Shown here piece after piece: positions 1-64,000 of a stretch of 64,000 nucleotides of DNA. The notes under the pieces were generated by a model. That model was not told the origin of the DNA and did not search any database. It saw only the letters and a program-made list of their open reading frames with translations. Source of the stretch: Bacillota bacterium (GTDB lineage Bacteria > Bacillota > Sulfobacillia > JBFMBV01). Both the position numbers and the translations under genes were made by a program. Numbering within the stretch: position 1 is the first letter of the stretch; each line of letters starts with the position of its first letter. Location: contig JBFMBV010000002.1 in NCBI GenBank assembly GCA_040755005.1, positions 13,761 through 77,760 on the forward strand, in the 5' to 3' direction.

Positions 1-747
1 CTCTCCCTGGGGCTCGTTGACGCCATCGCCCCCAACAGCCTGGAGGCCATCCGCGGCCAGGGCTTCACCGGGAGTGTGCGTGAACTCCAGCCCCGCCCAG
101 CGGAAGTCGCCGCCCGCTTCCTGACCCACCCCGCGGTGGCGCCTATCTTGCTGACCGTCGGTTTGATCGGGCTGGGCGTGGAGTTGTTCGCGCCGGGGTT
201 CGGCGTGCCCGGGTTCATCGCCATCATCAGCCTGACCGCGTTCTTCGGCGGACAGCTGGTGGCGGGGTTCGCCGGCTGGGAAGTGGTCGGCCTCTTCCTG
301 CTGGGCTTGGTCCTGCTGACGGTGGAGGCTATGCTCCCAGGCTTCGGCGTCCCCGGGGTGTTGGGCATCGCCGCGTTTGCTGCTGCGATCGTCCTGGCGG
401 CGCGCAGCGGTGGGCAGGCCGTCCGTTCCCTGGTCGTAGCCACCATTGCCAGCCTGATGCTTGGGGGTATCCTACTCAAACAGGGCACCAGGCGGGGCTT
501 GTGGCGCAGATTCGCCCTGCAGAACCGGGAACGGCCTGAGGAAGGGTACGTCGGACTCAGGCACGAGGCCGAGCTGGTGGGTCAACACGGTACGGTCGTG
601 AGCCCCTTGCGACCCGCTGGGGTCATCGAAGTGAACGGGCGCCGGCTGGACGTGGTGAGTGAGGGCGGCTTCGTCGCCGTCGGCGCGAAGGTGGAGGTTG
701 TGCGCTTGGAAGGGCCGCGCATCGTGGTGCGGCCTGTGGACGCTTAA
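1..747 (+). CDS. nfeD: NfeD-like membrane protein (YqeZ-type), 5' partial: open frame runs to window start; C-terminal TM segments and OB-fold region
   Basis: No stop codon from nt 1 in this frame; hydrophobic TM stretches followed by a soluble C-terminus. The flotillin gene lies immediately downstream, the classic NfeD-SPFH pairing. Confidence 0.65.
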   Translation, partial: LSLGLVDAIAPNSLEAIRGQGFTGSVRELQPRPAEVAARFLTHPAVAPILLTVGLIGLGVELFAPGFGVPGFIAIISLTAFFGGQLVAGFAGWEVVGLFLLGLVLLTVEAMLPGFGVPGVLGIAAFAAAIVLAARSGGQAVRSLVVATIASLMLGGILLKQGTRRGLWRRFALQNRERPEEGYVGLRHEAELVGQHGTVVSPLRPAGVIEVNGRRLDVVSEGGFVAVGAKVEVVRLEGPRIVVRPVDA

Positions 748-775
748 GCCTGCTGACTGACGAGGAGGAGAGTCC

Positions 776-1765
776 GTGGAAGTCATCATCGTGGCCATGA
801 TCGCGATGGCCCTTGGCATCATCGCCCTGTCGGTCCTGTTCAGCTTCGTTCCGATCGGCCTGTGGATCGCCGCTGCCGCAGCAGGGGTGCGCATCGGCAT
901 GACCACCCTCATCGGTATGCGCTTGCGCCGCGTGCCGGCGGCCCGTATCGTCAACCCGATGATCAAGGCTACCAAGGGCGGCGTGGACATCAACATCAAT
1001 AAGCTCGAAGCCCACTACCTGGCCGGCGGCAACGTGGACCGGCTGGTCAACGCCCTGATCGCCGCCCAGCGCGCAGCCATCAGGCTCGAGTTCGAGCGGG
1101 CCGCCGCCATCGACTTGGCCGGACGCGACGTGCTCCAGGCCGTCCAGGTCAGCGTCAACCCACGGGTCATCGAGACGCCGGTCGTAGCCGCCGTGGCGAA
1201 GGATGGCATCGAGCTCAAGGCCAAGGCAAGGGTCACAGTGCGGGCCAACATCGAGCGGCTGGTCGGCGGCGCCGGCGAGGAGACCATCATCGCTAGGGTC
1301 GGCGAGGGTATCGTCACCACCATCGGTTCGTCCGACAGCCACAAAGCCGTGCTGGAGAACCCGGACACCATCTCCCGCACCGTGCTGGCCAAGGGGTTGG
1401 ATGCTGGCACCGCCTTCGAAATCCTGTCCATCGACATCGCCGACGTGGATGTGGGCAAGAACATCGGCGCTGAACTCCAGACCGACCAGGCCGAGGCCGA
1501 TAAGCGCATCGCCCAGGCCAGGGCCGAAGAACGCCGCGCCATGGCCGTGGCCCGCGAGCAAGAGATGAAGGCCATGGTCCAGGAGATGCGGGCCAAGGTC
1601 GTCGAGGCCGAAGCCGAGGTGCCTAGGGCGTTGTCCGAAGCCTTGAGGTCGGGCAAGTTGGGGGCCCTCGACTACTACCAGCTGCAAAACCTCCTGTCCG
1701 ACACCCAGATGCGGGAGTCCATCGCCCGCGGCGGCCCCAGGCCCGAGCTGGGCGACAAGAAGTAG
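776..1765 (+). CDS. floA: Flotillin-like protein FloA (SPFH/band-7 family, YqfA)
   Basis: N-terminal TM segment; SPFH-like core (...[33 protein letters not shown]...); A/E-rich coiled C-terminus. Sits downstream of nfeD as in B. subtilis yqeZ-yqfA. RBS-like GAGGAGGAG precedes the GTG at 776. Confidence 0.8.
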
Positions 1766-1766
1766 C

Positions 1767-2111
1767 ATGGAATCGGCCGTTGGGCTGCTCATCTTCATTC
1801 TGATCATGGTTTTCCGGATCATGGAGGGCCTGAACGAGGCTGCCCGCAAGCGGCAGGCCCCGCCGCAGCCTGCCCGGCCTGCCCGGCCCGCGCCGGAGGC
1901 CGTGCCCAGCTCCCAGCCCCGCCCCGTCGCAGCGGTCCGCGCGCCCGCGCCGTCGGGGCCCGCTGCCTGGGTTGATGACGTGCCTGGGCCGACGGAGGAG
2001 CTGGTAGAGGCAGTAGCCTTCGACCTGGCCGCCATCCGTCAGGGCATCGTCCTGGCAGAGGTCCTCGGTCCCCCCAGGGCTTTGCGGAGGCACCACGGCG
2101 GGCGGCGCTAG
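1767..2111 (+). CDS. Small hypothetical protein with N-terminal TM helix and Pro/Ala-rich tail (occupies the yqfB position)
   Basis: ORF immediately after floA with a hydrophobic N-terminus; function unknown. Confidence 0.35.
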   Translation: MESAVGLLIFILIMVFRIMEGLNEAARKRQAPPQPARPARPAPEAVPSSQPRPVAAVRAPAPSGPAAWVDDVPGPTEELVEAVAFDLAAIRQGIVLAEVLGPPRALRRHHGGRR

Positions 2112-2127
2112 ACCGTCGCTGCAACCG

Positions 2128-2162
2128 GTGGCCGGCGCAGGGCATAGTGGCTCTGCGCCGGC
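2128..2162 (+). terminator. GC-rich hairpin (GGCCGGCGCAG...CTGCGCCGGCC) after the small ORF
   Basis: 11-bp perfect inverted repeat read directly; followed by TAGTTTAT. Confidence 0.35.
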
Positions 2163-2194
2163 CATAGTTTATCCCTAGCGAGGGGGATAAGCCG

Positions 2195-2485
2195 GTGGCG
2201 AAGGAGACGTGGCGTCGGCGCTGGCAGCGCAAGGTGGCTCAGGCCCTCGAGCTGCCGACCGACGTTGCCCTGGACGTCACCCGGGTGGAAATCGTGGGCA
2301 TGCTGCAGGTGAGCGTCACCAACCATCAGGGCTTGCTCCAGTTCACCCCGGAGGCGGTGGTCGTGGCTGTCGATCAGGGGTCCGTGACCATCGCCGGGGC
2401 GGAACTGGTCATCGCACTGATCGACGCTACCACCCTGATCATCACCGGACGCGTGCGCGGCCTCGCCTTCGCCGGGGAGGAATAG
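2195..2485 (+). CDS. yqfC: Sporulation protein YqfC (YabP family)
   Basis: About 96-aa protein with YabP-like beta-rich sequence (VEIVGMLQVSVTNHQGLLQFTPEAVVVAVDQGSVTIAGAELVI); GTG start; followed by yqfD as in Bacillus. Confidence 0.7.
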   Translation: MAKETWRRRWQRKVAQALELPTDVALDVTRVEIVGMLQVSVTNHQGLLQFTPEAVVVAVDQGSVTIAGAELVIALIDATTLIITGRVRGLAFAGEE

Positions 2486-2488
2486 CCC

Positions 2489-3655
2489 TTGGCCCGCTGG
2501 ACCCTGCGCTTCTGGCGGGGGTACCTGGAGCTGGCCGTAAGCGGCGGCGCCCCACACCGGTTCGTCAACGGCCTGCTGGCCAGAGGGATCGACGTCTGGA
2601 ACCTGCACTGGCACGGGCCGGTGCTGCGCCTGTGCCTGGCCTGGCGGGACTTCGCCCTGATCCGGCCGGCTGTGCGTAGGTCGGGCTGCCATGTGCGCAT
2701 CGTCCGCCGCAGGGGCCTGCCTACCATCCTCGGCAGCGTCGTGCGACGGCAGGGACTGCTCCTCGGCCTGGCGGCCGTGGTCATCACCATCCAGGTCGTC
2801 ACCGCGCTGATCTGGCGTATCGAGGTCACCGGGCTGAACCGGGTCCCCCGGGAGGCTTTGCTGCAGACGGCGGCCGGGGCAGGGCTCAGGCTGAAGGCCG
2901 TGAGACGGTCAGTGGACATGGACGCCGTCAGGGACGCGCTGCTCATCGCCCATCCGGAGCTCGCCTGGGTGGGCATCAGGCTCCACGGGACCCTCGTCAT
3001 CATCGACGCGGTCGAAAAGGCGACCGCCCTGCCCATCGAAGACCAGTCCCCTGGGGACATCGTGGCCGCCGTGCCCGCCGTGATCGAGAAGCTCCTGCCG
3101 GTCATCGGCGAGGGCTGGGCGCAGCCCGGACAGGAAGTGGCAGCGGGCGATATCCTCATCGCCGGGCGCATGTACGTTGACGGCTACGCCCGCAAGGCTG
3201 TGCGCGCGCGGGGTGTGGTGCTCGGGCGCGTGTACCAGCTGGAACAGGCGTCCCACCCTCTGACGGTCGCCGAGCGCATCCGCACCGGCACCCAGCAGAC
3301 CGTGCTTGTCTTCAGGGTGGGCAGCCGGGTTATACTCGTCGGTAAGCCGTTGTTCAGCCCCGAGGAGCGCGACGACCAAGTCGTCGGCCACTGGGTATTT
3401 AGCAGGAGCAAGTACGCTACCGTCGAACTAACCAAGGTACGTTATCATCACGTCGAAGTCCGCCAACAGACTTGGTCCCCCCAGGATGCCCGTGAGCTGG
3501 CGAAGGCGGCGGCCCTAGAGGCCCTGCGCGCCCGGCTGCCCGCGGGCGCAGTCATCGCAGCGGCCAGGTTCACCGATGTGGTAGACGCTGAGGTTGTCCG
3601 CGTCGAGCTCGATGCCTGGGTGACCATGGAGATCGGCGAATTCCGCAGGCACTAG
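2489..3655 (+). CDS. yqfD: Stage IV sporulation protein YqfD
   Basis: N-terminal region resembling YqfD (WTLRFWRGYLELAVSGG..RFVNGLLARGIDVWNL); one TM segment mid-protein; position after yqfC. Confidence 0.7.
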   Translation: MARWTLRFWRGYLELAVSGGAPHRFVNGLLARGIDVWNLHWHGPVLRLCLAWRDFALIRPAVRRSGCHVRIVRRRGLPTILGSVVRRQGLLLGLAAVVITIQVVTALIWRIEVTGLNRVPREALLQTAAGAGLRLKAVRRSVDMDAVRDALLIAHPELAWVGIRLHGTLVIIDAVEKATALPIEDQSPGDIVAAVPAVIEKLLPVIGEGWAQPGQEVAAGDILIAGRMYVDGYARKAVRARGVVLGRVYQLEQASHPLTVAERIRTGTQQTVLVFRVGSRVILVGKPLFSPEERDDQVVGHWVFSRSKYATVELTKVRYHHVEVRQQTWSPQDARELAKAAALEALRARLPAGAVIAAARFTDVVDAEVVRVELDAWVTMEIGEFRRH

Positions 3656-3678
3656 GGGGGTTTCCGCTTCTGCAGTTA

Positions 3679-4647
3679 GTGGACAAGCGTTTTCATGTGG
3701 AGGACAACGCGCAGGCCCTAAGTCTCTTCGGCAAGCAGGATCAGAACCTGCGCGCCATCGAGGCTGCTTTTGGCGTGCGCCTGGTGAGCCGGGGGAATGA
3801 AGTGCGGGTGAGCGGCCCTGAGCAAGATGTGCTCAAGGTCCTGCTGCTCTTCGAGCAGCTGCTGGAACTCACCAGCGACGGGCATTTCATCAGCCCCCCC
3901 GACGTCAACTACGCCATTAGGCTCGTCCGGGAAGGGCGCGGCGAGGACCTCGGCGAGCTCTTCGCCGAGACCGTGTGCGTCTCGGCCCGGGGGAAGCAGA
4001 TCCGGCCGAAGACCAACGGGCAGAAGGAGTACATCGAGGCCATCAAGGCCAACGGCATCGTCATCGGTATCGGCCCCGCCGGCACCGGCAAGACCTATTT
4101 AGCCATGGCCATGGCCATCGCCGCCTTTAAGCGGCGTGAAGTGACCAGGCTCATCCTCACCCGCCCGGCGGTGGAAGCCGGTGAGAAGCTGGGCTTCCTG
4201 CCCGGGGACCTCCAGGAGAAGGTAGACCCGTACTTGAGGCCCCTGTATGACGCCCTGTTCGACATCCTCGGGATGGAGACGTTCCAGAAGTATATGGAGA
4301 AGGGCCTGATTGAGGTCGCGCCCCTGGCCTACATGCGCGGCCGGACCTTGGACGACTCCTTCGTCATCCTGGATGAGGCCCAGAACACGACGCCGGAGCA
4401 GATGAAGATGTTCCTCACCCGCCTGGGGTTCGGGTCCCGGGCCATCGTCACCGGGGACATCACCCAAGTGGACTTGCCTAAGGGCCAGTTCTCCGGGCTG
4501 GAGGAAGTCCGTCTGGTGCTCAAGGACACGCCAGGCATCGCCTTCATCTACCTCACCGAGCAGGATGTGGTCAGGCACGAGCTCGTTCAGGCCGTGATCA
4601 AGGCCTATGAGTTGTACGAAAAACAAAGGGCGGAGGCCGCGCTGTGA
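3679..4647 (+). CDS. phoH: PhoH family ATPase
   Basis: Walker A GIGPAGTGKTYLAMAMA; Walker B-like FVILDEAQN; conserved PhoH C-terminus (IVTGDITQVDLP). Confidence 0.85.
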   Translation: MDKRFHVEDNAQALSLFGKQDQNLRAIEAAFGVRLVSRGNEVRVSGPEQDVLKVLLLFEQLLELTSDGHFISPPDVNYAIRLVREGRGEDLGELFAETVCVSARGKQIRPKTNGQKEYIEAIKANGIVIGIGPAGTGKTYLAMAMAIAAFKRREVTRLILTRPAVEAGEKLGFLPGDLQEKVDPYLRPLYDALFDILGMETFQKYMEKGLIEVAPLAYMRGRTLDDSFVILDEAQNTTPEQMKMFLTRLGFGSRAIVTGDITQVDLPKGQFSGLEEVRLVLKDTPGIAFIYLTEQDVVRHELVQAVIKAYELYEKQRAEAAL

Positions 4648-6779
4648 GACGCGGGTGGCACGCGGTCGAGGCCTCCCTGGGTGAACTCGCCCGCCGGCTG
4701 CCTCCCCTCTGGCGCCCATGGGCGGTCGCGCTGGGCATGTTCGCCGTGTTCAGCATCGTCCTGGTGAGCAGGGTGGTCCCGCCCACCGTCAACCTGGCCG
4801 TCGAGCAAGTGGCGCCGGCCGATATCACTGCTGGTAAGAGCATCATCAACCGGGTACGCACCGAGGAGGCCAAACGCCGGGCCGCTGCGGCCGTGCCTGA
4901 TGTGTATGAGTTGGACCACGCTGTGGTGTCGGCGGTGGAAGCGCAGATAATCTCCGTCATCGCGCAGGTGATGGCCGCCCGCGAAGCCCCCGGGACAGTC
5001 GAGGCGCGCAGCGAGGCCCTGCGGGCCCAAGCGGGAGTAGACCTGCTTCAGGGGAGCTGGCGCTATGCCCTCACAGCGTCCGCCGCCGACGTACGCGAGG
5101 CGGAAGCGGCGGCCAAGGGCATCATCCGCCATGTCATGGCAGGAGGGCTCAGGGCCGAGGTCCTAGAGGCCGCCAAATCCCAGGCGACGGCCGAAGCTGC
5201 GGCCCTGCGCCTGCCCGCCTCCGCCCGCAACTTCGTCGCTGACCTGGCCAAGGCTGCGCTAAGGCCCAACATGCTGTTCAATGAAGCCGAGACCAAACAG
5301 CGCCGCCAGGAGGCCATGGACGGGGTCACGCCGGTGCGCATCCCCAAGGGGTTCGTTGTCCTGCGCAGGGGCGAGATCGTGACCGAGGAACACATCATCA
5401 TCTTGCAGGACCTGGGGCTGCAGCGGGACGGGCTGGACGCAGGCGGTATCGCCGGGGCCCTGCTCGCCGCCGCCCTGCTAGTTGCCGTGCCTGTCGCCTA
5501 TGTATACCAGTTCGGGCGGAATCTGTTTAGCGAGTTCCGCCTCTTGTTCCTGGGCGGCCTCGTCACCAGCGTGACCCTGGTCTTGTCGGTCCTGCTCATG
5601 CCCCTGTCCGGCTTCCTGGCGCCGGTGGCCATGGGCAGCATGCTCCTGGCGACGCTGCTCGACCGGGGATTGGCCGTGATTCAGGCCCTGACGTTGGCCA
5701 TGGCCATTGGGCTGGTAGGAGGCATGGAACTAGGTTTCGCCTTGGTGGCCCTAGCGGGCGGGCTGGTCGGCGTGTTCAGCGTGCGGCGCATCACCCGCCG
5801 GTTCGACTTGATGCGGGCCGGCGCCCTCGTAGGACTGGCCAACGCCGTGATGATCCTGACCCTGGCGCTGATCGGGGCCGAGTCTGTCTTCGGCCTGGAT
5901 GTCGTGAAGCACATGGGGGTGGGCGGGGTCAACGGCGCCCTGTCCGCGGTGCTGGCCATCGGTTCCCTGCCCTTCTTCGAGGGCGCCTTCGGCGTGGTCA
6001 CCCCGACCCGCCTGCTGGAGCTGTCCAATCCCAACGAACCGCTGCTCAAGCGCTTGCTCGTGGAAGCCCCCGGCACGTACCACCACAGTATCATCGTCGG
6101 GAACCTGGCCGAGGCCGCCGCCGACGCCATCGGCGCCAACTCGCTCCTGGCCAGGGTAGGGGCCTACTACCATGACGTGGGCAAAGTGATCCGCCCGTAC
6201 TTCTTCATCGACAACCAGCACGGGGCGGACAACCCCCACGATCGTATCAGCCCCCATCTCAGCACCCGCATCATCGTCTCCCATGTCCGGGACGGTGTGG
6301 CGCTGGCGAAGGAGCACGGGCTGCCCCAGCCGTTGGTGGACATCATTGGGCAGCACCACGGCACGACGGTGGTGAGCTACTTCTATGCCCGCGCTGTCGA
6401 AGACGGCAAGTCCAAGCTGGCCGAGACCGACTTTCGGTACGAGGGGCCCCGGCCTGAGTTGCGCGAAGCCGCTGTGGTCATGCTGGCGGACTCGGTGGAG
6501 GCCGCCTCCCGGGCCCTCACCCGGCCGACCCCCGGCCGCCTGTCCAGCCTGGTGGCCAAGATCGTGCGTGACCGCCTGCAAGACGGGCAGCTGGACCGCT
6601 CGGACCTGACCCTCCGCGATCTGGACGCCATCACCGGGGCCTTCGTGCGCGTGCTGGGAGGCATCTTCCACCCGCGCATCGAGTACCCGAACGGGGGCGG
6701 CAGGCCTGAAGCCGCGGCCCCTGAGCCTGAGCCCGTGCCCGATGCTGCGGCCCAGGGAGGCAAGACCGATGCCCGTTAG
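4644..6779 (+). CDS. pgpH: 7TM receptor with intracellular HD hydrolase domain (YqfF/PgpH-like phosphodiesterase)
   Basis: Multiple TM helices in the central part; HD motif (YHHSIIVGNLAEAAADAIGAN...YYHDVGK); GTGA start overlap with phoH. Confidence 0.8.
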   Translation: MRRGWHAVEASLGELARRLPPLWRPWAVALGMFAVFSIVLVSRVVPPTVNLAVEQVAPADITAGKSIINRVRTEEAKRRAAAAVPDVYELDHAVVSAVEAQIISVIAQVMAAREAPGTVEARSEALRAQAGVDLLQGSWRYALTASAADVREAEAAAKGIIRHVMAGGLRAEVLEAAKSQATAEAAALRLPASARNFVADLAKAALRPNMLFNEAETKQRRQEAMDGVTPVRIPKGFVVLRRGEIVTEEHIIILQDLGLQRDGLDAGGIAGALLAAALLVAVPVAYVYQFGRNLFSEFRLLFLGGLVTSVTLVLSVLLMPLSGFLAPVAMGSMLLATLLDRGLAVIQALTLAMAIGLVGGMELGFALVALAGGLVGVFSVRRITRRFDLMRAGALVGLANAVMILTLALIGAESVFGLDVVKHMGVGGVNGALSAVLAIGSLPFFEGAFGVVTPTRLLELSNPNEPLLKRLLVEAPGTYHHSIIVGNLAEAAADAIGANSLLARVGAYYHDVGKVIRPYFFIDNQHGADNPHDRISPHLSTRIIVSHVRDGVALAKEHGLPQPLVDIIGQHHGTTVVSYFYARAVEDGKSKLAETDFRYEGPRPELREAAVVMLADSVEAASRALTRPTPGRLSSLVAKIVRDRLQDGQLDRSDLTLRDLDAITGAFVRVLGGIFHPRIEYPNGGGRPEAAAPEPEPVPDAAAQGGKTDAR

Positions 6780-7236
6780 CCTGTGCGACGAGCAACGCAC
6801 CCTAGACGTCGCCCCGTTCCAAGACCGGCTGGTGCAGGTGGCCGAGGCCGTCCTCGCGGCGGAGGGGCGGCCCACCGCCGAGGTGAGTGTGGCCATCGTC
6901 GAAGATGAGGCAATCCGGGAGTTGAACCGGGGCTACCGGGGCAAGGACGAGGTCACTGACGTCCTGTCCTTCTCCATGCTCGAGGAGGTTTCCGGCGAAC
7001 CACCTGTGTTGGCGGGTCCCGAGTACACGCTCCTGGGCGATGTGATCATTGCCGCGGGCAGGGCCCGGGCCCAAGCCGAGGCTTACGGCCACTCCATCGC
7101 CCGCGAGGTCTGCTTCCTCGTGGCCCACGGCATCCTGCACCTTTTGGGCCACGATCACGCGGACTCGGCCGCGGCCGCACGCATGGATGCCGCCGCCGAG
7201 GCGGCCCTCACCGGCGCCGGGCTGGGCCGGCGGTAA
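6769..7236 (+). CDS. ybeY: rRNA maturation endoribonuclease YbeY
   Basis: Metal-binding motif HGILHLLGHDH; size about 155 aa; start chosen at ATG 6769 (ORF track offers upstream ATG 6742). Confidence 0.85.
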   Translation: MPVSLCDEQRTLDVAPFQDRLVQVAEAVLAAEGRPTAEVSVAIVEDEAIRELNRGYRGKDEVTDVLSFSMLEEVSGEPPVLAGPEYTLLGDVIIAAGRARAQAEAYGHSIAREVCFLVAHGILHLLGHDHADSAAAARMDAAAEAALTGAGLGRR

Positions 7237-7241
7237 TGTAG

Positions 7242-7688
7242 GTGGCAGCCTGGCGACTGGCCCGCAGTGTCCGGGACGCACTGGCGGGTTTCGTTGCGGC
7301 GGTGCGGTCGGAGCGGAACCTCCGCATCCATTTGGCCGTCCTGGTCACAGTGATCGGGCTGGCCGGGGCAAGCCGCCTGCGCTTGGTCGAATGGGGTCTG
7401 CTGCTGCTGGTGAGCAGCGTGGTCATCGCGATGGAGCTGATGAACACCGCCATCGAGGCGGCAGTCGACTACACCGGCCCCGAGGCCCATCCCCTGGCCC
7501 GGCTGGCCAAGCACACCGCCGCCGCCGGCGTCCTGGTATCGGCCGCGGGGGCCGTCGCGGTCGGCGCTTTGGTCTTGGCCCCCTGGGCCCGCTGGGAGAT
7601 GCTCAAGGGCGGGCTGCACAGCCCCTGGGGACTGGTGGTCCTGGCCGGGGCCGTCCTGACCCTAATCGCTGTAATGGAGGTAACATGA
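7242..7688 (+). CDS. dgkA: Diacylglycerol/undecaprenol kinase DgkA
   Basis: Small 3-TM protein with the DgkA motif (ELMNTAIEAAVD); GTG start. Confidence 0.8.
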   Translation: MAAWRLARSVRDALAGFVAAVRSERNLRIHLAVLVTVIGLAGASRLRLVEWGLLLLVSSVVIAMELMNTAIEAAVDYTGPEAHPLARLAKHTAAAGVLVSAAGAVAVGALVLAPWARWEMLKGGLHSPWGLVVLAGAVLTLIAVMEVT

Positions 7689-8278
7689 ACCGCCTGCGGA
7701 CTTGGTTCATCGCGGGACTGCTAGTGGTCATCCCCGCGGCCGGTACGTCCTATATCCTGGTTGCCCTGTTTCGCACCCTGGACGGGTTGCTGGGCGGGCA
7801 CATCGCCGACCTGGTGGGGCGGAGGGTGCCCGGGGTCGGGGTAGCCGTTACCCTCGCCCTAGTCCTGCTGGCGGGGGTCTTCGCCACCAACTGGCTGGGC
7901 AGGCGGCTCATCATCGGCGTGGAACGGGCCATGGTGCGGGTGCCGGTGGTGCGCAGCATCTACACCACCATGAAGCAAGTGGCTGATGTGTTCCTCCGTA
8001 AGGCGGAGGACTCCTTCGCCAAAGTGTGTCTCGTGGAATACCCGACCAAAGGCATCTGGGCCGTCGGGCTGCTTACGGCGGCCACCTCCGAGGAGGTCTG
8101 CCAGCGCACCGGCCGGAATCTCGTTACGGTGTTCATTGCGACGACGCCCAACCCCACGTCGGGGTTCCTGCTCTTCTTTCCCGCCGAAGACGTGATCATC
8201 CTCGACATGGGCATCGAGGAAGCGATCAAGCTGATCGTGTCAGCGGGGTTGACCGGCGACAGCGGGACAAGGCGCTAG
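7685..8278 (+). CDS. DUF502-family membrane protein
   Basis: Start at ATG 7685 (ATGA overlap with the dgkA stop). Two N-terminal TM helices then a conserved soluble part. The long ORF 7049-8278 in the track is an upstream read-through artefact. Confidence 0.6.
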   Translation: MNRLRTWFIAGLLVVIPAAGTSYILVALFRTLDGLLGGHIADLVGRRVPGVGVAVTLALVLLAGVFATNWLGRRLIIGVERAMVRVPVVRSIYTTMKQVADVFLRKAEDSFAKVCLVEYPTKGIWAVGLLTAATSEEVCQRTGRNLVTVFIATTPNPTSGFLLFFPAEDVIILDMGIEEAIKLIVSAGLTGDSGTRR

Positions 8279-8337
8279 CACCGGTCTCGCGGTTGCCCCG
8301 CTGCACGCCACCGCAGGCCCGACAGAGGAGGCCCCCC

Positions 8338-8730
8338 ATGACCGACCATAACTTGATCAAGGAGGCTGCCGTCGCCCGTGAACGGGCCTGGGCGCCTTAC
8401 TCGCGCTTTCGGGTGGGGGCCGCGCTCCTGGCCGCTGACGGCAGCGTCCATACGGGCTGCAACGTGGAAGACGCCTCCTACGGCCTGACCATGTGCGCGG
8501 AGCGGGTGGCGTTGTACAACGCCGTCAGCCGCGGGCACAGGGCCTTCACCGCCTTGGCAGTGGTGGCTGACGCCCCGTGCCCTGTCTCCCCCTGCGGGGC
8601 CTGCCGCCAAGCCTACATGGGCTTCGCCCCTGACCTGCGGGTGGTCATGGCCAACCTGGCCGGGCAGGTCACCCGGGCAACCCTGGCCGAGCTGCTCCCG
8701 TCGGCCTTCCTGCTGCCGGACGGGCACTGA
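8338..8730 (+). CDS. cdd: Cytidine deaminase
   Basis: CMP/dCMP deaminase zinc motifs (CAERVAL ... PCGACRQ); 130 aa; RBS GAGGAG 8 nt upstream of ATG 8338. Confidence 0.85.
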   Translation: MTDHNLIKEAAVARERAWAPYSRFRVGAALLAADGSVHTGCNVEDASYGLTMCAERVALYNAVSRGHRAFTALAVVADAPCPVSPCGACRQAYMGFAPDLRVVMANLAGQVTRATLAELLPSAFLLPDGH

Positions 8731-9620
8731 TGGAGTACCTATCCGGTTTCGCCGCCATCGTGGGGCGGCCCAACGTCGGCAAATCCACCTTGCTCAACGC
8801 CCTCGTCGGGACCAAGGTCGCCATCGTCTCAGACAAGCCCCAGACCACCCGTAGGCGGATCCTCGGAGTAGTGGACGAACCCGGCGGGCAGTTGGTGTGC
8901 ATCGACACCCCGGGCATCCACAAGCCCAAGCACGCCCTGGGGCAGACCATGGTGGGCCAGGCCCTCGGGGCCCTGGCGGAAGTGGACTTGATCCTGCATG
9001 TGGTGGATGCCTCGAGCCGCCCGGCTGGTGGGGAACGCTATGTGGCCCAGCGACTGGCCGCAGTGGCCACCCCCGTAGTGCTGGTGTTGAACAAGCTGGA
9101 CCTGGCGCCTGACGTCAGGGCGGCCGCCCTCGCCTACGGCGCGCTGCACCAGTACACATCAGTGGCTTCGGTGTCAGCGCTGGCCGGCACGGGCCTGACT
9201 GAACTGAAACGGCTATGCTTCAGCTTCCTTTCCCCCGGGCCGCGTTACTTCCCTGAGGGGACCGTGACCGACCAACCCGAGCACCTGCTCGTGGCGGAGT
9301 TGGTCCGCGAACGGATCCTCCTGCATACGCGGGAGGAAGTTCCCCATGCCGTCGCCGTGGCCGTGGAGGAGATGACCGAACGCGCAAGCGGGCTGTTTTA
9401 CGTCAGCGCTGCGATCTATGTGGAGAAGGAGTCCCAGAAGGCGATCATCATCGGCCAGGGCGGCCGCCTGCTGCGCCAGGTGGGCCAGGAGGCCAGGCTG
9501 GAGATCGAGGGGATGTTGGGAGTCCGCCTGTACCTGGATCTGTGGGTCAAGGTGCGGAAAGACTGGCGCAACGACCGCCGGTCCCTGGCGGGGCTAGGTT
9601 ACGAGCCCGGTCGGCGGTGA
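8730..9620 (+). CDS. era: GTPase Era
   Basis: G1 GRPNVGKST, G2 TTR, G3 DTPG, NKLD (G4); C-terminal KH domain; ATG overlaps the cdd stop (TGATG). Confidence 0.9.
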   Translation: MEYLSGFAAIVGRPNVGKSTLLNALVGTKVAIVSDKPQTTRRRILGVVDEPGGQLVCIDTPGIHKPKHALGQTMVGQALGALAEVDLILHVVDASSRPAGGERYVAQRLAAVATPVVLVLNKLDLAPDVRAAALAYGALHQYTSVASVSALAGTGLTELKRLCFSFLSPGPRYFPEGTVTDQPEHLLVAELVRERILLHTREEVPHAVAVAVEEMTERASGLFYVSAAIYVEKESQKAIIIGQGGRLLRQVGQEARLEIEGMLGVRLYLDLWVKVRKDWRNDRRSLAGLGYEPGRR

Positions 9621-9822
9621 GGCGGGGGGTTGCCAGAGCGTGTCAGCGTGAGTATGCTAGCTGGGGGAAGACAGTCTAACCGGCGCAGTGAAGGGAGTGG
9701 GGACGGTGGACGTGGAGCCGTGTAGTCGCCATGCCGCCCAGACCCATTTGCGCACTGGCGGGAGCAGCCCCCTCTAGCTAAGCGGCCGGGGGCCTTCCAC
9801 CGGTGGGGGAGGTCTCCATACG

Positions 9823-11166
9823 ATGAAGGACACGCGCGCCCTGGCCATCCGGGTTCGTGCCCTGCTCGCCGCAGGCAACCGCTCCGAACTGGTCGCCCTC
9901 CTGGAAGACCTGCACCCTGCCGACGTGGCCGACATCCTGGAGCGTCTGGCGCTCAGCGGCGCCGTCCAGGTGTTCGGCCTGCTCGACCCAGAGACTGCCG
10001 CGGAAGTCCTGGCCGAGGCTGAGAATGCGCCTGCTCTGGTCAGCCGGATGGCCGACAGCGCGGTCGCGCCGGTCCTCGATGAGATGGGTGCCGACGATGT
10101 GGCGGACCTCATCGCCGAGGTGCCGGCCGGTCGGGCCGACCGGCTGCTGGGCTTGATGGAGGCCGACGAGGCCGGAGACGTCCAGGAGCTGCTCGAACAC
10201 GCCCCTGACAGCGCCGGCGGCCTGATGACCACCGAGTTCATCTCCCTGCCCAGCCAACTTACGGTCGCCGCAGCGATCGACGCCATCCGCGCCAAAGCCC
10301 CCGACGCCGAACAGCCCTATTACATCTACGTCGTGGACGCCAGAGGGCGCCTGCTGGGCGTGCTGTCCCTGCGCGAGCTGATCATCGCGCCCGCCGGGGA
10401 CACCTTGGCCCAGCACATGGAGACCAACGTCATCACCGTAGCGCCCGCCACCGACCAGGAAGAGGCCGCGCGGCTGGTGGGCAAGTATGACCTCCTGGCC
10501 TTGCCGGTCGTTGATTCCCACCAGCGCCTGCTAGGTATCATCACCGTAGACGACGTCATCGACGTCATCCAAGCAGAACACACCGAAGACCTGAACCTGT
10601 TCTCCGGCTCCGGCCATGGCGACGTGGTGGTGACGGGCAACGCCTGGACGAGGACGATGCGCCGCCTGCCCTGGCTGGTGGTCTGCTTGTTCGGCGACCT
10701 CCTGTCAGGCGGGGTCATCCACTTCTTCGAAGGGGCACTGCAAAGCCTCGTGGCCCTGGCCTACTTCATCCCGGTCCTGATGGACATGGGCGGCAACGTC
10801 GGCACGCAATCCCTCGCCATCATGGTGCGGGGCCTGGCCATCGGCCAGATCGACTCCCGGCGGATCCTGCGCCTGGTCTTCCGGGAGCTGCAGGTGGGGG
10901 CGTTGGCTGGCGCCATCACGGGCACTCTGGTCGCGGTGATCGCCTCGGTCTGGCAGGGCAACCCCACCCTGGGACTGGTGGTCGGGATCGCCATGGCTAG
11001 CACGCTGACGGTCGCCGCCGCCGTCGGGACCACCGTGCCCCTGGTGCTCAGCCGGTTGGGCGTGGACCCGGCCATCGCCTCGGGACCGTTCATCACCACC
11101 GTCATCGACGTCGCCGGCCTGGTCATCTACTTCCGCCTGGCCGTGGCACTGCTGGGAGTCATCTGA
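9823..11166 (+). CDS. mgtE: Magnesium transporter MgtE
   Basis: N-terminal MgtE_N-like acidic domain, tandem CBS region, C-terminal 5-TM MgtE domain (PVLMDMGGNVGTQS). Confidence 0.85.
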   Translation: MKDTRALAIRVRALLAAGNRSELVALLEDLHPADVADILERLALSGAVQVFGLLDPETAAEVLAEAENAPALVSRMADSAVAPVLDEMGADDVADLIAEVPAGRADRLLGLMEADEAGDVQELLEHAPDSAGGLMTTEFISLPSQLTVAAAIDAIRAKAPDAEQPYYIYVVDARGRLLGVLSLRELIIAPAGDTLAQHMETNVITVAPATDQEEAARLVGKYDLLALPVVDSHQRLLGIITVDDVIDVIQAEHTEDLNLFSGSGHGDVVVTGNAWTRTMRRLPWLVVCLFGDLLSGGVIHFFEGALQSLVALAYFIPVLMDMGGNVGTQSLAIMVRGLAIGQIDSRRILRLVFRELQVGALAGAITGTLVAVIASVWQGNPTLGLVVGIAMASTLTVAAAVGTTVPLVLSRLGVDPAIASGPFITTVIDVAGLVIYFRLAVALLGVI

Positions 11167-11177
11167 GGAGGGAAGCC

Positions 11178-11942
11178 GTGGCCCTGGTCAACAGCGAGGG
11201 GATCGTCCTCAGGGTTCGCGACCTTGGCGAAGCTGACCGGCTGCTCACCATCCTCGGCGACGCAGGCGGCAAGTACCGCGCCGTCGCGCGGGGCGCCCGG
11301 CGCCCCCGCAACCGGCTGGTGGCCGCCGCCCAGCCCTTCGTCCACGCCCGCTTCTCCCTGTTCAAGGGCAGCGGGTTGCATGCCATCAGCCAGTGCGAGG
11401 TCAAGGAGTCCTTCCGTGGGCTGCGCGAGGACCTGTCCGCCTTCGCCCACGCGTCCTACGCCGTGGAACTAGTGGACGAGTTCGCCCGCGAGGGCGACGA
11501 GGCCCAGGCCCTGTTCTACACCCTGCTCAACTACCTGCACCTCCTGGCCGCCGGGAGGACCAATCCTCTGCTGAGGCGGGCCTTTGAGCTGCGGATGTTG
11601 GACATCGGCGGGTTCAAGCCCCAGTTCGAGGCGTGCGCGGCCTGCGGTCGCGCTGTGGCGGAGAACCCCGTCCCCTTCGGGCCCGCGGCGGGCGGCCTGC
11701 TCTGCCCAGCCTGCGCGGGGAAGGAGGCCACGGTGGTGGTGGGGCGAGACACCGTCGCCGCTGCCAACATGCTCCTGCGCCTGGAGTTGAGCCGTGCGGG
11801 CACCGTCCATTGCACCGAGAAGGCCCGGGCTGAACTGGGGCGCCTATTGGACCGGCATCTGCTCCACCGCCTCGGGCGATCCCTGAAGACCCTCAGCTTC
11901 CTGACCGAACTGAGCGCGACGGAGGTGTCACCGGATGGATGA
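11178..11942 (+). CDS. recO: DNA repair protein RecO
   Basis: N-terminal OB-fold sequence typical of RecO (EGIVLRVRDLGEADRLLTIL); C-terminal CxxC...CxxC zinc finger; RBS GAGGAGGG before GTG. Confidence 0.8.
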   Translation: MALVNSEGIVLRVRDLGEADRLLTILGDAGGKYRAVARGARRPRNRLVAAAQPFVHARFSLFKGSGLHAISQCEVKESFRGLREDLSAFAHASYAVELVDEFAREGDEAQALFYTLLNYLHLLAAGRTNPLLRRAFELRMLDIGGFKPQFEACAACGRAVAENPVPFGPAAGGLLCPACAGKEATVVVGRDTVAAANMLLRLELSRAGTVHCTEKARAELGRLLDRHLLHRLGRSLKTLSFLTELSATEVSPDG

Positions 11943-12882
11943 GCCGCGCACCCACGAAGAGGTCGAGACCACCCGGGCCGAGAAGGTGCTGGCCCTCGGC
12001 CTGGCTGTCTTCCTGCTCATCGGCGGGTTCTGGGTCACAGGCCGGCTGGAGCGGCTGGCGCCGCACGTCGATCAGCAGGCCCTCGAGGTCAAGTACCGTC
12101 TCCCTGAGCTGCGGCAGCCCGTAATGGACTGGGACCGCCTGCTGGGTACGGCCGGTGCGGAAGTGGCCAAGAAAGGCCAGGCGGCCGAAGAGGCCAGGGC
12201 GGCCTACGAGTTCCGCCGCGAGGAGTACCGGGTCACCGTGGATCGCGGGGCGCCCGACGCGGCCAAGGAACTCCTCTACCAGCAGGCCTTGACGGCCTTC
12301 GAGGCGGCCCGGGCCGAGTCCGAGCTGGCGCGGGACGCCCAGGAGCAACTTACGGTCCAGGCGGAGCCAGCCAAAGCGGCTCTGGCCCGGGCCGAGCAGG
12401 CGATGTATACTGAGTGGTCGCGGCTCAACGACCGGACGGAGTTGATCCTCTTCCTGCTCAGGTTCGGCTGGGCCGCCCCCGTGCTGGTCTTGTCGATCCA
12501 TGTCTGGCAGCGCGCCCGTCGGCGCGGGAGCCAGCTGCTCATCGCCGCCACGGCCTTGCTGGGCGCCGCCGTCATCCAGCTGGCGGTGCTGGTAGGCCGA
12601 TACTCCTGGCACCTGCTACGGGATAGCTCGATGTTGGCCGTGTCCGTCGTGGGTTCTGCCGTCACCGTTTACGGTATCGTTTTGCTCAAACGTTATGCTT
12701 TCAGCCCCGAGCGGCTCGCCTGGGGCCGCTGGCGCAAGGGCCAGTGCATCCGTTGCGGCCATCCGGCCGCCGGGGCGCATTGCCCGGCCTGCGGTACGTC
12801 CCTGACCCGGGCCTGCCGCGGATGCGGGACGGCTGTGCCGGCCCTGGCCAAATTCTGCCCAGGGTGCGGCGCCAGCGTTTGA
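11935..12882 (+). CDS. Hypothetical membrane protein with a coiled-coil region and a C-terminal double zinc ribbon
   Basis: TM helices; an A/E-rich region; four CxxC pairs at the C-terminus (CIRCGH..CPACG..CRGCG..CPGCG). Confidence 0.5.
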   Translation: MDEPRTHEEVETTRAEKVLALGLAVFLLIGGFWVTGRLERLAPHVDQQALEVKYRLPELRQPVMDWDRLLGTAGAEVAKKGQAAEEARAAYEFRREEYRVTVDRGAPDAAKELLYQQALTAFEAARAESELARDAQEQLTVQAEPAKAALARAEQAMYTEWSRLNDRTELILFLLRFGWAAPVLVLSIHVWQRARRRGSQLLIAATALLGAAVIQLAVLVGRYSWHLLRDSSMLAVSVVGSAVTVYGIVLLKRYAFSPERLAWGRWRKGQCIRCGHPAAGAHCPACGTSLTRACRGCGTAVPALAKFCPGCGASV

Positions 12883-12899
12883 CAGCCCTTGGGCCGTGT

Positions 12900-13125
12900 G
12901 CTAGAGTGAGGTTGTATCGAGGCCGAGGAAGGGCAGGAGTAATCGCGCGGGGGTCTCACAGCGAGCCGGCGGCGGTGGGAGGCTGGCGGGCTCCGGCGAT
13001 GAAGGGCAGCCCGGAGGCCGTGGTGCGAACGAGTGGGCGCCCGAGGCGGGCGCCAATCAGGGTGGAACCGCGGGTCAAGCCCCGTCCCTGGAAGCCGTGT
13101 TTCCGGCTAGGAAACGGCATCCTGA
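12900..13125 (+). promoter_or_regulatory. T-box riboswitch leader (glycine-specific candidate) upstream of glyQS
   Basis: T-box core AATCAGGGTGGAACCGCGG at 13055-13073 (consensus AAUUAGGGUGGUACCGCG). Downstream terminator hairpin GCCGTGTTTCC..GGAAACGGC at 13094-13118. GGC-A candidate specifier in GATGAAGGGCAGCC. Confidence 0.6.
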
Positions 13126-13164
13126 GCGGGGCTGCTTGCTGTCGTCAGGAAGGGAGGCCTGTGG

Positions 13165-14052
13165 GTGACGCTGCAGGAGATCATCTTCACCTTGCACCGG
13201 TCTTGGGGGGACCGCGGCTGCCTCATCGCCCAGCCTTATGACGTGGAGAAGGGCGCGGGCACCATGACCCCCTTCAGTTTCCTCAGGGCCATCGGCCCGG
13301 AGCCGTGGAAGGTGGCCTATGTGGAACCGTCCCGGCGTCCCGCCGATGCCAGGTACGGGGAGAACCCCAACCGACTGTTCCAGCACCACCAGTACCAGGT
13401 CATCATCAAGCCTTCGCCCGCTGACATCATCGACCTGTACCTCGCCAGTCTGGCCGCCATCGGCCTAGACCACCGCGCCCATGATGTGCGTTTCGTCGAG
13501 GATAACTGGGAGGCGCCTACCCTGGGGGCCTGGGGGGTAGGCTGGGAGGTCTGGTGCGACGGGATGGAGATCACCCAGTTCACCTATTTTCAGCAAGTCG
13601 GGGGCCTCGAGGTTCGGCCGGTCCCGGTGGAACTCACCTTCGGGCTGGAGCGGCTGGCTGCCTTCATCCAAGGCAAGGCCAGCGTCTTCGACGTGGAGTG
13701 GCTGCCCGGCCTCACCTACGGCGAAATCTTCCGCCAGAACGAAGTGGAGCAGTCTCAGTACAGCTTCGAGGCGGCCGACGTGGGCATGCTGCTGAAGCTG
13801 TTCGAGCTGTACGAGCAGGAGGCCAAGCGCCTGGCTGGGCTGAAGTTGATCCTGCCCGCCTACGACTACGTGCTGAAGTGCTCCCACACCTTCAACCTGC
13901 TGGAGGCTAGGGGGGCCGTGAGCGTCGCCGAACGGACCGGGTACATACTCCGGGTGCGCAACCTCGCCCGGCTGTGCGCCCAGGGCTATTACGACGAGCG
14001 GGAACGGCTCGGCTTCCCGCTGCTGAAGGAGGCCGGGGACGGTGCCCGCTGA
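13165..14052 (+). CDS. glyQ: Glycine--tRNA ligase alpha subunit
   Basis: Highly conserved GlyQ sequence ([30 protein letters not shown]...); RBS GGAAGGGAGG. Confidence 0.9.
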
Positions 14053-16150
14053 CCTGATCCTGGAGATCGGCGTGGAGGAGTTCCCCGCCAAAGCCATGCC
14101 CTCCACCCTGGCGGCCCTGGCGGAGCGGGGGCGGCATGCCCTCAACGAGGCTAGGCTGGTCCCCGGCGGCGTGCGGGCCTTCGGCACCCCCCGGCGCTTG
14201 ACGCTGGTGGCGGGAGGGGTGCCCGACCGGCAGGCCCCCGTGACCGTCGAGGCCAGGGGCCCTGCGGTGAAGGCGGCCTTCGACGCCGGAGGGCAGCCCA
14301 CCAAAGCTGCCCTAGGCTTCGCATCGGGCCAGGGGGTGCCCGTGAGTTCCCTGGAGCGGCGGCCCACCCCCGCCGGCGAGTACCTGTACGCTGTCCGCAG
14401 CGACCCGGGCAGGCCTGCCCTTGACGTGCTGGCCGAGATCCTACCCCAGCTCATCGCCGGCCTGGAATTCCCCCGGGCCATGCGCTGGGGGACGGTGGAC
14501 TTCAAGTTCCTGCGGCCGATCCGCTGGCTCCTCTGCCTCCTGGGCAGCGAGGTGGTGCCCTGCGCCGTGGCCGGCGTGGCCAGCGGGCGGGAGACCTATG
14601 GCCACCGCGCACTGCACCCCGGCCGCGTGACCGTGCCCGAGGCCGGATCCTACCTGGCGCAGCTGGAGGGGGCCTGGGTCATGGCCGACCAGGACGCCCG
14701 CCGGCGGGCCATCCAGGCCCAGGTGGCCGCCCTGGCCGCCGAGGTGGGCGGGGTGGTGCCCGCGGATCCGGAGCTGCTGGAGGAGGTCACCCAGCTGGTC
14801 GAGTACCCGACCGCCCTGCGGGGCAAGTTTGACGCCCGCTTCCTCAAGCTGCCCGCCGACGTGCTCATCACCACCATGAAACACCACCAGCGCTACTTCC
14901 CCGTCCTCGGCGGCGACGGGCAGGTGTTGCCCCATTTCATCACCGTGCGCAACGGCGACGCCACCGGGCTGGAGACGGTCCGCCGGGGCAACGAGCATGT
15001 GCTCACCGCCCGCCTGGAAGACGCGGCCTTCTTCTACGGGGAAGACCTGAAGGTCCCCCTGGCCGACCGGGTGGAGACCCTCGCGGGCGTCACCTTCCTG
15101 GAGGCTCTGGGCACCATGGCCGACAAGAGCCGCCGCCTGGAACAGATCGCGGCGGGCCTTGCCCGCCTGGCGGCCGGGGTCCTGCCCGGCCTGGATTCGG
15201 CCTTGGCGGCTAGGGCCGGCAAGCTGGCCAAAGCCGACCTCACCACGGCGGTGGTCAAAGAGTTCCCCGAACTCCAGGGCTACATGGGCCGGGAGTACGC
15301 GCGCCTGTCCGGTGAGGCGCAGGCGGTCTGCCAGGCCATCGACGAGCACTACCGTCCGCGGGGTGCCGGGGCCGAGCTGCCCGGGACCCCCCTGGGGATA
15401 GTCCTGGCCGTGGCCGACAAGCTGGATACCGTGGCAGGCTGCCTGGGAGTGGGGCTTAACCCCACCGGTTCCCAGGACCCCTACGGGCTGCGGCGCCGGG
15501 CCGCCGGCGTGGTGGCGACCCTGCTCGCCCACGACCTGCCCCTCGACCTCAAGGCCGCCGTGGGCCTCGTCCAGGCGGCGTATCCCGAGGCGGTCCGGGA
15601 GCAGATCGCCGCCGCCCTGCCGGCCATCCTCGATTTCCTGCGCCAGCGCACCCGGGGCCTCCTGGCTGAGGCAGGACACAGGTACGATGTCATCGAAGCT
15701 GCCATGGGCACCGCCGGGGCCGACGACCCCGCCGACGCCCGGCGGCGTTGCCGCGCCCTGGAGCGCTTCCGCGCCGAGGAGGGGTTCGCCGACTTGGTGG
15801 TCGGGTTCACCAGGGCCTACAACATCGCCGGCAAGGCGGGAGAGGGCCCTGTGGACCCGGCCCGGTTCACCGAACCCGCCGAAGGCGCCCTGTACTCCGC
15901 CCTGGAGCGGGCCGGGCCGCCCTTGCGGGCCGCGCTCAGGGCCTTTGACTACGACCGCTTCTTCAGGGAGGCAGCGGCCTTGCGCGGTCCCATCGACACC
16001 TTCTTCACCGAGGTGTTCGTGATGGCCGAAGCTGAGGCGGTCCGCACCAACCGGCTGGCCCTGGTGCGGGACGTGGCCAGGCTGCTGGGCGCGGGCGCGG
16101 ACCTGAGCAAGCTGGCGGGCGACGAACGCGTGGCCGGGGAGGGGCGATAG
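14042..16150 (+). CDS. glyS: Glycine--tRNA ligase beta subunit
   Basis: About 700 aa; GlyS N-terminus ([14 protein letters not shown]); start overlaps the glyQ stop. Confidence 0.9.
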
Positions 16151-16154
16151 ACTG

Positions 16155-16997
16155 ATGCGAGGGGTGGCAACCACGCCCGTGCCCGAAGTGCCGATCATCT
16201 ATGTGGTTTCCGACTCCATCGGCGAGACGGCCGAACTGGTGGCCAGGGCGGCCCTGAGCCAGTTTGACCCAGGCACCATGGCCATCCGGCGCATCGCCTA
16301 CGCTACCGAGGAATCCGACATCCACGCAGTGCTCAAGGAAGCCCGGCCCGGCAAGGCTGTGATCGCCTACACCCTCATCTCGCCCGGGCTCCGGGACTTG
16401 GTGAAGGCGGAGACGGCCAAGAAGGGCATCCCCGCCGTGGACATCCTCGGGCCAATGATGGACGCCATCATGCTTTTGACCGACCTCTGCCCGCGGCTGC
16501 AGCCGGGCCTCATCCACCGGCTAGACGAAGATTACTTCCGACGAGTGGAAGCCGTGGAGTTCGCCGTAAAATACGACGACGGCAAGAACCCGGCCGGCCT
16601 CAAGCACGCCGACGTGGTGATCATCGGGGTCTCCCGGACATCCAAGACGCCGGTCTGCATGTACCTGGCCCAGAAGCGCATCAAGGCCGCCAATGTGCCG
16701 TTGGTGCCGGAGCTGAGCCCCCCGCCGGAGCTGATGGCCCTGCCCCACAGCAAGGTCGTGGGCCTGACCATCGATGCCCGTCAGTTGAACGAGATCCGTC
16801 GGGAACGGCTGCGCATCATCGGCCTGGACCCCAACGCCGACTACGCCAGTTCCCAGCGGATAAACCGCGAGCTGGAGTACGCCCGGGGGATCATGACCGA
16901 ACTCGGCTGTCCCGTCATCGATGTCACCAACAAGGCAGTGGAGGAGACGGTCAACCGGGTGCTCGAGGTCACCAACAGGAGGGAGACGCGTGCCTGA
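16155..16997 (+). CDS. Pyruvate, phosphate dikinase regulatory protein (PDRP, DUF299/YqfL)
   Basis: P-loop-like GVSRTSKTP, about 270 aa, directly upstream of ppdK. Confidence 0.85.
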   Translation: MRGVATTPVPEVPIIYVVSDSIGETAELVARAALSQFDPGTMAIRRIAYATEESDIHAVLKEARPGKAVIAYTLISPGLRDLVKAETAKKGIPAVDILGPMMDAIMLLTDLCPRLQPGLIHRLDEDYFRRVEAVEFAVKYDDGKNPAGLKHADVVIIGVSRTSKTPVCMYLAQKRIKAANVPLVPELSPPPELMALPHSKVVGLTIDARQLNEIRRERLRIIGLDPNADYASSQRINRELEYARGIMTELGCPVIDVTNKAVEETVNRVLEVTNRRETRA

Positions 16998-19629
16998 ACG
17001 ACTCGTGTACGCCTTCACCGACGGCACCGCCCAGATGCGCGAGCTACTGGGCGGCAAAGGGGCGAACCTGGCTGAGATGACCCGGCTGGGCCTGCCCGTG
17101 CCGCCGGGGTTCACCATCACCACCGTCGCTTGCCGGGACTACTACCGCAGCGGTGGGAAGCTGCCCCAGGGCCTGCTGGACCAAGTGGGGGCGGCGCTCC
17201 AGGGCCTGGAGGCGGTGACAGGCAAGGGCTTCGGCGACCCGGCCAACCCGCTGCTGGTGTCGGTCCGGTCAGGGGCGGCCGTGTCCATGCCCGGCATGAT
17301 GGACACCATCCTCAACCTCGGCCTGAACGACGCTACCGCTGAGGGGCTCGCGCGCCTCACCCAGGACAGGCGTTTCGCCCTGGACTGCTACCGGCGCTTC
17401 ATCCAGATGTTCAGCGACGTGGTGATGGGTCTGGACCTGGGCCGGTTCGAGGGCATCCTGGCCAAGGCCCGGGCCGCCGAGGGCGTGGCCGACGACCACC
17501 AGCTCTCCGCAGGCAGCCTGCAGGGGGTCGTCGCCGGCTACCTGCGTGAAGTGGCGGCCGCCGGGCGCAAGTTCCCCCAGGACCCCCTGGAGCAGCTGCG
17601 CCTGGCCGTGGAGGCAGTCTTCCGTTCCTGGAACACCGAGCGCGCCAAGGTGTACCGGCGCTCCCAGCGCATCCCCGACGACCTCGGCACCGCCGTCAAC
17701 ATCCAGGCGATGGTGTTCGGGAACACTGGCTCCGACAGCGGCACAGGCGTCGTCTTCACCCGCGACCCCTCCACCGGTAGGCCCGGCATCTACGGGGAGT
17801 TCCTGGTCAACGCCCAGGGCGAGGACGTGGTGGCGGGCATTCGCACCCCCATGCCCATCGCCGGCATGGCCGAGGCACTGCCCGGCTCCTACCTACGGCT
17901 GCTGGACTTGTGCGAGCTGCTGGAGGAGCACTACGGGGATATGCAGGACATCGAGTTCACCGTCGAGGGCGGACAGCTGTTCCTGCTGCAGACCCGCACC
18001 GGCAAGCGCACCGCCGCGGCGGCCCTGCGCCTGGCGGTGGACTTTGTCAGCGAGCGGCGGATCGAGCCAGAACAGGCCCTCAGACGGGTGGACCCCGCCC
18101 AGCTGGAGACGGTGCTCCACCGGGGCATCGACCCTCAGGCCAAGGTCAACGTGGTGGCCAGGGGCTTGCCGGCCTCACCGGGGGCTGCCAGCGGACTGGC
18201 CGTGTTCGAGGCCGACGCGGCCGAGGCCCGGGCCGCGGCCGGGTACAAGGTGATCCTGGTGCGGCCGGAGACCACCCCCGATGACATCCACGGCATCGTG
18301 GCGGCCCAAGGTGTCCTCACCAGCCGCGGCGGGATGACCTGCCACGCGGCCATCGTCGCCAGGCACATGGGCAAGCCCTGCGTGGTGGGGTGCGACGCCC
18401 TGGTCATCGACGCCGGCGCGGGGAGCTGCGCCTGCGGTGAGGTGGTGGTGCGCGAGGGCGACCTCATCTCCATCGACGGGGCCACGGGCCGGGTCATTCT
18501 CGGCGCAGTGCCCCTGGTGGAGCCCGAACTCAGCGAGGACTACCGCGTGCTCTTGGGCTGGGCCGACGCGGCCCGGGGCCTGGGGGTAAGGGCCAACGCC
18601 GACACCCCCGCCGACGCCCTGAAGGCGCGCCAGTTTGGGGCCGAAGGCATCGGCCTGTGCCGCACGGAGCACATGTTTATGGCCCCTGACCGGCTGCCGG
18701 TGGTGCAGGAGATGATCCTGGCGGAGGACGCCGCAGGCAGGGGGAAAGCCCTGGCCCGGCTCTTGCCGATGCAGCGCGGGGACTTCGAGGGCATCCTCGA
18801 GGCCATGGACGGGCTGCCCGTCACCATCCGGCTGCTGGACCCCCCCTTGCACGAATTCCTGCCTAATGCCGAAGAGCTATCCCTGGAGATCCAGGAGCTG
18901 AGACACCGCGGGAGGCCCGCGGCGGAAGTGGCCCAGCGGGAGGCCCTGCTCAAGCGCGTACGGGCCCTGGCCGAGTTCAACCCCATGCTGGGGCTGCGGG
19001 GCTGCCGCCTGGGCCTGGTGTACCCCGAGATCTACGCCATGCAGGCCCGGGCCGTCTTCGCGGCCACGGTCAACCTACTCAAGCGCGGTCGCGACCCGCA
19101 GCCCGAAGTGATGATACCCTTGGTGGGCATGCGGACTGAACTGGAGCAGACCCGGGATGCCATCCTCACGGTGATGCGGGACGTGTTCGACAAGGCCGGC
19201 GTCGAGCGGCACGTGCCCGTCGGCACCATGATCGAGCTGCCCAGGGCCGCCCTGGTGGCCGATGAGATCGCCGAGCTGGCGGAGTTCTTCTCCTACGGCA
19301 CCAACGACCTCACCCAGACCACCTTCGGCTTCTCCCGGGACGACGCCGAGGCCAAGTTCATGCACCGCTACCTCGACCTGAAGCTGCTCAGCGCCAACCC
19401 CTTCGCCACGTTGGACGAACGGGGCGTGGGCAGGCTGATGCTGATGGGGGTGGAGCTGGGGCGCAAGGCCCGCCCTGGCCTGAAGGTGGGCATCTGCGGC
19501 GAGCACGGCGGCGACCCCGCCTCGATCGACTTCTGCCACCGGATCGGGCTGGACTATGTGAGCTGCTCCCCCTACCGGGTGCCGGTGGCGCGGTTGGCAG
19601 CTGCCCAGGCCAAACTCAAGCACGGTTAA
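16990..19629 (+). CDS. ppdK: Pyruvate, phosphate dikinase
   Basis: PEP-utilising enzyme motifs (GGMTCHAAIVARHMG; TNDLTQ); about 880 aa. GTG 16990 preceded by AGGAGGGA; the track's upstream ATG 16921 lies inside the PDRP gene. Confidence 0.9.
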   Translation: MPERLVYAFTDGTAQMRELLGGKGANLAEMTRLGLPVPPGFTITTVACRDYYRSGGKLPQGLLDQVGAALQGLEAVTGKGFGDPANPLLVSVRSGAAVSMPGMMDTILNLGLNDATAEGLARLTQDRRFALDCYRRFIQMFSDVVMGLDLGRFEGILAKARAAEGVADDHQLSAGSLQGVVAGYLREVAAAGRKFPQDPLEQLRLAVEAVFRSWNTERAKVYRRSQRIPDDLGTAVNIQAMVFGNTGSDSGTGVVFTRDPSTGRPGIYGEFLVNAQGEDVVAGIRTPMPIAGMAEALPGSYLRLLDLCELLEEHYGDMQDIEFTVEGGQLFLLQTRTGKRTAAAALRLAVDFVSERRIEPEQALRRVDPAQLETVLHRGIDPQAKVNVVARGLPASPGAASGLAVFEADAAEARAAAGYKVILVRPETTPDDIHGIVAAQGVLTSRGGMTCHAAIVARHMGKPCVVGCDALVIDAGAGSCACGEVVVREGDLISIDGATGRVILGAVPLVEPELSEDYRVLLGWADAARGLGVRANADTPADALKARQFGAEGIGLCRTEHMFMAPDRLPVVQEMILAEDAAGRGKALARLLPMQRGDFEGILEAMDGLPVTIRLLDPPLHEFLPNAEELSLEIQELRHRGRPAAEVAQREALLKRVRALAEFNPMLGLRGCRLGLVYPEIYAMQARAVFAATVNLLKRGRDPQPEVMIPLVGMRTELEQTRDAILTVMRDVFDKAGVERHVPVGTMIELPRAALVADEIAELAEFFSYGTNDLTQTTFGFSRDDAEAKFMHRYLDLKLLSANPFATLDERGVGRLMLMGVELGRKARPGLKVGICGEHGGDPASIDFCHRIGLDYVSCSPYRVPVARLAAAQAKLKHG

Positions 19630-19648
19630 GGAGACGGACACACGAGGT

Positions 19649-20590
19649 TCAATAGCCCCTGCTCTTGTCCACTGGGTTGAGCAGGGGTTCCCCTTTCCGC
19701 CAGCGTTTGAGGTTCTTCACAAACAGCTCGATGTTGCGCCGCTTGTTCTCCGGCGAGCTGGCGGAGCAGTGCGGCGAGATGATCACGTTGGGCATCGCCC
19801 AGAGGGGGCTGTCGCGGGGCAGGGGTTCGGCCTCGAACACATCGAGCCCCGCGCCGCGCAGGCGGCCCCCCTGCAGGGCCGCGGTCAGGGCCGCCTGGTC
19901 GACCAGGCTGCCCCGGGCCACGTTGATCAGCACCGCCGACGGCTTCATCAGCTGAAGCTCCGCCTCGCCGATCAGCCGCCGGGTCTCGGCGGTGGCAGGG
20001 GCCGCCACCAGGACGTAGTCGGCCTCGGGCAGCAGCTGCCCCAGCCCCTCCGGGGTCAGCACGGTGCCCATCCCGGGCACGGGCTGGCCGCTGCGCCGGG
20101 TGCCGATGACCCGCATCCCCAAGGACCGGCACTTGCGGGCCACCGCCAGCCCCACCCCGCCCAAGCCAGCCACCAGCACCGTCTTGCCCCTGATCTCCTC
20201 GCTCCGCACCTGGGGCAGCCAGCGGGCCTCCCGCTGAGCGGCCATCAGTTCCGGCAGGCGCCGGGCGAAGGCCAGGATCAGGAGGAGCACGTGCTCGACC
20301 ATGGGTAGGTTGTAGACACCCCGGGCATTGGTGAGCAGGCAGCGGTGGGCCTTGAACTCCGGCGTGAGCAGCAGCTCGACTCCAGCTGCCGTGCAGTGCA
20401 CCCACTCCAGGTTGACGGCCTTCGCCAGGAACTCCGGGGAGAACCTCCGGCGGAAGGTGAGGACGACGTTGACCCCGGCGGGGTCAACCCCCGCCTCATC
20501 CTCGGCCTGGCGGATGCCCTCTCCGGGCCATGCCCGGGCGACGTCCTCCAGGTGCCCGCCAGCTAGGGGTACGAAGGACAACAGCTGCAT
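19649..20590 (-). CDS. D-isomer-specific 2-hydroxyacid dehydrogenase family protein (NAD-binding)
   Basis: Rossmann motif GKTVLVAGLGGVGLAVARK and catalytic-domain layout; convergent with ppdK. Confidence 0.75.
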   Translation of the reverse strand: MQLLSFVPLAGGHLEDVARAWPGEGIRQAEDEAGVDPAGVNVVLTFRRRFSPEFLAKAVNLEWVHCTAAGVELLLTPEFKAHRCLLTNARGVYNLPMVEHVLLLILAFARRLPELMAAQREARWLPQVRSEEIRGKTVLVAGLGGVGLAVARKCRSLGMRVIGTRRSGQPVPGMGTVLTPEGLGQLLPEADYVLVAAPATAETRRLIGEAELQLMKPSAVLINVARGSLVDQAALTAALQGGRLRGAGLDVFEAEPLPRDSPLWAMPNVIISPHCSASSPENKRRNIELFVKNLKRWRKGEPLLNPVDKSRGY

Positions 20591-20691
20591 TCTGGTGACT
20601 CCTCCTCAGTAGTTCGACCCGAAACCGCAACGCGGGCGGCAGGTAAAGCCCACTCCCCCTGGAATGATTCCGCCCACGGGGGTGCATTCCT

Positions 20692-21714
20692 TTGACCATC
20701 AGGGCACAATCCGAAGCCCTCGAACGGCGTACGCTGTCTTCCCGGGCCTCGTTCAGCGACGCCACCGCCGGGCGGGCCAGGCCGGAGCAGCCCTGCAGCG
20801 TCCGCACCGACTACCAGCGCGACCGCGACCGCATCATCCACAGCAAGCCCTTCCGCCGGCTGAAGTACAAGACCCAGGTCTTCGTCCAGCCCAAGGGGGA
20901 CCACTACCGCACGCGCCTCACCCATACCCTGGAGGTGGCGCAGATCGCCCGCACCATCGCCCGGGCGCTGTTGCTCAACGAGGACCTCGTCGAGGCCATC
21001 GCCCTCGGCCACGATCTTGGGCATACGCCCTTCGGGCACTCGGGGGAGGACGTGCTCAACGAGTTCCTGGCTGGTGAAGGTGGCTTCCGCCACGCCGAGC
21101 AGAGCTTGCGCGTGATCGACCTACTCGCTGACCACCACGGCTTGCCCGGCATCAACCTCACTTGGGAGGTGCGGGACGGCATCGCCAACCATTCGGACGG
21201 CTTCACCGGCGGGCGCTTGGACGAACCGCGGGCCGCCAGCCTGGAGGGCCAGGTGGTGCGCTTCGCCGACAAGATCGCTTACATCAACCACGACATCGAC
21301 GATGCCATCAGGGCCGGCATCCTCACCCCGGCCGACTTGCCCCGGGAGCTTGCCGCCACCCTCGGCGGGACCCACGGTGAGCGGCTCAGCGTGATGGTGT
21401 CCGATCTCATCGCCCATTCCGGCGAGGGCAGCGAAATCCGCATGGGCCCTGAGGTGGGCAGCGCTACCGCCCGCCTGCGCGACTTCCTGTTCGAGCGGGT
21501 TTACCGCCACCCCCAGGTGCTGGTCGAGAACGCCAAGGCCAAGCACCTGCTGGTGAACCTGTGCAGCCACTTCCTGGCGCGCCAGGAGGGACTCCCCCCG
21601 GGCCCCGGCGACGTCAAGCGCCGCGTGGCGGATTACGTGGCCGGCATGACCGACCGCTACGCCGTGGACCAGTACCTCAAGCATTTCCTGCCCATCCCCG
21701 TGGGCAGTCAGTGA
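20692..21714 (+). CDS. dgt: dGTP triphosphohydrolase-like HD-domain protein
   Basis: FQRDRDRIIHS motif and HD motif (HTLEVAQIAR...GHDLGHTPFGH); TTG start per the track. Confidence 0.8.
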   Translation: MTIRAQSEALERRTLSSRASFSDATAGRARPEQPCSVRTDYQRDRDRIIHSKPFRRLKYKTQVFVQPKGDHYRTRLTHTLEVAQIARTIARALLLNEDLVEAIALGHDLGHTPFGHSGEDVLNEFLAGEGGFRHAEQSLRVIDLLADHHGLPGINLTWEVRDGIANHSDGFTGGRLDEPRAASLEGQVVRFADKIAYINHDIDDAIRAGILTPADLPRELAATLGGTHGERLSVMVSDLIAHSGEGSEIRMGPEVGSATARLRDFLFERVYRHPQVLVENAKAKHLLVNLCSHFLARQEGLPPGPGDVKRRVADYVAGMTDRYAVDQYLKHFLPIPVGSQ

Positions 21715-21733
21715 AGGAGCGACTGCTAACGCC

Positions 21734-22810
21734 ATGTCAACGCTAGGACGCCACCGCGCCATCGCCGCCGCCGGCTTCGCCATCGGGGCCCTGGCAGCCC
21801 TCCTGCAGCGGTGGGGTAACCCCGCCAACCTAGGACTCTGCATCGCCTGCTTCATCCGGGACAGCAGCGGCGCCCTGGGCCTGCACCGGGCAGCCGCCGT
21901 GCAGTACCTGCGCCCGGAGCTGCCCGGCATCATCATCGGCGCCTGGCTAGCCGCCCTCTGGGCCGGGGAGTTCAGGCCCAGAGGCACGAGCTCCGCCGCC
22001 TTCAAGTTCGCCCTCGGCGTCCTGATGGTGTTCGGGGCCCTCGTCTTCCTGGGTTGCCCCTTGAGGGCCGCCTTGAGGCTGGCCGGCGGCGACCTGTCCG
22101 CCCTCGCCGGCCTGGCCGGGCTGCTAGCTGGCGGCTATGCCGGGGGCCTGTTGGTGAGGGGAGGCTACTCCACAGGGAAGGCCCAGCCCGCCGCCCGATT
22201 CCCGGCCTTTCTGTTCATCGTCGGCGCCCTGGCCCTGGTGGCGCTGGGCGCCGTCCGGCCCGTGGCGGATCTCGCCGCGGGCGGCCCCATCTTCGCCAGC
22301 TCCACCGGGCCCGGGTCCCTGCGCGCAGCCTGGCCCCTGTCCCTGGCGGCAGGCCTCATGGTGGGCATAGCCGCCCAGCGTACCCGCCTGTGCCTGATCG
22401 GGGCTGTCCGCAACCCCCTCTTCAGCAAGGACTTCCACCTGACGGCCGGCCTGGGCGGGATCCTCGTAGGCGCCGCCGGCCTCAACCTCGCGTTCGGCCA
22501 GTTCAGGCTGGCCGCGGCAGGCCCCATCGCCCACAGCCACATCCCCGGCAACTTCCTCGGCCTCGCCCTGGTAGGGCTGGCCGCCACCCTGGCCGGGGGC
22601 TGCCCCTTGCGGCAGCTGGTGCTCGCCGCCGAGGGGAACCAGGACGGGGTCGCCACCGTCCTGGGGATGGGGGTAGGGGCCGCCCTGGCCCACAACTTCC
22701 GCCTGGCCAGCACAACCGCGGGCCCGGCCCCCTTGGCCCTGCCCCTGGTTGCCGTCAGCCTGGCCCTGCTCTGCCTGGGCGGGTTGAGCATGCGCGAGCG
22801 GCCCGCTTGA
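21734..22810 (+). CDS. YeeE/YedE family membrane protein (thiosulfate/sulfur-compound transporter-like, TsuA-type)
   Basis: Polytopic membrane protein with two repeated halves, each carrying a conserved GCPxRQ-like motif (GCPLRAALRLAGGD... GCPLRQLVLAAEGNQDG). Confidence 0.7.
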   Translation: MSTLGRHRAIAAAGFAIGALAALLQRWGNPANLGLCIACFIRDSSGALGLHRAAAVQYLRPELPGIIIGAWLAALWAGEFRPRGTSSAAFKFALGVLMVFGALVFLGCPLRAALRLAGGDLSALAGLAGLLAGGYAGGLLVRGGYSTGKAQPAARFPAFLFIVGALALVALGAVRPVADLAAGGPIFASSTGPGSLRAAWPLSLAAGLMVGIAAQRTRLCLIGAVRNPLFSKDFHLTAGLGGILVGAAGLNLAFGQFRLAAAGPIAHSHIPGNFLGLALVGLAATLAGGCPLRQLVLAAEGNQDGVATVLGMGVGAALAHNFRLASTTAGPAPLALPLVAVSLALLCLGGLSMRERPA

Positions 22811-23040
22811 TGGAGGAGCACGTCCTCGACGTGCGGGGCTTAGACTGCCCGGCGCCAATGCTGAGAGCCATCGACGAAGTGCGCCGCCTGCGGCAGGCCG
22901 GCGTCGGCAGCCTGATCGTCATCGGCGATGAAGCCGCGGCCTATGAAAGCGTCCAGCGAGTCGCCGTCAAGCTCGATTGCTTGGCCGAGGCTGTAAGCGG
23001 TTCCACGGCAGAATGGCGCTTGCGCCTGCGGCTGCGCTGA
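22810..23040 (+). CDS. tusA: TusA-like sulfurtransferase (CPxP motif)
   Basis: 76 aa; LDCPAPM motif; ATG overlaps the YeeE stop (TGATG). The larger ORF 22054-23040 in the track is an alternate-frame artefact over YeeE. Confidence 0.65.
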   Translation: MEEHVLDVRGLDCPAPMLRAIDEVRRLRQAGVGSLIVIGDEAAAYESVQRVAVKLDCLAEAVSGSTAEWRLRLRLR

Positions 23041-23118
23041 CCTGTGTTGCCTCAGGGAGGAAAACGGGATTCCCTGGCGAAGACAAGCGCCTACCAGGGT
23101 GCACTGGAGTGAAGCCGG

Positions 23119-24934
23119 ATGCAGGGTCGGAGATTCGACGACCGCTTCGCCGACGAAGTGCGCCAACGCGCTGACATCCTGGAAATCATCGGCGAGCATG
23201 TCTCCCTGCGCAGGACCGGCAAGAACCACGTGGGGCTTTGTCCCTTCCACACGGAGGACACCCCATCATTCTCCGTTTCCGCTGAACGGGGGATGTATTA
23301 TTGTTTCGGGTGCGGCGCGGGCGGGAACGTGTTCACGTTCCTCATGCGCAAGGAGGGCCTGAGCTTCGCCGAAGCCCTCCGCCGCCTGGCCGATCGCTAC
23401 GGGCTGGCGATGCCCTCCGAGGAGCTGACCCCCGCCCAGAAGCGCCGCCTGGCGGCCTTGGACGCCCTGGAGGAAGCGGCCAAGTTCTACGCGGCCTGCC
23501 TCGCCTCCCCGCAGGGGGCCAACGTGAGGGCCTACCTGGAAGGCCGCGGCGTGACCGCCGAGGTGGCGGGCAAGTTCCGTTTGGGCTATGCGCCCCCGGG
23601 CTGGGACAATCTGCTCACGCACCTGAAGGGCAAAGGCTTCCGCGCCGACCTGGCCGTCTACGCGGGTCTGGCCAGCCAGGGCGAGCAGAGCCCCTACGAC
23701 CGCTTCCGCGACCGTCTGATGTTCAGCATCTGCGACGCTGGCGGGCGGGTGACGGGGTTCGGCGCCCGGGTGCTGGCAGGCGCGGACGGGCCCAAGTACC
23801 TCAACTCCCCCGAGAGTGACGTGTTCAGCAAAGGCCGGGGGCTGTACGCTCTCCATTTGGCCAGGGGCGCCGCCCGGGAACAGGACAGGCTCATCGTCGT
23901 CGAAGGGTACATGGACGTCATCGCCATGCACCGGGCGGGCTTCACCGGGACCGTGGCGCCGCTAGGGACGGCCCTCACGCAGCACCAAGCCGCGCTGATC
24001 GGCCGCCACACCAAGGAAGTCATCATCGCCTTCGACGCTGATGCCGCCGGGCAGGCCGCCACCCTGCGGGGCCTCGAGACGTTGAGCGCCGAGGGGCTGA
24101 AGGTGCGCGTGGCCCAACTGCCCGCGGGCAAGGACCCCGATGAGGCGCTGAAGACCGCGGGCCGCGACGCCCTGGCCAAGGCCATCGACCAGGCCCTGCC
24201 CCTGCCAGAGTACCGCTTCAAACTGGCGGTCGCGGCGCATGATACCAGCACTGTGGACGGGAAGGTGCGGGCCGCCCAGGACATCGCCCCGGTGCTCGCC
24301 GCCTTGGACAACGCGCTGGAGCTCAACGCTTATGTGGACAGCTTCGCGCGCCGCCTGGGCGTCGAACCGGCCTCCCTGTACGGCGAAGTCAAGCGGCTGG
24401 GGCGCGCCAGGGACAGGCAACAGCTGGATAGTCCCAGGGAAACGCGAAATAATACAGTAGACAGAAAGGCTCAGCCAGGCAGGAAACCAGTCAAGGAGCT
24501 CCGCCAGCGCGCCGAAGAGGAACTGCTGCGGCTGATGCTAGCCCACCCATCGGCCCGTAGGATGGTAGAGGGGACGCTGGCGCCCAAGGACTTCTCCATC
24601 CCGGCCCACGCCGAGGTGGCGGCGGCCCTGCTGGAGACAGCCGTGGCGGAACCTGCTGACCTGCTCAACCGTATTAGTGAGGACAGCGCCGCTGTGGCAG
24701 CCAGTGTGTTCATGGCCCCGGCGGTAGTCAGCGATGCTGACGTAGGGCGCGTGGTGGCGGACTGTATCGAGGCCATCCGCAAGGATGCCCTAAGGACGAG
24801 GGCCAGGCAACTGGAGGAGACGATCAGGTCACAGGAAGCCAGCGGGAGGCTCGACCCGGCCCTGCTCCAGGAATTAAACCAGCTTGTGCGCCAGAGTAAG
24901 GTTGGGGCCGGCGAGAAAGGGGACACCGTTTCCG

Positions 24935-24948
<14 letters not shown>
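23119..24948 (+). CDS. dnaG: DNA primase
   Basis: CHC2 zinc finger ([13 protein letters not shown]...[11 protein letters not shown]), Toprim region ([10 protein letters not shown]...AFDADAAG), C-terminal DnaB-binding domain. Confidence 0.9.
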
Positions 24949-26038
<1,090 letters not shown>

Positions 26039-26064
26039 TTATAGAGCACAACGCCAAACGAACG

Positions 26065-26090
26065 AGGCGCCCCAAACGGGCGCCTTTACT
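26065..26090 (+). terminator. Rho-independent terminator after sigA
   Basis: AGGCGCCC-CAAAC-GGGCGCCT hairpin followed by TTTACTT. Confidence 0.5.
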
Positions 26091-26171
26091 TCTGCCCGCC
26101 TACCTGCTCATGCCCTGAGGCCTGGCTGGGGATGCTACCCATCAGACCACAGCGAAAGGACAGGAAGCCCT

Positions 26172-27062
26172 ATGCTGAGACGCCCCCGGTTCGAACTGCG
26201 CTGGCTGCTGCTGGCCGCCCCCGCCGCCTTCGCCTGGAGCATGTGGCGGCAGCTGGCGCGGGCCGTCCGCCCCGCCAACGCCGAGCAGGCCGTGCTCCAA
26301 GGGTTGCAGCTGACCAGGGGCGCCAAGCGCGTCCTGGCGGTGACGGCCCACCCCGACGATCTGGAAGCCATTTGCGCCGGGACCCTGCGCTTGATGGCCC
26401 TGGCCGGCAGCGAGATCTACGTGGCCGTCCTGTCTGACGGCGCCAACCAGACCAACTGGCGCTCTAACCTGGGCGAGATCCGCGACATGGAAGAAGGCAA
26501 CGCCGCCAACGTGGTGGGCTACAAGCAGGTCCACCGGCTGGGCTTCCGGGACCTGAGCCTGTCCGTGATCGAGGAGGTCCAGGATGAGCTGGCCGAGGTG
26601 TGGCAGGCCGTCGACCCGGACGTGGTCTTCTCTTTCGACCCCAGCTTCCCCGGGCGCTTCCTGGCCCACCCCGACCACCTCACCGCGGGACGGGCCGTGC
26701 TGAACATCGCCCGCAGCGAGCTGGGCCGCAGAGCCCGCGTCTACTTCTACGCCACCCGGGACACCAACGTGGTGGTGGACATCACCCCGGTGATGGAGGA
26801 CAAGGTGCGGGCGGTGCTGATGCACCGCAGTCAGCTGAAGATGGCCCCCATCTTCTACAGCTGGCTCATCCGTGCGGCTGCCCGCCTGCGCGGCCGCCCG
26901 GTGCAGATCACCTACGCCGAGGGGTTCAGGGCCCTCTCCCTGCCCGTGCCCGACCGGCGCGTGGCCAGGAGCAGGTGGACCAGGCCAGTGTCCCAGCGAC
27001 GCACACGCGGGCGCCCGGTGAGCGGACAGCCAGCCTCAGGCGGCCCGGGCCGTCAGCGCTGA
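26172..27062 (+). CDS. PIG-L/LmbE family N-acetylglucosaminyl deacetylase
   Basis: N-terminal TM/signal segment, then the AHPDD(L)E motif (VLAVTAHPDDLEAIC) and the HPDH motif characteristic of LmbE-like deacetylases. Confidence 0.7.
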   Translation: MLRRPRFELRWLLLAAPAAFAWSMWRQLARAVRPANAEQAVLQGLQLTRGAKRVLAVTAHPDDLEAICAGTLRLMALAGSEIYVAVLSDGANQTNWRSNLGEIRDMEEGNAANVVGYKQVHRLGFRDLSLSVIEEVQDELAEVWQAVDPDVVFSFDPSFPGRFLAHPDHLTAGRAVLNIARSELGRRARVYFYATRDTNVVVDITPVMEDKVRAVLMHRSQLKMAPIFYSWLIRAAARLRGRPVQITYAEGFRALSLPVPDRRVARSRWTRPVSQRRTRGRPVSGQPASGGPGRQR

Positions 27063-27118
27063 ACGCCGCAAAGCCTGGCATTGCTAGCGCAACGCCGCAG
27101 CTCAAGCCAGCGCTGCTC

Positions 27119-27148
27119 TTGACCCTGTTCTGGCAGTTGTGTATAATA
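27119..27148 (+). promoter_or_regulatory. Sigma-70-type promoter for tRNA-Asn (TTGACC -18 nt- TATAAT)
   Basis: TTGACC at 27119-27124 and TATAAT at 27143-27148; the tRNA starts 10 nt downstream. Confidence 0.45.
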
Positions 27149-27157
27149 ACGTTGCAT

Positions 27158-27232
27158 TCCTCGATAGCTCAATGGTGGAGCACTCGGCTGTTAACCGAGG
27201 GGTTGCAGGTTCGAGTCCTGCTCGAGGAGCCA
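27158..27232 (+). tRNA. tRNA-Asn (anticodon GUU), CCA encoded
   Basis: Cloverleaf readable: acceptor TCCTCGA/TCGAGGA, D-arm GCTCAATGGTGGAGC, anticodon loop CTGTTAA (GTT), T-arm GCAGGTTCGAGTCCTGC, discriminator G + CCA. Confidence 0.85.
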
Positions 27233-27237
27233 AGCAC

Positions 27238-27265
27238 AAACCGCCGGTGACGGCGGTTTTTGTGT
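27238..27265 (+). terminator. Rho-independent terminator downstream of tRNA-Asn
   Basis: AAACCGCCG-GTGA-CGGCGGTTT followed by TTGTGTTT. Confidence 0.6.
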
Positions 27266-27392
27266 TTGGGGTACGTCATCTGGAGTGTCTTTCCATTAAT
27301 GGGTGGTTCTTGACCGACTTCGTCTCTTTTCATATACTCGCATTGGATCATGTACGCATCGGGATCTCTCGAACGCGAGGGAGGGGAACCAT

Positions 27393-28275
27393 ATGCTGAT
27401 GAGGCAGAAGGCAATCCTAGGCCTCCTCATCCAGGTCGGCAGGTCGCTTTCGCCGACCGCCTTTGTGAAGCTCGTCTTCCTCCTCCGTTGCGAGACATCC
27501 TTAAGGGAGAACCCGTGCTTCTACGACTTCGTACCGTACGACTATGGACCTTTTTCGTTTACACTTTTTTGCGGACTTGAATGGCCTCCGACGGAACGGG
27601 TATGTGACGGGGGAAGACGAGTCGATCGCGCTCTGCACCTGCGTGCTGGAGTCGGCCAAGAAGCTCGCTCAGGAGCTCCCGGCAGGTACGCGTGCCGCCA
27701 TTGCAGACATTGTAAGTCGTTACGGGGCCATGAGTATTGATGACCTCGTCCAATACGTCGATGAAAGGTATCCGTGGTTCACCATCAACAGCAAGCTGTT
27801 GGGACGGAACGCTGCAGCTACCCGGCACGGCAATCGGGCCCGCCCAGCCGTCTATACGACTGGATACGAAGGGTGTTCAGTGGAGAGCTTCTTTGGCGGC
27901 ATCCTTGAACGAGGCATTCACGTGATAGCTGATGTGCGGGCAAACCCATGGTCCCGCAAGTACGGGTTTTCTGGCCCACGGCTCGCTGAGTTCTGCCAGA
28001 GGCTCGGTCTTGAATACCAGCCCACGCCTAGCCTGGGAATACCCAGTTCCGCTCGGAGCGAGCTCAATGGCTTTGCATCGTACCAGCAGCTCCTCAGCCA
28101 ATACGAGCAGACCTTACTCCCGAGACGGGTGACGGAGGTCGAGGCTCTCTCCCAGCTCATGCGGCGGACACCGACCGTGCTTGTCTGCGTGGAGAAAGAT
28201 GTCCGTTTGTGCCACCGAAGCAGATTGGCGGAGGCCATAAAGAGCGGTACCGAGCTGGAGGTGGTCCACATATGA
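27393..28275 (+). pseudogene. Panacea-domain (DUF4065) - DUF488 fusion gene split by a frameshift in a T6 run (or a sequencing error)
   Basis: Frame A 27393-~27570 encodes a Panacea-like N-terminus (KLVFLLRCETS..FYDFVPYDYGPFSFTLF). Frame B (ORF 27544-28275) continues in a protein-like way (ADLNGLRRNGYV...) and ends with a full DUF488 domain (TTGYEGCSVESFF..IADVRANPWSRKYGF..CHRSRLAEAI..VHI). Removing one T from TTTTTT at 27565-27570 joins them. Confidence 0.55.
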
Positions 28276-28574
28276 CGGGCACACCTGGGCAAGAGCGCCT
28301 CAGGGTTCTGATTACCGTGAAGACTTACCCTATCCCTTCGGCCAAGTACGACGAGCTAGTCTGCACAGCGGGAGTAACGGAGAACGGCGATTTTGTCCGT
28401 CTCTATCCGGTCAACTTCCGTGATCTAGCTTTCCGCAGTCAATATAAGAAACCCAGTGGATCGAGGTACTTGCCCAGGGGCATCGGGGGCGTGACGTACG
28501 CAAGGAGAGCTACCCCTTTAACGGAAGCCGCCGGTGCATCGCGCACGGCGGTACTGCCGTCGGCACCCAGTTGA
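28272..28574 (+). CDS. Hypothetical ORF; only the N-terminal ~50 aa look protein-like. Possibly a gene remnant truncated at the island junction.
   Basis: ATGA overlap with the preceding stop. Sequence becomes low-complexity and GC-biased towards its end, just before the degenerate tRNA-like repeat. Confidence 0.25.
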   Translation: MTGTPGQERLRVLITVKTYPIPSAKYDELVCTAGVTENGDFVRLYPVNFRDLAFRSQYKKPSGSRYLPRGIGGVTYARRATPLTEAAGASRTAVLPSAPS

Positions 28575-28597
28575 AGTGGCCCCCGAGGGATTGTAGT

Positions 28598-28655
28598 TTG
28601 AGTCCCACTTGAGGAGCATCTACGGAACCGCCGGCAACGGCGGTTTTTGCCTGAC
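28598..28655 (+). repeat. Degenerate direct repeat of the tRNA-Asn 3' end plus its terminator (att-like junction scar)
   Basis: GGGATTGTAGTTTGAGTCCCACTTGAGGAGCATCTACGGAACCGCCGGCAACGGCGGTTTTTGCC is about 80% identical to 27200-27262 (GGGGTTGCAGGTTCGAGTCCTGCTCGAGGAGCCAAGCACAAACCGCCGGTGACGGCGGTTTTTGTG). Confidence 0.6.
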
Positions 28656-28775
28656 CACTGGGAACCTGCACGGGTGCTGCTTCCATTTCTCGTGAAGCAC
28701 TGGAAAAGGAACTGTGGGGGCAAGACGCGAATTTCCTCGAAAGAAGTCGTTAACAGGAGTGGGCGGGAACCCCAG

Positions 28776-31700
28776 ATGACACAGGACGGCAACAACCTCG
28801 CTCCCGGCGATGTGGTCTCGGGCTTGGAGCCCTCTGAGCTCGTCGAGATCCAGCGCATTGTTCCCTTCGGCGGCAAGACGCTGGTCGAAGGCGTCGGGCT
28901 CCAGTCCCGCCGCCTGTTGAAGCGTCCCCTCACCGCGGAGGAACTGGCCGCTCTCGTCAGAGTTCGCGGCCAGCAACGCACGTTTGACGGCGATGCCCGG
29001 CTTTTCCTCCTTGGCGCCGAGGCTGAACGCATCCGTATCGCCTACCAGTTCGACCCCCTCTTCGCCGTTAACTCCAGCATCGTCGACCCCCTCCCTCACC
29101 AGGTTGAAGCAGTCTATCGATACCTCCTCCCCTTGCCGAGGATCCGGTTCCTGCTCGCCGATGACACCGGTGCCGGCAAGACGATCATGACCGGGCTACT
29201 AATCAAAGAACTGCTCTTCCGGGGAGTGCTCCAGAAGGTACTGATCATCACACCGGGGGGCCTGACGAAGCAGTGGAAGGAAGAGGAGTTGCAGGAGCGG
29301 TTTGGGCTCTACGCGCGGCTAGTGAACCGCGCGTCCTTTGATGCCGAGCCGGGCCAATTCGCCCGTTATGAAGAGGGCATCTTCGTCACGTCCATCGATT
29401 TTCTCGGACGGAATGAGGGGTGCCTCAAGGCCGCCTCTGAAACCCAGTGGGACCTCGTGGTCGTCGACGAGGCCCATAAGCTGTCGGCCTATGAGTACGG
29501 GACCAAGTTGGAAGAGAGCGAACGGTACAAGGCGGTGAAGGCGCTCGCCGGCAAGAGCGATCATCTGCTCTTCCTCACCGCGACGCCGCACCGGGGAAGA
29601 AAGGACACGTTCCGCCGGCTGCTCCTCCTTCTCGACCCGGACCTGTTCCAAAAGGACGAACATGTCACCGATCGAGTCCGCGAGCAAGCAGTGCCCTACG
29701 GAACCTCCGAGGCAGAGGACTTTGAGGATGAACGCCCGATTAGTAGGGCGCGCAACCGCTTCTTCCTTCGTCGCCTGAAGGAGGAGATGGTAGACTGGGA
29801 CAACCACGCCCTCTTCAAGGATCGTCACACGAAGACCACCGGCTACGATCTCACCCCGGAGGAGAAGACCCTGTATGACCAGGTGACAAGCTACGTCCGC
29901 TCGCAGCGCAAGCAAGCCCAGGCGCAGAAGAACCGGAACGTCGAGCTGACCCTCATGGTCATGCAGCGCCGTCTGGCCAGCAGCCTCTACGCGATTACGC
30001 GGACGTTGGAGAACCGCCTACAGGTCCTCAACGAGGTCCTTGCCATCCTGAGGGACCCGAGCCGCTCCGAGGCGGACAAAAGGAAACTGCTCAGGGGAAC
30101 TCCAGACCCCAACGAACCGCGCAGCATCACGGAATACTACGAGCTCAGCGAGGAGGAACGCGAGCGGGTCGACCGGCGGATCTCCCGTCAAGTCCTGACG
30201 AGTAACCCGGATAAGGTTCAGGAAGAACGGGATGAGGTCGAACGGCTGTTCCATCTGGCTGACAGTCTTAAGCACCATGAGGAAGCGAAGTTCGCCCAAC
30301 TCCTTGCCGTGCTCGACTCCTCTGACGTGATCCGCGCGGAGGACGAGAAGCTCCTGATCTTCACCGAGCATCGCGACACGATGGACAGCCTCGCCAAGCG
30401 GCTCGAGGAGAAGGGGTACACGGTCGCCACGATTCATGGCGGCATGGACGTGGACTCCCGTAAAGAGGCCCAACGACAGTTCAGGGCACATGCCAAGATC
30501 ATGGTTGCTACCGATGCCGCGGGCGAAGGTATCAACCTTCAGTTCTGCCGACACCTGATCAACTGGGACATCCCGTGGAACCCGAACAGGCTCGAACAGC
30601 GCATGGGGCGCATCCACCGGTACGGTCAGACCGACGATGTCTGGGTCTACAATCTGGTTGCCCAGAACACCCGGGAGGGCTCGGTCCTCCAGAAGGTCCT
30701 CTCCAAGATGGACGTGATGCGTGAGCAGATGGGGACCGACCGGGTGTACGATGTGATTGACGAGTGGCTGGAGGATGTGCCACTGCTCCGGCTGATCGAG
30801 AGTGCGATTGACGACGCAGACGAATCTGCGAGTGCCAGAGAGACCGACGCCGCCCTCTCGGCGGCATCCAACGAGAGGGCCGCTAGGCTCATAGCCCTCC
30901 AGAAGAAGACCTCCCTCGCCTCACGCCTGAGTCTTAGATCCGCGCGTGAGCTGCGAGATGCGTCAGACGAGCGCCGGCTTCAGCCACTGTTCGTCGAGCG
31001 GTTCTTCGAGCGCGCGTGGACGGCTTGCGGGGGCACAATCCGCCAGGACGACCACTTTCCGGTATGGCACATCGGTTCCACGCCGACCGCCTTGCTGGAA
31101 CTCGCCCAGGAGCGGCGGCAGCCTCTGTCAGATGACTTCGACACGCCCTTCGTCTTCGACAAGCAGCTCGTCAGCGTTGCCAGCAAGGTGCGTACCCCCG
31201 AGCGTACGAAGCTGATAGGCCCCGGACACCCGCTCTTCGACACCTTGATCGAGTGGGCGATCCGGGAGGCGCGACAGGCCTTCGCCAAAGGGGCGACCCT
31301 CGTGGACCCTAACATTGCCACACCCCAGCGGCTTTGGCTAGTCCGCTCGACCATCGAGGACGGACGTCGGCAATACCGGCAGGATCGTCGCAAGCTCCCT
31401 GCCCATGAGCGCCTGGCCGTGATCGTACAAGACCACATGGGCCTTCGCACGACCTCGCCTTCATACATGCTCAACTGCGTAGCTCCAGATGCCCCCCTAC
31501 CGGTTCCCGACGTGGCAGCGAGGTCTGCGGAGGAGATCCAGGCCTGGGCCCATGAACAGATCACCGAGCGGCAGCTCGACCAGGTCAAGACCCTCCGTGA
31601 GGAGGAGTGCAGTCTCCGCCAGGAGTATCTCAACACTGCCTTCACTGGTCTCATCCTTCAGCTGCAGGGGGAGTTGAACGACCTGCAGCAGGCGGAGCTC

Positions 31701-32315
31701 TACGGAGACGACAATGCGGAGGAGCGTGAGCGGCTCCGGCAACGAGTCAAGGATCTGAAGGTCCGACGGGCCGAACGGCTGCAAGAGCTGGAGCTCATGC
31801 TGAAGCTGACCGCCAACCTCCCTGATCTCCTGACGGAGGCCGTGGTCGCCCCTGTCCCAGTGGCTATGGTGGAGAGCGACGCAGAGGCACCGTCCAGGGG
31901 CTTCCCGATGCGACGCGACGACGAGGTCGAGGCCATTGCCATGGACGTGGCCATGCGCTACGAGCGCGGACGCGGGTGGACACCTGTAGATGTCAGCCGG
32001 GACGGAGATCACTATGACGTCCGGTCGGAAGGGCCTAGTGGAGAGAAGCGGTTCATCGAGGTCAAGGGCCGCGCCCAGTCGGGCGCCATCGTCCTGACCG
32101 GTCCCGAGGTGGACAAGCTTCGCCAGCTCGGCGAGCGGGCCTGGTTGTACGTCGTTACCTTCTGCAAAGGCGAGCGTCCCAGGCTACGCATCATCCAGGA
32201 CCCCATCGCCAATCTCAGCCCAGAGATGCTCTATCGGCAGATCCAGTACATCGTCACAGAAGACGATTGGGCACAGAAGTGCGAGGAAGTATCGGAAGGA
32301 GGCCAACCCCTATGA
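28776..32315 (+). CDS. SNF2/DEAH-family helicase with C-terminal DUF3883-like domain (defence-associated)
   Basis: Walker A LADDTGAGKT, DEAH box (VVVDEAHKL), LLFLTATPHRG, helicase-C motifs (ATDAAGEGINLQ...WNPNRLEQRMGRIHRYGQ). C-terminal DUF3883-type segment (DVSRDGDHYDVRS...RFIEVKGRAQSG). Start chosen at ATG 28776; the track ORF begins at 28647. Confidence 0.8.
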   Translation: MTQDGNNLAPGDVVSGLEPSELVEIQRIVPFGGKTLVEGVGLQSRRLLKRPLTAEELAALVRVRGQQRTFDGDARLFLLGAEAERIRIAYQFDPLFAVNSSIVDPLPHQVEAVYRYLLPLPRIRFLLADDTGAGKTIMTGLLIKELLFRGVLQKVLIITPGGLTKQWKEEELQERFGLYARLVNRASFDAEPGQFARYEEGIFVTSIDFLGRNEGCLKAASETQWDLVVVDEAHKLSAYEYGTKLEESERYKAVKALAGKSDHLLFLTATPHRGRKDTFRRLLLLLDPDLFQKDEHVTDRVREQAVPYGTSEAEDFEDERPISRARNRFFLRRLKEEMVDWDNHALFKDRHTKTTGYDLTPEEKTLYDQVTSYVRSQRKQAQAQKNRNVELTLMVMQRRLASSLYAITRTLENRLQVLNEVLAILRDPSRSEADKRKLLRGTPDPNEPRSITEYYELSEEERERVDRRISRQVLTSNPDKVQEERDEVERLFHLADSLKHHEEAKFAQLLAVLDSSDVIRAEDEKLLIFTEHRDTMDSLAKRLEEKGYTVATIHGGMDVDSRKEAQRQFRAHAKIMVATDAAGEGINLQFCRHLINWDIPWNPNRLEQRMGRIHRYGQTDDVWVYNLVAQNTREGSVLQKVLSKMDVMREQMGTDRVYDVIDEWLEDVPLLRLIESAIDDADESASARETDAALSAASNERAARLIALQKKTSLASRLSLRSARELRDASDERRLQPLFVERFFERAWTACGGTIRQDDHFPVWHIGSTPTALLELAQERRQPLSDDFDTPFVFDKQLVSVASKVRTPERTKLIGPGHPLFDTLIEWAIREARQAFAKGATLVDPNIATPQRLWLVRSTIEDGRRQYRQDRRKLPAHERLAVIVQDHMGLRTTSPSYMLNCVAPDAPLPVPDVAARSAEEIQAWAHEQITERQLDQVKTLREEECSLRQEYLNTAFTGLILQLQGELNDLQQAELYGDDNAEERERLRQRVKDLKVRRAERLQELELMLKLTANLPDLLTEAVVAPVPVAMVESDAEAPSRGFPMRRDDEVEAIAMDVAMRYERGRGWTPVDVSRDGDHYDVRSEGPSGEKRFIEVKGRAQSGAIVLTGPEVDKLRQLGERAWLYVVTFCKGERPRLRIIQDPIANLSPEMLYRQIQYIVTEDDWAQKCEEVSEGGQPL

Positions 32316-34237
32316 AGATCAAGTCGGTACGCATTCGTAACTTCCGCTCCGTGAGAGGGCAGCTCGTTGAGCTTGGCGACTACACATGCTTTGTGGGAGC
32401 TAATGGTTCAGGGAAGTCTAACGTGCTTCATGCTCTTAACGTTTTCTTCGGAACAGACACCCCTGGCCTCGACACCCACGAACTAGAAGAGGAGGATTTT
32501 CACAACAAGAACACAGGAGAGCCTGTAGAGATAACAGTTACGTTTTGTGACCTCTCGCCGCAAGCCAAAGAGGAACTAAAGCACTATGTGCGCCACGACC
32601 AACTGGTAGTCTCAGCTGAAGCGGGTTTTGACGCTGATACCCGCAAGGCTGCGGTCAAGCAGTATGGACGCAGGATGGTGATCAGGGAGTTTGCGCGCTT
32701 CTTTGAGGCTGAGAAGAAGACAGGCACGAAGGTCTCGGAACTCAAGGAGATATATGCGGACATACAAAAGAGATACTCACAACTGCCTGTTACAGGAACA
32801 AGGGAAGCCATGATCACGGCGCTTCGGTCATATGAGGAGAGTCACCAGGAGGAGTGTGAGGAGCTTCCGAGCAGCGACCAGTTCTATGGAGTAGCCAAAG
32901 GAACAAACCACCTCGAGAAGTACATCCAATGGGTCTATCTCCCAGCAGTCAAAGACGCATCGAGCGAACAGGCTGAAGCCAAAACCACGGCCCTCGGAAA
33001 GCTCTTGGCACGCACCGTTCGATCCAAGGTCAACTTCAAGGAGTCGATTGACGCTATCCGTGGAGAAACACGAGAAAAGTACGAAAAGCTTCTGGTCGAT
33101 AGTCAGGAGGAGCTGGCAGAAGTATCTCAAGCTCTAAGAGATCGCTTTGTGCTGTGGGCACACCAGGACGCGACTCTCCGGCTGGAATGGCAACAGGATC
33201 CTGAGAAGGCAGTACGTGTGGACGAACCATTCGCTCAAGCCATTCTCGGTGAGGCAGGCTTTGAGGGGGAACTCACCCGTTTCGGACACGGACTTCAACG
33301 GTCCTTTCTCCTGGCGCTTCTGCAAGAACTCTCCGGTAGTAACATCGAGGCGGGTCCGCGGCTGATTCTCGCGTGTGAGGAACCTGAGCTTTACCAGCAC
33401 CCCCCTCAGGCAAGGCACCTATACAACGTGCTGCTGAGACTGAGCGAACAGAACTCTCAGATTCTTATTGCGACCCATAGCCCCTACTTCGTGTCCGGTG
33501 AAGGCTTTGAGAGTGTACGAATGGTTCGCAAGTCTAACGGGGCGTCTTCGATCACGAGGGCGACACATGACGAAGTATCGAAGAGAATCGCGAAGGTTCG
33601 AGGAGAGCAGCCTATAAGGGCCAGCGGCCAACTGGCCAAGATCCATCAGGCGCTCCAGCCGGGACTTAGCGAGATGTTCTTCGCCTCCCGAGTCATATTT
33701 GTTGAAGGTCTTGAAGACATTGCCTATATAACAACATACTTACATCTCCTAGGCTTGTGGGACGAGTACAGGAGGCTCGGTTGCCACTTGATCTCGACTG
33801 GTGGGAAGAACGAAGTGCTTCTGTCCTTGGCGGCTGTGAAGTGCCTCCAGATCCCGGCTTTCGTTGTCTTCGATTCAGACGATGACAAACCGGACAAGAA
33901 CGGCAGCAAGCAGAAACATCGAAAGGACAACTCTGCAATCCTAAGTCTATGTGACGTTGACAGTCTGCAAGTGTCTCCGTCCGATACATTCTGGGGAGAC
34001 TCCGCGGTCATGTGGTCCTCTGATATTGGGCAGGTGGTTGCGCAGGAGATTGGAGCCGAGGACTGGGACAGGTATCGCTCTGAGGCTGACGCGAAGTATG
34101 GGCACGTAGGGAACCTCCGCAAGAACATGCTACACATCGCATCGAGCCTGCAAATAGCTTGGGAAGCTGGGAAAGAGTCGGACTCGCTAAGGAAGGTCTG
34201 CAACAAGATCATGGAGTTTGCTCAGAAGAATGGATAG
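32312..34237 (+). CDS. OLD-family ATP-dependent nuclease (N-terminal ABC-type ATPase + C-terminal Toprim)
   Basis: Walker A GANGSGKSN. Toprim motifs (IFVEGLEDIAYI ... FVVFDSDDD). Noticeably AT-richer than its neighbours. ATG 32312 overlaps the helicase stop; RBS GGAAGGAGG. Confidence 0.8.
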   Translation: MKIKSVRIRNFRSVRGQLVELGDYTCFVGANGSGKSNVLHALNVFFGTDTPGLDTHELEEEDFHNKNTGEPVEITVTFCDLSPQAKEELKHYVRHDQLVVSAEAGFDADTRKAAVKQYGRRMVIREFARFFEAEKKTGTKVSELKEIYADIQKRYSQLPVTGTREAMITALRSYEESHQEECEELPSSDQFYGVAKGTNHLEKYIQWVYLPAVKDASSEQAEAKTTALGKLLARTVRSKVNFKESIDAIRGETREKYEKLLVDSQEELAEVSQALRDRFVLWAHQDATLRLEWQQDPEKAVRVDEPFAQAILGEAGFEGELTRFGHGLQRSFLLALLQELSGSNIEAGPRLILACEEPELYQHPPQARHLYNVLLRLSEQNSQILIATHSPYFVSGEGFESVRMVRKSNGASSITRATHDEVSKRIAKVRGEQPIRASGQLAKIHQALQPGLSEMFFASRVIFVEGLEDIAYITTYLHLLGLWDEYRRLGCHLISTGGKNEVLLSLAAVKCLQIPAFVVFDSDDDKPDKNGSKQKHRKDNSAILSLCDVDSLQVSPSDTFWGDSAVMWSSDIGQVVAQEIGAEDWDRYRSEADAKYGHVGNLRKNMLHIASSLQIAWEAGKESDSLRKVCNKIMEFAQKNG

Positions 34238-37166
34238 CAGCAGCACTATCGGTTGGTGTCCGCGTTTGATCGAGGTGGCACTCCCCATCCGTGAAATCTC
34301 GGCAGAGAGCGTGCGGGACAAATCGCTGCGGCACGGCCATATCTCCACGCTTCACCTCTGGTGGGCGCGTCGACCGCTGGCTGCGTCACGAGCGGTTGTG
34401 TTCGCGTCGCTCGTGCCCGATCCCGACGACCCGCGTTGTCCGGCCGACTTCAGGGCAGCGGTGGAGCGTCATCTCAAGACGCACGTGCCGGCGGAACTGA
34501 GATACTACCTTCGCGGCCGCCACAGTCACCGTGATGAGGACCCGTACCGGCCCTACGATGGCATGCCGGACACGCTGCGGAACCGCCTCCTCATGTTCAT
34601 CGCCAAGTGGTCGCCGGAGTCCCTGACGTTTGAGGCCGGCAAGCGGAAGAACGCGCCCGTGCCGAAAGAGCTCCTGGACGACCGCTCCCTCGTGAAATGG
34701 GAGACCTCCGATCCTGAGAACGCCCAAGGCCAGGAGATCCTCCGCATCGCCCGCCAGCTTGTGAAGGCCGCCCACAGGGGCGACGTCCCGAGGGTGCTCG
34801 ATCCCTTTGCCGGCGGCGGGGCGATTCCGCTGGAGGCCGGGAGGCTCGGCTGTCAGGCCATTGCCAACGACTACAACCCGGTCGCGTATCTCATCCTTAG
34901 GGCGACCTGCGAGTTTCCGCAGAGGTACGGTAAGCCAGGCAAGAGGACGGTGGTCGTGGAGGAGTTTGGCAAGAAGGCCGAACGCGAAATCCAGGTTCAA
35001 AACGTCCTCGTCCACGACTTCGCACAGTGGGCGAACTGGATTCTCGAGCGGGCTCGCCAGAGGATTGGGCATCTGTATCCTCCCGGCATGGACGGCAGGC
35101 CGGTTGTGGGCTACCTCTGGGCCCGCACTGCGCCGTGCTCGAACCCCACCTGCCGTGGCGAGATTCCCCTGTTACGGAGCCTTCTGGTCTGCAACAAGAA
35201 GGGGAAGCAAGTCGCGCTGACGATGGATGTGGACAGCAAGCGGAAGACGGTTCGATTCGGGATCGCGGAAGGCAACGCCATCAGGATGACTGACGGCACC
35301 ATGCAGAGTCGCGGAAACGTTTTGTGCCCGTACTGCGGACAGGTGACCCCTGTCGCCGACCTACGGACCGCTGGACGCGCGGGCCGCATGAGCGAGCAGA
35401 TGGTATGTGTCGTGGTGGAAGGAAAGGGTGGAAAGGACTACCGGGAGGTGGAGTACACAGACCTCACGGGGATTGCCTGCGCAGCGAAGATCGAGGTTGA
35501 GTGTCCCGGGGAGAGAATTCCTGAGAACCAGTGGAATGTGAAGACCTGGCTGTATGGAATGAAGACCTGGGGTTCCCTCTTCAACCCCCGCCAGCTCGTG
35601 GCCATGCAGACGTTTGTCTCCTGTCTCCACGAGGCGCTAGGAGGGATGAAGAGAGAGATCGCCGACGACGAGTACCGGAAGGCGGTTGGAGTCTGTCTGG
35701 GGCTTTGGCTGAACCGGATTGCCCAGCGAAGTTCGAATGTAGGAATTTGGGACACAACCCGAGAGACCTTTGCTCATCCCTTTGGCCGCCAGGCTATCCC
35801 TATGACGTGGGACTATCCCGAGGCGAACCCTTTTTCAGAGACAACAGGGGGTGCGGAAGGCGGACTGGACTGGATGAAGCGGGTGATCCTGCATGAGTCA
35901 GGGAATTCCCTACCTGCCTACGTGACACGCAGTGATGGCGCGGCCCTTCCCTTCAGGGAAGCATCTTGCGACTTGGTCGTCACCGATCCACCCTATTTTG
36001 ACGCCATCGCTTACGGTGACCTCTCCGATTACTTCTACGTTTGGCTCAAGCGCGGCCTTGGCGATGTCATCCCTGAGGCCCTGATCACGCCGCTCACGCC
36101 CAAGGCTGATGAGGCGACTGCACTCAAGCATCGTCATTCCGGCGACGGAGAGAAGGCGGATGCTCACTTCAAGTCAAAGTTGGCGGCGGTACTAGCGGAG
36201 GCACACCGGATCTTAAGGCCTGATGGCATCGTCTCGATCATGTTTGCACACCAGTCCACAGAGGCGTGGACGGCCCTGGTTTCGGCGATCTTCGAGGCTG
36301 GGTTGACGGTGCACGCGACGTGGCCGATTGACACGGAGCTCACTACGGCCTTGAAGGCCAGCATGTCGGCTCTGTCGTCGTCGGTAACCGTTACCTGCCG
36401 TCCGCGCGCTGTAGCAGGTGCTATATCCTCCAAGGCGGTCCGCAGTGAGATCGAGGAGGTAGTGGGCCGTTCCGTAAAGCGCTTCTGGTCCTACGGCTTT
36501 CGCGGCGCAGACCTCATCGTTGCGTGCTATGGACCCGCTGTGGGGGTCTTTGGGAAATACGAGCGAGTGGAGAAGGCAGATGGCACCCCTGTCGGCATCC
36601 CCGAACTCCTGGTGCTTGCCAAGCAGGCCGCCCGTGACGCGATCGCCGGGGATTTCCGCGGAGACAACTTCTCAACCCTCTACTACGTCTGGGCGAACCT
36701 CTACGGGGCGGCGGAGCAGGCTTGGGATGACGCCCGGCTGGTCGTGCAGATCGGAGGAGACGAGGACAACGCCATGGAGGTTGCCCGCGGGCATGGGATC
36801 TTTGTGGTGGACGGTCCGAAATGCCGCCTTGCGCTCCTAGAGGACCGCGCCAATCGCCGAGGACTTGGCATGGATCAGAACCCGCCACACATTGACGCGC
36901 TACATCGCAGCATGCTCCTCTGGAAGAAGGAAAAGCGTAAGGATCTAGTCGAGTATCTCCGTGAGCGCGACCTCTTGGAGGATGGCCCGTTCTGGAAGCT
37001 GGCGCAGGCCCTGTTCGAGGTCCTTCCCCGCGATCTGGAGGACTGGAAGCTGGTCAGCGCTTTGCTCGGCGAGCGCCAGACTTTGCGTACGGAGGGCAAG
37101 CGTAGCGCGTACAGGGATGAGCAACAGGAGCTGTCCTTCGACGAGGGAGGCGGTGAGCGAACATGA
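34230..37166 (+). CDS. DUF1156-type DNA methyltransferase (N6-adenine/N4-cytosine class, DPPY motif)
   Basis: DUF1156-like N-terminus (RLIEVALPIREISAESVRDKSLRHGHISTLHLWWARRP). SAM motif I VLDPFAGGGAIPLEA. Catalytic motif IV DLVVTDPPY. ATG 34230 overlaps the OLD stop (ATGGATAG). Confidence 0.75.
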   Translation: MDSSSTIGWCPRLIEVALPIREISAESVRDKSLRHGHISTLHLWWARRPLAASRAVVFASLVPDPDDPRCPADFRAAVERHLKTHVPAELRYYLRGRHSHRDEDPYRPYDGMPDTLRNRLLMFIAKWSPESLTFEAGKRKNAPVPKELLDDRSLVKWETSDPENAQGQEILRIARQLVKAAHRGDVPRVLDPFAGGGAIPLEAGRLGCQAIANDYNPVAYLILRATCEFPQRYGKPGKRTVVVEEFGKKAEREIQVQNVLVHDFAQWANWILERARQRIGHLYPPGMDGRPVVGYLWARTAPCSNPTCRGEIPLLRSLLVCNKKGKQVALTMDVDSKRKTVRFGIAEGNAIRMTDGTMQSRGNVLCPYCGQVTPVADLRTAGRAGRMSEQMVCVVVEGKGGKDYREVEYTDLTGIACAAKIEVECPGERIPENQWNVKTWLYGMKTWGSLFNPRQLVAMQTFVSCLHEALGGMKREIADDEYRKAVGVCLGLWLNRIAQRSSNVGIWDTTRETFAHPFGRQAIPMTWDYPEANPFSETTGGAEGGLDWMKRVILHESGNSLPAYVTRSDGAALPFREASCDLVVTDPPYFDAIAYGDLSDYFYVWLKRGLGDVIPEALITPLTPKADEATALKHRHSGDGEKADAHFKSKLAAVLAEAHRILRPDGIVSIMFAHQSTEAWTALVSAIFEAGLTVHATWPIDTELTTALKASMSALSSSVTVTCRPRAVAGAISSKAVRSEIEEVVGRSVKRFWSYGFRGADLIVACYGPAVGVFGKYERVEKADGTPVGIPELLVLAKQAARDAIAGDFRGDNFSTLYYVWANLYGAAEQAWDDARLVVQIGGDEDNAMEVARGHGIFVVDGPKCRLALLEDRANRRGLGMDQNPPHIDALHRSMLLWKKEKRKDLVEYLRERDLLEDGPFWKLAQALFEVLPRDLEDWKLVSALLGERQTLRTEGKRSAYRDEQQELSFDEGGGERT

Positions 37167-40000
37167 GTGACACTCTCAAACCCTGGTATGCAGTTGCGAC
37201 ACCTCACGAGGACATCCGCGAAGGACGGCTCGCAGAGGCCATCTTTGCGGCAAACGTCTGGGCGGTCGTCCAGGGTACGGCGCCCGAGATCTACCTCGAC
37301 CCTGAGGAGTTTTTCCGTAAGACCTACCTCACCACCGGACTAACCACGGTGCTGAACCGCGTTGCGGGCGCGCTCCGACGCAACGGCGAGGTTGGAGACC
37401 GCATCATCAGCCTCCAGACAGCCTTCGGCGGTGGGAAGACGCACACGCTGGTGGCCCTGTGGCATCTAGCGAAGTATGCCGACCGCTTGGCGGGCTCGCC
37501 TCACTCAGATGCCCTTCGGAGAGCCATCGGCGGCCGATTCCCGGAGAAGGTGAAGGGCGTCGCCGTCTTCACCAACCAGACCTGCGATGCGACCCAGGGA
37601 CGTAGGGTCGCAGATGGCGTTCACCTGCGCACGTTGTGGGGAGAGTTAGCCTACCAGCTCGGCGGGAAGGAGCTCTACGAACGCGTCCGTGCCAATGACG
37701 AAAGCCAGCGCGTGCCTCAAGGGCTCTTCTTCGAGATCCTGCAGGCCGCCGCACCCTGCCTGATCTTGCTGGACGAGCTTGCCGACTACTGCGTTGGCGC
37801 GGCGGCAGTGCCGGTAGGTGACACGAGCCTGGCAGACCAGACCGTGTCCTTCATCCAGCAGCTGACCGAGTCCGTCCAGCAGGTGCCGGGCGTAGTGGTG
37901 GTCGCCACCCTGCCGGCGAGCAAGCACGAGGTCGCCCAAAGCGAGAAGGGCCAGGAGGCCTTCGTGACACTGGAGAAGCGCTTCCAGCGTCTCGGAGCCG
38001 ACGTCAAGCCGGTGGCGGATGTGGAAATCTACGAGGTTGTCCGGGCCCGCCTCTTCGAATCCATCGCACCGGACACTGCTCCGGACTATCCTAAGAAGGT
38101 TGCCCAGGCGTACCAGAGTATGTACGCGGCGCACTCGGGTGAGGTACCCCCCGAGGCCGCCAAAAACACGTACCGCGAGCAGCTCGAGCGCGCCTATCCG
38201 TTCCATCCCCTGCTCATCGACGCACTCTACACGCGCTGGGGCAGCCACCCCGATTTCCAACGGACGCGGGGTGTATTGCGCCTGCTGGCGAGCATCGTAG
38301 GCGACCTTTGGAAGCGCCGGCAGGGAAGCACCGAGACCCAACACCTGATTCAGCCGTGCCATGTCCGCTGGTCTGTCGATGCGCTGCAGGCTGCGCTCAC
38401 ACGACTCTGGGGACCCGCCTATCAATCCGTTGCTGCTGCCGACGTCATCGGGGAGCGGTCCAATGCCGGCATCTTCGACGAAGAACGTGGTGGCGACTAC
38501 CGAAGCGAGTCCATCGGCAAGGGGCTGGGGTCTGCGATCATCCTCGGCTCATTCGGCGGCCAAGGTGGCCGCAGCGGGTTCAGCGCTAGAGATCTGAAGC
38601 TGGCATGCTCCCGGCAGGGTTTAAACTGGAGTTACACGGACGGGGCTCTGCTGGAGCTGGAGAACCGCTGTTTCTACCTCCACACGGTGACGTCCGGAAG
38701 CCTCGGCAAGCGCTACTGGTACGGCACAAAACCGACCCTCAACAAGCTGGTCGTCCAGTACCGTCAGCAGAGCGCCAAGGAGGACTTCGGCGAGGAGATA
38801 CTGGAGGACCTCCGGGCTGATTCCCAGAAGAGCCCCATGGCTGGTGCGACGTGGCGGGTGGTCGTCAACCCCGCAGAAGACCTGCCAGAGCAGAAGTCTC
38901 TCACGCTACTGATCCTTCCGCCGTCCCTGGCCTGGGACGAGAACGGCGGGGCGAAGGACGTGGTCCAGGCACGCGTACAGGCGATCAGCACCAGGTGCGG
39001 CGGAAGGGACCGCCTGTATCGGAACACGCTCCTGTTTCTGGTTGGGACCACTCGCGGGCTCACTAAGCTGCGGCAGGCCTATCGGGAGCAGGCAGCGCTG
39101 GAAGGCGTGCGTGCGGACTACTGGGAACAGCTCGATGAGGAGCAGCGCGAGGAGCTCAAAAAACGACTGGATGCGGCGCGCAAAGCCGCCCTGGAAGCGC
39201 TGGGCCCCGCCTACACCGTTGCCCTCCGAGTGCGCGGGCAAGAAGTAGAGCCATGCGTGCTCTCGGACGCGCGGCGAACCTTCCCAGAACACCTTGGTTA
39301 TGTGTGGACGACGCTCGTCGAGGACGAGGAGTGGATTCTCCGTCGTGTTGGGTCGGTGACGCTGGAGAGCACGGGCCTCATCCCGAAGGAAGGCGGCCTT
39401 CGCTTGAAGGATGCCGTCGAGGCCTTCCTGCGCTTCACGGACAAGCCCATGGTCGCGACCAAGGAGGCGGTGACCACCGGGCTCGCCCAGGCTTGCCTGG
39501 ACGGACTGGTTGGCATCGGCAGAGGTGGAAGCCTGTCGACACTCCTGACCCGCCATTGCAGGCAGTCGGTGTCGCTCGACCCCAACGAAGACGGTGTGTG
39601 GATCATCCCTCCGTTCACACCGGAGCCGACGATGGTTCCTGGGGCTGAGGGAACCGCCGGAGTTGGGATCAATGTCGGGGGACCGGGCGGCCCAGGTGGA
39701 ACAGGCTCCAGCACGGGCAGTGGGGAAGGTGCGGCAACGACCGCCACGGGTAAGCCGGGAATCGAGGGCACGGTGCGTCGGTTCGTCGTCCGCGGCGAGG
39801 TTCCCGTGGAGAGCTGGGGTGAGCTCTTTCGCTGCTTCGTTGGGCCTGCTGCACGGATGAACCTGAAGAAGTTGCAGCTCGGCGTGCAGTTCGAGATGGT
39901 GCTCCCTGAGGAGCGGGTGCTGAGCGAGACCGATCACACGCTCAAGACGATCAAAGAGGCCGCCCGCCAGCTGGGGCTCACCTTCGAGGTGGGGGAGTAA
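37163..40000 (+). CDS. DUF499-family ATPase (BrxC/PglY-like) of a BREX-related, methylation-associated defence system
   Basis: Walker A LQTAFGGGKTHTL and Walker B LILLDELADY in a DUF499-like context; about 945 aa; ATGA overlap with the methyltransferase stop; RBS GAGGGAGG. Confidence 0.75.
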   Translation: MSDTLKPWYAVATPHEDIREGRLAEAIFAANVWAVVQGTAPEIYLDPEEFFRKTYLTTGLTTVLNRVAGALRRNGEVGDRIISLQTAFGGGKTHTLVALWHLAKYADRLAGSPHSDALRRAIGGRFPEKVKGVAVFTNQTCDATQGRRVADGVHLRTLWGELAYQLGGKELYERVRANDESQRVPQGLFFEILQAAAPCLILLDELADYCVGAAAVPVGDTSLADQTVSFIQQLTESVQQVPGVVVVATLPASKHEVAQSEKGQEAFVTLEKRFQRLGADVKPVADVEIYEVVRARLFESIAPDTAPDYPKKVAQAYQSMYAAHSGEVPPEAAKNTYREQLERAYPFHPLLIDALYTRWGSHPDFQRTRGVLRLLASIVGDLWKRRQGSTETQHLIQPCHVRWSVDALQAALTRLWGPAYQSVAAADVIGERSNAGIFDEERGGDYRSESIGKGLGSAIILGSFGGQGGRSGFSARDLKLACSRQGLNWSYTDGALLELENRCFYLHTVTSGSLGKRYWYGTKPTLNKLVVQYRQQSAKEDFGEEILEDLRADSQKSPMAGATWRVVVNPAEDLPEQKSLTLLILPPSLAWDENGGAKDVVQARVQAISTRCGGRDRLYRNTLLFLVGTTRGLTKLRQAYREQAALEGVRADYWEQLDEEQREELKKRLDAARKAALEALGPAYTVALRVRGQEVEPCVLSDARRTFPEHLGYVWTTLVEDEEWILRRVGSVTLESTGLIPKEGGLRLKDAVEAFLRFTDKPMVATKEAVTTGLAQACLDGLVGIGRGGSLSTLLTRHCRQSVSLDPNEDGVWIIPPFTPEPTMVPGAEGTAGVGINVGGPGGPGGTGSSTGSGEGAATTATGKPGIEGTVRRFVVRGEVPVESWGELFRCFVGPAARMNLKKLQLGVQFEMVLPEERVLSETDHTLKTIKEAARQLGLTFEVGE

Positions 40001-40252
40001 TCGGCTCCTAATCCGGAGCACCACCGCCTTACTGCTGCAGCACAGCTATGCCTCAGCACCTCGGGCAGCGCCACGGCCTGCGGGAGAAGCCAAGTATCGT
40101 ACCCTAAGGATGTACGGCTGGCATCTGAAGAAGCGCTAACACTGGCGGGTTGGGTCGATTCCCAACCGACTCTAGGGGGTCACATGCAGCCCGGCGATAA
40201 GGGCAAGAACCGTCACGTCTGGTCAGGCGGTTGCTGAACGGAAGGGGATAGT

Positions 40253-43200
40253 ATGGCGCAGCAAACCAGACCACGCGTCACCCAGCGGGCGTACTCACTC
40301 CGGTTGCGGGGGACCACACCGGGCGACACATCATGGCGGGATGCGCTCTGGCAGACCCATGAGGCTGTCAACAAAGGTGCCAAGGCATTCGGTGATTGGC
40401 TGCTTACTTTGCGTGGCGGCCTGGATCACACACTTGCGGCCGCCAAGACCGACGGAGAACGCCGCCAACGACGCATTCTCTTGGCTCTGTCATGGCTGTC
40501 GGTGGAATCAAAACGCGGAGCTCCGGATGACTTCATTATCAGGCACGGCGGACACGACCGAGGTAAAGCTGTAACCGGGGCACTTGAGGAAATCCTAGTG
40601 CGTCGGGGTGTGGACCAGAGTGAGCTAGCTGAGTGGAAGCGCGACTGCTCCCCGTCCTTGCACGCAGCTATTCGCGAGGATGCCGTTTGGGTGAATCGGA
40701 GCAGGGCATTTGATGGTGCGGTCAACTCAATAGGTTGCTCACTCACGCGCGAGGAGGCGTGGGACATGCTGGAACGCTTCTTCGGAAGCCGTGAAGCCTA
40801 TCTGGCTCCAGCGAAAGGGTCCGAAGATGAGTCTTCCGACACAGGGCAAGAGGAGAAAGCAAAGGACCTCGTCCAGAAGGCAGGGCAATGGCTCAGCAGC
40901 CGGTTCGGCACCGGCAAAGGAGCGGACTTCTCCCGCATGGCCGAGGTCTATCAAGAGATCGCGAGTTGGGCTGGCGCACACTCACCGGACAAGCCGGGCA
41001 CGCATGCCATTGCCAGCCTTGCGACCGCCCTCAGCGAGTTCACTCCTGCATCAGACAACCTACAGGGCGTGCTTGGTCTGATCAGCGGTCCAGGATACAA
41101 GAGCGCGACGCGCAATCTTCTCACTCAGATCGCCGCCAAGACCACCGTTACTCAACAAGATTTTACGAAACTGAACGCAACGGCGACCGCGGATAAAGGA
41201 AAATGCATGACGAACACCGGATCGAAGGGGCAACGAGCATACTCCGACACCATCCTCAAGGACGTGGAGTCGGCTTGTGGGTTCACCTACCTGCAGGACG
41301 GAGGGCCTGCTAGACACCCGGAGTTTGCAGTCATGCTTGACCACGCAGCTCGCCGCGTTTCCTTGGCCCACACGTGGATCAAGCGGGCTGAGGCGGAACG
41401 TCGCCGGTTTGAGGAAGAAGCGAAGCGTATGGCCAATGTCCCATCTCCTGCTAGGGAGTGGCTGGACTCGTTCTGCTCGGAACGTTCGGGAACGTCAGGT
41501 GCTTTGGAACCCTACCGTATCCGGCGGCGGGCGGTGGACGGGTGGAAGGAAGTGGTCACCGCATGGAGTAGGAGTTCATGTAGTACCGGCGCCGACCGGA
41601 TCGCCGCCGCTCGGGCGTTGCAGGACGCTCCAGAGATCGACAAGTTCGGCGACATTCAGCTATTCGAGGCCCTCGCTGAAGACGACGCCGTGTGCGTTTG
41701 GCACAAGGATGGCGATGCCGCGAAACCTCCCGACCTTCAGCCGCTGCTTGACTACGTTTTTGGCGCTGAAGCGGAGTTCAAGAAACGGCACTTCAAGGTG
41801 CCGGCGTACCGCCACCCCGATGCGCTTTTGCATCCGATCTTCTGCGATTTTGGGAAGTCCCGCTGGGACATCTGCTTCGACGTCCAGAAGAACGTGCAAA
41901 CGCCCTTTCCGCGGGCGCTTTGCCTGACGCTTTGGACCGGGAGCGGGATGGTAGCAGTTCGGTTGTGCTGGCAGTCCAAGAGGCTTGCATGTGATTTGGC
42001 CCTTGGAAACAACGCGAGGAATGCAGGTGCTTCCGCGGTCACCCGCGCGGACAGATTGGGACGAGCTGCCTCAAATGTGACAAAGAATGATGAGGTAAAT
42101 ATCGCGGGGCTCTTTGAACAAGCAGACTGGAATGGCCGGTTGCAGGCTCCAAGACAGCAGTTGGAAGCCATCGCCGCACGTGTGGCCAAACACGGCTGGG
42201 ATGATAAGGCCGTACAGATGCAATATCGTATCCAATGGTTGGTGTCTTTCTCTGCCAAGCTTCAACCGCAGGGCCCGTGGCTCACCTATGGAATGGCAAA
42301 TAACCTGAAGCTAGACCAGAAGAACGGTGATATTGTTATCGCGCCGCCTAACACCAAGAATGAATGGCGTGGGCTGGCTTACCCGTTCTGGCATCCTGAT
42401 AATCAGGAAGGCCGTAAGGGATTGGCCAAGCACTGCCTCTCCCGTTTGCCCGGTCTTCGCGTGCTTTCTGTCGACCTTGGTCACCGTTATGCTGCGGCGT
42501 GCGCGGTGTGGGAAGCGGTAAACACCGAGCAGATCAAGGTAGCGTGCCAGGCCGCCGGACATGATGAGCCGAAGGAGAGCGATCTCTACCTGCATCTCAA
42601 GAGAAAGGCGACGAAGCAGAAGAGGGGCGAAAACGTCGAGGTCGAGAGAACCACTATCTATCGCCGCATCGGCGCGGACACATTGCCGGACGGTACGCAG
42701 CATCCCGCCTCGTGGGCGCGCCTGGACCGCCAGTTCCTCATCAGGCTCCAGGGCGAGGAAAAGGGAGCTCGCGCGGCATTAAACGAGGAGATATGGGCGG
42801 TTCATCAACTGGAGGCTGAACTGGGCAGGACCGTGCCAATTATCGACCGACTGGTCAGATGGGGTCAGTCCGGCAAGCAAGAAACGAGACTCGATGCGCT
42901 ACGTAATCTGGGGTGGGCACCGGCAAACGAGGTTCAAGGCTCTGACGAGATGGACGAAGGCGAAGTCCGTAAGCCATCGCGCTCCGTTGACGAACTGATG
43001 TCCTCCGCCGTCCGGACCATGCGCCTCGCGCTCAAGCGCCATGGCGACCGGGCGCGAATCGCCTTTGCCATGACGGCAGCCTATAAACCTTTGCCCGGCG
43101 ACCGCAGATACTACTTCACCGAGGCGAGAGATGCTTCGGCGAACGAAGATGCTAATGCGCGGAACGGTACGCATATCGAGTCTATCCAAGATGCTCTGCT

Positions 43201-44659
43201 CCTCTGGTATGGATTGGCATCCTCCCGTGGATGGCGGGACGACGCGGCAAAGCGACTGTGGGATGACCATATCACCGGATTGTCCGGATACAAGGCTCCG
43301 GAAGAAATCGGTGAGGATGTCTCCGGTGTAGCGCGCAAGACGAAGCAAAGAGAGAATCGAGAGAAACTCCATCATGTGGCGGAGGCCCTGGTCAAGGATG
43401 CAAGGCTTCGAGAGGCTCTCCACGACGCCTGGAAGAAGCGATGGGAAGCGGACGACGAGCGGTGCAAAAGACAGCTTCGCTGGTTCAAGGACTGGATTCT
43501 TCCCCGCGGCAAAGCCGCGAGTGATCCGACCATCCGCAAGGTCGGCGGACTCTCCCTTCGCCGGCTTGCCACGCTGACCGAGTTTCGCCGCAAAGTTCAA
43601 GTGGGATTTTTCACCCGCCTTCAACCGGATGGCATAAGGGCTGAAGCCAAAGAGCAGTTCGGGCAGAGCGCCTTGGACGCTCTGGAACATCTACGCGAGC
43701 AGCGCGTCAAGCAACTTGCCAGTCGCATAGCCGAGGCGGCGCTCGGTATCGGACGGATGAGGCGGCCCATGGGAGGCAAGGACCCCAAACGGCCAAGTGT
43801 CCGTGTAGACGCGCCTTGCCACGCCATCGTCATCGAAGACCTTACCCACTACCGGCCGGAGGAAACTCGTACCCGGCGGGAAAACCGCCAACTCATGACG
43901 TGGTCGTCCTCGAAGGTCAAGACGTACCTGGCCGAAGCCTGCCAACTCCACGGCCTGCACCTCCGCGAAGTCTCGGCGAGCTACACGTCGCGCCAGGACT
44001 CCCGCACAGGAGCTCCCGGCATCCGCTGTCAGGATGTGCCTGTCAATGAGTTCATGCGGTTGCCGTTCTGGAGGAAGCAGGTTAAGCAAGCGGAGGCGAA
44101 GCAGGCCGAGAACAAGGGCGACGCGCGTGAGCGGCTCCTCTGTGACCTGAACTCAATGTGGAAAGACAAGGCTGTAGCCGATTGGCAGAAGGCCGGGGTT
44201 ATCCGTGTTCCACTAAGAGGAGGCGAGATATTTGTTTCGGCCAGCCGGGACTCCCAGGGAGTGAAGAGCCTTCAAGCCGACCTGAACGCCGCTGCCAACA
44301 TCGGCCTGCGGGGGCTTACTGACCCGGACTGGCCGGGAAAGTGGTGGTACGTGCCATGCGAGCCGGCCAGCTTCAAGCCCACACCTGATAAGGTAAAAGG
44401 TAGTGCCGCGATCAACCTGGACATGCCACTCAAAGACGCATCGGTCGGCAGCGGGGACGTAACCAGGAAGAAAGCCGGGAAGGCCAAGTCACAGTCCAAA
44501 GAGGTTGTTAACCTCTGGCGAGATGTCTCATCACGGGTGATTTCTGCGGAGGGCGTGGCGTGGGAAGTCTATTCCGCCTATCAGAATCAAGTGCAGGCGC
44601 GAGTGGTCGATATCCTGCACAGATCCGCGTGCTCAAACAATGACCGGGAGAAACAATAG
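40253..44659 (+). CDS. cas12b: Cas12b (C2c1) type V-B effector nuclease, unusually long (1468 aa)
   Basis: N-terminus alignable by eye to AacCas12b (RAYSLRLRG..SWRDALWQTHEAVNKGAKAFGDWLLTLRGG). RuvC-I VLSVDLGHRYAAACAV; RuvC-II IVIEDLTHY...YTSRQDSRTGAPGIRC; RuvC-III QADLNAAANIGLRGL. Followed by cas4/1, cas2 and an array. Confidence 0.85.
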   Translation: MAQQTRPRVTQRAYSLRLRGTTPGDTSWRDALWQTHEAVNKGAKAFGDWLLTLRGGLDHTLAAAKTDGERRQRRILLALSWLSVESKRGAPDDFIIRHGGHDRGKAVTGALEEILVRRGVDQSELAEWKRDCSPSLHAAIREDAVWVNRSRAFDGAVNSIGCSLTREEAWDMLERFFGSREAYLAPAKGSEDESSDTGQEEKAKDLVQKAGQWLSSRFGTGKGADFSRMAEVYQEIASWAGAHSPDKPGTHAIASLATALSEFTPASDNLQGVLGLISGPGYKSATRNLLTQIAAKTTVTQQDFTKLNATATADKGKCMTNTGSKGQRAYSDTILKDVESACGFTYLQDGGPARHPEFAVMLDHAARRVSLAHTWIKRAEAERRRFEEEAKRMANVPSPAREWLDSFCSERSGTSGALEPYRIRRRAVDGWKEVVTAWSRSSCSTGADRIAAARALQDAPEIDKFGDIQLFEALAEDDAVCVWHKDGDAAKPPDLQPLLDYVFGAEAEFKKRHFKVPAYRHPDALLHPIFCDFGKSRWDICFDVQKNVQTPFPRALCLTLWTGSGMVAVRLCWQSKRLACDLALGNNARNAGASAVTRADRLGRAASNVTKNDEVNIAGLFEQADWNGRLQAPRQQLEAIAARVAKHGWDDKAVQMQYRIQWLVSFSAKLQPQGPWLTYGMANNLKLDQKNGDIVIAPPNTKNEWRGLAYPFWHPDNQEGRKGLAKHCLSRLPGLRVLSVDLGHRYAAACAVWEAVNTEQIKVACQAAGHDEPKESDLYLHLKRKATKQKRGENVEVERTTIYRRIGADTLPDGTQHPASWARLDRQFLIRLQGEEKGARAALNEEIWAVHQLEAELGRTVPIIDRLVRWGQSGKQETRLDALRNLGWAPANEVQGSDEMDEGEVRKPSRSVDELMSSAVRTMRLALKRHGDRARIAFAMTAAYKPLPGDRRYYFTEARDASANEDANARNGTHIESIQDALLLWYGLASSRGWRDDAAKRLWDDHITGLSGYKAPEEIGEDVSGVARKTKQRENREKLHHVAEALVKDARLREALHDAWKKRWEADDERCKRQLRWFKDWILPRGKAASDPTIRKVGGLSLRRLATLTEFRRKVQVGFFTRLQPDGIRAEAKEQFGQSALDALEHLREQRVKQLASRIAEAALGIGRMRRPMGGKDPKRPSVRVDAPCHAIVIEDLTHYRPEETRTRRENRQLMTWSSSKVKTYLAEACQLHGLHLREVSASYTSRQDSRTGAPGIRCQDVPVNEFMRLPFWRKQVKQAEAKQAENKGDARERLLCDLNSMWKDKAVADWQKAGVIRVPLRGGEIFVSASRDSQGVKSLQADLNAAANIGLRGLTDPDWPGKWWYVPCEPASFKPTPDKVKGSAAINLDMPLKDASVGSGDVTRKKAGKAKSQSKEVVNLWRDVSSRVISAEGVAWEVYSAYQNQVQARVVDILHRSACSNNDREKQ

Positions 44660-44689
44660 TGATGACCACTCCGTGGCCGGGAGCCTGCT

Positions 44690-46408
44690 ATGGATGAGAG
44701 CCTTTGGCCAGCCCGGAATGTGGCCGAACATGCATATTGCCCGCGGCTCTTCTATTACATGCAGGTCGAGGGTGTCTTTGTTCCGAGCAGCGACACGGAA
44801 AAGGGGGTCGCTGTCCATCGACGCGTGGACAAGCCCAGCGCAGCTCAGGGGAAGGCGGATGAAAGCGAGGCGGACCCCGATCGGCCGAAAACAGTTCGGA
44901 GTCTGGCCTTAACAAGTGAGTCGCTCGGTCTAACCGCGACGTTGGACTTGGCGGAGATCTCGGGTCAAGTCGCAGTGCCCGTCGAATATCGCAAAGGTCG
45001 TCCCAAGCGCGTTTCATTGGATCCGCCTCCCGACGATCCGGGCGAAGCAGAGGAAGCTCCACTTTCGCACACAGAAGCGTGGCCCACGGACCGTGTTCAA
45101 GTGGGCCTCCAAGCCATTCTTCTTGAGGGTGCCGGGTATACGGTTAGTGAAGCGGTCATCTACTACGCCGAGGAGAAACATCGTTTCAGGATTCCCGTCG
45201 ATGATGCTCTCAAGGTCGAAGCGCTGAGGACCTTGGAAAGCGCGAAACAATGCGCCGAAGGCTCACGGCCTCTCCCGCTGCTCAATGATCCGCGCTGTCC
45301 GCGGTGTTCGCTTCAGCCGATATGCTTGCCGGACGAGGTCAATCACCAGCGGGCACAATCTTCAAGTGACGAACGTACACCGAGAAAGATCTGGCCGCCG
45401 CGCGATGACGGTATTCATGTAGTAGCCCAGCAGGATGGCGTGAAGGTCGGCGTTCGTGGCATGGAGTTGAAGGTCACGGACAAAAGTGGCGCAGTAGTCA
45501 AAACCATGCCGCTCGCCAACCTCGAAAGCCTTTCCCTGCTTGGTTCGGTGCAAATCACCACCCAGGCGATTCGTGCCCTTGCCGACATGAACACTCCTAT
45601 CGCGTTTCTTTCGCCGGCGGGACGGCTAGTGGCCATGATCGATCCGCTCGATTCAGTCAGCGCCGAGGTTCGAAGGTCACAGGTTCGTAAACTCGACCGC
45701 ATGGAGGTCTGCCTCGAACTTGCACGTGCCCTCGTGTCGGCCAAGATCATGAACCAGAGAACACTCCTCCTCCGCAATCACAGCTCGTTGCCACCTGGCG
45801 TAGCTGCTGATCTGGTGAAGGAGGCTCAGAATGCGGCGCAGTCGGATTCGGTAGATTCGGTGCGCGGGCATGAGGGTCAGGCGGCGGCCATCTACTTCGG
45901 GCATTTTGCTGGAATGTTCAAGGGCCCTCTATCGTTGGAGTTTGATGCCAATGGCAGGAAACGCAGACCTCCGCCCGACCCCATCAACTCCTGTCTGTCG
46001 CTTGCGTACTCGATGTTGACTCACGAGTGCGTGGCGGCGTTACGCCTCGCAAGACTGGAGCCATCTATCGGCGGATTTCATGTATCGAAGCCAGGGCGTC
46101 CCGCGCTCGCGCTCGATCTCATGGAACCGTTTCGACCCCTGATCGCGGATTCCGTCGCGATCACATGCTTTAACCGGGGTGAGTTGACCGAGGGACATTT
46201 TCTTCGCACTGCCTCCGGCTGTTCGCTCACCGACGCTGGCAGAAGGGGCTTCTTCCATGCTCTTGGCAGAAGAATGGATACTGAGGTCACCCATCCGGTC
46301 TTCGAGTATCGTTTGAGCTACCGGCGCATGATCGTCTTGCACGCGCGGATGATTGCGGCCTGGCTCACGGGAGATATTCCTTCTCTGGCGTTCCTGAACA
46401 CACGCTGA
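44690..46408 (+). CDS. cas4-cas1: Cas4-Cas1 fusion protein
   Basis: Cas4 part: EHAYCPRLFYY plus C-terminal Cys cluster (CPRCSLQPIC). Cas1 part: conserved blocks (LSLLGSVQITTQAIRAL; RRPPPDPINSCLSLAYSML; DLMEPFRPLIADS). Confidence 0.9.
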   Translation: MDESLWPARNVAEHAYCPRLFYYMQVEGVFVPSSDTEKGVAVHRRVDKPSAAQGKADESEADPDRPKTVRSLALTSESLGLTATLDLAEISGQVAVPVEYRKGRPKRVSLDPPPDDPGEAEEAPLSHTEAWPTDRVQVGLQAILLEGAGYTVSEAVIYYAEEKHRFRIPVDDALKVEALRTLESAKQCAEGSRPLPLLNDPRCPRCSLQPICLPDEVNHQRAQSSSDERTPRKIWPPRDDGIHVVAQQDGVKVGVRGMELKVTDKSGAVVKTMPLANLESLSLLGSVQITTQAIRALADMNTPIAFLSPAGRLVAMIDPLDSVSAEVRRSQVRKLDRMEVCLELARALVSAKIMNQRTLLLRNHSSLPPGVAADLVKEAQNAAQSDSVDSVRGHEGQAAAIYFGHFAGMFKGPLSLEFDANGRKRRPPPDPINSCLSLAYSMLTHECVAALRLARLEPSIGGFHVSKPGRPALALDLMEPFRPLIADSVAITCFNRGELTEGHFLRTASGCSLTDAGRRGFFHALGRRMDTEVTHPVFEYRLSYRRMIVLHARMIAAWLTGDIPSLAFLNTR

Positions 46409-46424
46409 CTTGCCGGAGGCTATT

Positions 46425-46715
46425 ATGCGTCGATGCTACCTGGTTTGTTACGACATCAGAGAACCGAAACGATTGCGGCGTGTCCACAAGGTGCTTAAAG
46501 GGTACGGCGAAGCCTGGCAGTTTTCCGTCTTCTTTTGTGTGCTCAAAGACATTGACCGCGTGCGGTTGCAGACCGATCTCGAGGAGCAGATGAACCAGAA
46601 GGTAGATCAGGCCATGATTCTGGACCTTGGCCCTAACGAGAAGGAGGCCCGCGAAGCGGCCACGGTTATAGGCCAACCCCTTCCCGGCCAGGACAGCGGG
46701 ATCGTTGTTGTTTGA
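46425..46715 (+). CDS. cas2: Cas2
   Basis: About 97 aa, MRRCYLVCYDI.. N-terminus typical of Cas2; the track begins the ORF at TTG 46410. Confidence 0.85.
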   Translation: MRRCYLVCYDIREPKRLRRVHKVLKGYGEAWQFSVFFCVLKDIDRVRLQTDLEEQMNQKVDQAMILDLGPNEKEAREAATVIGQPLPGQDSGIVVV

Positions 46716-46811
46716 CTTTCGGGGTGCCAGAAGGTATGATTTCCCTGAGGCCTCTACAGGAGGCGAGAGTACCACGGCACGTGTCTTCCCCTTCAATGGG
46801 CTTGGCACCGT

Positions 46812-46836
46812 GGAGTCGATCAGTTTTGTTCCGACG
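46812..46836 (+). ncRNA. Candidate tracrRNA anti-repeat within the cas2-array leader (transcript bounds unknown)
   Basis: GGAGTCGATCAGTTTTGTTCCGACG matches the reverse complement of the repeat (CCGTCGATCAGATCCGTTTCGATG) at 17/25 positions, including a perfect 9-mer GTCGATCAG. Followed by a T-run. Adjacent CAATGGGCTTGGCACCGTGG loosely resembles the Aac tracrRNA segment CCAATGGCCACTTTCCAGGTGGCA. Confidence 0.3.
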
Positions 46837-47033
46837 AAGGAGCGGACTCCTCGACAGCAGCCGCGAGCGCGGAGGTGGTGCAGGGGGGGCCAGGGGGTGC
46901 TCGAACCTGTTGGGTTTCCTGAGGCTATGAACAGCGCTCAGACCACCTGCGTAGGCTCATTGTCGGCAGCACTCGGTCACGCTCGCATGGCAGCCAGCAA
47001 ACGCTGTGTTAGCAAGGGTTTGCAGGGACGGCG

Positions 47034-48701
47034 GCCACCGACATCGAAACGGATCTGATCGACGGACACACCGACCGCCGCGGTGCCGGCTCTACGGACC
47101 TAGGCCACCGACATCGAAACGGATCTGATCGACGGACACCTGCAGGGGGAGAGTTCACGATGCAGTTCCTCCGCCACCGACATCGAAACGGATCTGATCG
47201 ACGGACACAGGGCCAGGTCGCCCAGTACATCAGACGTTTTACGCCACCGACATCGAAACGGATCTGATCGACGGACACGCCGCGCAATTCCACCAGGTAC
47301 ACCTCTTCCAACACGCCACCGACATCGAAACGGATCTGATCGACGGACACGTTGCGAGCGGCCGAATGAAAACCATGTCGTCCACGCCACCGACATCGAA
47401 ACGGATCTGATCGACGGACACCGTCACCCCCCCTACACCGCGAATGTCACATCCCAGCCACCGACATCGAAACGGATCTGATCGACGGACACGAGTAGGA
47501 CCCCCCGGGGCGAGACGTAGGTTAGGCCACCGACATCGAAACGGATCTGATCGACGGACACCTCCCCCAACAGTCTGCAAAAAAAACGCGCTGTGCACGG
47601 CCACCGACATCGAAACGGATCTGATCGACGGACACTATCAAGCTCGCCATAGGTGACTGTGAGACACTAGCCACCGACATCGAAACGGATCTGATCGACG
47701 GACACCGCAGGAGGCGGGCTGCGCGCAGGCTGTTCGCGGCAGCCACCGACATCGAAACGGATCTGATCGACGGACACTGGTATGTGATACCATTAGAAGC
47801 GCAGCATACAAAGCCACCGACATCGAAACGGATCTGATCGACGGACACTCACGCCCCTGTCCCGCGCAGGTCACACCCATAGGCCACCGACATCGAAACG
47901 GATCTGATCGACGGACACCCACGCCCCAGGCCAAGCGCGCGGCGATCCTCAGGCCACCGACATCGAAACGGATCTGATCGACGGACACCGCAAACCCTCC
48001 TCCACCAACTCCAGGCTTCTTGGCCACCGCCATCGAAACGGATCTGATCGACGGACACTTACTGCGGTGGTCAGGGCCGCGAGACTGCCCACTGCCACCG
48101 ACATCGAAACGGATCTGATCGACGGACACTCTTATGGTCTCGTCAGCAGGTACGTCCCAAGCCGCCACCGACATCGAAACGGATCTGATCGACGGACACA
48201 TGCAGTGGTGCTTGAGGGCCAGCTTGACCTGTTGCCACCGACATCGAAACGGATCTGATCGACGGACACTTGATTGTGACCTCAAGGTAGCGCGGGCCCT
48301 CCTCCGGCCACCGACATCGAAAAGGGATCTGATCGACGGACACATCTTTACCGACCCGCCCTACGGGCACAACAGCAAGCCACCGACATCGAAACGGATC
48401 TGATCGACGGACACAGCTACTCAGGCAACGCCTTCCGCGGCCACCTGCGCGCCACCGACATCGAAACGGATCTGATCGACGGACACACACGGGGTGTGTT
48501 CAGGTGGGCTGGTGTAGTCGGCGCCACCGACATCGAAACGGATCTGATCGACGGACACTTGACTGTGACCTCAAGGTAGCGCGGGCCCTCCTCCGGCCAC
48601 CGACATCGAAACGGATCTGATCGACGGACACCATCGGTGCCAGCACGAAGCGGCGTACGTCTACTGCCACCGACATCGAAACGGATCTGATCGACGGACA
48701 C
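47034..48701 (+). CRISPR. CRISPR array, 24 repeats of 36 nt (GCCACCGACATCGAAACGGATCTGATCGACGGACAC), 23 spacers of 34-37 nt
   Basis: Regular ~70-nt periodicity read directly. Repeat ends in ...GACAC like the V-B repeat 3' handle, implying + strand transcription with the leader at the cas2 side. Repeats 15 (48033, A>C) and 19 (48307, 37 nt) are variant. Confidence 0.95.
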
Positions 48702-48924
48702 TCAGGTTGTCGTCAGGATGATGGACTGCGTCGCCGGACCTCTCTACCGGCTGACAGGAGAACACATGCCTGCGCCCCGCACCCTTGTCTACCAAAGCCG
48801 GCTTCCCACAAGCGAGATCGAGCAGGTGCCCCTCCTGTTCTGTGTGGTGCGCATCATTTGGGCCCGGAAGCTGTAAGCTGAGAGACAGCATGAGCTAAGG
48901 GCAATCCCACATAACGCAATCCGG

Positions 48925-48952
48925 AAGCCGCCTCGTGGCGAGGCGGCTTTTG
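48925..48952 (+). terminator. Rho-independent terminator downstream of the CRISPR array
   Basis: AAGCCGCCTCG-TGGCG-AGGCGGCTT followed by TTTTGCC. Confidence 0.5.
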
Positions 48953-49074
48953 CCGTGTGCGTTCTTCCTACATTGCCCTCCTCCGCGCCCAAGCCCAGCT
49001 AAAGGACTTGTTGTCCCCATGGTGGAATGTCTGGCATAATGGTTGCTTTACATACTGGGCAGGAGGTGGTGGCT

Positions 49075-50997
49075 GTGCTGGGTAGGCGCATCCTTGCCGC
49101 CCTGGCGGTGCTGGCCATCTTCGCCCTCACTCCCGCCCCTGCGCTCGCGGCCGCAGGCCCGACTCTGCCGGCCCGCCTGCGGGTGGGCGGGGACAACCAC
49201 TTCCCGCCCTTCGAGTTCGTGGATGAGCGCGGGGTCTACCGGGGCTTCAACGTGGACATCATGCAGGCCATCTCCCTGGAGCTGGGCATCGAGCTGGAGC
49301 TGGTGCCGATGCTGTGGTCTGATGTGCCCTCGGCCCTGCTCTACGGGCAGATCGACGCCATCCAGGGGATGAAGCACTCGCCCGAACGGGCCCTCTTGTA
49401 CAGCTTCTCCGACCCCTACCTGGTCAGCTCCCAGGCCATCTTCGTCCGGGCCACCGACCGCCACATCGTCTCCTTGGACGATCTGGCCGGCTACCACGTG
49501 GCGGTGCAGCGGGGAGACTGGGCCCATGAGCTGCTGCGTGACCGCAACGATCTGACGCTGGTGGTGGCGGAGAACCAGGAAGAAGGCATGGCCCTGCTGG
49601 TGGAAGGCGGAGTGCATGCCTTCGTCGGTAACCGCCTGTCGGGCTTGTATGTGCTGCAGAAGCGGCGCCACACGGACCTGGTGAAGATCGTCGGGGAGCC
49701 TTTAGTCCCGGCCAACTACTGCAGCGTCTTCCGCCACAGCGACCCGCATCTGGTGGAAGCCTTCAACCGGGCCCTCAAGGCCATCAAGCGTAACGGCACC
49801 TACGACAAGATCTACCGCAAGTGGTTCGGTGAAGTGGTGGGCCCGTCGGCGGCCCAGATCCGCCAGGTGGCCTACGGGCTGGCGGGCACCGTGCTGTTTG
49901 TTATGGCGGTGCTCGGGTTCACCGTCCGGTGGAACCGGACCCTCCGCGCGGAGGTGCGGCGCAGGACGGCCGCGCTCGAAGCCAGCGACCGGCTCAAGGA
50001 ACGCATCCTGGACAGTGTCGTGACGGGGATCATCGCCATCGACAACGCCGGGCGGGTCACGGCGGCCAACCGCCGGGCCCTGGACCTGCTGGATCTACGC
50101 GGCGGCCCCGCTGACTGGGTGGGCAGGCCCCAGGTGGACCTGGGCCTGGAGCGGTTCGGGGCCGGGGAAACGACGGTGTCCGCCGGGGGCAGGTCCCTGG
50201 CGGTGACCTGCCAGGCATACCCCTTGCGGGGGGATGACGGCGAGAGCGAAGGGCTGCTGGTCGCCCTGCGGGATGTCACCGCCGAGCGGGTGGCCCAGGC
50301 GCGGCTGATTAGAGAGGACAAGATGGAGTCCCTCGGGCGGCTGGTGGCGGGCATCTGCCACGAAGTGCGGAACCCCCTGTTCGCCATCAAGACCTTCGTC
50401 GAACTCGTCCCTGCCAAGTTGCACCTGCCTGCCTTCCGGGAGGAACTGCTCAAGCATGTCCCGGCTGAAGTAGACCACCTCAGCGGCCTGCTCGGCGAAC
50501 TCCTGGAGTACGCCAAGCCCAGGGCGGCCCAGCCCGGGGCCTGCAAGGTGAAGGAAGCCGTGGAGGGTGTCATCGCCCTCTGCCAGGGCAGGATGCAGGA
50601 GCAAAGCATCGAGCGGGATATCCGCATCCCGGAGGGGTTGGCGGTCTGGGTGGACAGGCAGCAGTTCCGCCAGATCCTGATCAACCTGATGCTGAACGCC
50701 GTGGAGGCGATGGGCGCTGGGGGCATCCTGTCTATCGAGGCGGCAGCGGCGGGCGGGTGGGCCTCCCTGAGCGTGCAGGACACGGGCTGCGGCATCCCCG
50801 AAGCCGACCTGCCCATGGTGTTCGAACCCTTCTACACCCGCAAGGCCGACGGCACGGGCCTGGGCTTGTACATCTGCTACCAACTTACCCAAGAGAACGG
50901 CGGCGCCATCGAAGTCGACAGCCGGCCGGGGGCGGGCACTACGGTGACCTTACGCTTCAGGCTGGCGGGGGAGGGCGGACCATGCCCAACGTGTTGA
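49075..50997 (+). CDS. Sensor histidine kinase with N-terminal periplasmic solute-binding (SBP_bac_3-like) domain, TM, PAS, HisKA and HATPase_c
   Basis: Signal peptide, then amino-acid-binding-protein-like domain, TM helix, PAS-like segment. H-box (GICHEVRNPL), N/G boxes (LMLNAVEAM...QDTGCGIP...GTGLGL). GTG 49075 preferred over ATG 49027 because of RBS GGGCAGGAGG. Confidence 0.8.
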   Translation: MLGRRILAALAVLAIFALTPAPALAAAGPTLPARLRVGGDNHFPPFEFVDERGVYRGFNVDIMQAISLELGIELELVPMLWSDVPSALLYGQIDAIQGMKHSPERALLYSFSDPYLVSSQAIFVRATDRHIVSLDDLAGYHVAVQRGDWAHELLRDRNDLTLVVAENQEEGMALLVEGGVHAFVGNRLSGLYVLQKRRHTDLVKIVGEPLVPANYCSVFRHSDPHLVEAFNRALKAIKRNGTYDKIYRKWFGEVVGPSAAQIRQVAYGLAGTVLFVMAVLGFTVRWNRTLRAEVRRRTAALEASDRLKERILDSVVTGIIAIDNAGRVTAANRRALDLLDLRGGPADWVGRPQVDLGLERFGAGETTVSAGGRSLAVTCQAYPLRGDDGESEGLLVALRDVTAERVAQARLIREDKMESLGRLVAGICHEVRNPLFAIKTFVELVPAKLHLPAFREELLKHVPAEVDHLSGLLGELLEYAKPRAAQPGACKVKEAVEGVIALCQGRMQEQSIERDIRIPEGLAVWVDRQQFRQILINLMLNAVEAMGAGGILSIEAAAAGGWASLSVQDTGCGIPEADLPMVFEPFYTRKADGTGLGLYICYQLTQENGGAIEVDSRPGAGTTVTLRFRLAGEGGPCPTC

Positions 50998-52370
50998 TCA
51001 TTGACGACGAGACAGCCATCCTGACGTCCCTCGCCTTCGCCCTGGAGGACGAGTTTTGTGTCCACACCGCGGCCGACACGGCCACGGGCCTAGAGATGCT
51101 GGCCAGGGAAGACATCGACCTGGTCCTCCTGGACCTGCGCATCGGGGCCGATAACGGCCTGGACGTGCTCAAGCGTATCCGGGCCACGCGGGAGCAGGCG
51201 GTGGTGATCATCATCACCGCTTATGGGTCCATCGGGTCGGCGGTGGAGTGCATGCAGGCCGGCGCCTACTACTATGTCACCAAGCCGGTTGATCTCGCCC
51301 AGCTCAAGCTGGTGATAGCCAAGGGCTTGGAGTTCGCCAGTCTCCGCGGCAAGCTGGCTTACCTGGACAGCCAGCTGGCGGACACCTACCTCCAACGCGG
51401 GTTGGTGGGCCCGTCCAAGCGGATGCGGCAGGTGTTCGATCTGGTGGAGAAGGTCAAGGACATCGACAGCAACGTTCTGATCACCGGCGAGAGCGGGACC
51501 GGCAAGGAGCTGGTGGCCCGGGCGGTCCACTTCGGCGGGCGGCGCAAGCAGGGCCGCTTCGAGGTGGTGGACTGCGCGGCCATCCCTGCCACCCTCCTGG
51601 AGAGCGAGCTGTTCGGGTTCGAGCAGGGGGCCTTCACCGGCGCCCACCGGGCCAGGAAGGGCCGCTTCGAGCTGGCGGCCGGGGGCACCGTGTTCCTGGA
51701 TGAGATCGGCGACATGGACCTGGCCCTCCAGGCCAAGATCCTGCGTATCCTGCAGAGCCGGGAGTTCACCCCCCTGGGATCCTCGGGCGCCAGGAAAGCC
51801 GATGTGCGGGTTATCGCCGCCACCAACAAGGACCTCAAGGCCGAAGTGGCCCGCGGGGCTTTCCGCGAGGACCTGTATTTCCGCCTCAACGTTATCCCCA
51901 TCGAGCTGCCGGCCCTTAGGGAGCGCCGCGAGGACATCCCGGCCCTGGCGAGGCACTTCCTGCGCCACTACGCCAAGACCCTGGGCAAGCCCGCCATCGA
52001 GCTCACCGCGGAGGCCTTGGCCGCGCTGGAGGGCTACGCCTACCCGGGCAATGTCCGAGAGCTGGAGAATATGATCGAGCGGGCGGTGGCCCTGTGCCCG
52101 GATGGTCAGCTGTGCCTGCGCGATCTGCCCCCGGAGGTGGCCCACGGTGCCATCCCAGCCCTGGCCGCGGCAGCGGCGCAGCCCCTGCTGACGGTTTACC
52201 CTGGCATCAAGCTGGCTGACATCGAGCGGTTGGTGATCCTCAGGACCCTATCCCACTGCCGGGGCAGCCGCCGCGAGACCGCCCGGCTGCTAGGGTTGAG
52301 CGAACGCACCTTGCGGCACAAGCTGAAGGAGTATAAGCGCAGGCAGCTGGAACAGGCCGAAGGGCAGTAA
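50982..52370 (+). CDS. Sigma-54-dependent response regulator (NtrC family: REC + AAA+ sigma-54 activator + Fis-type HTH)
   Basis: Receiver Asp pocket (LVLLDLRI). Walker A GESGTGKE, GAFTGA motif (FEQGAFTGA), ESELFG. C-terminal HTH (RETARLLGLSERTLRHKLKEY). Overlaps the kinase stop. Confidence 0.85.
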   Translation: MPNVLIIDDETAILTSLAFALEDEFCVHTAADTATGLEMLAREDIDLVLLDLRIGADNGLDVLKRIRATREQAVVIIITAYGSIGSAVECMQAGAYYYVTKPVDLAQLKLVIAKGLEFASLRGKLAYLDSQLADTYLQRGLVGPSKRMRQVFDLVEKVKDIDSNVLITGESGTGKELVARAVHFGGRRKQGRFEVVDCAAIPATLLESELFGFEQGAFTGAHRARKGRFELAAGGTVFLDEIGDMDLALQAKILRILQSREFTPLGSSGARKADVRVIAATNKDLKAEVARGAFREDLYFRLNVIPIELPALRERREDIPALARHFLRHYAKTLGKPAIELTAEALAALEGYAYPGNVRELENMIERAVALCPDGQLCLRDLPPEVAHGAIPALAAAAAQPLLTVYPGIKLADIERLVILRTLSHCRGSRRETARLLGLSERTLRHKLKEYKRRQLEQAEGQ

Positions 52371-52460
52371 TTGCCGCCCTGGCGCCCCTAAGCGGCAAGG
52401 ATTGCCGCCCGTCCGCTCCCACCTGGCCCGCGGGACAAGCCCCGCGGGCTTGTGCGTGTT

Positions 52461-52476
52461 TGGCACAAGACTTGCA
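52461..52476 (+). promoter_or_regulatory. Sigma-54 (-24/-12) promoter TGGCAC-N5-TTGCA
   Basis: TGGCACAAGACTTGCA exactly matches the RpoN consensus TGGCAC-N5-TTGCA. It lies ~30 nt upstream of the formiminotransferase start and just downstream of the NtrC-type regulator gene. Confidence 0.7.
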
Positions 52477-52504
52477 CTATGGCACAAGCGGGGAGGGATG
52501 CCGA

Positions 52505-53407
52505 GTGAACCTGCTGGTTGCGGTAGTGCCCAACTTCAGCGAGGGCAGACGGACGGACGTGATCGAGTCCATCGTGGCCCCGTACCACGATCATCCGTTA
52601 GTCAGACTGCTCGATGTGGCGTCCGACGCCGACCACAACCGGGTGGTGGTCACGGCCGTGGGGCCTCCGGAGGTGATGGCCGAGGCCACCTTCGACTGCA
52701 TCCGGCGGGCGGCGGGCCTGATCAACATGGCAGAGCACAAGGGCGAGCATCCCCGTATGGGGGCTACGGACGTGGTCCCGTTCATCCCGGTCAAGGGTGT
52801 CAGCATGGCCGACTGCGTAGCTTTGGCCAAGGGGTTGGGCAGGCGGGTGGGGGAGGAGCTCGGCATCCCCGTCTACCTGTACGAAGCCGCCGCCTCCCGG
52901 CCCGAGCGGCAGGATCTGGCCTACATCAGGAAGGGCCAGTATGAGGGGTTCAAGACCAAGATCCAGCTCCCGGACTGGGTGCCCGACTTCGGGCCCCAGA
53001 CCCTGCATCCCACGGCGGGCGCCACCGTCATCGGGGCGCGCATGCCCCTGGTGGCCTTCAACGTCAACCTGGGTACGGCCGACATCGCCATCGCCGACCG
53101 TATCAGCAAGGCCGTCCGCCACTCCAGTGGCGGGCTGCGGTTCTGCAAGGCGGTGGGCGTGGCTCTCAAGGCCAAGGGCATCGTCCAGGTGTCCATGAAC
53201 CTGACCGATTACACCCGTACCGCCCTGCACCGGGCCTTCGAGTTGGTGCGGGTGGAGGCGGAGCGCTACGGCGTGCCGGTCGTGGGCAGCGAGATCATCG
53301 GCCTCACGCCCATGGCCGCCCTCATCGACGCCGCTGCCCATCACCTGCGCCTGGAGGGGTTCAGGCTGGACCAGGTGCTCGAACAGCACCTAGCCGACGA
53401 GGCCTGA
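52505..53407 (+). CDS. Glutamate formimidoyltransferase (FtcD formiminotransferase domain)
   Basis: N-terminus VNLLVAVVPNFSEGRR and overall similarity to formiminotransferase domain proteins; GTG start with RBS GGGGAGGGA. Confidence 0.8.
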   Translation: MNLLVAVVPNFSEGRRTDVIESIVAPYHDHPLVRLLDVASDADHNRVVVTAVGPPEVMAEATFDCIRRAAGLINMAEHKGEHPRMGATDVVPFIPVKGVSMADCVALAKGLGRRVGEELGIPVYLYEAAASRPERQDLAYIRKGQYEGFKTKIQLPDWVPDFGPQTLHPTAGATVIGARMPLVAFNVNLGTADIAIADRISKAVRHSSGGLRFCKAVGVALKAKGIVQVSMNLTDYTRTALHRAFELVRVEAERYGVPVVGSEIIGLTPMAALIDAAAHHLRLEGFRLDQVLEQHLADEA

Positions 53408-53439
53408 GTTGACCATAATCTAGAGGAGGTATCGTAGAG

Positions 53440-54450
53440 ATGAGACGCACCATCCCCGTCGTCGCCCTGCTGCTGGTGTTAGCAGTGGTGGCGGGCAGCG
53501 CAGGCTGCGCGCCCAAGAAGCAGTTCGTCACCATCGTCACCGGCGGCACCGCAGGCACCTACTATCCAGTCGGCACCATCATGGCGGCCTTGTGGAACGA
53601 GAAGCTGGGCAAGACAGGCGTCGTGGCCGCGGCCCAGTCCTCGGGGGGTTCCGTGGAGAACCTCAACATGCTGAAGAGCGGTGAGGCGCAGTTGGGCATC
53701 GCCATGTGCAACCTCACCTACTTCGCCGCCAAGGGGCAGGAACGGTTCGACGGCAAGCCCTTCCCCGACGTCCGCTTCCTCACCGCCCTGTGGCCCGATG
53801 TCAGCCAGTTCGTCGTCACCAAGGCCTCCGGCGTGAACACCTTCTCGGACCTGCGCGGCAAGAAGTTCTCGGTGGGCAGCGCGGGCAGCGGCACCGAATA
53901 CAGCTCTCGGATGATCCTGGACATCATCGGCGGCCTCAAGTACGCTGATTTCACCCCGGAGTACCTGTCCTACGGCGATGCCTCCGCTGCCATGCAGAAC
54001 GGGCAGCTGGCCGGCATGAACGCCGAGGGCGGCGTGCCCACCACCGCTGTGGCGGAGATCTTCGCCTCGCGGACCCCAGTCAGGATGCTGCAGTTCACCG
54101 ATTCCGAGTACCATAAGCTCAATGACCAGATCCCCTTCTACGTCCAGGTGACCATCCCCGCCAACACCTACTCCAACCAGCCCGAGGCCATTAAGACCAT
54201 CGGCGTGAAGTGCGCCGTGGTAGCCTCCAAGGGCCTCAGCGAGAAGCTCGCCTATGACCTGGTCAAGGCGATGTACGAGAACCTCGAGACGATGCAGAAG
54301 TCTCACAAGGCGCTGGGGTACCTGACCCTCCAGGGGGCCATCGAGGGGCTGCCCAAGGGCGTGCCGCTGCACGTCGGCGCCTACAAGTTCTTCAAGGAGA
54401 AGGGCTTGAACATCCCCGCCGAACTCATCCCGCCCGAGGCCAAGAAGTAA
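53440..54450 (+). CDS. TAXI-family TRAP transporter solute-binding protein
   Basis: Lipoprotein-like signal (..VVAGSAGCAPKK) and TAXI hallmark FVTIVTGGTAGTYYPVG; RBS GAGGAGG. Confidence 0.8.
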   Translation: MRRTIPVVALLLVLAVVAGSAGCAPKKQFVTIVTGGTAGTYYPVGTIMAALWNEKLGKTGVVAAAQSSGGSVENLNMLKSGEAQLGIAMCNLTYFAAKGQERFDGKPFPDVRFLTALWPDVSQFVVTKASGVNTFSDLRGKKFSVGSAGSGTEYSSRMILDIIGGLKYADFTPEYLSYGDASAAMQNGQLAGMNAEGGVPTTAVAEIFASRTPVRMLQFTDSEYHKLNDQIPFYVQVTIPANTYSNQPEAIKTIGVKCAVVASKGLSEKLAYDLVKAMYENLETMQKSHKALGYLTLQGAIEGLPKGVPLHVGAYKFFKEKGLNIPAELIPPEAKK

Positions 54451-54486
54451 CTGCTGGCGGCCCGGCCAGGGAGAGGGGGGAAGCTC

Positions 54487-56409
54487 ATGGTCAGTTCCTG
54501 CGGCGCCCCAAGTCAGCACCAGGAGCCTACCGAACGGAGGCTCATCCCCACATTGGCGATGGTCGTGACGGTGCTAGCCGTACTCACGTCCTTGTTCCAC
54601 CTGTACATGAACAGCATGAGCCTGATGATGGGCATCAAGAAGAACGCCATGCACCTCGGGCTGATGCTGGCGCTGTGCTTCCTCATGTACCCCGCCAGCA
54701 AGCGTTCGCCCAGGGACCGCTACACGTGGCTGGATATGCTCCTGGCCGCCCTCGGCCTGTCTACGGGGCTCTACGTCTACTTTCAGTATGACGCTATCAT
54801 CGACCGTTCCCTCATCCCCACCAACCTCGACTACACCTTCGCCGTCATCGCCGTCCTGCTCGTACTGGAAGCGGCGCGCCGGGCGGTGGGCAAGATCCTC
54901 CCGGTCATGGCCATCTGTTTCCTGCTGTACGCCCACTTCGGGTACCTGTTCCCCGGGGTGCTGGCCCACCGGGGGTTCACCTGGACGCGCATCCTCACCC
55001 GGATGTACATGACCGATGAGGGCATCTTCGGGGTCACGCTGATGGTGTCCGCGTCGTACGTGTTCATGTTCATCCTGTTCGGGGCGTTCCTGTCCCACAC
55101 GGGCACGGCCAAGTTCTTCAACGACTTCGCCCTGGCTTTCGCCGGGAGGCTGCGGGGCGGGCCAGCCCAGGTAGCGGTGCTGGCCAGCGGGATGATGGGG
55201 ACCATCAGCGGGAGTTCCCAGGCCAACGTGGCTACTACTGGGGCCTTCACCATCCCCCTGATGAAGCAAGTTGGGTACAAACCCTACTTCGCCGGGGCGG
55301 TGGAGGCGGCAGCCTCCACGGGAGGCATCCTCATGCCCCCCATCATGGGCGCCGCCGCGTTCATCATGTGCTCCTTCCTCGGGATCCCCTACGTCCAGGT
55401 GATGGCGGCAGGGGTCATCCCAGCCCTGCTGTACTACTTCGCCATCTTCGTCATGGTCGACCTGGAGGCGCGCAAGCTGGGGCTGAAAGGGCTGCCGGCC
55501 TCAGCCATCCCCGACCTGCGCCGCACACTGCTCGACGGCGGGCACCTCATCCTGCCGATCGGGCTGATCCTGTACCTACTCATCCGCGGCATCACCCCGC
55601 TCTACGCCGCCTTCTACGGCCTGATAGCGACGGTGGCCTGCAGCTGGCTGAGGCCTCACACCCGCATCAACCTGAAGGGCATCATCGCCGCCCTGGACCA
55701 GGGCGCCCGCACCGCCGTGTCGGTGGCGGCCTCCTGCGCCGTGGTGGGGTTCATCGTCGGGGTGGTGTCCATGACCGGCCTGGGGCAGGTCATCGCACAC
55801 AATATCATCAATCTGTCCATGAACCAGGTCTTCCTCGCCCTGTTCTTGGTTATGATCTCCGCCATGGTGCTGGGGATGGGGCTGTGCGCCACGGCGTGCT
55901 ACATCATCACCGCGACGGTGGCCGCGCCCGCCCTCGTCACCATGGGCATCTCGCCCCTGGCGGCGCACTTCTTCGCCTTCTACTACGGGACGCTGTCGGC
56001 GGTGATCCCGCCGGTGGCCCTCACTTCCTACACGGCGGCGGGACTGGCCGGGGCCAACCCTACCAGGGTGGCGCTGCAGGGGCTCAAGTTGGCCACGGCA
56101 GGGCTGATCATCCCCTACTTCTTCGCCTATAACCCCATGCTGCTCATGGTGGATGTGATCCCGGGCGAGCTGGTCCTGGCTTTGGTCACGGCCACCCTCG
56201 GCATCGTCTGCCTCGGGGCGGCCTTCGAGGGGCACCTGCTTGGCGACTTGAGCTGGCCGGAACGGCTCGCCGCGGGGGCCGGGGCGGTAGTGCTGATCCA
56301 TCCCGGCCTAACGACCGACCTAATTGGGCTGGCCCTGGCTGGCTCAGCGCTGACCTCGCACCTCCTGCGCCTGCGCCGCCGGCACCGGCAGGTGCAACCC
56401 GCAGCCTAG
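54487..56409 (+). CDS. TRAP transporter fused permease (TAXI-associated 4TM/12TM membrane component)
   Basis: About 640-aa polytopic membrane protein downstream of the TAXI SBP; typical fused DctQM-like permease sequence. Confidence 0.8.
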   Translation: MVSSCGAPSQHQEPTERRLIPTLAMVVTVLAVLTSLFHLYMNSMSLMMGIKKNAMHLGLMLALCFLMYPASKRSPRDRYTWLDMLLAALGLSTGLYVYFQYDAIIDRSLIPTNLDYTFAVIAVLLVLEAARRAVGKILPVMAICFLLYAHFGYLFPGVLAHRGFTWTRILTRMYMTDEGIFGVTLMVSASYVFMFILFGAFLSHTGTAKFFNDFALAFAGRLRGGPAQVAVLASGMMGTISGSSQANVATTGAFTIPLMKQVGYKPYFAGAVEAAASTGGILMPPIMGAAAFIMCSFLGIPYVQVMAAGVIPALLYYFAIFVMVDLEARKLGLKGLPASAIPDLRRTLLDGGHLILPIGLILYLLIRGITPLYAAFYGLIATVACSWLRPHTRINLKGIIAALDQGARTAVSVAASCAVVGFIVGVVSMTGLGQVIAHNIINLSMNQVFLALFLVMISAMVLGMGLCATACYIITATVAAPALVTMGISPLAAHFFAFYYGTLSAVIPPVALTSYTAAGLAGANPTRVALQGLKLATAGLIIPYFFAYNPMLLMVDVIPGELVLALVTATLGIVCLGAAFEGHLLGDLSWPERLAAGAGAVVLIHPGLTTDLIGLALAGSALTSHLLRLRRRHRQVQPAA

Positions 56410-56673
56410 TAGCTGTTACCCAGCCCACGCGGCGTTGCCCCAACGGGGACCCGGCCTGGCGGCCGGGTCTTCGCCTTGCGTGGAGCGGCGGGCAAGGCCA
56501 GGGAAGGAATCTGCCTCCTTCTACGGAATTCCTAAGCGATCGCGCACTCATCCATGCCCGTTTACGCAGCTGCGCGGCGTACCCAGTGGCAGACAGGGTG
56601 ACTCAGGCTGAACGATACCCCGCGTGCCGCACGTTGCTATGACCGCTTCATCTCCACCCTCGACCGCCTGGGC

Positions 56674-57207
56674 GTGGCCCGCTGGCGGCGGGGGCTGTGG
56701 GCTGCGGTGAAAGGTCCACGGGTGCTGGAGCTCGGGTGCGGGACGGGGGCGAATGTGCCGCACTGGGGGGCCGGCCTGCGGGTCACGGCGCTCGACCGTT
56801 CCCCCCATATGCTCGAACACGCCCAGCGCAAGGCTGCAGGCCTGGCTCGGCCAGCGGAGTTCGTCCAGGCCTGTGCCGAGTCCCTCCCCTTTGAGGCTGC
56901 GCAGTTCGACGACGTCGTGACCACCTTCGTCCTCTGCTCGGTGCAAGGCCCTGCGGCCATGCTGAGCGAGATCCACCGTGTGCTTAGGGCGGGCGGCACC
57001 CTGCACATGCTGGAGCATTTGCGGTCACGGGGCAGGGCGGGCAGGGTGATGGACTGCATCGCTGGCCCCCTCTACCAGCTTACCGGGGACCACATCGCCC
57101 GCGACCCCGCGCCGTTGCTGGCGCAGGCTGGGTTCTCCCACTCCGGGACTGCGCAGTTCCCCCTGCTCCTGGACATCGTGCGCATCATCCGCGCCACCAA
57201 GCGCTAG
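56674..57207 (+). CDS. Class I SAM-dependent methyltransferase (UbiE/Methyltransf_11-like); true start uncertain
   Basis: SAM motif I VLELGCGTGAN; acidic motif after it. Protein-like sequence (RCYDRFISTLDRLGVARWRR) continues upstream of the GTG to a stop at 56599-56601 without a canonical start codon. Confidence 0.6.
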   Translation: MARWRRGLWAAVKGPRVLELGCGTGANVPHWGAGLRVTALDRSPHMLEHAQRKAAGLARPAEFVQACAESLPFEAAQFDDVVTTFVLCSVQGPAAMLSEIHRVLRAGGTLHMLEHLRSRGRAGRVMDCIAGPLYQLTGDHIARDPAPLLAQAGFSHSGTAQFPLLLDIVRIIRATKR

Positions 57208-57349
57208 GGCTCTCGTACCACGTCCTGGCCTGCGGGCCCAGGACAGGACAGGCCAGTGCGCGTTTGGGGGAGGCGCAAGGTTTCCGCTGACGAGGCTAGA
57301 AGAGAGGACCCGTCGTCACAACACACATACCCTGATTGGAGGTACCTAC

Positions 57350-57889
57350 GTGACCAAGACGACCCCCACCCTCACCCTGATCCTGACCGGCGCGCTGATC
57401 GCCCTCGGGGTGCTCCTGCCCATGGCCTTCCACACCGTGGGCCTGGGCAGGGTCTTCCTGCCCATGCACATCCCCGTCCTCTTGGCGGGGTTCCTGGTCG
57501 GGCCCTTGCCCGGCATGGTTACGGGCATGGTCACCCCGGCTTTGAGCGCTTTGCTGACGGGCATGCCGCCCCTGGCGCCCATGCCGGTGGCCCAGACGAT
57601 GGTGTTCGAGCTGGGGACATACGGGCTGCTGGCAGGCCTGGCCTACCGGAAACTGCGCCTGGGGACCCTACCCGCCCTCATCCTGGCCATGGCCGGGGGG
57701 CGGCTGGTCTACGGGCTGATCGGCTTCACGCTGCTGCCGCTTATCGGCCTGCGGCAGGTGCCGCTGCTGCTGCCGCTGACGACCGGTCTGGTGACGGGCC
57801 TCCCCGGGCTCATCCTGCAGCTGGTGTTCGTACCGACGGTGGTGACCCTGGTGACGGGCAACGTCAAGGGGCTCTGGCGCCGCTCGTAG
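57350..57889 (+). CDS. Small polytopic membrane protein, ECF-transporter S-component-like
   Basis: 179 aa, ~5-6 TM helices, Gly/Pro-rich loops (MHIPVLLAGFLVGPLPGMVTG); GTG start with RBS GGAGG. Confidence 0.45.
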   Translation: MTKTTPTLTLILTGALIALGVLLPMAFHTVGLGRVFLPMHIPVLLAGFLVGPLPGMVTGMVTPALSALLTGMPPLAPMPVAQTMVFELGTYGLLAGLAYRKLRLGTLPALILAMAGGRLVYGLIGFTLLPLIGLRQVPLLLPLTTGLVTGLPGLILQLVFVPTVVTLVTGNVKGLWRRS

Positions 57890-58196
57890 CGGTCGCTGCG
57901 GGCGCTCTCGCCGCCCTTATCCCGGCAGTGGCGCGCAGCGCCAGGGGGTGTGAACGGATAGCTGTGCCCGGCGGGTAAGGCGGACATGCTGACCGCCGGG
58001 GGTGATGGCTGGTGGAAGGCTGGCGCCGGTGGGAGTACTTACGTTTCCTCTCCCTTCTCGCCCGTCAACAGGAGCGTCTGGGAACAACTGAAGGGCATCT
58101 TCTGGCCCATCCTGGGCTGGGTCTTGGTCGAGCAGGTGTTCGTCTGGCCCAAGCCCCCAGCCTTCTGGCCGGCCAACAAGCACGGGAGGGTGATTT

Positions 58197-59405
58197 ATGG
58201 GGGTGCCTGAGCGGGTCAAGGATGCCACTGTGCAGGGGTGGCTGCACAAGGCCGCCCACGACATGACGGCCGGGCAAGTCCTGCTGGCGGCTGAACCGCC
58301 AGTGGTGTACGCTGCATGCTGCCACGCGCATCAAGCCGCCACGGGATATCTCATGGCGCTGCTCAGCTTGTACGGCGTCGAGTTTCCCCGGACGCATTCC
58401 ATCAAAAAGCTCCTGGGGTTGCTCCAACCAGTGGATGACCCGGCTGCGTCAGAGCTTGAGGTTGCCGTCTCGCTTACCGCTCACGGTGCGGCCCAACACA
58501 TGCCGGGCGAGCACCAGCTCAAGCTGGGTGATGCCTACGAGGCTTTGGGACTGGCTAATCTGGTCCAGGAAGCGGTCTTGTGGCGCGTGCACTTCGCAGA
58601 GGAGTTCCCAGAGCAGCCGCTAGAAAGCCTGGTGAAGCATCTGCGCAGCGGCACGCGGGTTGACTCCGCCTTGCAGCGCGCCCAGCAGCTCATCTATGAC
58701 GCCTGGGAGGCCCCCACGCGTGAGCGGGTCGTAGCCTTGGCTACGCGGGCTCTGGAGGTCTCCCCCGACTGCGCGGACGCCTACGTCCTCCTGGGCGAGT
58801 ACACGGCTAAGACCTTCGACCAAGCCATCAAGTTGTACACCGCAGGGGTCAAGGCAGGCGAACGCGCCATCAGCGAGGGCACCTTCCCGGTGGGAGCGGG
58901 GCATTTCTGGGGTGTGGTCGAGACGCGTCCGTATATGCGGGCGCGCGCGGCTCTGGCCGAGTCCCTTCGGGAATCCGGCCAGCGTGAGGAGGCGGCTGAA
59001 CACTGCCAGGAGCTGCTCCGGCTCAACCCCCGGGACAACCAAGGCATCCGCTATCTGCTGATGGCCTGCCTGATCGAGCTAGGACAGGACAAAGAGGCGG
59101 CCAGGCTCTGGAGGCAGTATAAGGGTGAGCGCACAGCGGAGTGGGCCTACACGCGGGTCCTGCTCACCTTCAGGCAGCACGGGGATTCCGCGCGGACGAG
59201 GGCCGTGCTCAAGCGGGCTCTGGCCAGCAACCAGTTCGTGCCGTCCTACCTCCTGCGCCGCAAGCGGGTCCCGCGGCAGCTGCCCGATGCGTACGGCTTC
59301 GGCACAGCCGAGGAGGCGGCGTGCTATGCTCACCGGTATCGGGCCACCTGGCAGTCCGTCCCCGGGGCGCTGGCACTCCTCGACGCGGCCATCGCTGGAG
59401 GTTGA
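58197..59405 (+). CDS. HEPN-domain protein with C-terminal TPR-like helical repeats
   Basis: N-terminal HEPN features (WLHKAAHDMTAG..., R-x-H motif in FPRTHSIKKLL). C-terminal alpha-helical repeat region (ADAYVLLGEY.., ALAESLRESGQREEAAEHCQELLRLNP). Confidence 0.55.
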   Translation: MGVPERVKDATVQGWLHKAAHDMTAGQVLLAAEPPVVYAACCHAHQAATGYLMALLSLYGVEFPRTHSIKKLLGLLQPVDDPAASELEVAVSLTAHGAAQHMPGEHQLKLGDAYEALGLANLVQEAVLWRVHFAEEFPEQPLESLVKHLRSGTRVDSALQRAQQLIYDAWEAPTRERVVALATRALEVSPDCADAYVLLGEYTAKTFDQAIKLYTAGVKAGERAISEGTFPVGAGHFWGVVETRPYMRARAALAESLRESGQREEAAEHCQELLRLNPRDNQGIRYLLMACLIELGQDKEAARLWRQYKGERTAEWAYTRVLLTFRQHGDSARTRAVLKRALASNQFVPSYLLRRKRVPRQLPDAYGFGTAEEAACYAHRYRATWQSVPGALALLDAAIAGG

Positions 59406-59485
59406 CGCAGGACAAAGGGCCTAAGGGGCGAACGTTCAATAGGATAAGGCCCTAGAGACATAGATAGACCGGGTGGGGGGTACAA

Positions 59486-61423
59486 GTGAAGCTGAAACGA
59501 GACCGGGCCGGGCCGTTCCGGGGCGGTAGCGGACGCCTGCGGACCGCCCTGGCGGCCTTGCGTGCTCTGAATCAGCCTGGCACAGTGTCCAGGGAGGCGG
59601 TGCTGGAGGGCTTAGTCAACCTCGCCAAGGGCTATGCCCAGTGCGAGGTGGCTATGCTCTGCGGGTGCGGGGACGAGGGGGATGTGTCTCCCTGCCCCGG
59701 TTCAGCAGGCGCAGAGGACGGCAGACACTCGTGCGCCTGCTTTGAGCTCTTAGCCAGCAATCACTTGCCCGGATGGTCTGAGCGCACCGCTCGTGGCAGC
59801 TGTTGGTCCGAGGACGGGTGTGTCCCCAACGGGTGCCCCCTGGCCCTGACACCCATGCGGGCTGTCATCCCGGTGCACAGGGGTGGGGAACCTGCCGGCG
59901 CCCTGCTGCTAGGCCGCCGCGGCGCAGGGTTCACCCGTGGGGACATCGTCTTCCTCGAAGCCCTGCTGGAATCCGTAGGTGCCGGCCTGAGCCGCGGTGC
60001 CGCCGAGTCCGGCCTGTTGCGCACGGTGATCGGCCGCAGCCGGGACGGGTTCATCCTCTGCACCCTGGACGGCAAGGCGGTCTTGTACAACGAAGCGATG
60101 CAGCGGATATCCGGCTTCACCGCCGAGGAGATCGCCAGCTACGGCTGGTTCGATCTGGTCTACCCCGACCTGGAGGATCGCGACCGGGCGATGTCCCTCA
60201 ACCAGGAGGCGGTCGCCGGCGGGCTGGGGTACACCGAGACGCAGATCACCACCAAGGCGGGCGCGCTGAAGTGGGTGTCCCTGTCGCTCACCCCGCTGGA
60301 GCTGTATGGGCGCACCATGGTGTTCATGACGGTGACGGATATCACCGACCGCAAAGAGGCGGAGGCCCGGCTGACCCACCTGAGCATGCACGACCCCTTG
60401 ACGGGGTTGCACAACCGCGCTTCGCTGGAGGCCGAACTGCAGCGGCTGACCGTGGAAGACAGCTACCCCGTGTCGATGATCAGCGTGGACGTGGACGGCC
60501 TGAAGCTGATCAACGACGTGATGGGGCACATCCAGGGCGACAGCCTGCTCAAGGCCTGCGCGCGGACCCTGCGCAGGGCCGTCAGAAAGAGCGACATGGT
60601 GGCGCGTACCGGCGGCGATGAGTTTGTGGTCATTCTGCCCCACACCGGGCGTGCGGCTGCGGCTGAGGTGCGCAAGCGCATCGGGCAGGAGCTGTCCGCC
60701 CACAACCAGAGGCATCCCTCGCAGCCCCTCAGCCTCTCCTTGGGGCTCGCCACGGCTGACTCGGCTGCGGTCAAGCTGGAGGAGACCCTCAAGGCCGCCG
60801 ACCGGGACATGTACAAGGACAAGAAGCACCGCTCCCGGACAGTCCACGGGATCGTGCGGGCGCTGCAGACGGTCCTGGCCGCGAAGGACTACATCAGCGC
60901 CGGGCACGTCGCCCGGGTGCTGGACCTGTCCTGGAGGCTGGGTGTGGCTGCCGGGTTGCCCAAGCAGGACCTGGCCGATCTGAGGCTGTTCGCCGAAGTC
61001 CACGACCTCGGCAAGATGGGCATCCCCGACCACATCCTGTTCAAGCCGTCGTCCCTCTCCGACTCCGAGCTGGAGCAGGTCCAGTTGCACGTGACGGTAG
61101 GCTACGAGATCGCCAAGTCCACCCCCCAGCTGGCCCACATCGCCGACTTCATCCTGCATCATCATGAGTGGTGGGATGGGGGAGGCTATCCGGGCGGCGT
61201 CAGGGGCGAGGACATACCCCTGCCCAGCCGCATCCTGGCCATCGCCGACGCCTACGACATCATCACGACGGGCAGGCCCTACCGGCCGGCGGTGAGCAGG
61301 GCGGACGCCCTGGCCGAATTGCGGCGCTGTGCCGGGACCCAGTTCGACCCCAGGCTGGTGGAGCTGTTTGCCACGGAAGTCGAGCCCCAGGCGGCGCCAC
61401 CGGGGGAGAGTGGATGCGGTTGA
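59486..61423 (+). CDS. Multidomain c-di-GMP signalling protein: GAF/PAS - GGDEF - HD-GYP
   Basis: GGDEF active site RTGGDEFVV. HD-GYP motifs (HDLGKMGIPDHIL; HHEWWDGGGYPGGV). PAS-like region (GFILCTLDGKAVLYNEAMQRISGFTAEEI). Confidence 0.8.
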   Translation: MKLKRDRAGPFRGGSGRLRTALAALRALNQPGTVSREAVLEGLVNLAKGYAQCEVAMLCGCGDEGDVSPCPGSAGAEDGRHSCACFELLASNHLPGWSERTARGSCWSEDGCVPNGCPLALTPMRAVIPVHRGGEPAGALLLGRRGAGFTRGDIVFLEALLESVGAGLSRGAAESGLLRTVIGRSRDGFILCTLDGKAVLYNEAMQRISGFTAEEIASYGWFDLVYPDLEDRDRAMSLNQEAVAGGLGYTETQITTKAGALKWVSLSLTPLELYGRTMVFMTVTDITDRKEAEARLTHLSMHDPLTGLHNRASLEAELQRLTVEDSYPVSMISVDVDGLKLINDVMGHIQGDSLLKACARTLRRAVRKSDMVARTGGDEFVVILPHTGRAAAAEVRKRIGQELSAHNQRHPSQPLSLSLGLATADSAAVKLEETLKAADRDMYKDKKHRSRTVHGIVRALQTVLAAKDYISAGHVARVLDLSWRLGVAAGLPKQDLADLRLFAEVHDLGKMGIPDHILFKPSSLSDSELEQVQLHVTVGYEIAKSTPQLAHIADFILHHHEWWDGGGYPGGVRGEDIPLPSRILAIADAYDIITTGRPYRPAVSRADALAELRRCAGTQFDPRLVELFATEVEPQAAPPGESGCG

Positions 61424-61499
61424 GCTGGCGGCTCGCTCCGCTACGCCGTCGACCACGCCGAGGCGGGGCCACGTTCAGCCGAGAGGGGGTCGAACGCCG

Positions 61500-63185
61500 A
61501 TGAGGGCCCTGTGGGCCGCAGTGAAGCTTACGCTGAACACCACCTATGGGTTCAGCGCAGCCAAGTACCGCTATCTGGTCAAACGGCAGCACCTGTGGGA
61601 GCTGCCCCTCATCTGCCTCGGCATCGGGAGCGTCGCAGCCCTGTTCGGCGCGGGCGCGTTCTTTGTGGCCCAGGGTTTTGTCCTGGCCGGCCTCCAGTTC
61701 GGCCAGCCGGAGCTAGCGCTCACCGCAGCCCTGATGGCCACCTCACTGCTGGTGTTCTTCACGGGGATCATGGCCATCAGCTCGGTGTTCTTTTTCGCCG
61801 ATGACCTGGAAACGTTGGTAGCCCTGCCGCTACGCCCGGGCGCCATCGCCACGGCCAAGTTCGGCGCGGTGCTGGCCGGCGAGTACATCCCGATGTTGCT
61901 GTTGTTTCTGCCGGCAGCAGTGGCCTATAGCTGGCATGTGGGCGGCGGCGCCAGCTTCTGGGTGGCCGCCGTCTTGGTGGGACTGCTGGCGCCTGTGCTC
62001 CCCCTGGCCCTGGCTACGGCCCTTGCGGTGCTGTTGATGCGCGCCATCAACCGCCGCCACCGGGACCTATACTTCATCCTGGGCACCTTGCCGCTGGTCG
62101 GGGTCATGCTCTATGTGCAAATGTCCATAACCACCATCCCCCCCCACCAGCTGGAGGGCTTCTTGCTCCAGTTAGCAGCGGGCCGACTGGATCTGGTGGC
62201 GACCCTGGGCAGGGCCTACCCGCCCGCGGTCTGGGCCACCAGGGCGATGGCTGGGGGCGCCCCACTTGCCGGCTGGGCCGGACTGGCGGGGGTCATCCTC
62301 TCGGCGCTGGGCGCTGCGGCCCTGGCTGCAGTCACCAGCGACAGGCTGCTGCTGGGTGGCCTGATCGGGTCGCGGGAAGTGATGCGGAGGCGCGGGCCGT
62401 CCCTGGGCAACGTCCTGTCCGCGGGATTGGGCAAGGGGTCGCAGATCGGCGCCCTGTTCTGGCGCGAATGGCGCACCTTTATCCGTACGCCTGTCTGGGC
62501 GCTGAACGGGCTGATCGGAGCGGTGTTGCTCCCGCTGATGATGGTCTTCCCGGCGTTCCAGCGCGGGTCAGGGCTGGGCGCGATCCTGGCCCAGGTGCGG
62601 ACTGGCGGGCCGGCCACCTTCATCGCTACGGGCGTGGCCGCAGCCATGGGGGCCTTCGTCGGCAGCCTGAACACCACCGCCGGCTCCGCCCTGTCCCGGG
62701 AGGGCAGGCAGCTCTGGATCTCACAGATGCTCCCCGTCGCTCCCGTCGTCCAGGTCCAGGCCAAGCTGCTGCACGCCCTGGTCACCTCAGGGCTGTGCAC
62801 GCTGCCCGCGCTGATCATGTTCGCCGTCCTGGTCAACCCGCCGTGGCTGAACATCGTGGCCGCAGGGTTAGTCGCGCTGGCCGTGGCGATGGCTGCCAAC
62901 GTGGCGGGGCTGCTGCTTGACCTCTGGCGTCCCTACCTCGGCTGGAACAACCCAGAGCAGGCCACGAAGCAGAATCTCAACGTGATTGTGCCGATGCCCG
63001 TAGTGGGACTGCTCGGGTTCGGCCTGGTCAGCCTGACCATGGCGCTGCTGCGTCGAGGCTGGGGGTTCGATGCGGTGTTGGCCATGGTGTGCGGGGCTTC
63101 CGCGGTGCCGGTCGTTGTCCTGTACGGCGTGGCCCTCAGACTGGCGCCAGCGTTATATGACCGGTTGACTGCGCGGGGCCGTTAG
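61500..63185 (+). CDS. ABC-2-type exporter permease (putative ABC exporter membrane protein)
   Basis: About 560-aa polytopic membrane protein directly upstream of an ABC ATPase; N-terminus MRALWAAVKLTLNTTYGF resembles the next permease paralog. Confidence 0.6.
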   Translation: MRALWAAVKLTLNTTYGFSAAKYRYLVKRQHLWELPLICLGIGSVAALFGAGAFFVAQGFVLAGLQFGQPELALTAALMATSLLVFFTGIMAISSVFFFADDLETLVALPLRPGAIATAKFGAVLAGEYIPMLLLFLPAAVAYSWHVGGGASFWVAAVLVGLLAPVLPLALATALAVLLMRAINRRHRDLYFILGTLPLVGVMLYVQMSITTIPPHQLEGFLLQLAAGRLDLVATLGRAYPPAVWATRAMAGGAPLAGWAGLAGVILSALGAAALAAVTSDRLLLGGLIGSREVMRRRGPSLGNVLSAGLGKGSQIGALFWREWRTFIRTPVWALNGLIGAVLLPLMMVFPAFQRGSGLGAILAQVRTGGPATFIATGVAAAMGAFVGSLNTTAGSALSREGRQLWISQMLPVAPVVQVQAKLLHALVTSGLCTLPALIMFAVLVNPPWLNIVAAGLVALAVAMAANVAGLLLDLWRPYLGWNNPEQATKQNLNVIVPMPVVGLLGFGLVSLTMALLRRGWGFDAVLAMVCGASAVPVVVLYGVALRLAPALYDRLTARGR

Positions 63186-63235
63186 CCGGGCGTTGAAGTA
63201 CGGGTAGGACAACACCACGACAGGAGGTTCCAGTC

Positions 63236-63961
63236 ATGCTGACCCTGACCGGAGTGTCCAAGAGCTACGCCAAGGGCGGCGTCCGCGCCGTCGACGACCT
63301 CACCTTGGCAGTGCCAGCGGGAGAGATCTTCGGGTTCCTGGGGCCCAACGGGGCGGGCAAGACAACGACCATCAAGCTGGTGGTAGGCTTGCTCAAGCCC
63401 GACGCCGGCACCATCACCGTGGACGGGGTGGATGTGCTCAAGGAGCCCCTCGACGCCAAACGCCGCCTCGGGTACGTGCCCGACTACCCCAACCTCTACG
63501 AGCGCCTGACGGGCCTAGAGTACCTCAACTTCATCGCCGATGTCTGGGGGATCCCCACGGCTGAACGCCGCCGGCGCCTGGAGCCGCTCTTGGGCATGTT
63601 CGACCTGGCCGATGCCATCACGGACATCGTACAGGCCTATTCCCACGGCATGCGCCAGAAGCTGGCCGTGACAGCGGCGGTGCTGACCGACCCCGCCCTG
63701 CTCATCCTGGATGAACCGATGACCGGCCTTGACCCCAAGTCCCAGGCAGACTTCAAGGAACTGATGCGCGGGCGGTGCGAGGCAGGCAAGGCCGTGTTCT
63801 TCTCCACGCATATCCTCGATGTGGCTGAACGCCTGTGTGACCGCGTTGGCATCATTCACAAGGGTAAGCTGGTGGCGGTGGGGACCATGGCGGAGCTATC
63901 CCGCAGGGCGGCAGGCCACGAGACGCTGGAGCAGATCTTCCTGGAGCTGACCGCCTCATGA
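63236..63961 (+). CDS. ABC transporter ATP-binding protein
   Basis: Walker A GPNGAGKTT, Q-loop, signature (YSHGMRQKLAV), Walker B LLILDEP, H-loop STH; RBS AGGAGG. Confidence 0.85.
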   Translation: MLTLTGVSKSYAKGGVRAVDDLTLAVPAGEIFGFLGPNGAGKTTTIKLVVGLLKPDAGTITVDGVDVLKEPLDAKRRLGYVPDYPNLYERLTGLEYLNFIADVWGIPTAERRRRLEPLLGMFDLADAITDIVQAYSHGMRQKLAVTAAVLTDPALLILDEPMTGLDPKSQADFKELMRGRCEAGKAVFFSTHILDVAERLCDRVGIIHKGKLVAVGTMAELSRRAAGHETLEQIFLELTAS

Positions 63962-64000
63962 AGGCGTTGTGGGCGACCCTGCAACTCACCCTGAACAACA
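63958..64000 (+). CDS. Second ABC-2 permease paralog, 3' partial (runs off window)
   Basis: MKALWATLQLTLNN parallels the N-terminus of the 61500 permease; ATGA overlap with the ATPase stop. Confidence 0.4.
   Translation, partial: MKALWATLQLTLNN

Follow-up and report, generated by a model that had tools for sequence, protein, structure and literature searches.

The closest described system is that of Candidatus Hydrogenedentes Cas12b (ChCas12b, 1496 aa), which has been solved by cryo-EM in four states (PDB 9KLN, 9KLO, 9KLP, 9KLQ; Li et al., NAR 2025, PMC12204704). According to the same work, it has a TTN PAM and a 24-bp heteroduplex, and its cleavage is lost in the mutants D767A and E1220A. 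It has been engineered for genome editing (Wei et al., Sci Bull 2024, cited in PMC13605374). The paper of Altae-Tran et al., PNAS 2023 (PMC10691335), recognises a Cas12b1 clade with proteins that are “large, ~1,500 aa” and whose extra REC-lobe elements are predicted to enhance guide:target contacts; it gives 1,888 aa for the largest Cas12b and ~700-800 aa for the small effector Cas12b2 (type V-B2). Classical V-B is represented by AacCas12b and BthCas12b (1129 and 1108 aa; PDB 5U30, 5WQE, 5WTI), whose sgRNA topology differs from the ChCas12b type (PMC12204704).

The window, i.e., the whole stretch of 64,000 nucleotides that was analysed, contains cas12b, a cas4/cas1 fusion, cas2, a predicted tracrRNA behind a promoter of its own, and an array of 24 repeats and 23 spacers (Table 1). 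We believe it very probable that this locus is a complete, apparently functional type V-B system, in which cas12b is the effector and belongs to the large Cas12b1 clade typified by ChCas12b.

Table 1. Features of the locus and of its Cas12b protein; domain limits are transferred from the ChCas12b map (PMC12204704)
Feature	Position	Strand	Remarks
cas12b	40253..44659	+	single ATG-to-stop ORF, 1468 aa
21-aa loop, residues 691-711, NGDIVIAPPNTKNEWRGLAYP	42323..42385	+	absent from ChCas12b
Codon of RuvC-I catalytic Asp741	42473..42475	+	ChCas12b D767, AacCas12b D570
Codon of RuvC-II catalytic Glu1195	43835..43837	+	ChCas12b E1220, AacCas12b E848
Codon of RuvC-III catalytic Asp1343	44279..44281	+	ChCas12b D1364, AacCas12b D977
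cas4/cas1 fusion	44690..46408	+	572 aa; Pfam Cas_Cas4 + Cas_Cas1; NF049935
cas2	46410..46715	+	101 aa; Pfam CRISPR_Cas2, 3.6e-16; TIGR01573
Sigma-70-like promoter, TTGACT-17 nt-TATGAT	46712..46740	+	transcription start ~46747-46749
tracrRNA (predicted)	46749..46830	+	stems 1-3, U-rich tail; 3' end approximate
CRISPR array	47034..48701	+	24 repeats of 36 nt, GCCACCGACATCGAAACGGATCTGATCGACGGACAC; 23 spacers of 33-38 nt
OBD of Cas12b	residues 1-21 + 523-670		alignment to ChCas12b
Helical-I of Cas12b	residues 22-522		alignment to ChCas12b
RuvC of Cas12b	residues 671-831, 1172-1245, 1340-1357		alignment to ChCas12b
Helical-II of Cas12b	residues 832-909 + 941-1171		alignment to ChCas12b
Bridge helix of Cas12b	residues 910-940		alignment to ChCas12b
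Nuc of Cas12b	residues 1246-1339 + 1358-1468		alignment to ChCas12b

The initial annotation called a Cas12b homologue of 1468 aa, and this call is borne out: the protein, encoded by one uninterrupted ORF, reaches 1178.5 bits with the NCBIfam Cas12b equivalog NF033949 (cut-off 150; residues 32-1456 covered) and matches Pfam C2c1_RuvC-like at 8.6e-30 (104 bits; cut-off 27). All the motifs quoted there are found, namely VLSVDLGHRYAAACAV at residue 737, IVIEDLTHY at 1192, YTSRQDSRTGAPGIRC at 1244 and QADLNAAANIGLRGL at 1341, and the N-terminus MAQQTRPRVTQRAYSLRLRG matches those of homologues from other genomes, which have the motif TQRAY(T/S)LRL in common with it. The chance that the length is an artefact (a missed frameshift, a read-through or a fusion with a neighbouring ORF) is practically negligible; high-GC DNA does yield many long spurious ORFs, but nothing specific supports such an origin here. 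The alignment to ChCas12b chain 9kln_A (1496 aa) extends from residue 10 to residue 1458 with 1765 bits, the N- to C-terminal collinearity extends to over 100 homologues with lengths of 1400-1560 aa, the TQRAY(T/S)LRL N-terminus recurs across genomes, and a separate cas4/cas1 gene begins 31 nt downstream of cas12b. Independent calls of the identical protein exist in GenBank (MEW6307573.1, named Cas12b) and in a Logan assembly. A frameshift or fusion, which the initial annotation raised as a possible source of the length, is ruled out by these full-length alignments and by the identical GenBank protein. The protein is a genuine, intact, full-length Cas12b.

Size and alignment place it in the large (~1,500 aa) Cas12b1 clade, which was known before and has ChCas12b as its type. 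Among the nearest 120 protein clusters listed, the median length is 1484 aa, and 111 of the 120 reach at least 1400 aa; at least seven phyla have MAGs with clade ORFs of 1388-1518 aa. The protein that we list as P0088 is ChCas12b itself (3396 bits to 9kln_A). The statement that the protein is far longer than characterised Cas12b enzymes is outdated, considering that ChCas12b, at 1496 aa, has been edited with and solved, and that the ~1,500-aa clade has been on record since 2023. Large C2c1 proteins were reportedly already among those of the 2015 discovery set. Type V-B2 (Cas12b2) is ruled out by length (1468 aa vs ~700-800 aa).

There are ~340 residues more in the protein than in AacCas12b, and they are spread over several regions. 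With anchors between the clade profile and AacCas12b, ~146 aa of the excess fall in helical-Ia/Ib, ~26 aa in the OBD and ~176 aa in RuvC-I/helical-II (in round figures ~130-145, ~30 and ~170 aa). The C-terminal 400 residues have almost no excess, and there is no net insertion in Nuc: clade-profile positions 1066-1472 align to AacCas12b 710-1114. The expectation that the extra residues lie in the REC/PI or Nuc regions was right as far as most of them are within the REC lobe, and wrong for Nuc, which has no net insertion. Of the two segments given as examples of insertions, KRQLRWFKDWILPRGKAASDP (residue 1072) is within a part that aligns with AacCas12b and is therefore not one.

The initial annotation further suggested a distinct V-B subtype or an inserted accessory domain. 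We consider it very unlikely that a new subtype, or a domain captured by Cas12b, explains the extra 200-300 residues. It is true that sequence similarity to AacCas12b/BthCas12b is confined to the RuvC region (E ~1e-25), that the adaptation module scores as Cas4g/Cas1g, and that PMC10691335 ascribes a “distinct adaptation module” to the large clade; the same paper, however, already classes this clade as Cas12b1 (V-B), and the score with the NCBIfam Cas12b equivalog lies far above the cut-off. The excess is divided over three regions and shared by the clade, with almost none in the C-terminal 400 residues, and the cryo-EM comparison attributes the ChCas12b additions to extra helices and strands inside the same five domains (PMC12204704). 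A Pfam scan of the excised segments 55-305, 536-732 and 763-1047 gave no family (best E 0.05-0.09), and the scan of the whole protein gave nothing other than C2c1_RuvC-like; these scans do not support an accessory domain in the extra residues. The alignments mark the extra residues as clade-wide helical elaborations of helical-Ia/Ib, the OBD, RuvC-I and helical-II.

The protein has a single split RuvC nuclease domain with a D...E...D triad, and no HNH family was found in its Pfam scan. Conservation of the catalytic residues, on which the initial annotation had made the reading depend, holds: D741, E1195 and D1343 are intact and are invariant in the alignment of 112 clade relatives. AF2 models of the two halves, of moderate confidence (pLDDT 73-78), have 9KLN-9KLQ as their best Foldseek matches (E ~1e-58 to 1e-60, TMq 0.71-0.74), with AacCas12b and BthCas12b ranking behind (TMq 0.37-0.40). 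The only clade-unusual segment is the 21-aa loop, with a column occupancy of 6% among the 112 relatives; it has low pLDDT in both models and is located close to the OBD boundary, barely inside RuvC-I as transferred (671-831).

A complete adaptation module (Cas4-Cas1 fusion and Cas2) adjoins the CRISPR array; the fusion scores 632 bits with NF049935 cas4g_cas1g (NCBIfam; cut-off 560). The sigma-70-like promoter has 10 of 12 consensus matches, one site being found vs 0.1 expected in shuffles. The tracrRNA prediction is supported by this promoter, by sequence homology and by covariation. The predicted RNA is 83-88% identical to the ChCas12b scaffold (88% over nt 5-62 of the published sgRNA) and has homologues in 11 other loci. 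When the published ChCas12b fold (PMC12204704) was imposed on the 12 loci, 99.5% of the cells were paired and 6 of 16 pairs had two-sided changes, and the imposed fold beat 500 of 500 shuffles and all the slid controls. The anti-repeat is GUCGAUCAG, and GUGUC of the tracrRNA is complementary to GACAC at the repeat 3' end; cofolding of tracrRNA and repeat reproduces the duplex, with 9 bp of anti-repeat:repeat. Repeat and anti-repeat covary: ChCas12b has CTGATCAAC with GTTG, and the window locus has CTGATCGAC with GTCG. Rfam has no family for the tracrRNA, its only match in the window being a tRNA.

The array has its crRNA sense on the + strand, each spacer following its repeat in the 5' to 3' direction; the repeat 3' end agrees with the ChCas12b crRNA handle CCTGATCAACGGACAC at 14 of 16 positions (2 nt differ). 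When 50,697 phage records and 72,556 plasmids were searched, the whole array gave only partial matches (E = 0.5), exact scans found no protospacers in IMG/VR (spacers 18/22, 11, 19) or in JGI metagenomes (spacers 18/22 and 1), and no spacer targets the window itself. These blank searches, a mutation in two of the repeats and the failure to detect a promoter-like site or consensus upstream of cas12b could be taken to mean that the locus is a remnant, in decay or domesticated, whose inactive nuclease serves a purpose other than interference. We regard this as highly unlikely, since the nuclease retains its catalytic triad and PAM contacts, the adaptation module is complete, 22 of the 24 repeats are identical, the 23 spacers are all distinct save one near-duplicate pair, and the tracrRNA structure is conserved behind a good promoter. 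For uncultured hosts, missing protospacers are usual.

As a functional type V-B system, the locus would work as follows. By homology to ChCas12b, the array would be transcribed from the + strand and the tracrRNA from its own promoter between cas2 and the array; the tracrRNA would pair with the 3' part of each repeat via two repeat:anti-repeat duplexes. Cas12b would bind the dual RNA, use chiefly the helical-Ib loop to read a 5' T-rich PAM (probably TTN), and form a long guide:target heteroduplex of ~24 bp. The single RuvC site D741/E1195/D1343 would then cut both DNA strands by a two-metal mechanism, leaving staggered ends, and Cas4/Cas1 with Cas2 would acquire new spacers. The extra helical elaborations would correspond to those that in ChCas12b contact the sgRNA and the longer heteroduplex. 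The T-rich TTN PAM is probable from the contact residues, which are conserved but for N564 -> K535.

Two observations concern the host and surroundings. The IVYWREL growth-temperature estimate is ~47 C from 26 crude ORFs, which is too rough to use for thermophily. No direct repeat of the tRNA-Asn 3' end (as an att site) of at least 10 nt was found where the low-GC island ends on the right.

The finding of a large Cas12b is real but not new: the clade is documented, and the sequence is already deposited and correctly named. Its discovery value is little: the known clade already has a member that was engineered for editing and whose structure is available in four states. In practice it is of modest use, as one more intact, fully specified orthologue (protein, predicted tracrRNA, crRNA handle and probable TTN PAM) from a high-GC host, which could be screened beside ChCas12b. 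It is tempting to propose that the rare 21-aa loop, the repeat with its divergent 5' part and a lysine (Lys535) where ChCas12b has the major-groove PAM contact Asn564 make the PAM preference, temperature optimum or fidelity usefully unlike those of ChCas12b; we consider this unlikely, though, if true, it would give a distinct editing or diagnostic enzyme.

Compared with AacCas12b and BthCas12b, the locus shares the family model, the domain architecture, the RuvC D/E/D triad, the need for a tracrRNA, and the Cas4/Cas1 fusion with Cas2. Similarity to them is mainly in the RuvC/Nuc half (E ~1e-25 by single sequence, 1e-41 by profile), AacCas12b is ~340 aa shorter with residues 18-70, 220-395, 561-593 and 710-1114 covered by the clade-profile alignment, and their structural TMq with the AF2 halves is 0.37-0.40 vs 0.71-0.74 for ChCas12b. 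From the large Cas12b1 clade as described in PMC10691335, no difference was found: the size fits, and the Cas4-Cas1 fusion and Cas2 are shared.

ChCas12b is 61% identical to the 1468-aa protein globally and fully collinear with it, the largest indel being 21 aa; each of its domains maps onto the protein in the same order at 40-89% identity (81% for the bridge helix). The catalytic triad is likewise present, H770 corresponds to the His beside D741, and the fidelity position D496 has its counterpart in D467. Seven of the eight PAM contacts are conserved, Q217, G230, P289, G290, K292, K334 and S565 being Q208, G221, P280, G281, K283, K325 and S536 here (P-G-x-K kept), and N564 -> K535 is the only one changed. 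The gene order is that of the ChCas12b source contig (L020), where the tracrRNA is also just upstream of the array, and the predicted tracrRNA matches the ChCas12b tracrRNA/sgRNA topology, stems 1-3 and both repeat:anti-repeat duplexes being common to the two. On the other hand, 39% of the residues are unlike ChCas12b, loop 691-711 has no equivalent there, and ChCas12b segments of 19 aa (after Ch 359), 11 aa (after Ch 574) and 7-8 aa are missing here. Over its 5' two-thirds, the repeat shows no relationship to that of ChCas12b, and the host MAG is high-GC and carries the label Bacillota vs Hydrogenedentota for ChCas12b.

The 1468-aa protein is intact and belongs, as an ordinary member, to the large Cas12b1 clade already described (Cas12b proteins of ~1,500 aa), for which its size is the norm. 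The initial annotation, which reported a Cas12b homologue of this length, was correct as an observation, since the motifs it quoted are all in the expected positions (VLSVDLGHRYAAACAV at residue 737, IVIEDLTHY at 1192, YTSRQDSRTGAPGIRC at 1244 and QADLNAAANIGLRGL at 1341) and the protein matches both NF033949, the NCBI curated Cas12b equivalog (1178.5 bits over residues 32-1456, with a cut-off of 150 bits), and Pfam C2c1_RuvC-like (8.6e-30). Searching 5.8 billion protein clusters yielded 595 relatives; the 120 of them listed have a median length of 1484 aa, and 111 of these reach at least 1400 aa. The best cluster match is the GenBank protein MEW6307573.1 (1468 aa, 100% identical), whose record is named [quoted passage not shown].

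It is natural to ask whether a frameshift or a fusion produced this length. Such an origin is ruled out by the PDB sequence search, in which residues 10-1458 match 7-1476 of the ChCas12b chain 9kln_A over the full length (1765 bits), together with homologues of similar size and the same N-terminus: ORFs of 1388-1518 aa, with the common N-terminal motif TQRAYTLRLRG, are found in 21 loci from GTDB species genomes (Thermodesulfobacteriota, Synergistota, Chloroflexota, Thermoleophilia, Hydrogenedentota, Planctomycetota and Nitrospira). In the same search AacCas12b and BthCas12b align around the RuvC region only (~1e-25).

The upper limit of ~1300 aa assumed at the outset for characterised Cas12b proteins is out of date in view of two reports. 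ChCas12b from Candidatus Hydrogenedentes (PDB 9KLN-9KLQ; Li et al., NAR 2025, PMC12204704) has 1496 residues and is described as “significantly longer” than AacCas12b and BthCas12b, from which it differs in clade, the architecture being unchanged. Altae-Tran et al. (PNAS 2023, PMC10691335) described the large Cas12b1 clade, which has a distinct adaptation module, and a largest Cas12b of 1,888 aa. Genome editing with ChCas12b had already been published before the structure paper (Wei et al., Sci Bull 2024;69:3260, as cited in PMC13605374).

The extra residues had been placed in the REC or Nuc regions; the first location holds, but the second does not. The alignment of AacCas12b with a profile built from 39 clade members (profile positions 28, 376, 549, 741, 1066 and 1472 correspond to AacCas12b 18, 220, 395, 561, 710 and 1114) and the single-sequence alignment give the same picture. 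The excess over AacCas12b is about 130-145 residues in helical-Ia/Ib, about 26-32 in the OBD and about 170-176 between RuvC-I and the conserved part of helical-II, while RuvC-II/Nuc/RuvC-III show essentially zero net excess. Of the two stretches offered as examples, SDEMDEGEV...DELM (897-916) does belong to an expanded region, at the junction of helical-II and the bridge helix; KRQLRWFKDW... (1072-1092) is not an insertion, because its region aligns with AacCas12b. Pfam found no family in three segments excised from the protein. The only segment rare in the clade is a 21-aa loop at 691-711 (6% occupancy in 112 full-length relatives), and the protein is unremarkable among its own relatives.

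Coordinates of the island and locus features (window positions) and domain limits of the Cas12b protein (residues)
Feature	Position	Strand	Remarks
tRNA-Asn(GTT)	27158-27232		island starts directly after
DUF488 / PDC-M19A gene			within the lower-GC stretch
HmaA	28647-32315		2e-188
OLD-family ATPase-TOPRIM nuclease gene	32267-34237		inserted between hmaA and hmaB
HmaB, DUF1156 methylase	34218-37166		4e-139
HmaC, DUF499 ATPase	37163-40000		9e-132
cas12b	40253-44659	+	single ATG-to-stop ORF, 1468 aa
cas4/cas1 fusion	44690-46408		downstream of cas12b; NF049935, 632 bits (cut-off 560)
cas2	46410-46715		downstream of cas12b
tracrRNA (predicted)	46749-46830		between cas2 and array; homology, promoter, covariation, cofold
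CRISPR array	47034-48701		24 repeats of 36 nt, 23 spacers of 33-38 nt
OBD	residues 1-21, 523-670		transferred from ChCas12b
helical-I	residues 22-522		transferred from ChCas12b
RuvC	residues 671-831, 1172-1245, 1340-1357		transferred from ChCas12b
helical-II	residues 832-909, 941-1171		transferred from ChCas12b
bridge helix	residues 910-940		transferred from ChCas12b
Nuc	residues 1246-1339, 1358-1468		transferred from ChCas12b

The locus shows the gene content, retained catalytic and PAM-contact residues and a structured predicted tracrRNA complementary to the repeat, whose final 16 nt are TCTGATCGACGGACAC. The tracrRNA shares 88% identity with nt 5-62 of the sgRNA scaffold of ChCas12b (rebuilt from the primers in PMC12204704), and a promoter TTGACT-17-TATGAT ends 8 nt upstream of it. 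Homologues with 83-98% identity occupy the equivalent position in 11 other loci. The published fold, which comprises stems 1-3, a C:G pair following stem 3 and the pair A(-70):U(-55), was imposed on the 12-sequence alignment. Under it 99.5% of cells were paired, with two-sided changes in 6 of 16 pairs; none of 500 shuffles reached these values, and slid controls were all far lower. Repeat and anti-repeat co-vary (CTGATCAAC with GTTG in ChCas12b versus CTGATCGAC with GTCG in the window). In RNAcofold all three stems form again, as does a repeat:anti-repeat duplex of 9 bp, which leaves the terminal GACAC of the repeat available for a second duplex with GUGUC.

By homology, the array and tracrRNA would be transcribed and Cas12b would load the dual RNA; the P-G-x-K loop of helical-Ib would recognise a TTN PAM, a 24-bp R-loop would form, and one RuvC site would cut both strands in a staggered manner. 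Spacers would be acquired by Cas4/Cas1-Cas2.

Conservation is much stronger in the tracrRNA than in Cas12b: across eight loci (L001, L002, L004, L007, L009, L014, L015 and L021) the tracrRNA is 93-98% identical, while their Cas12b proteins, from different phyla, are 53-84% identical to ours in the best tblastn segment. The repeat is fixed across loci in its 3' 15 nt and variable in its 5' 21 nt. The layout in the Planctomycetota branch seems to be different, because in three loci the conserved tracrRNA core lies ~100-140 nt downstream of cas12b and not after cas2 (L016:9467-9494, L017:2444-2471, L019:9722-9770; Cas12b identity to the window protein 43-47%).

Variants of the repeat occur twice among the 24 copies, and the terminal copy is intact. 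Repeat 15 (48023-48058) has one substitution (GCCACCGCC...); repeat 19 (48308-48343) has an A-for-C substitution and an additional G, making it 37 nt (...GAAAAGGGATC... versus the normal ...GAAACGGATC...). Spacers 18 (48270-48307) and 22 (48559-48595) differ by one nucleotide (TTGATTG... versus TTGACTG...), which reflects either a duplicated repeat-spacer unit or separate acquisitions from variants of one target. Spacer 19 (48344-48378; ATCTTTACCGACCCGCCCTACGG...) translates in frame as F-T-D-P-P-Y, which we take to resemble motif IV of N6-adenine/N4-cytosine DNA methyltransferases; its sole database echo, the methyltransferase gene of Gordonia phage Clown (25/26 nt, E = 0.5), is not significant. 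No protospacer was found for the whole array in 50,697 phage records and 72,556 plasmids, nor by exact scans of IMG/VR (spacers 18/22, 11 and 19) and JGI metagenomes (spacers 18/22 and 1). Two ORFs, 46705-47058 (+, 117 aa) and 47638-48345 (-, 235 aa), have no family matches, overlap the tracrRNA/leader and the array, and are spurious because of the high GC content.

The stretch around the V-B system has a lower GC content (0.54-0.64 versus 0.66-0.70) and is a typical defence island of ~21.5 kb (27158-49000). The genes before the tRNA-Asn at its start are dnaG, rpoD and one for a PIG-L deacetylase; on the right the island stops short of a gene pair for a histidine (sensor) kinase and a sigma-54 activator. 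Neither an integrase nor a direct repeat flanking the island was detected. Directly upstream of cas12b, at 28647-40000, is the defence system Hma (helicase-methylase-ATPase). The PADLOC label RT_UG29 / RTasDnaG-like for the ORF at 23119-24948 was rejected as false because of a shared domain; Pfam identifies a canonical DnaG primase (zinc ribbon, DNAG_N, Toprim, DnaB-binding).

The closest comparison is with ChCas12b, which was itself recovered in the cluster search (entry P0088; 3396 bits to 9kln_A, residues 2-1496). Global alignment gives 61% identity, the largest indels being a 21-aa insertion and a 19-aa deletion in the window protein. The published ChCas12b limits, which were transferred by alignment, are OBD 1-18 and 552-716, helical-I 19-551, RuvC 717-857, 1197-1270 and 1361-1378, helical-II 858-934 and 966-1196, bridge helix 935-965, and Nuc 1271-1360 and 1379-1496 (PMC12204704). 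The same paper describes enlarged helical-Ia and -Ib subdomains, five helices in the OBD, one helix and two strands added to RuvC and several helices added to helical-II; the distribution of extra residues found here is consistent with that cryo-EM description. It also reports that ChCas12b uses a 5'-TTN PAM, that the heteroduplex is 24 bp long, that RuvC is a two-metal site (D767/E1220/D1364) and that D767A and E1220A abolish cleavage. The mapped catalytic residues D741, E1195 and D1343 are invariant in the 112 full-length relatives. The ChCas12b PAM contacts Q217, G230, P289, G290, K292, K334 and S565 are all kept, N564 is replaced by Lys535, and the fidelity position D496 corresponds to D467. 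AlphaFold2 models of two halves, built from an alignment of 35 homologues (residues 1-720, pLDDT 78, pTM 0.73; residues 700-1468, pLDDT 73, pTM 0.63), both have the four ChCas12b structures as their best matches (E 1e-43 to 1e-60, best TMq 0.71-0.74), with AacCas12b and BthCas12b ranking after them (TMq 0.37-0.40); the predicted fold is equivalent to that of ChCas12b.

Of the earlier interpretation, the Cas12b assignment and the REC expansion stand, but the Nuc excess and a size beyond that of characterised enzymes do not. Residual novelty would be limited to orthologue-specific properties for engineering, and the orthologue-specific features appear to be only loop 691-711 and K535. The remainder is already known: the protein is annotated as Cas12b in GenBank, and the basis of its size is published for the 61%-identical orthologue.

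Follow-up and report, generated by a model that had tools for sequence, protein, structure and literature searches.

The window, by which we mean the whole stretch of 64,000 nt that was analysed, contains a complete type V-B CRISPR-Cas locus. It consists of cas12b, cas4/cas1, cas2 and a 24-repeat array, and every part is located on the + strand:

40253-44659, + strand: cas12b, encoding 1468 aa, with a match to NCBIfam NF033949 (Cas12b) of 1178.5 bits and a match to the Pfam C2c1 RuvC-like domain
44690-46408, + strand: cas4/cas1 fusion gene, matching NF049935 (Cas4g/Cas1g) with 632 bits versus a cut-off of 560
46410-46715, + strand: cas2, with matches to TIGR01573 and PF09827
46716-47033, + strand: intergenic region of 318 nt between cas2 and the array
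47034-48701, + strand: CRISPR array with 24 copies of the 36-nt repeat GCCACCGACATCGAAACGGATCTGATCGACGGACAC, in the order repeat-then-spacer

The repeat-then-spacer orientation follows from the sgRNA of the related enzyme ChCas12b, in which ...GGACAC stands directly 5' of the guide. Within the array, the repeat-spacer units 48234-48325 and 48523-48614 exhibit 98% identity, pointing to a spacer duplicated within the array, and variant repeats start at 48023 (GCCACCGCCATCG...) and occur near 48305. Just upstream of cas12b, at 34218-40000, two large genes match the anti-phage-associated DUF1156 (methyltransferase-like) and DUF499, both with scores far under the curated full-length cut-offs. A defence island is the probable setting of the CRISPR locus.

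An earlier note on this DNA had proposed a candidate tracrRNA in the intergenic region on the basis of an imperfect anti-repeat. The + strand at 46812-46836 reads exactly GGAGTCGATCAGTTTTGTTCCGACG as claimed there, and both the 17 Watson-Crick matches to the repeat among 25 positions and the perfect 9-bp core, GTCGATCAG (46815-46823) versus CTGATCGAC, could be reproduced. Two further G:U pairs are formed at positions 46826 and 46827. In 1000 dinucleotide-preserving shuffles of the 318-nt leader region, 3.1% hold a 9-mer complementary to the repeat and 5.6% attain the observed duplex energy. With the array excluded, 18 such 9-mer matches occur in the window, the core GTCGATCAG being found again at 2369 and 12067, and if the whole window is ranked by ungapped complementarity to the repeat, the site at 46812-46836 takes about the 17th place. 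A duplex energy with the repeat of -31.5 kcal/mol was calculated for the candidate site (RNAduplex), which is about 3 sd below the window mean of -17.7 kcal/mol (sd 4.3). The strongest repeat duplex in the window, with -39.2 kcal/mol, is that of 2361-2405 (+), which includes the copy of GTCGATCAG at 2369. Among the three intergenic regions flanking the cas locus the candidate is the best site by duplex energy: the leader reaches -32.3 (+) and -26.5 (-) kcal/mol, the region upstream of cas12b -27.6 and -21.7 kcal/mol, and the region downstream of the array -25.1 and -25.9 kcal/mol. The earlier statement that no comparable match exists upstream of cas12b holds for the covariance model described below, which has no match there, whereas in duplex energy the margin is small (-27.6 versus -31.5 to -32.3 kcal/mol). 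Taken by itself, the anti-repeat match is weak evidence and only marginally above chance. What gives it weight is where it lies and how it compares across loci, rather than the match as such.

A search for Cas12b homologs gave 595 proteins at E <= 1e-20, and among the 120 listed nearly all full-length proteins have 1400-1560 aa. The comparative set consists of 79 loci from species-representative genomes. Arrays with 36-nt repeats are found in 52 of these 79 loci, the 3' half of the repeat (...CUGAUCGACGGACAC) being conserved and the 5' half variable. Most loci share a conserved element 180-300 nt upstream of the array and on the strand of cas12b. Exactly the same 28-nt core, GTGTCTTCCCCTTCAATGGGCTTGGCAC, occurs in 10 loci, among them the window, and some of these encode a Cas12b that is only about 45% identical to the window protein. 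A covariance model, R1, was derived from the trimmed alignment of 39 related loci, including the ChCas12b locus (L013) and the window itself. In the window R1 gives a single match, 46747-46836 (+), with 100.9 bits and E = 3e-22. Over 1.28 Mb of related loci it gives 67 matches in 65 of the 79 loci at E <= 0.001, all but two of them on the cas12b strand and downstream of cas12b, and no chance matches were seen below E = 0.05 in the 79 loci. An Rfam cmscan of 46300-47200 at E <= 10 returned only the spurious lncRNA RMST_8 (20.9 bits versus a gathering score of 80); Rfam 15 has no family for this RNA. The element can be divided into the following parts:

46748-46836, + strand: putative tracrRNA, minimal extent by covariance model (R1 match)
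46750-46764, + strand: stem 1, hairpin GCCUC-UACAG-GAGGC, equivalent to G(-91)..C(-77) of the ChCas12b sgRNA, where the element is described (PMC12204704)
46772-46777 with 46808-46813, + strand: stem 2, CCACGG with CCGUGG, enclosing the short anti-repeat and stem 3
46781-46785, + strand: short anti-repeat GUGUC, which pairs with the last 5 repeat nt, GACAC, beside the spacer and would form a pseudoknot
46789-46800, + strand: stem 3, hairpin CCC-UUCAAU-GGG
46815-46836, + strand: long anti-repeat GUCGAUCAGUUUUGUUCCGACG, which pairs with repeat positions -7 to -28

All three stems are preserved by compensatory changes. The 5 pairs of stem 1 are 98.5% paired over 68 sequences, with compensatory changes in 5/5; for the 6 pairs of stem 2 the values are 92% and 6/6 (e.g. 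CCGAG/CUCGG and CUGCGG/CCGCAG), and for the 3 pairs of stem 3 they are 99.5% and 3/3. In the R1-based alignment 96.2% of the cells are paired and each of the 14 pairs shows double-sided changes (210 cells); this degree of pairing is attained by 0/500 shuffles, and slid controls are 35-59% paired. A MAFFT alignment, which is independent of the model, exhibits 93% paired cells and double changes in 14 of 18 pairs. In a further alignment, A2, a conserved promoter is followed by three stems in which the changes are compensatory, while the 3' part is variable.

The MFE fold of the single sequence also contains all three stems, and with z = -0.95 single-sequence folding is uninformative alone. It adds an internal helix, formed by 46782-46785 and 46804-46807, as a competitor of the short anti-repeat. 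This helix is invariant across loci and so gives no covariation signal. In locus L029 it would be disrupted, with the repeat pairing still maintained, and the cryo-EM description of ChCas12b assigns its bases to R:AR duplex 2 (PMC12204704). The long anti-repeat forms 17 Watson-Crick and 2 G:U pairs over 22 positions, with 3 mismatches, and its duplex at this locus (-28.6 kcal/mol) is weaker than the family mean of -33.4 kcal/mol. The first three bases of the 25-mer given in the earlier note are not paired with the repeat. G46812 and G46813 are part of stem 2, and A46814 is mismatched; it stands opposite repeat G(-6) as an A:G mismatch at a position that is paired in most related loci.

Both anti-repeats change together with the repeat of their own locus. 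For the long anti-repeat, the repeat sequence CUGAUCAAUG occurs with CAUUGAUCAG and GCGGUUCAGCG occurs with CGUUGAACCG. Cognate tracrRNA:repeat duplexes have a mean energy of -33.4 kcal/mol versus -21.9 kcal/mol for non-cognate combinations (permutation p <= 5e-5). In a register-fixed pair table 580 of 664 tracrRNA-repeat cells are paired, with several pair types per position, compared to a mean of 511 +/- 6.6 and a maximum of 539 when the repeats were permuted among loci (2000 permutations). The short anti-repeat is paired with the repeat end in 37/37 loci, and L029, the sole locus with a repeat ending in GACGC, has GCGUC at this place.

The closest known system is ChCas12b from Candidatus Hydrogenedentes, a protein of 1496 aa for which Li et al. 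(NAR 2025, PMC12204704) reported cryo-EM structures (PDB 9kln-9klq). Its sgRNA is composed of a 75-nt tracrRNA and a 16-nt repeat part. In stem 1, G(-91)-C(-87) is paired with G(-81)-C(-77), followed by the 7-nt L2 linker; stem 2 has 6 bp and stem 3 has 3 bp. R:AR duplex 2 is formed by G(-60)-C(-56) with G(-5)-C(-1), and R:AR duplex 1 begins with C(-27):G(-6) (PMC12204704). PMC12204704 cites Wei et al. (Sci Bull 2024) for the ability of this sgRNA to support genome editing in vivo.

From the primers given in the Methods of PMC12204704 we reconstructed the sequence of the ChCas12b sgRNA, whose tracrRNA part is present exactly in L013, a Candidatus Hydrogenedentes MAG. Compared to this part, window positions 46750-46823 are identical in 61 of 74 nt (82%) without gaps, and the elements map one-to-one. 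Both RNAs have a 5-bp stem 1 whose loop is UACAG, a purine-rich linker of 7 nt (mostly A), a 6-bp stem 2, GUGUC paired with GACAC and a 3-bp stem 3 with a UUCAAU loop, after which the long anti-repeat follows. The short anti-repeat at 46781-46785 is the counterpart of R:AR duplex 2 and the long anti-repeat at 46815-46836 that of R:AR duplex 1. In the 28-nt core GUGUCUUCCCCUUCAAUGGGCUUGGCAC one base differs. Where stem 2 and the anti-repeat differ, compensating changes maintain the pairing: CCACGG/CCGUGG in the window stands against CUGCGG/CCGCAG in ChCas12b, and the anti-repeat GUCGAUCAG (46815-46823) with ...GAUCGAC... in the repeat stands against GUUGUUCAG with ...GAUCAAC.... At position -27 the window has A opposite G, where ChCas12b has a C:G pair. 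In contrast to ChCas12b, cas4/cas1 and cas2 are placed between cas12b and the tracrRNA in the window locus.

The proteins show a corresponding picture. The best solved structure for the window Cas12b is 9kln (ChCas12b, 1496 aa) with 1765 bits, the global identity being 57%. We compared ten ChCas12b residues named in PMC12204704, i.e. nine contacts to the sgRNA scaffold and the engineered D496A site, all ten of which could be verified in the reference protein. The window protein has the same residue in eight cases (R745, R1251, K788, F828, R826, Q876, R879 and D467) and a conservative change in two (K to R at 831 and S to T at 800). By these comparisons the 1468-aa protein is assigned to the long-Cas12b clade, that of ChCas12b, and the RNA element, as judged from its identity and its covarying structure, is an ortholog of the known and experimentally characterised ChCas12b tracrRNA. 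The earlier expectation of a tracrRNA of about 80-120 nt from 46.72-46.85 kb (+) with a 3'-terminal anti-repeat is in accordance with this assignment, since covariance model, ChCas12b identity and covariation agree. The second, short anti-repeat GUGUC (46781-46785) and a promoter at 46712-46740 go beyond what had been claimed.

With regard to the short-Cas12b clade, the scaffold of AacCas12b/AapCas12b (PMC12649315, Table 1) has the same topology as the window element: it starts with a 5' hairpin whose loop is of the UAGAG type and continues with an A/U-rich linker, then comes a stem around a short anti-repeat and an inner hairpin, and a long anti-repeat forms the 3' end. The short anti-repeat GUGCC pairs with GGCAC, and the repeat ends in ..CAC beside the spacer, as in the window (PMC6546382). 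The resemblance of the upstream CAATGGGCTTGGCACCGTGG to the hairpin part of the Aac tracrRNA, put forward in the earlier note, is right on the level of topology, as this segment comprises stem 3, the linker and the 3' strand of stem 2 in the same order; there is no useful sequence similarity to Aac/Aap beyond short motifs. Compared to Aac/Aap, ChCas12b has 2 bp more in stem 1 and 3 and 2 bp fewer in stems 2 and 3 (PMC12204704), and the window has the lengths of ChCas12b. The Aac/Aap proteins match the window Cas12b over the RuvC region only, with about 90 bits.

In general, Cas12b guides combine a long repeat:anti-repeat stem with a short repeat:anti-repeat pseudoknot of 5-7 bp (PMC11246509), and the anti-repeat is 3'-terminal and discontinuous (PMC6546382). 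The window element fits this rule. Similar to type II (Cas9) systems, a trans-encoded RNA would pair imperfectly with the CRISPR repeat by an anti-repeat and be needed both for interference and for forming the guide. The type II anti-repeat is located at the 5' end, ahead of nexus and terminator, whereas that of the window is 3'-terminal and in two discontinuous parts; also unlike type II, the crRNA of the window is read repeat-then-spacer (PMC6546382). For V-B systems in general the tracrRNA is required for crRNA maturation and DNA interference, and a survey of tracrRNAs from 2018 omitted V-B for lack of diversity (PMC6546382).

In two relatives a second tracrRNA-like element was observed with R1 (about 57 bits), at 9468-9557 (-) in L046 and at 3940-4025 (-) in L054. 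It is oriented divergently from cas12b, 330-440 nt upstream of that gene. The flanks were read over 9330-9640 in L046 and 3800-4110 in L054. The element contains stems 1-3 and GUGUC, a short hairpin ending in the repeat 3' end (..GACAC) and then ATGTCGGGTT..., and thus has the appearance of a natural single-guide RNA. Over its first 8-10 bases the guide matches a GTTT-preceded site inside the promoter region of the element itself, which resembles the autorepression by tracr-L of Cas9. As no V-B mini-arrays are listed in PMC10120712, such a natural single-guide element may be undescribed. An element of this second type is not present in the window.

For transcription and for the region between the element and the array, two further features are relevant:

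46712-46740, + strand: predicted sigma-70-type promoter with TTGACT (46712-46717), a 17-nt spacer and TATGAT (46735-46740), 10/12 consensus matches
46837-47033, + strand: CRISPR leader proper, with sequence-conserved blocks (MAFFT, 15 loci)

Transcription of the tracrRNA is predicted to start at about 46746-46748. TTGAC, about 17 nt and TAnAnT are conserved columns in alignment A2, and a promoter-like site is found within 60 nt upstream of the element in 32/66 loci versus 0.8% of random windows. In 30 of these 32 loci the -10 box ends 1-6 nt before the element, and L013 and L002 have the promoter directly upstream of it as in the window. The stop codon TGA of cas2 (46713-46715) lies inside the -35 box TTGACT, and a terminator-like hairpin is called at 46692-46709, inside the end of cas2.

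The blocks conserved in the leader of the 15 loci include CCGCGAGCGCGGAGGTGGTG.AGGGGGGGCC.AGGGGGTGCTCGAAC at about 46863-46905, GCTCGCATGG at about 46982-46991 and, directly preceding the first repeat, the final ~25 nt. Covariation-supported RNA structure was found nowhere in the leader, the block 46837-46925 included. Possible roles of these blocks are integration or regulatory signals, or an unrecognised promoter. About 15-20 nt past the anti-repeat there is a conserved TTGACA-like box, which reads TCGACA in the window (46851-46856) and CTTTGACA in many loci. It lacks a conserved -10 partner and was for this reason not called a promoter; it might belong to the 3' region of the tracrRNA or represent a promoter element of an atypical kind.

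In sum, 46748-46836 (+) is very probably the tracrRNA gene of this type V-B CRISPR-Cas locus, a reading that draws on homology, covariation and position. One alternative accepts the element as a tracrRNA and concerns its transcription. Instead of serving a separate small-RNA gene, the promoter at 46712-46740 might drive one transcript of tracrRNA, leader and pre-crRNA, in which the pairing takes place within the transcript or between copies and is followed by cutting, e.g. by RNase III in the repeat:anti-repeat duplex. Such a single transcript is conceivable because neither a terminator-like site on the + strand after the anti-repeat nor a sigma-70-like promoter in 46837-47033 was found by simple scans of the window, with the same outcome in L013 and L002, and because a promoter-like site between tracrRNA and array occurs in only 3/51 loci, compared to the 32/66 with such a site directly upstream of the tracrRNA. 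Furthermore, tracrRNA and array always share one strand, and the median distance between the tracrRNA and the first repeat is 209 nt. On the other hand, the scans are simple consensus matches, which miss weak or non-sigma-70 promoters and non-canonical terminators, and the conserved leader blocks could include an unrecognised promoter. The Aac tracrRNA, moreover, has been detected as a discrete small RNA. We therefore regard the long transcript as possible, yet rather unlikely. That tracrRNA and array form one transcription unit throughout the long-Cas12b clade, with the tracrRNA released from it or acting within it, is a tentative idea that we would not expect to hold. If it were true, the conserved leader blocks would act in that transcript or in spacer integration.

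The remaining alternatives deny the element its role as a tracrRNA. The conserved block could be a leader signal on the DNA level, for spacer integration by Cas1-Cas2 or for a regulator, with only incidental complementarity to the repeat; it is, after all, located in the leader-side intergenic region, and the rest of the leader has conserved blocks without RNA covariation. DNA-binding sites, however, do not produce compensatory double changes in 14/14 stem pairs. The element is also found directly after cas12b where there is no room for cas1/cas2 before the array, as in L011 (end of cas12b at 14347, element at 14409-14496, start of the array at 14737), and the ortholog functions as the tracrRNA portion of an sgRNA and has been visualised by cryo-EM (PMC12204704). 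A signal of this kind is very improbable. Even less credible is a merely accidental complementarity with the real tracrRNA, if any, located elsewhere, i.e. at 2361-2405 (+) or upstream of cas12b. By the terms of the earlier note, a better anti-repeat at another place would speak against its candidate, and on energy 2361-2405 formally is one (-39.2 versus -31.5 kcal/mol), with the 9-mer core recurring there and at 12067. Yet this site is covered by overlapping ORFs of 156-265 aa, is 38 kb away from cas12b and lacks a tracrRNA scaffold, and we judge it to be a chance match in G+C-rich coding sequence. Upstream of cas12b, -27.6 kcal/mol is not accompanied by an R1 match; the window holds a single significant one, and the evidence from homology and covariation applies to 46747-46836 only.

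With the element taken as the tracrRNA gene, the following course can be proposed. A sigma-70-type promoter of its own (46712-46740), overlapping the end of cas2, probably drives transcription of the tracrRNA, which would fold into the three stems at 46750-46764, 46772-46777 with 46808-46813, and 46789-46800. Its long anti-repeat (46815-46836) would pair with the middle and the 5' part of each pre-crRNA repeat, while the internal GUGUC (46781-46785) would pair with the repeat end GACAC beside the spacer, resulting in the pseudoknot. The paired RNA would then be processed and loaded in Cas12b so that the spacer follows GACAC, and the dual RNA bound by the 1468-aa Cas12b would guide DNA cleavage, as in ChCas12b.

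No concept is changed by this result, as the need of V-B systems for such an RNA is known and, for a close relative, both functional tests and structures are already available. Of modest practical use is the comparative set, with 67 tracrRNAs (66 loci and the window) and a specific covariance model for an RNA without a family in Rfam; it also provides covariation in the three stems and in the two repeat:anti-repeat duplexes. For the uncharacterised 1468-aa Cas12b a single-guide design is at hand, in which 46750-46824 would be fused to UCUGAUCGACGGACAC (the last 16 nt of the repeat) and a guide. Finally, the proposed tracrRNA would complete the parts list of this V-B locus.
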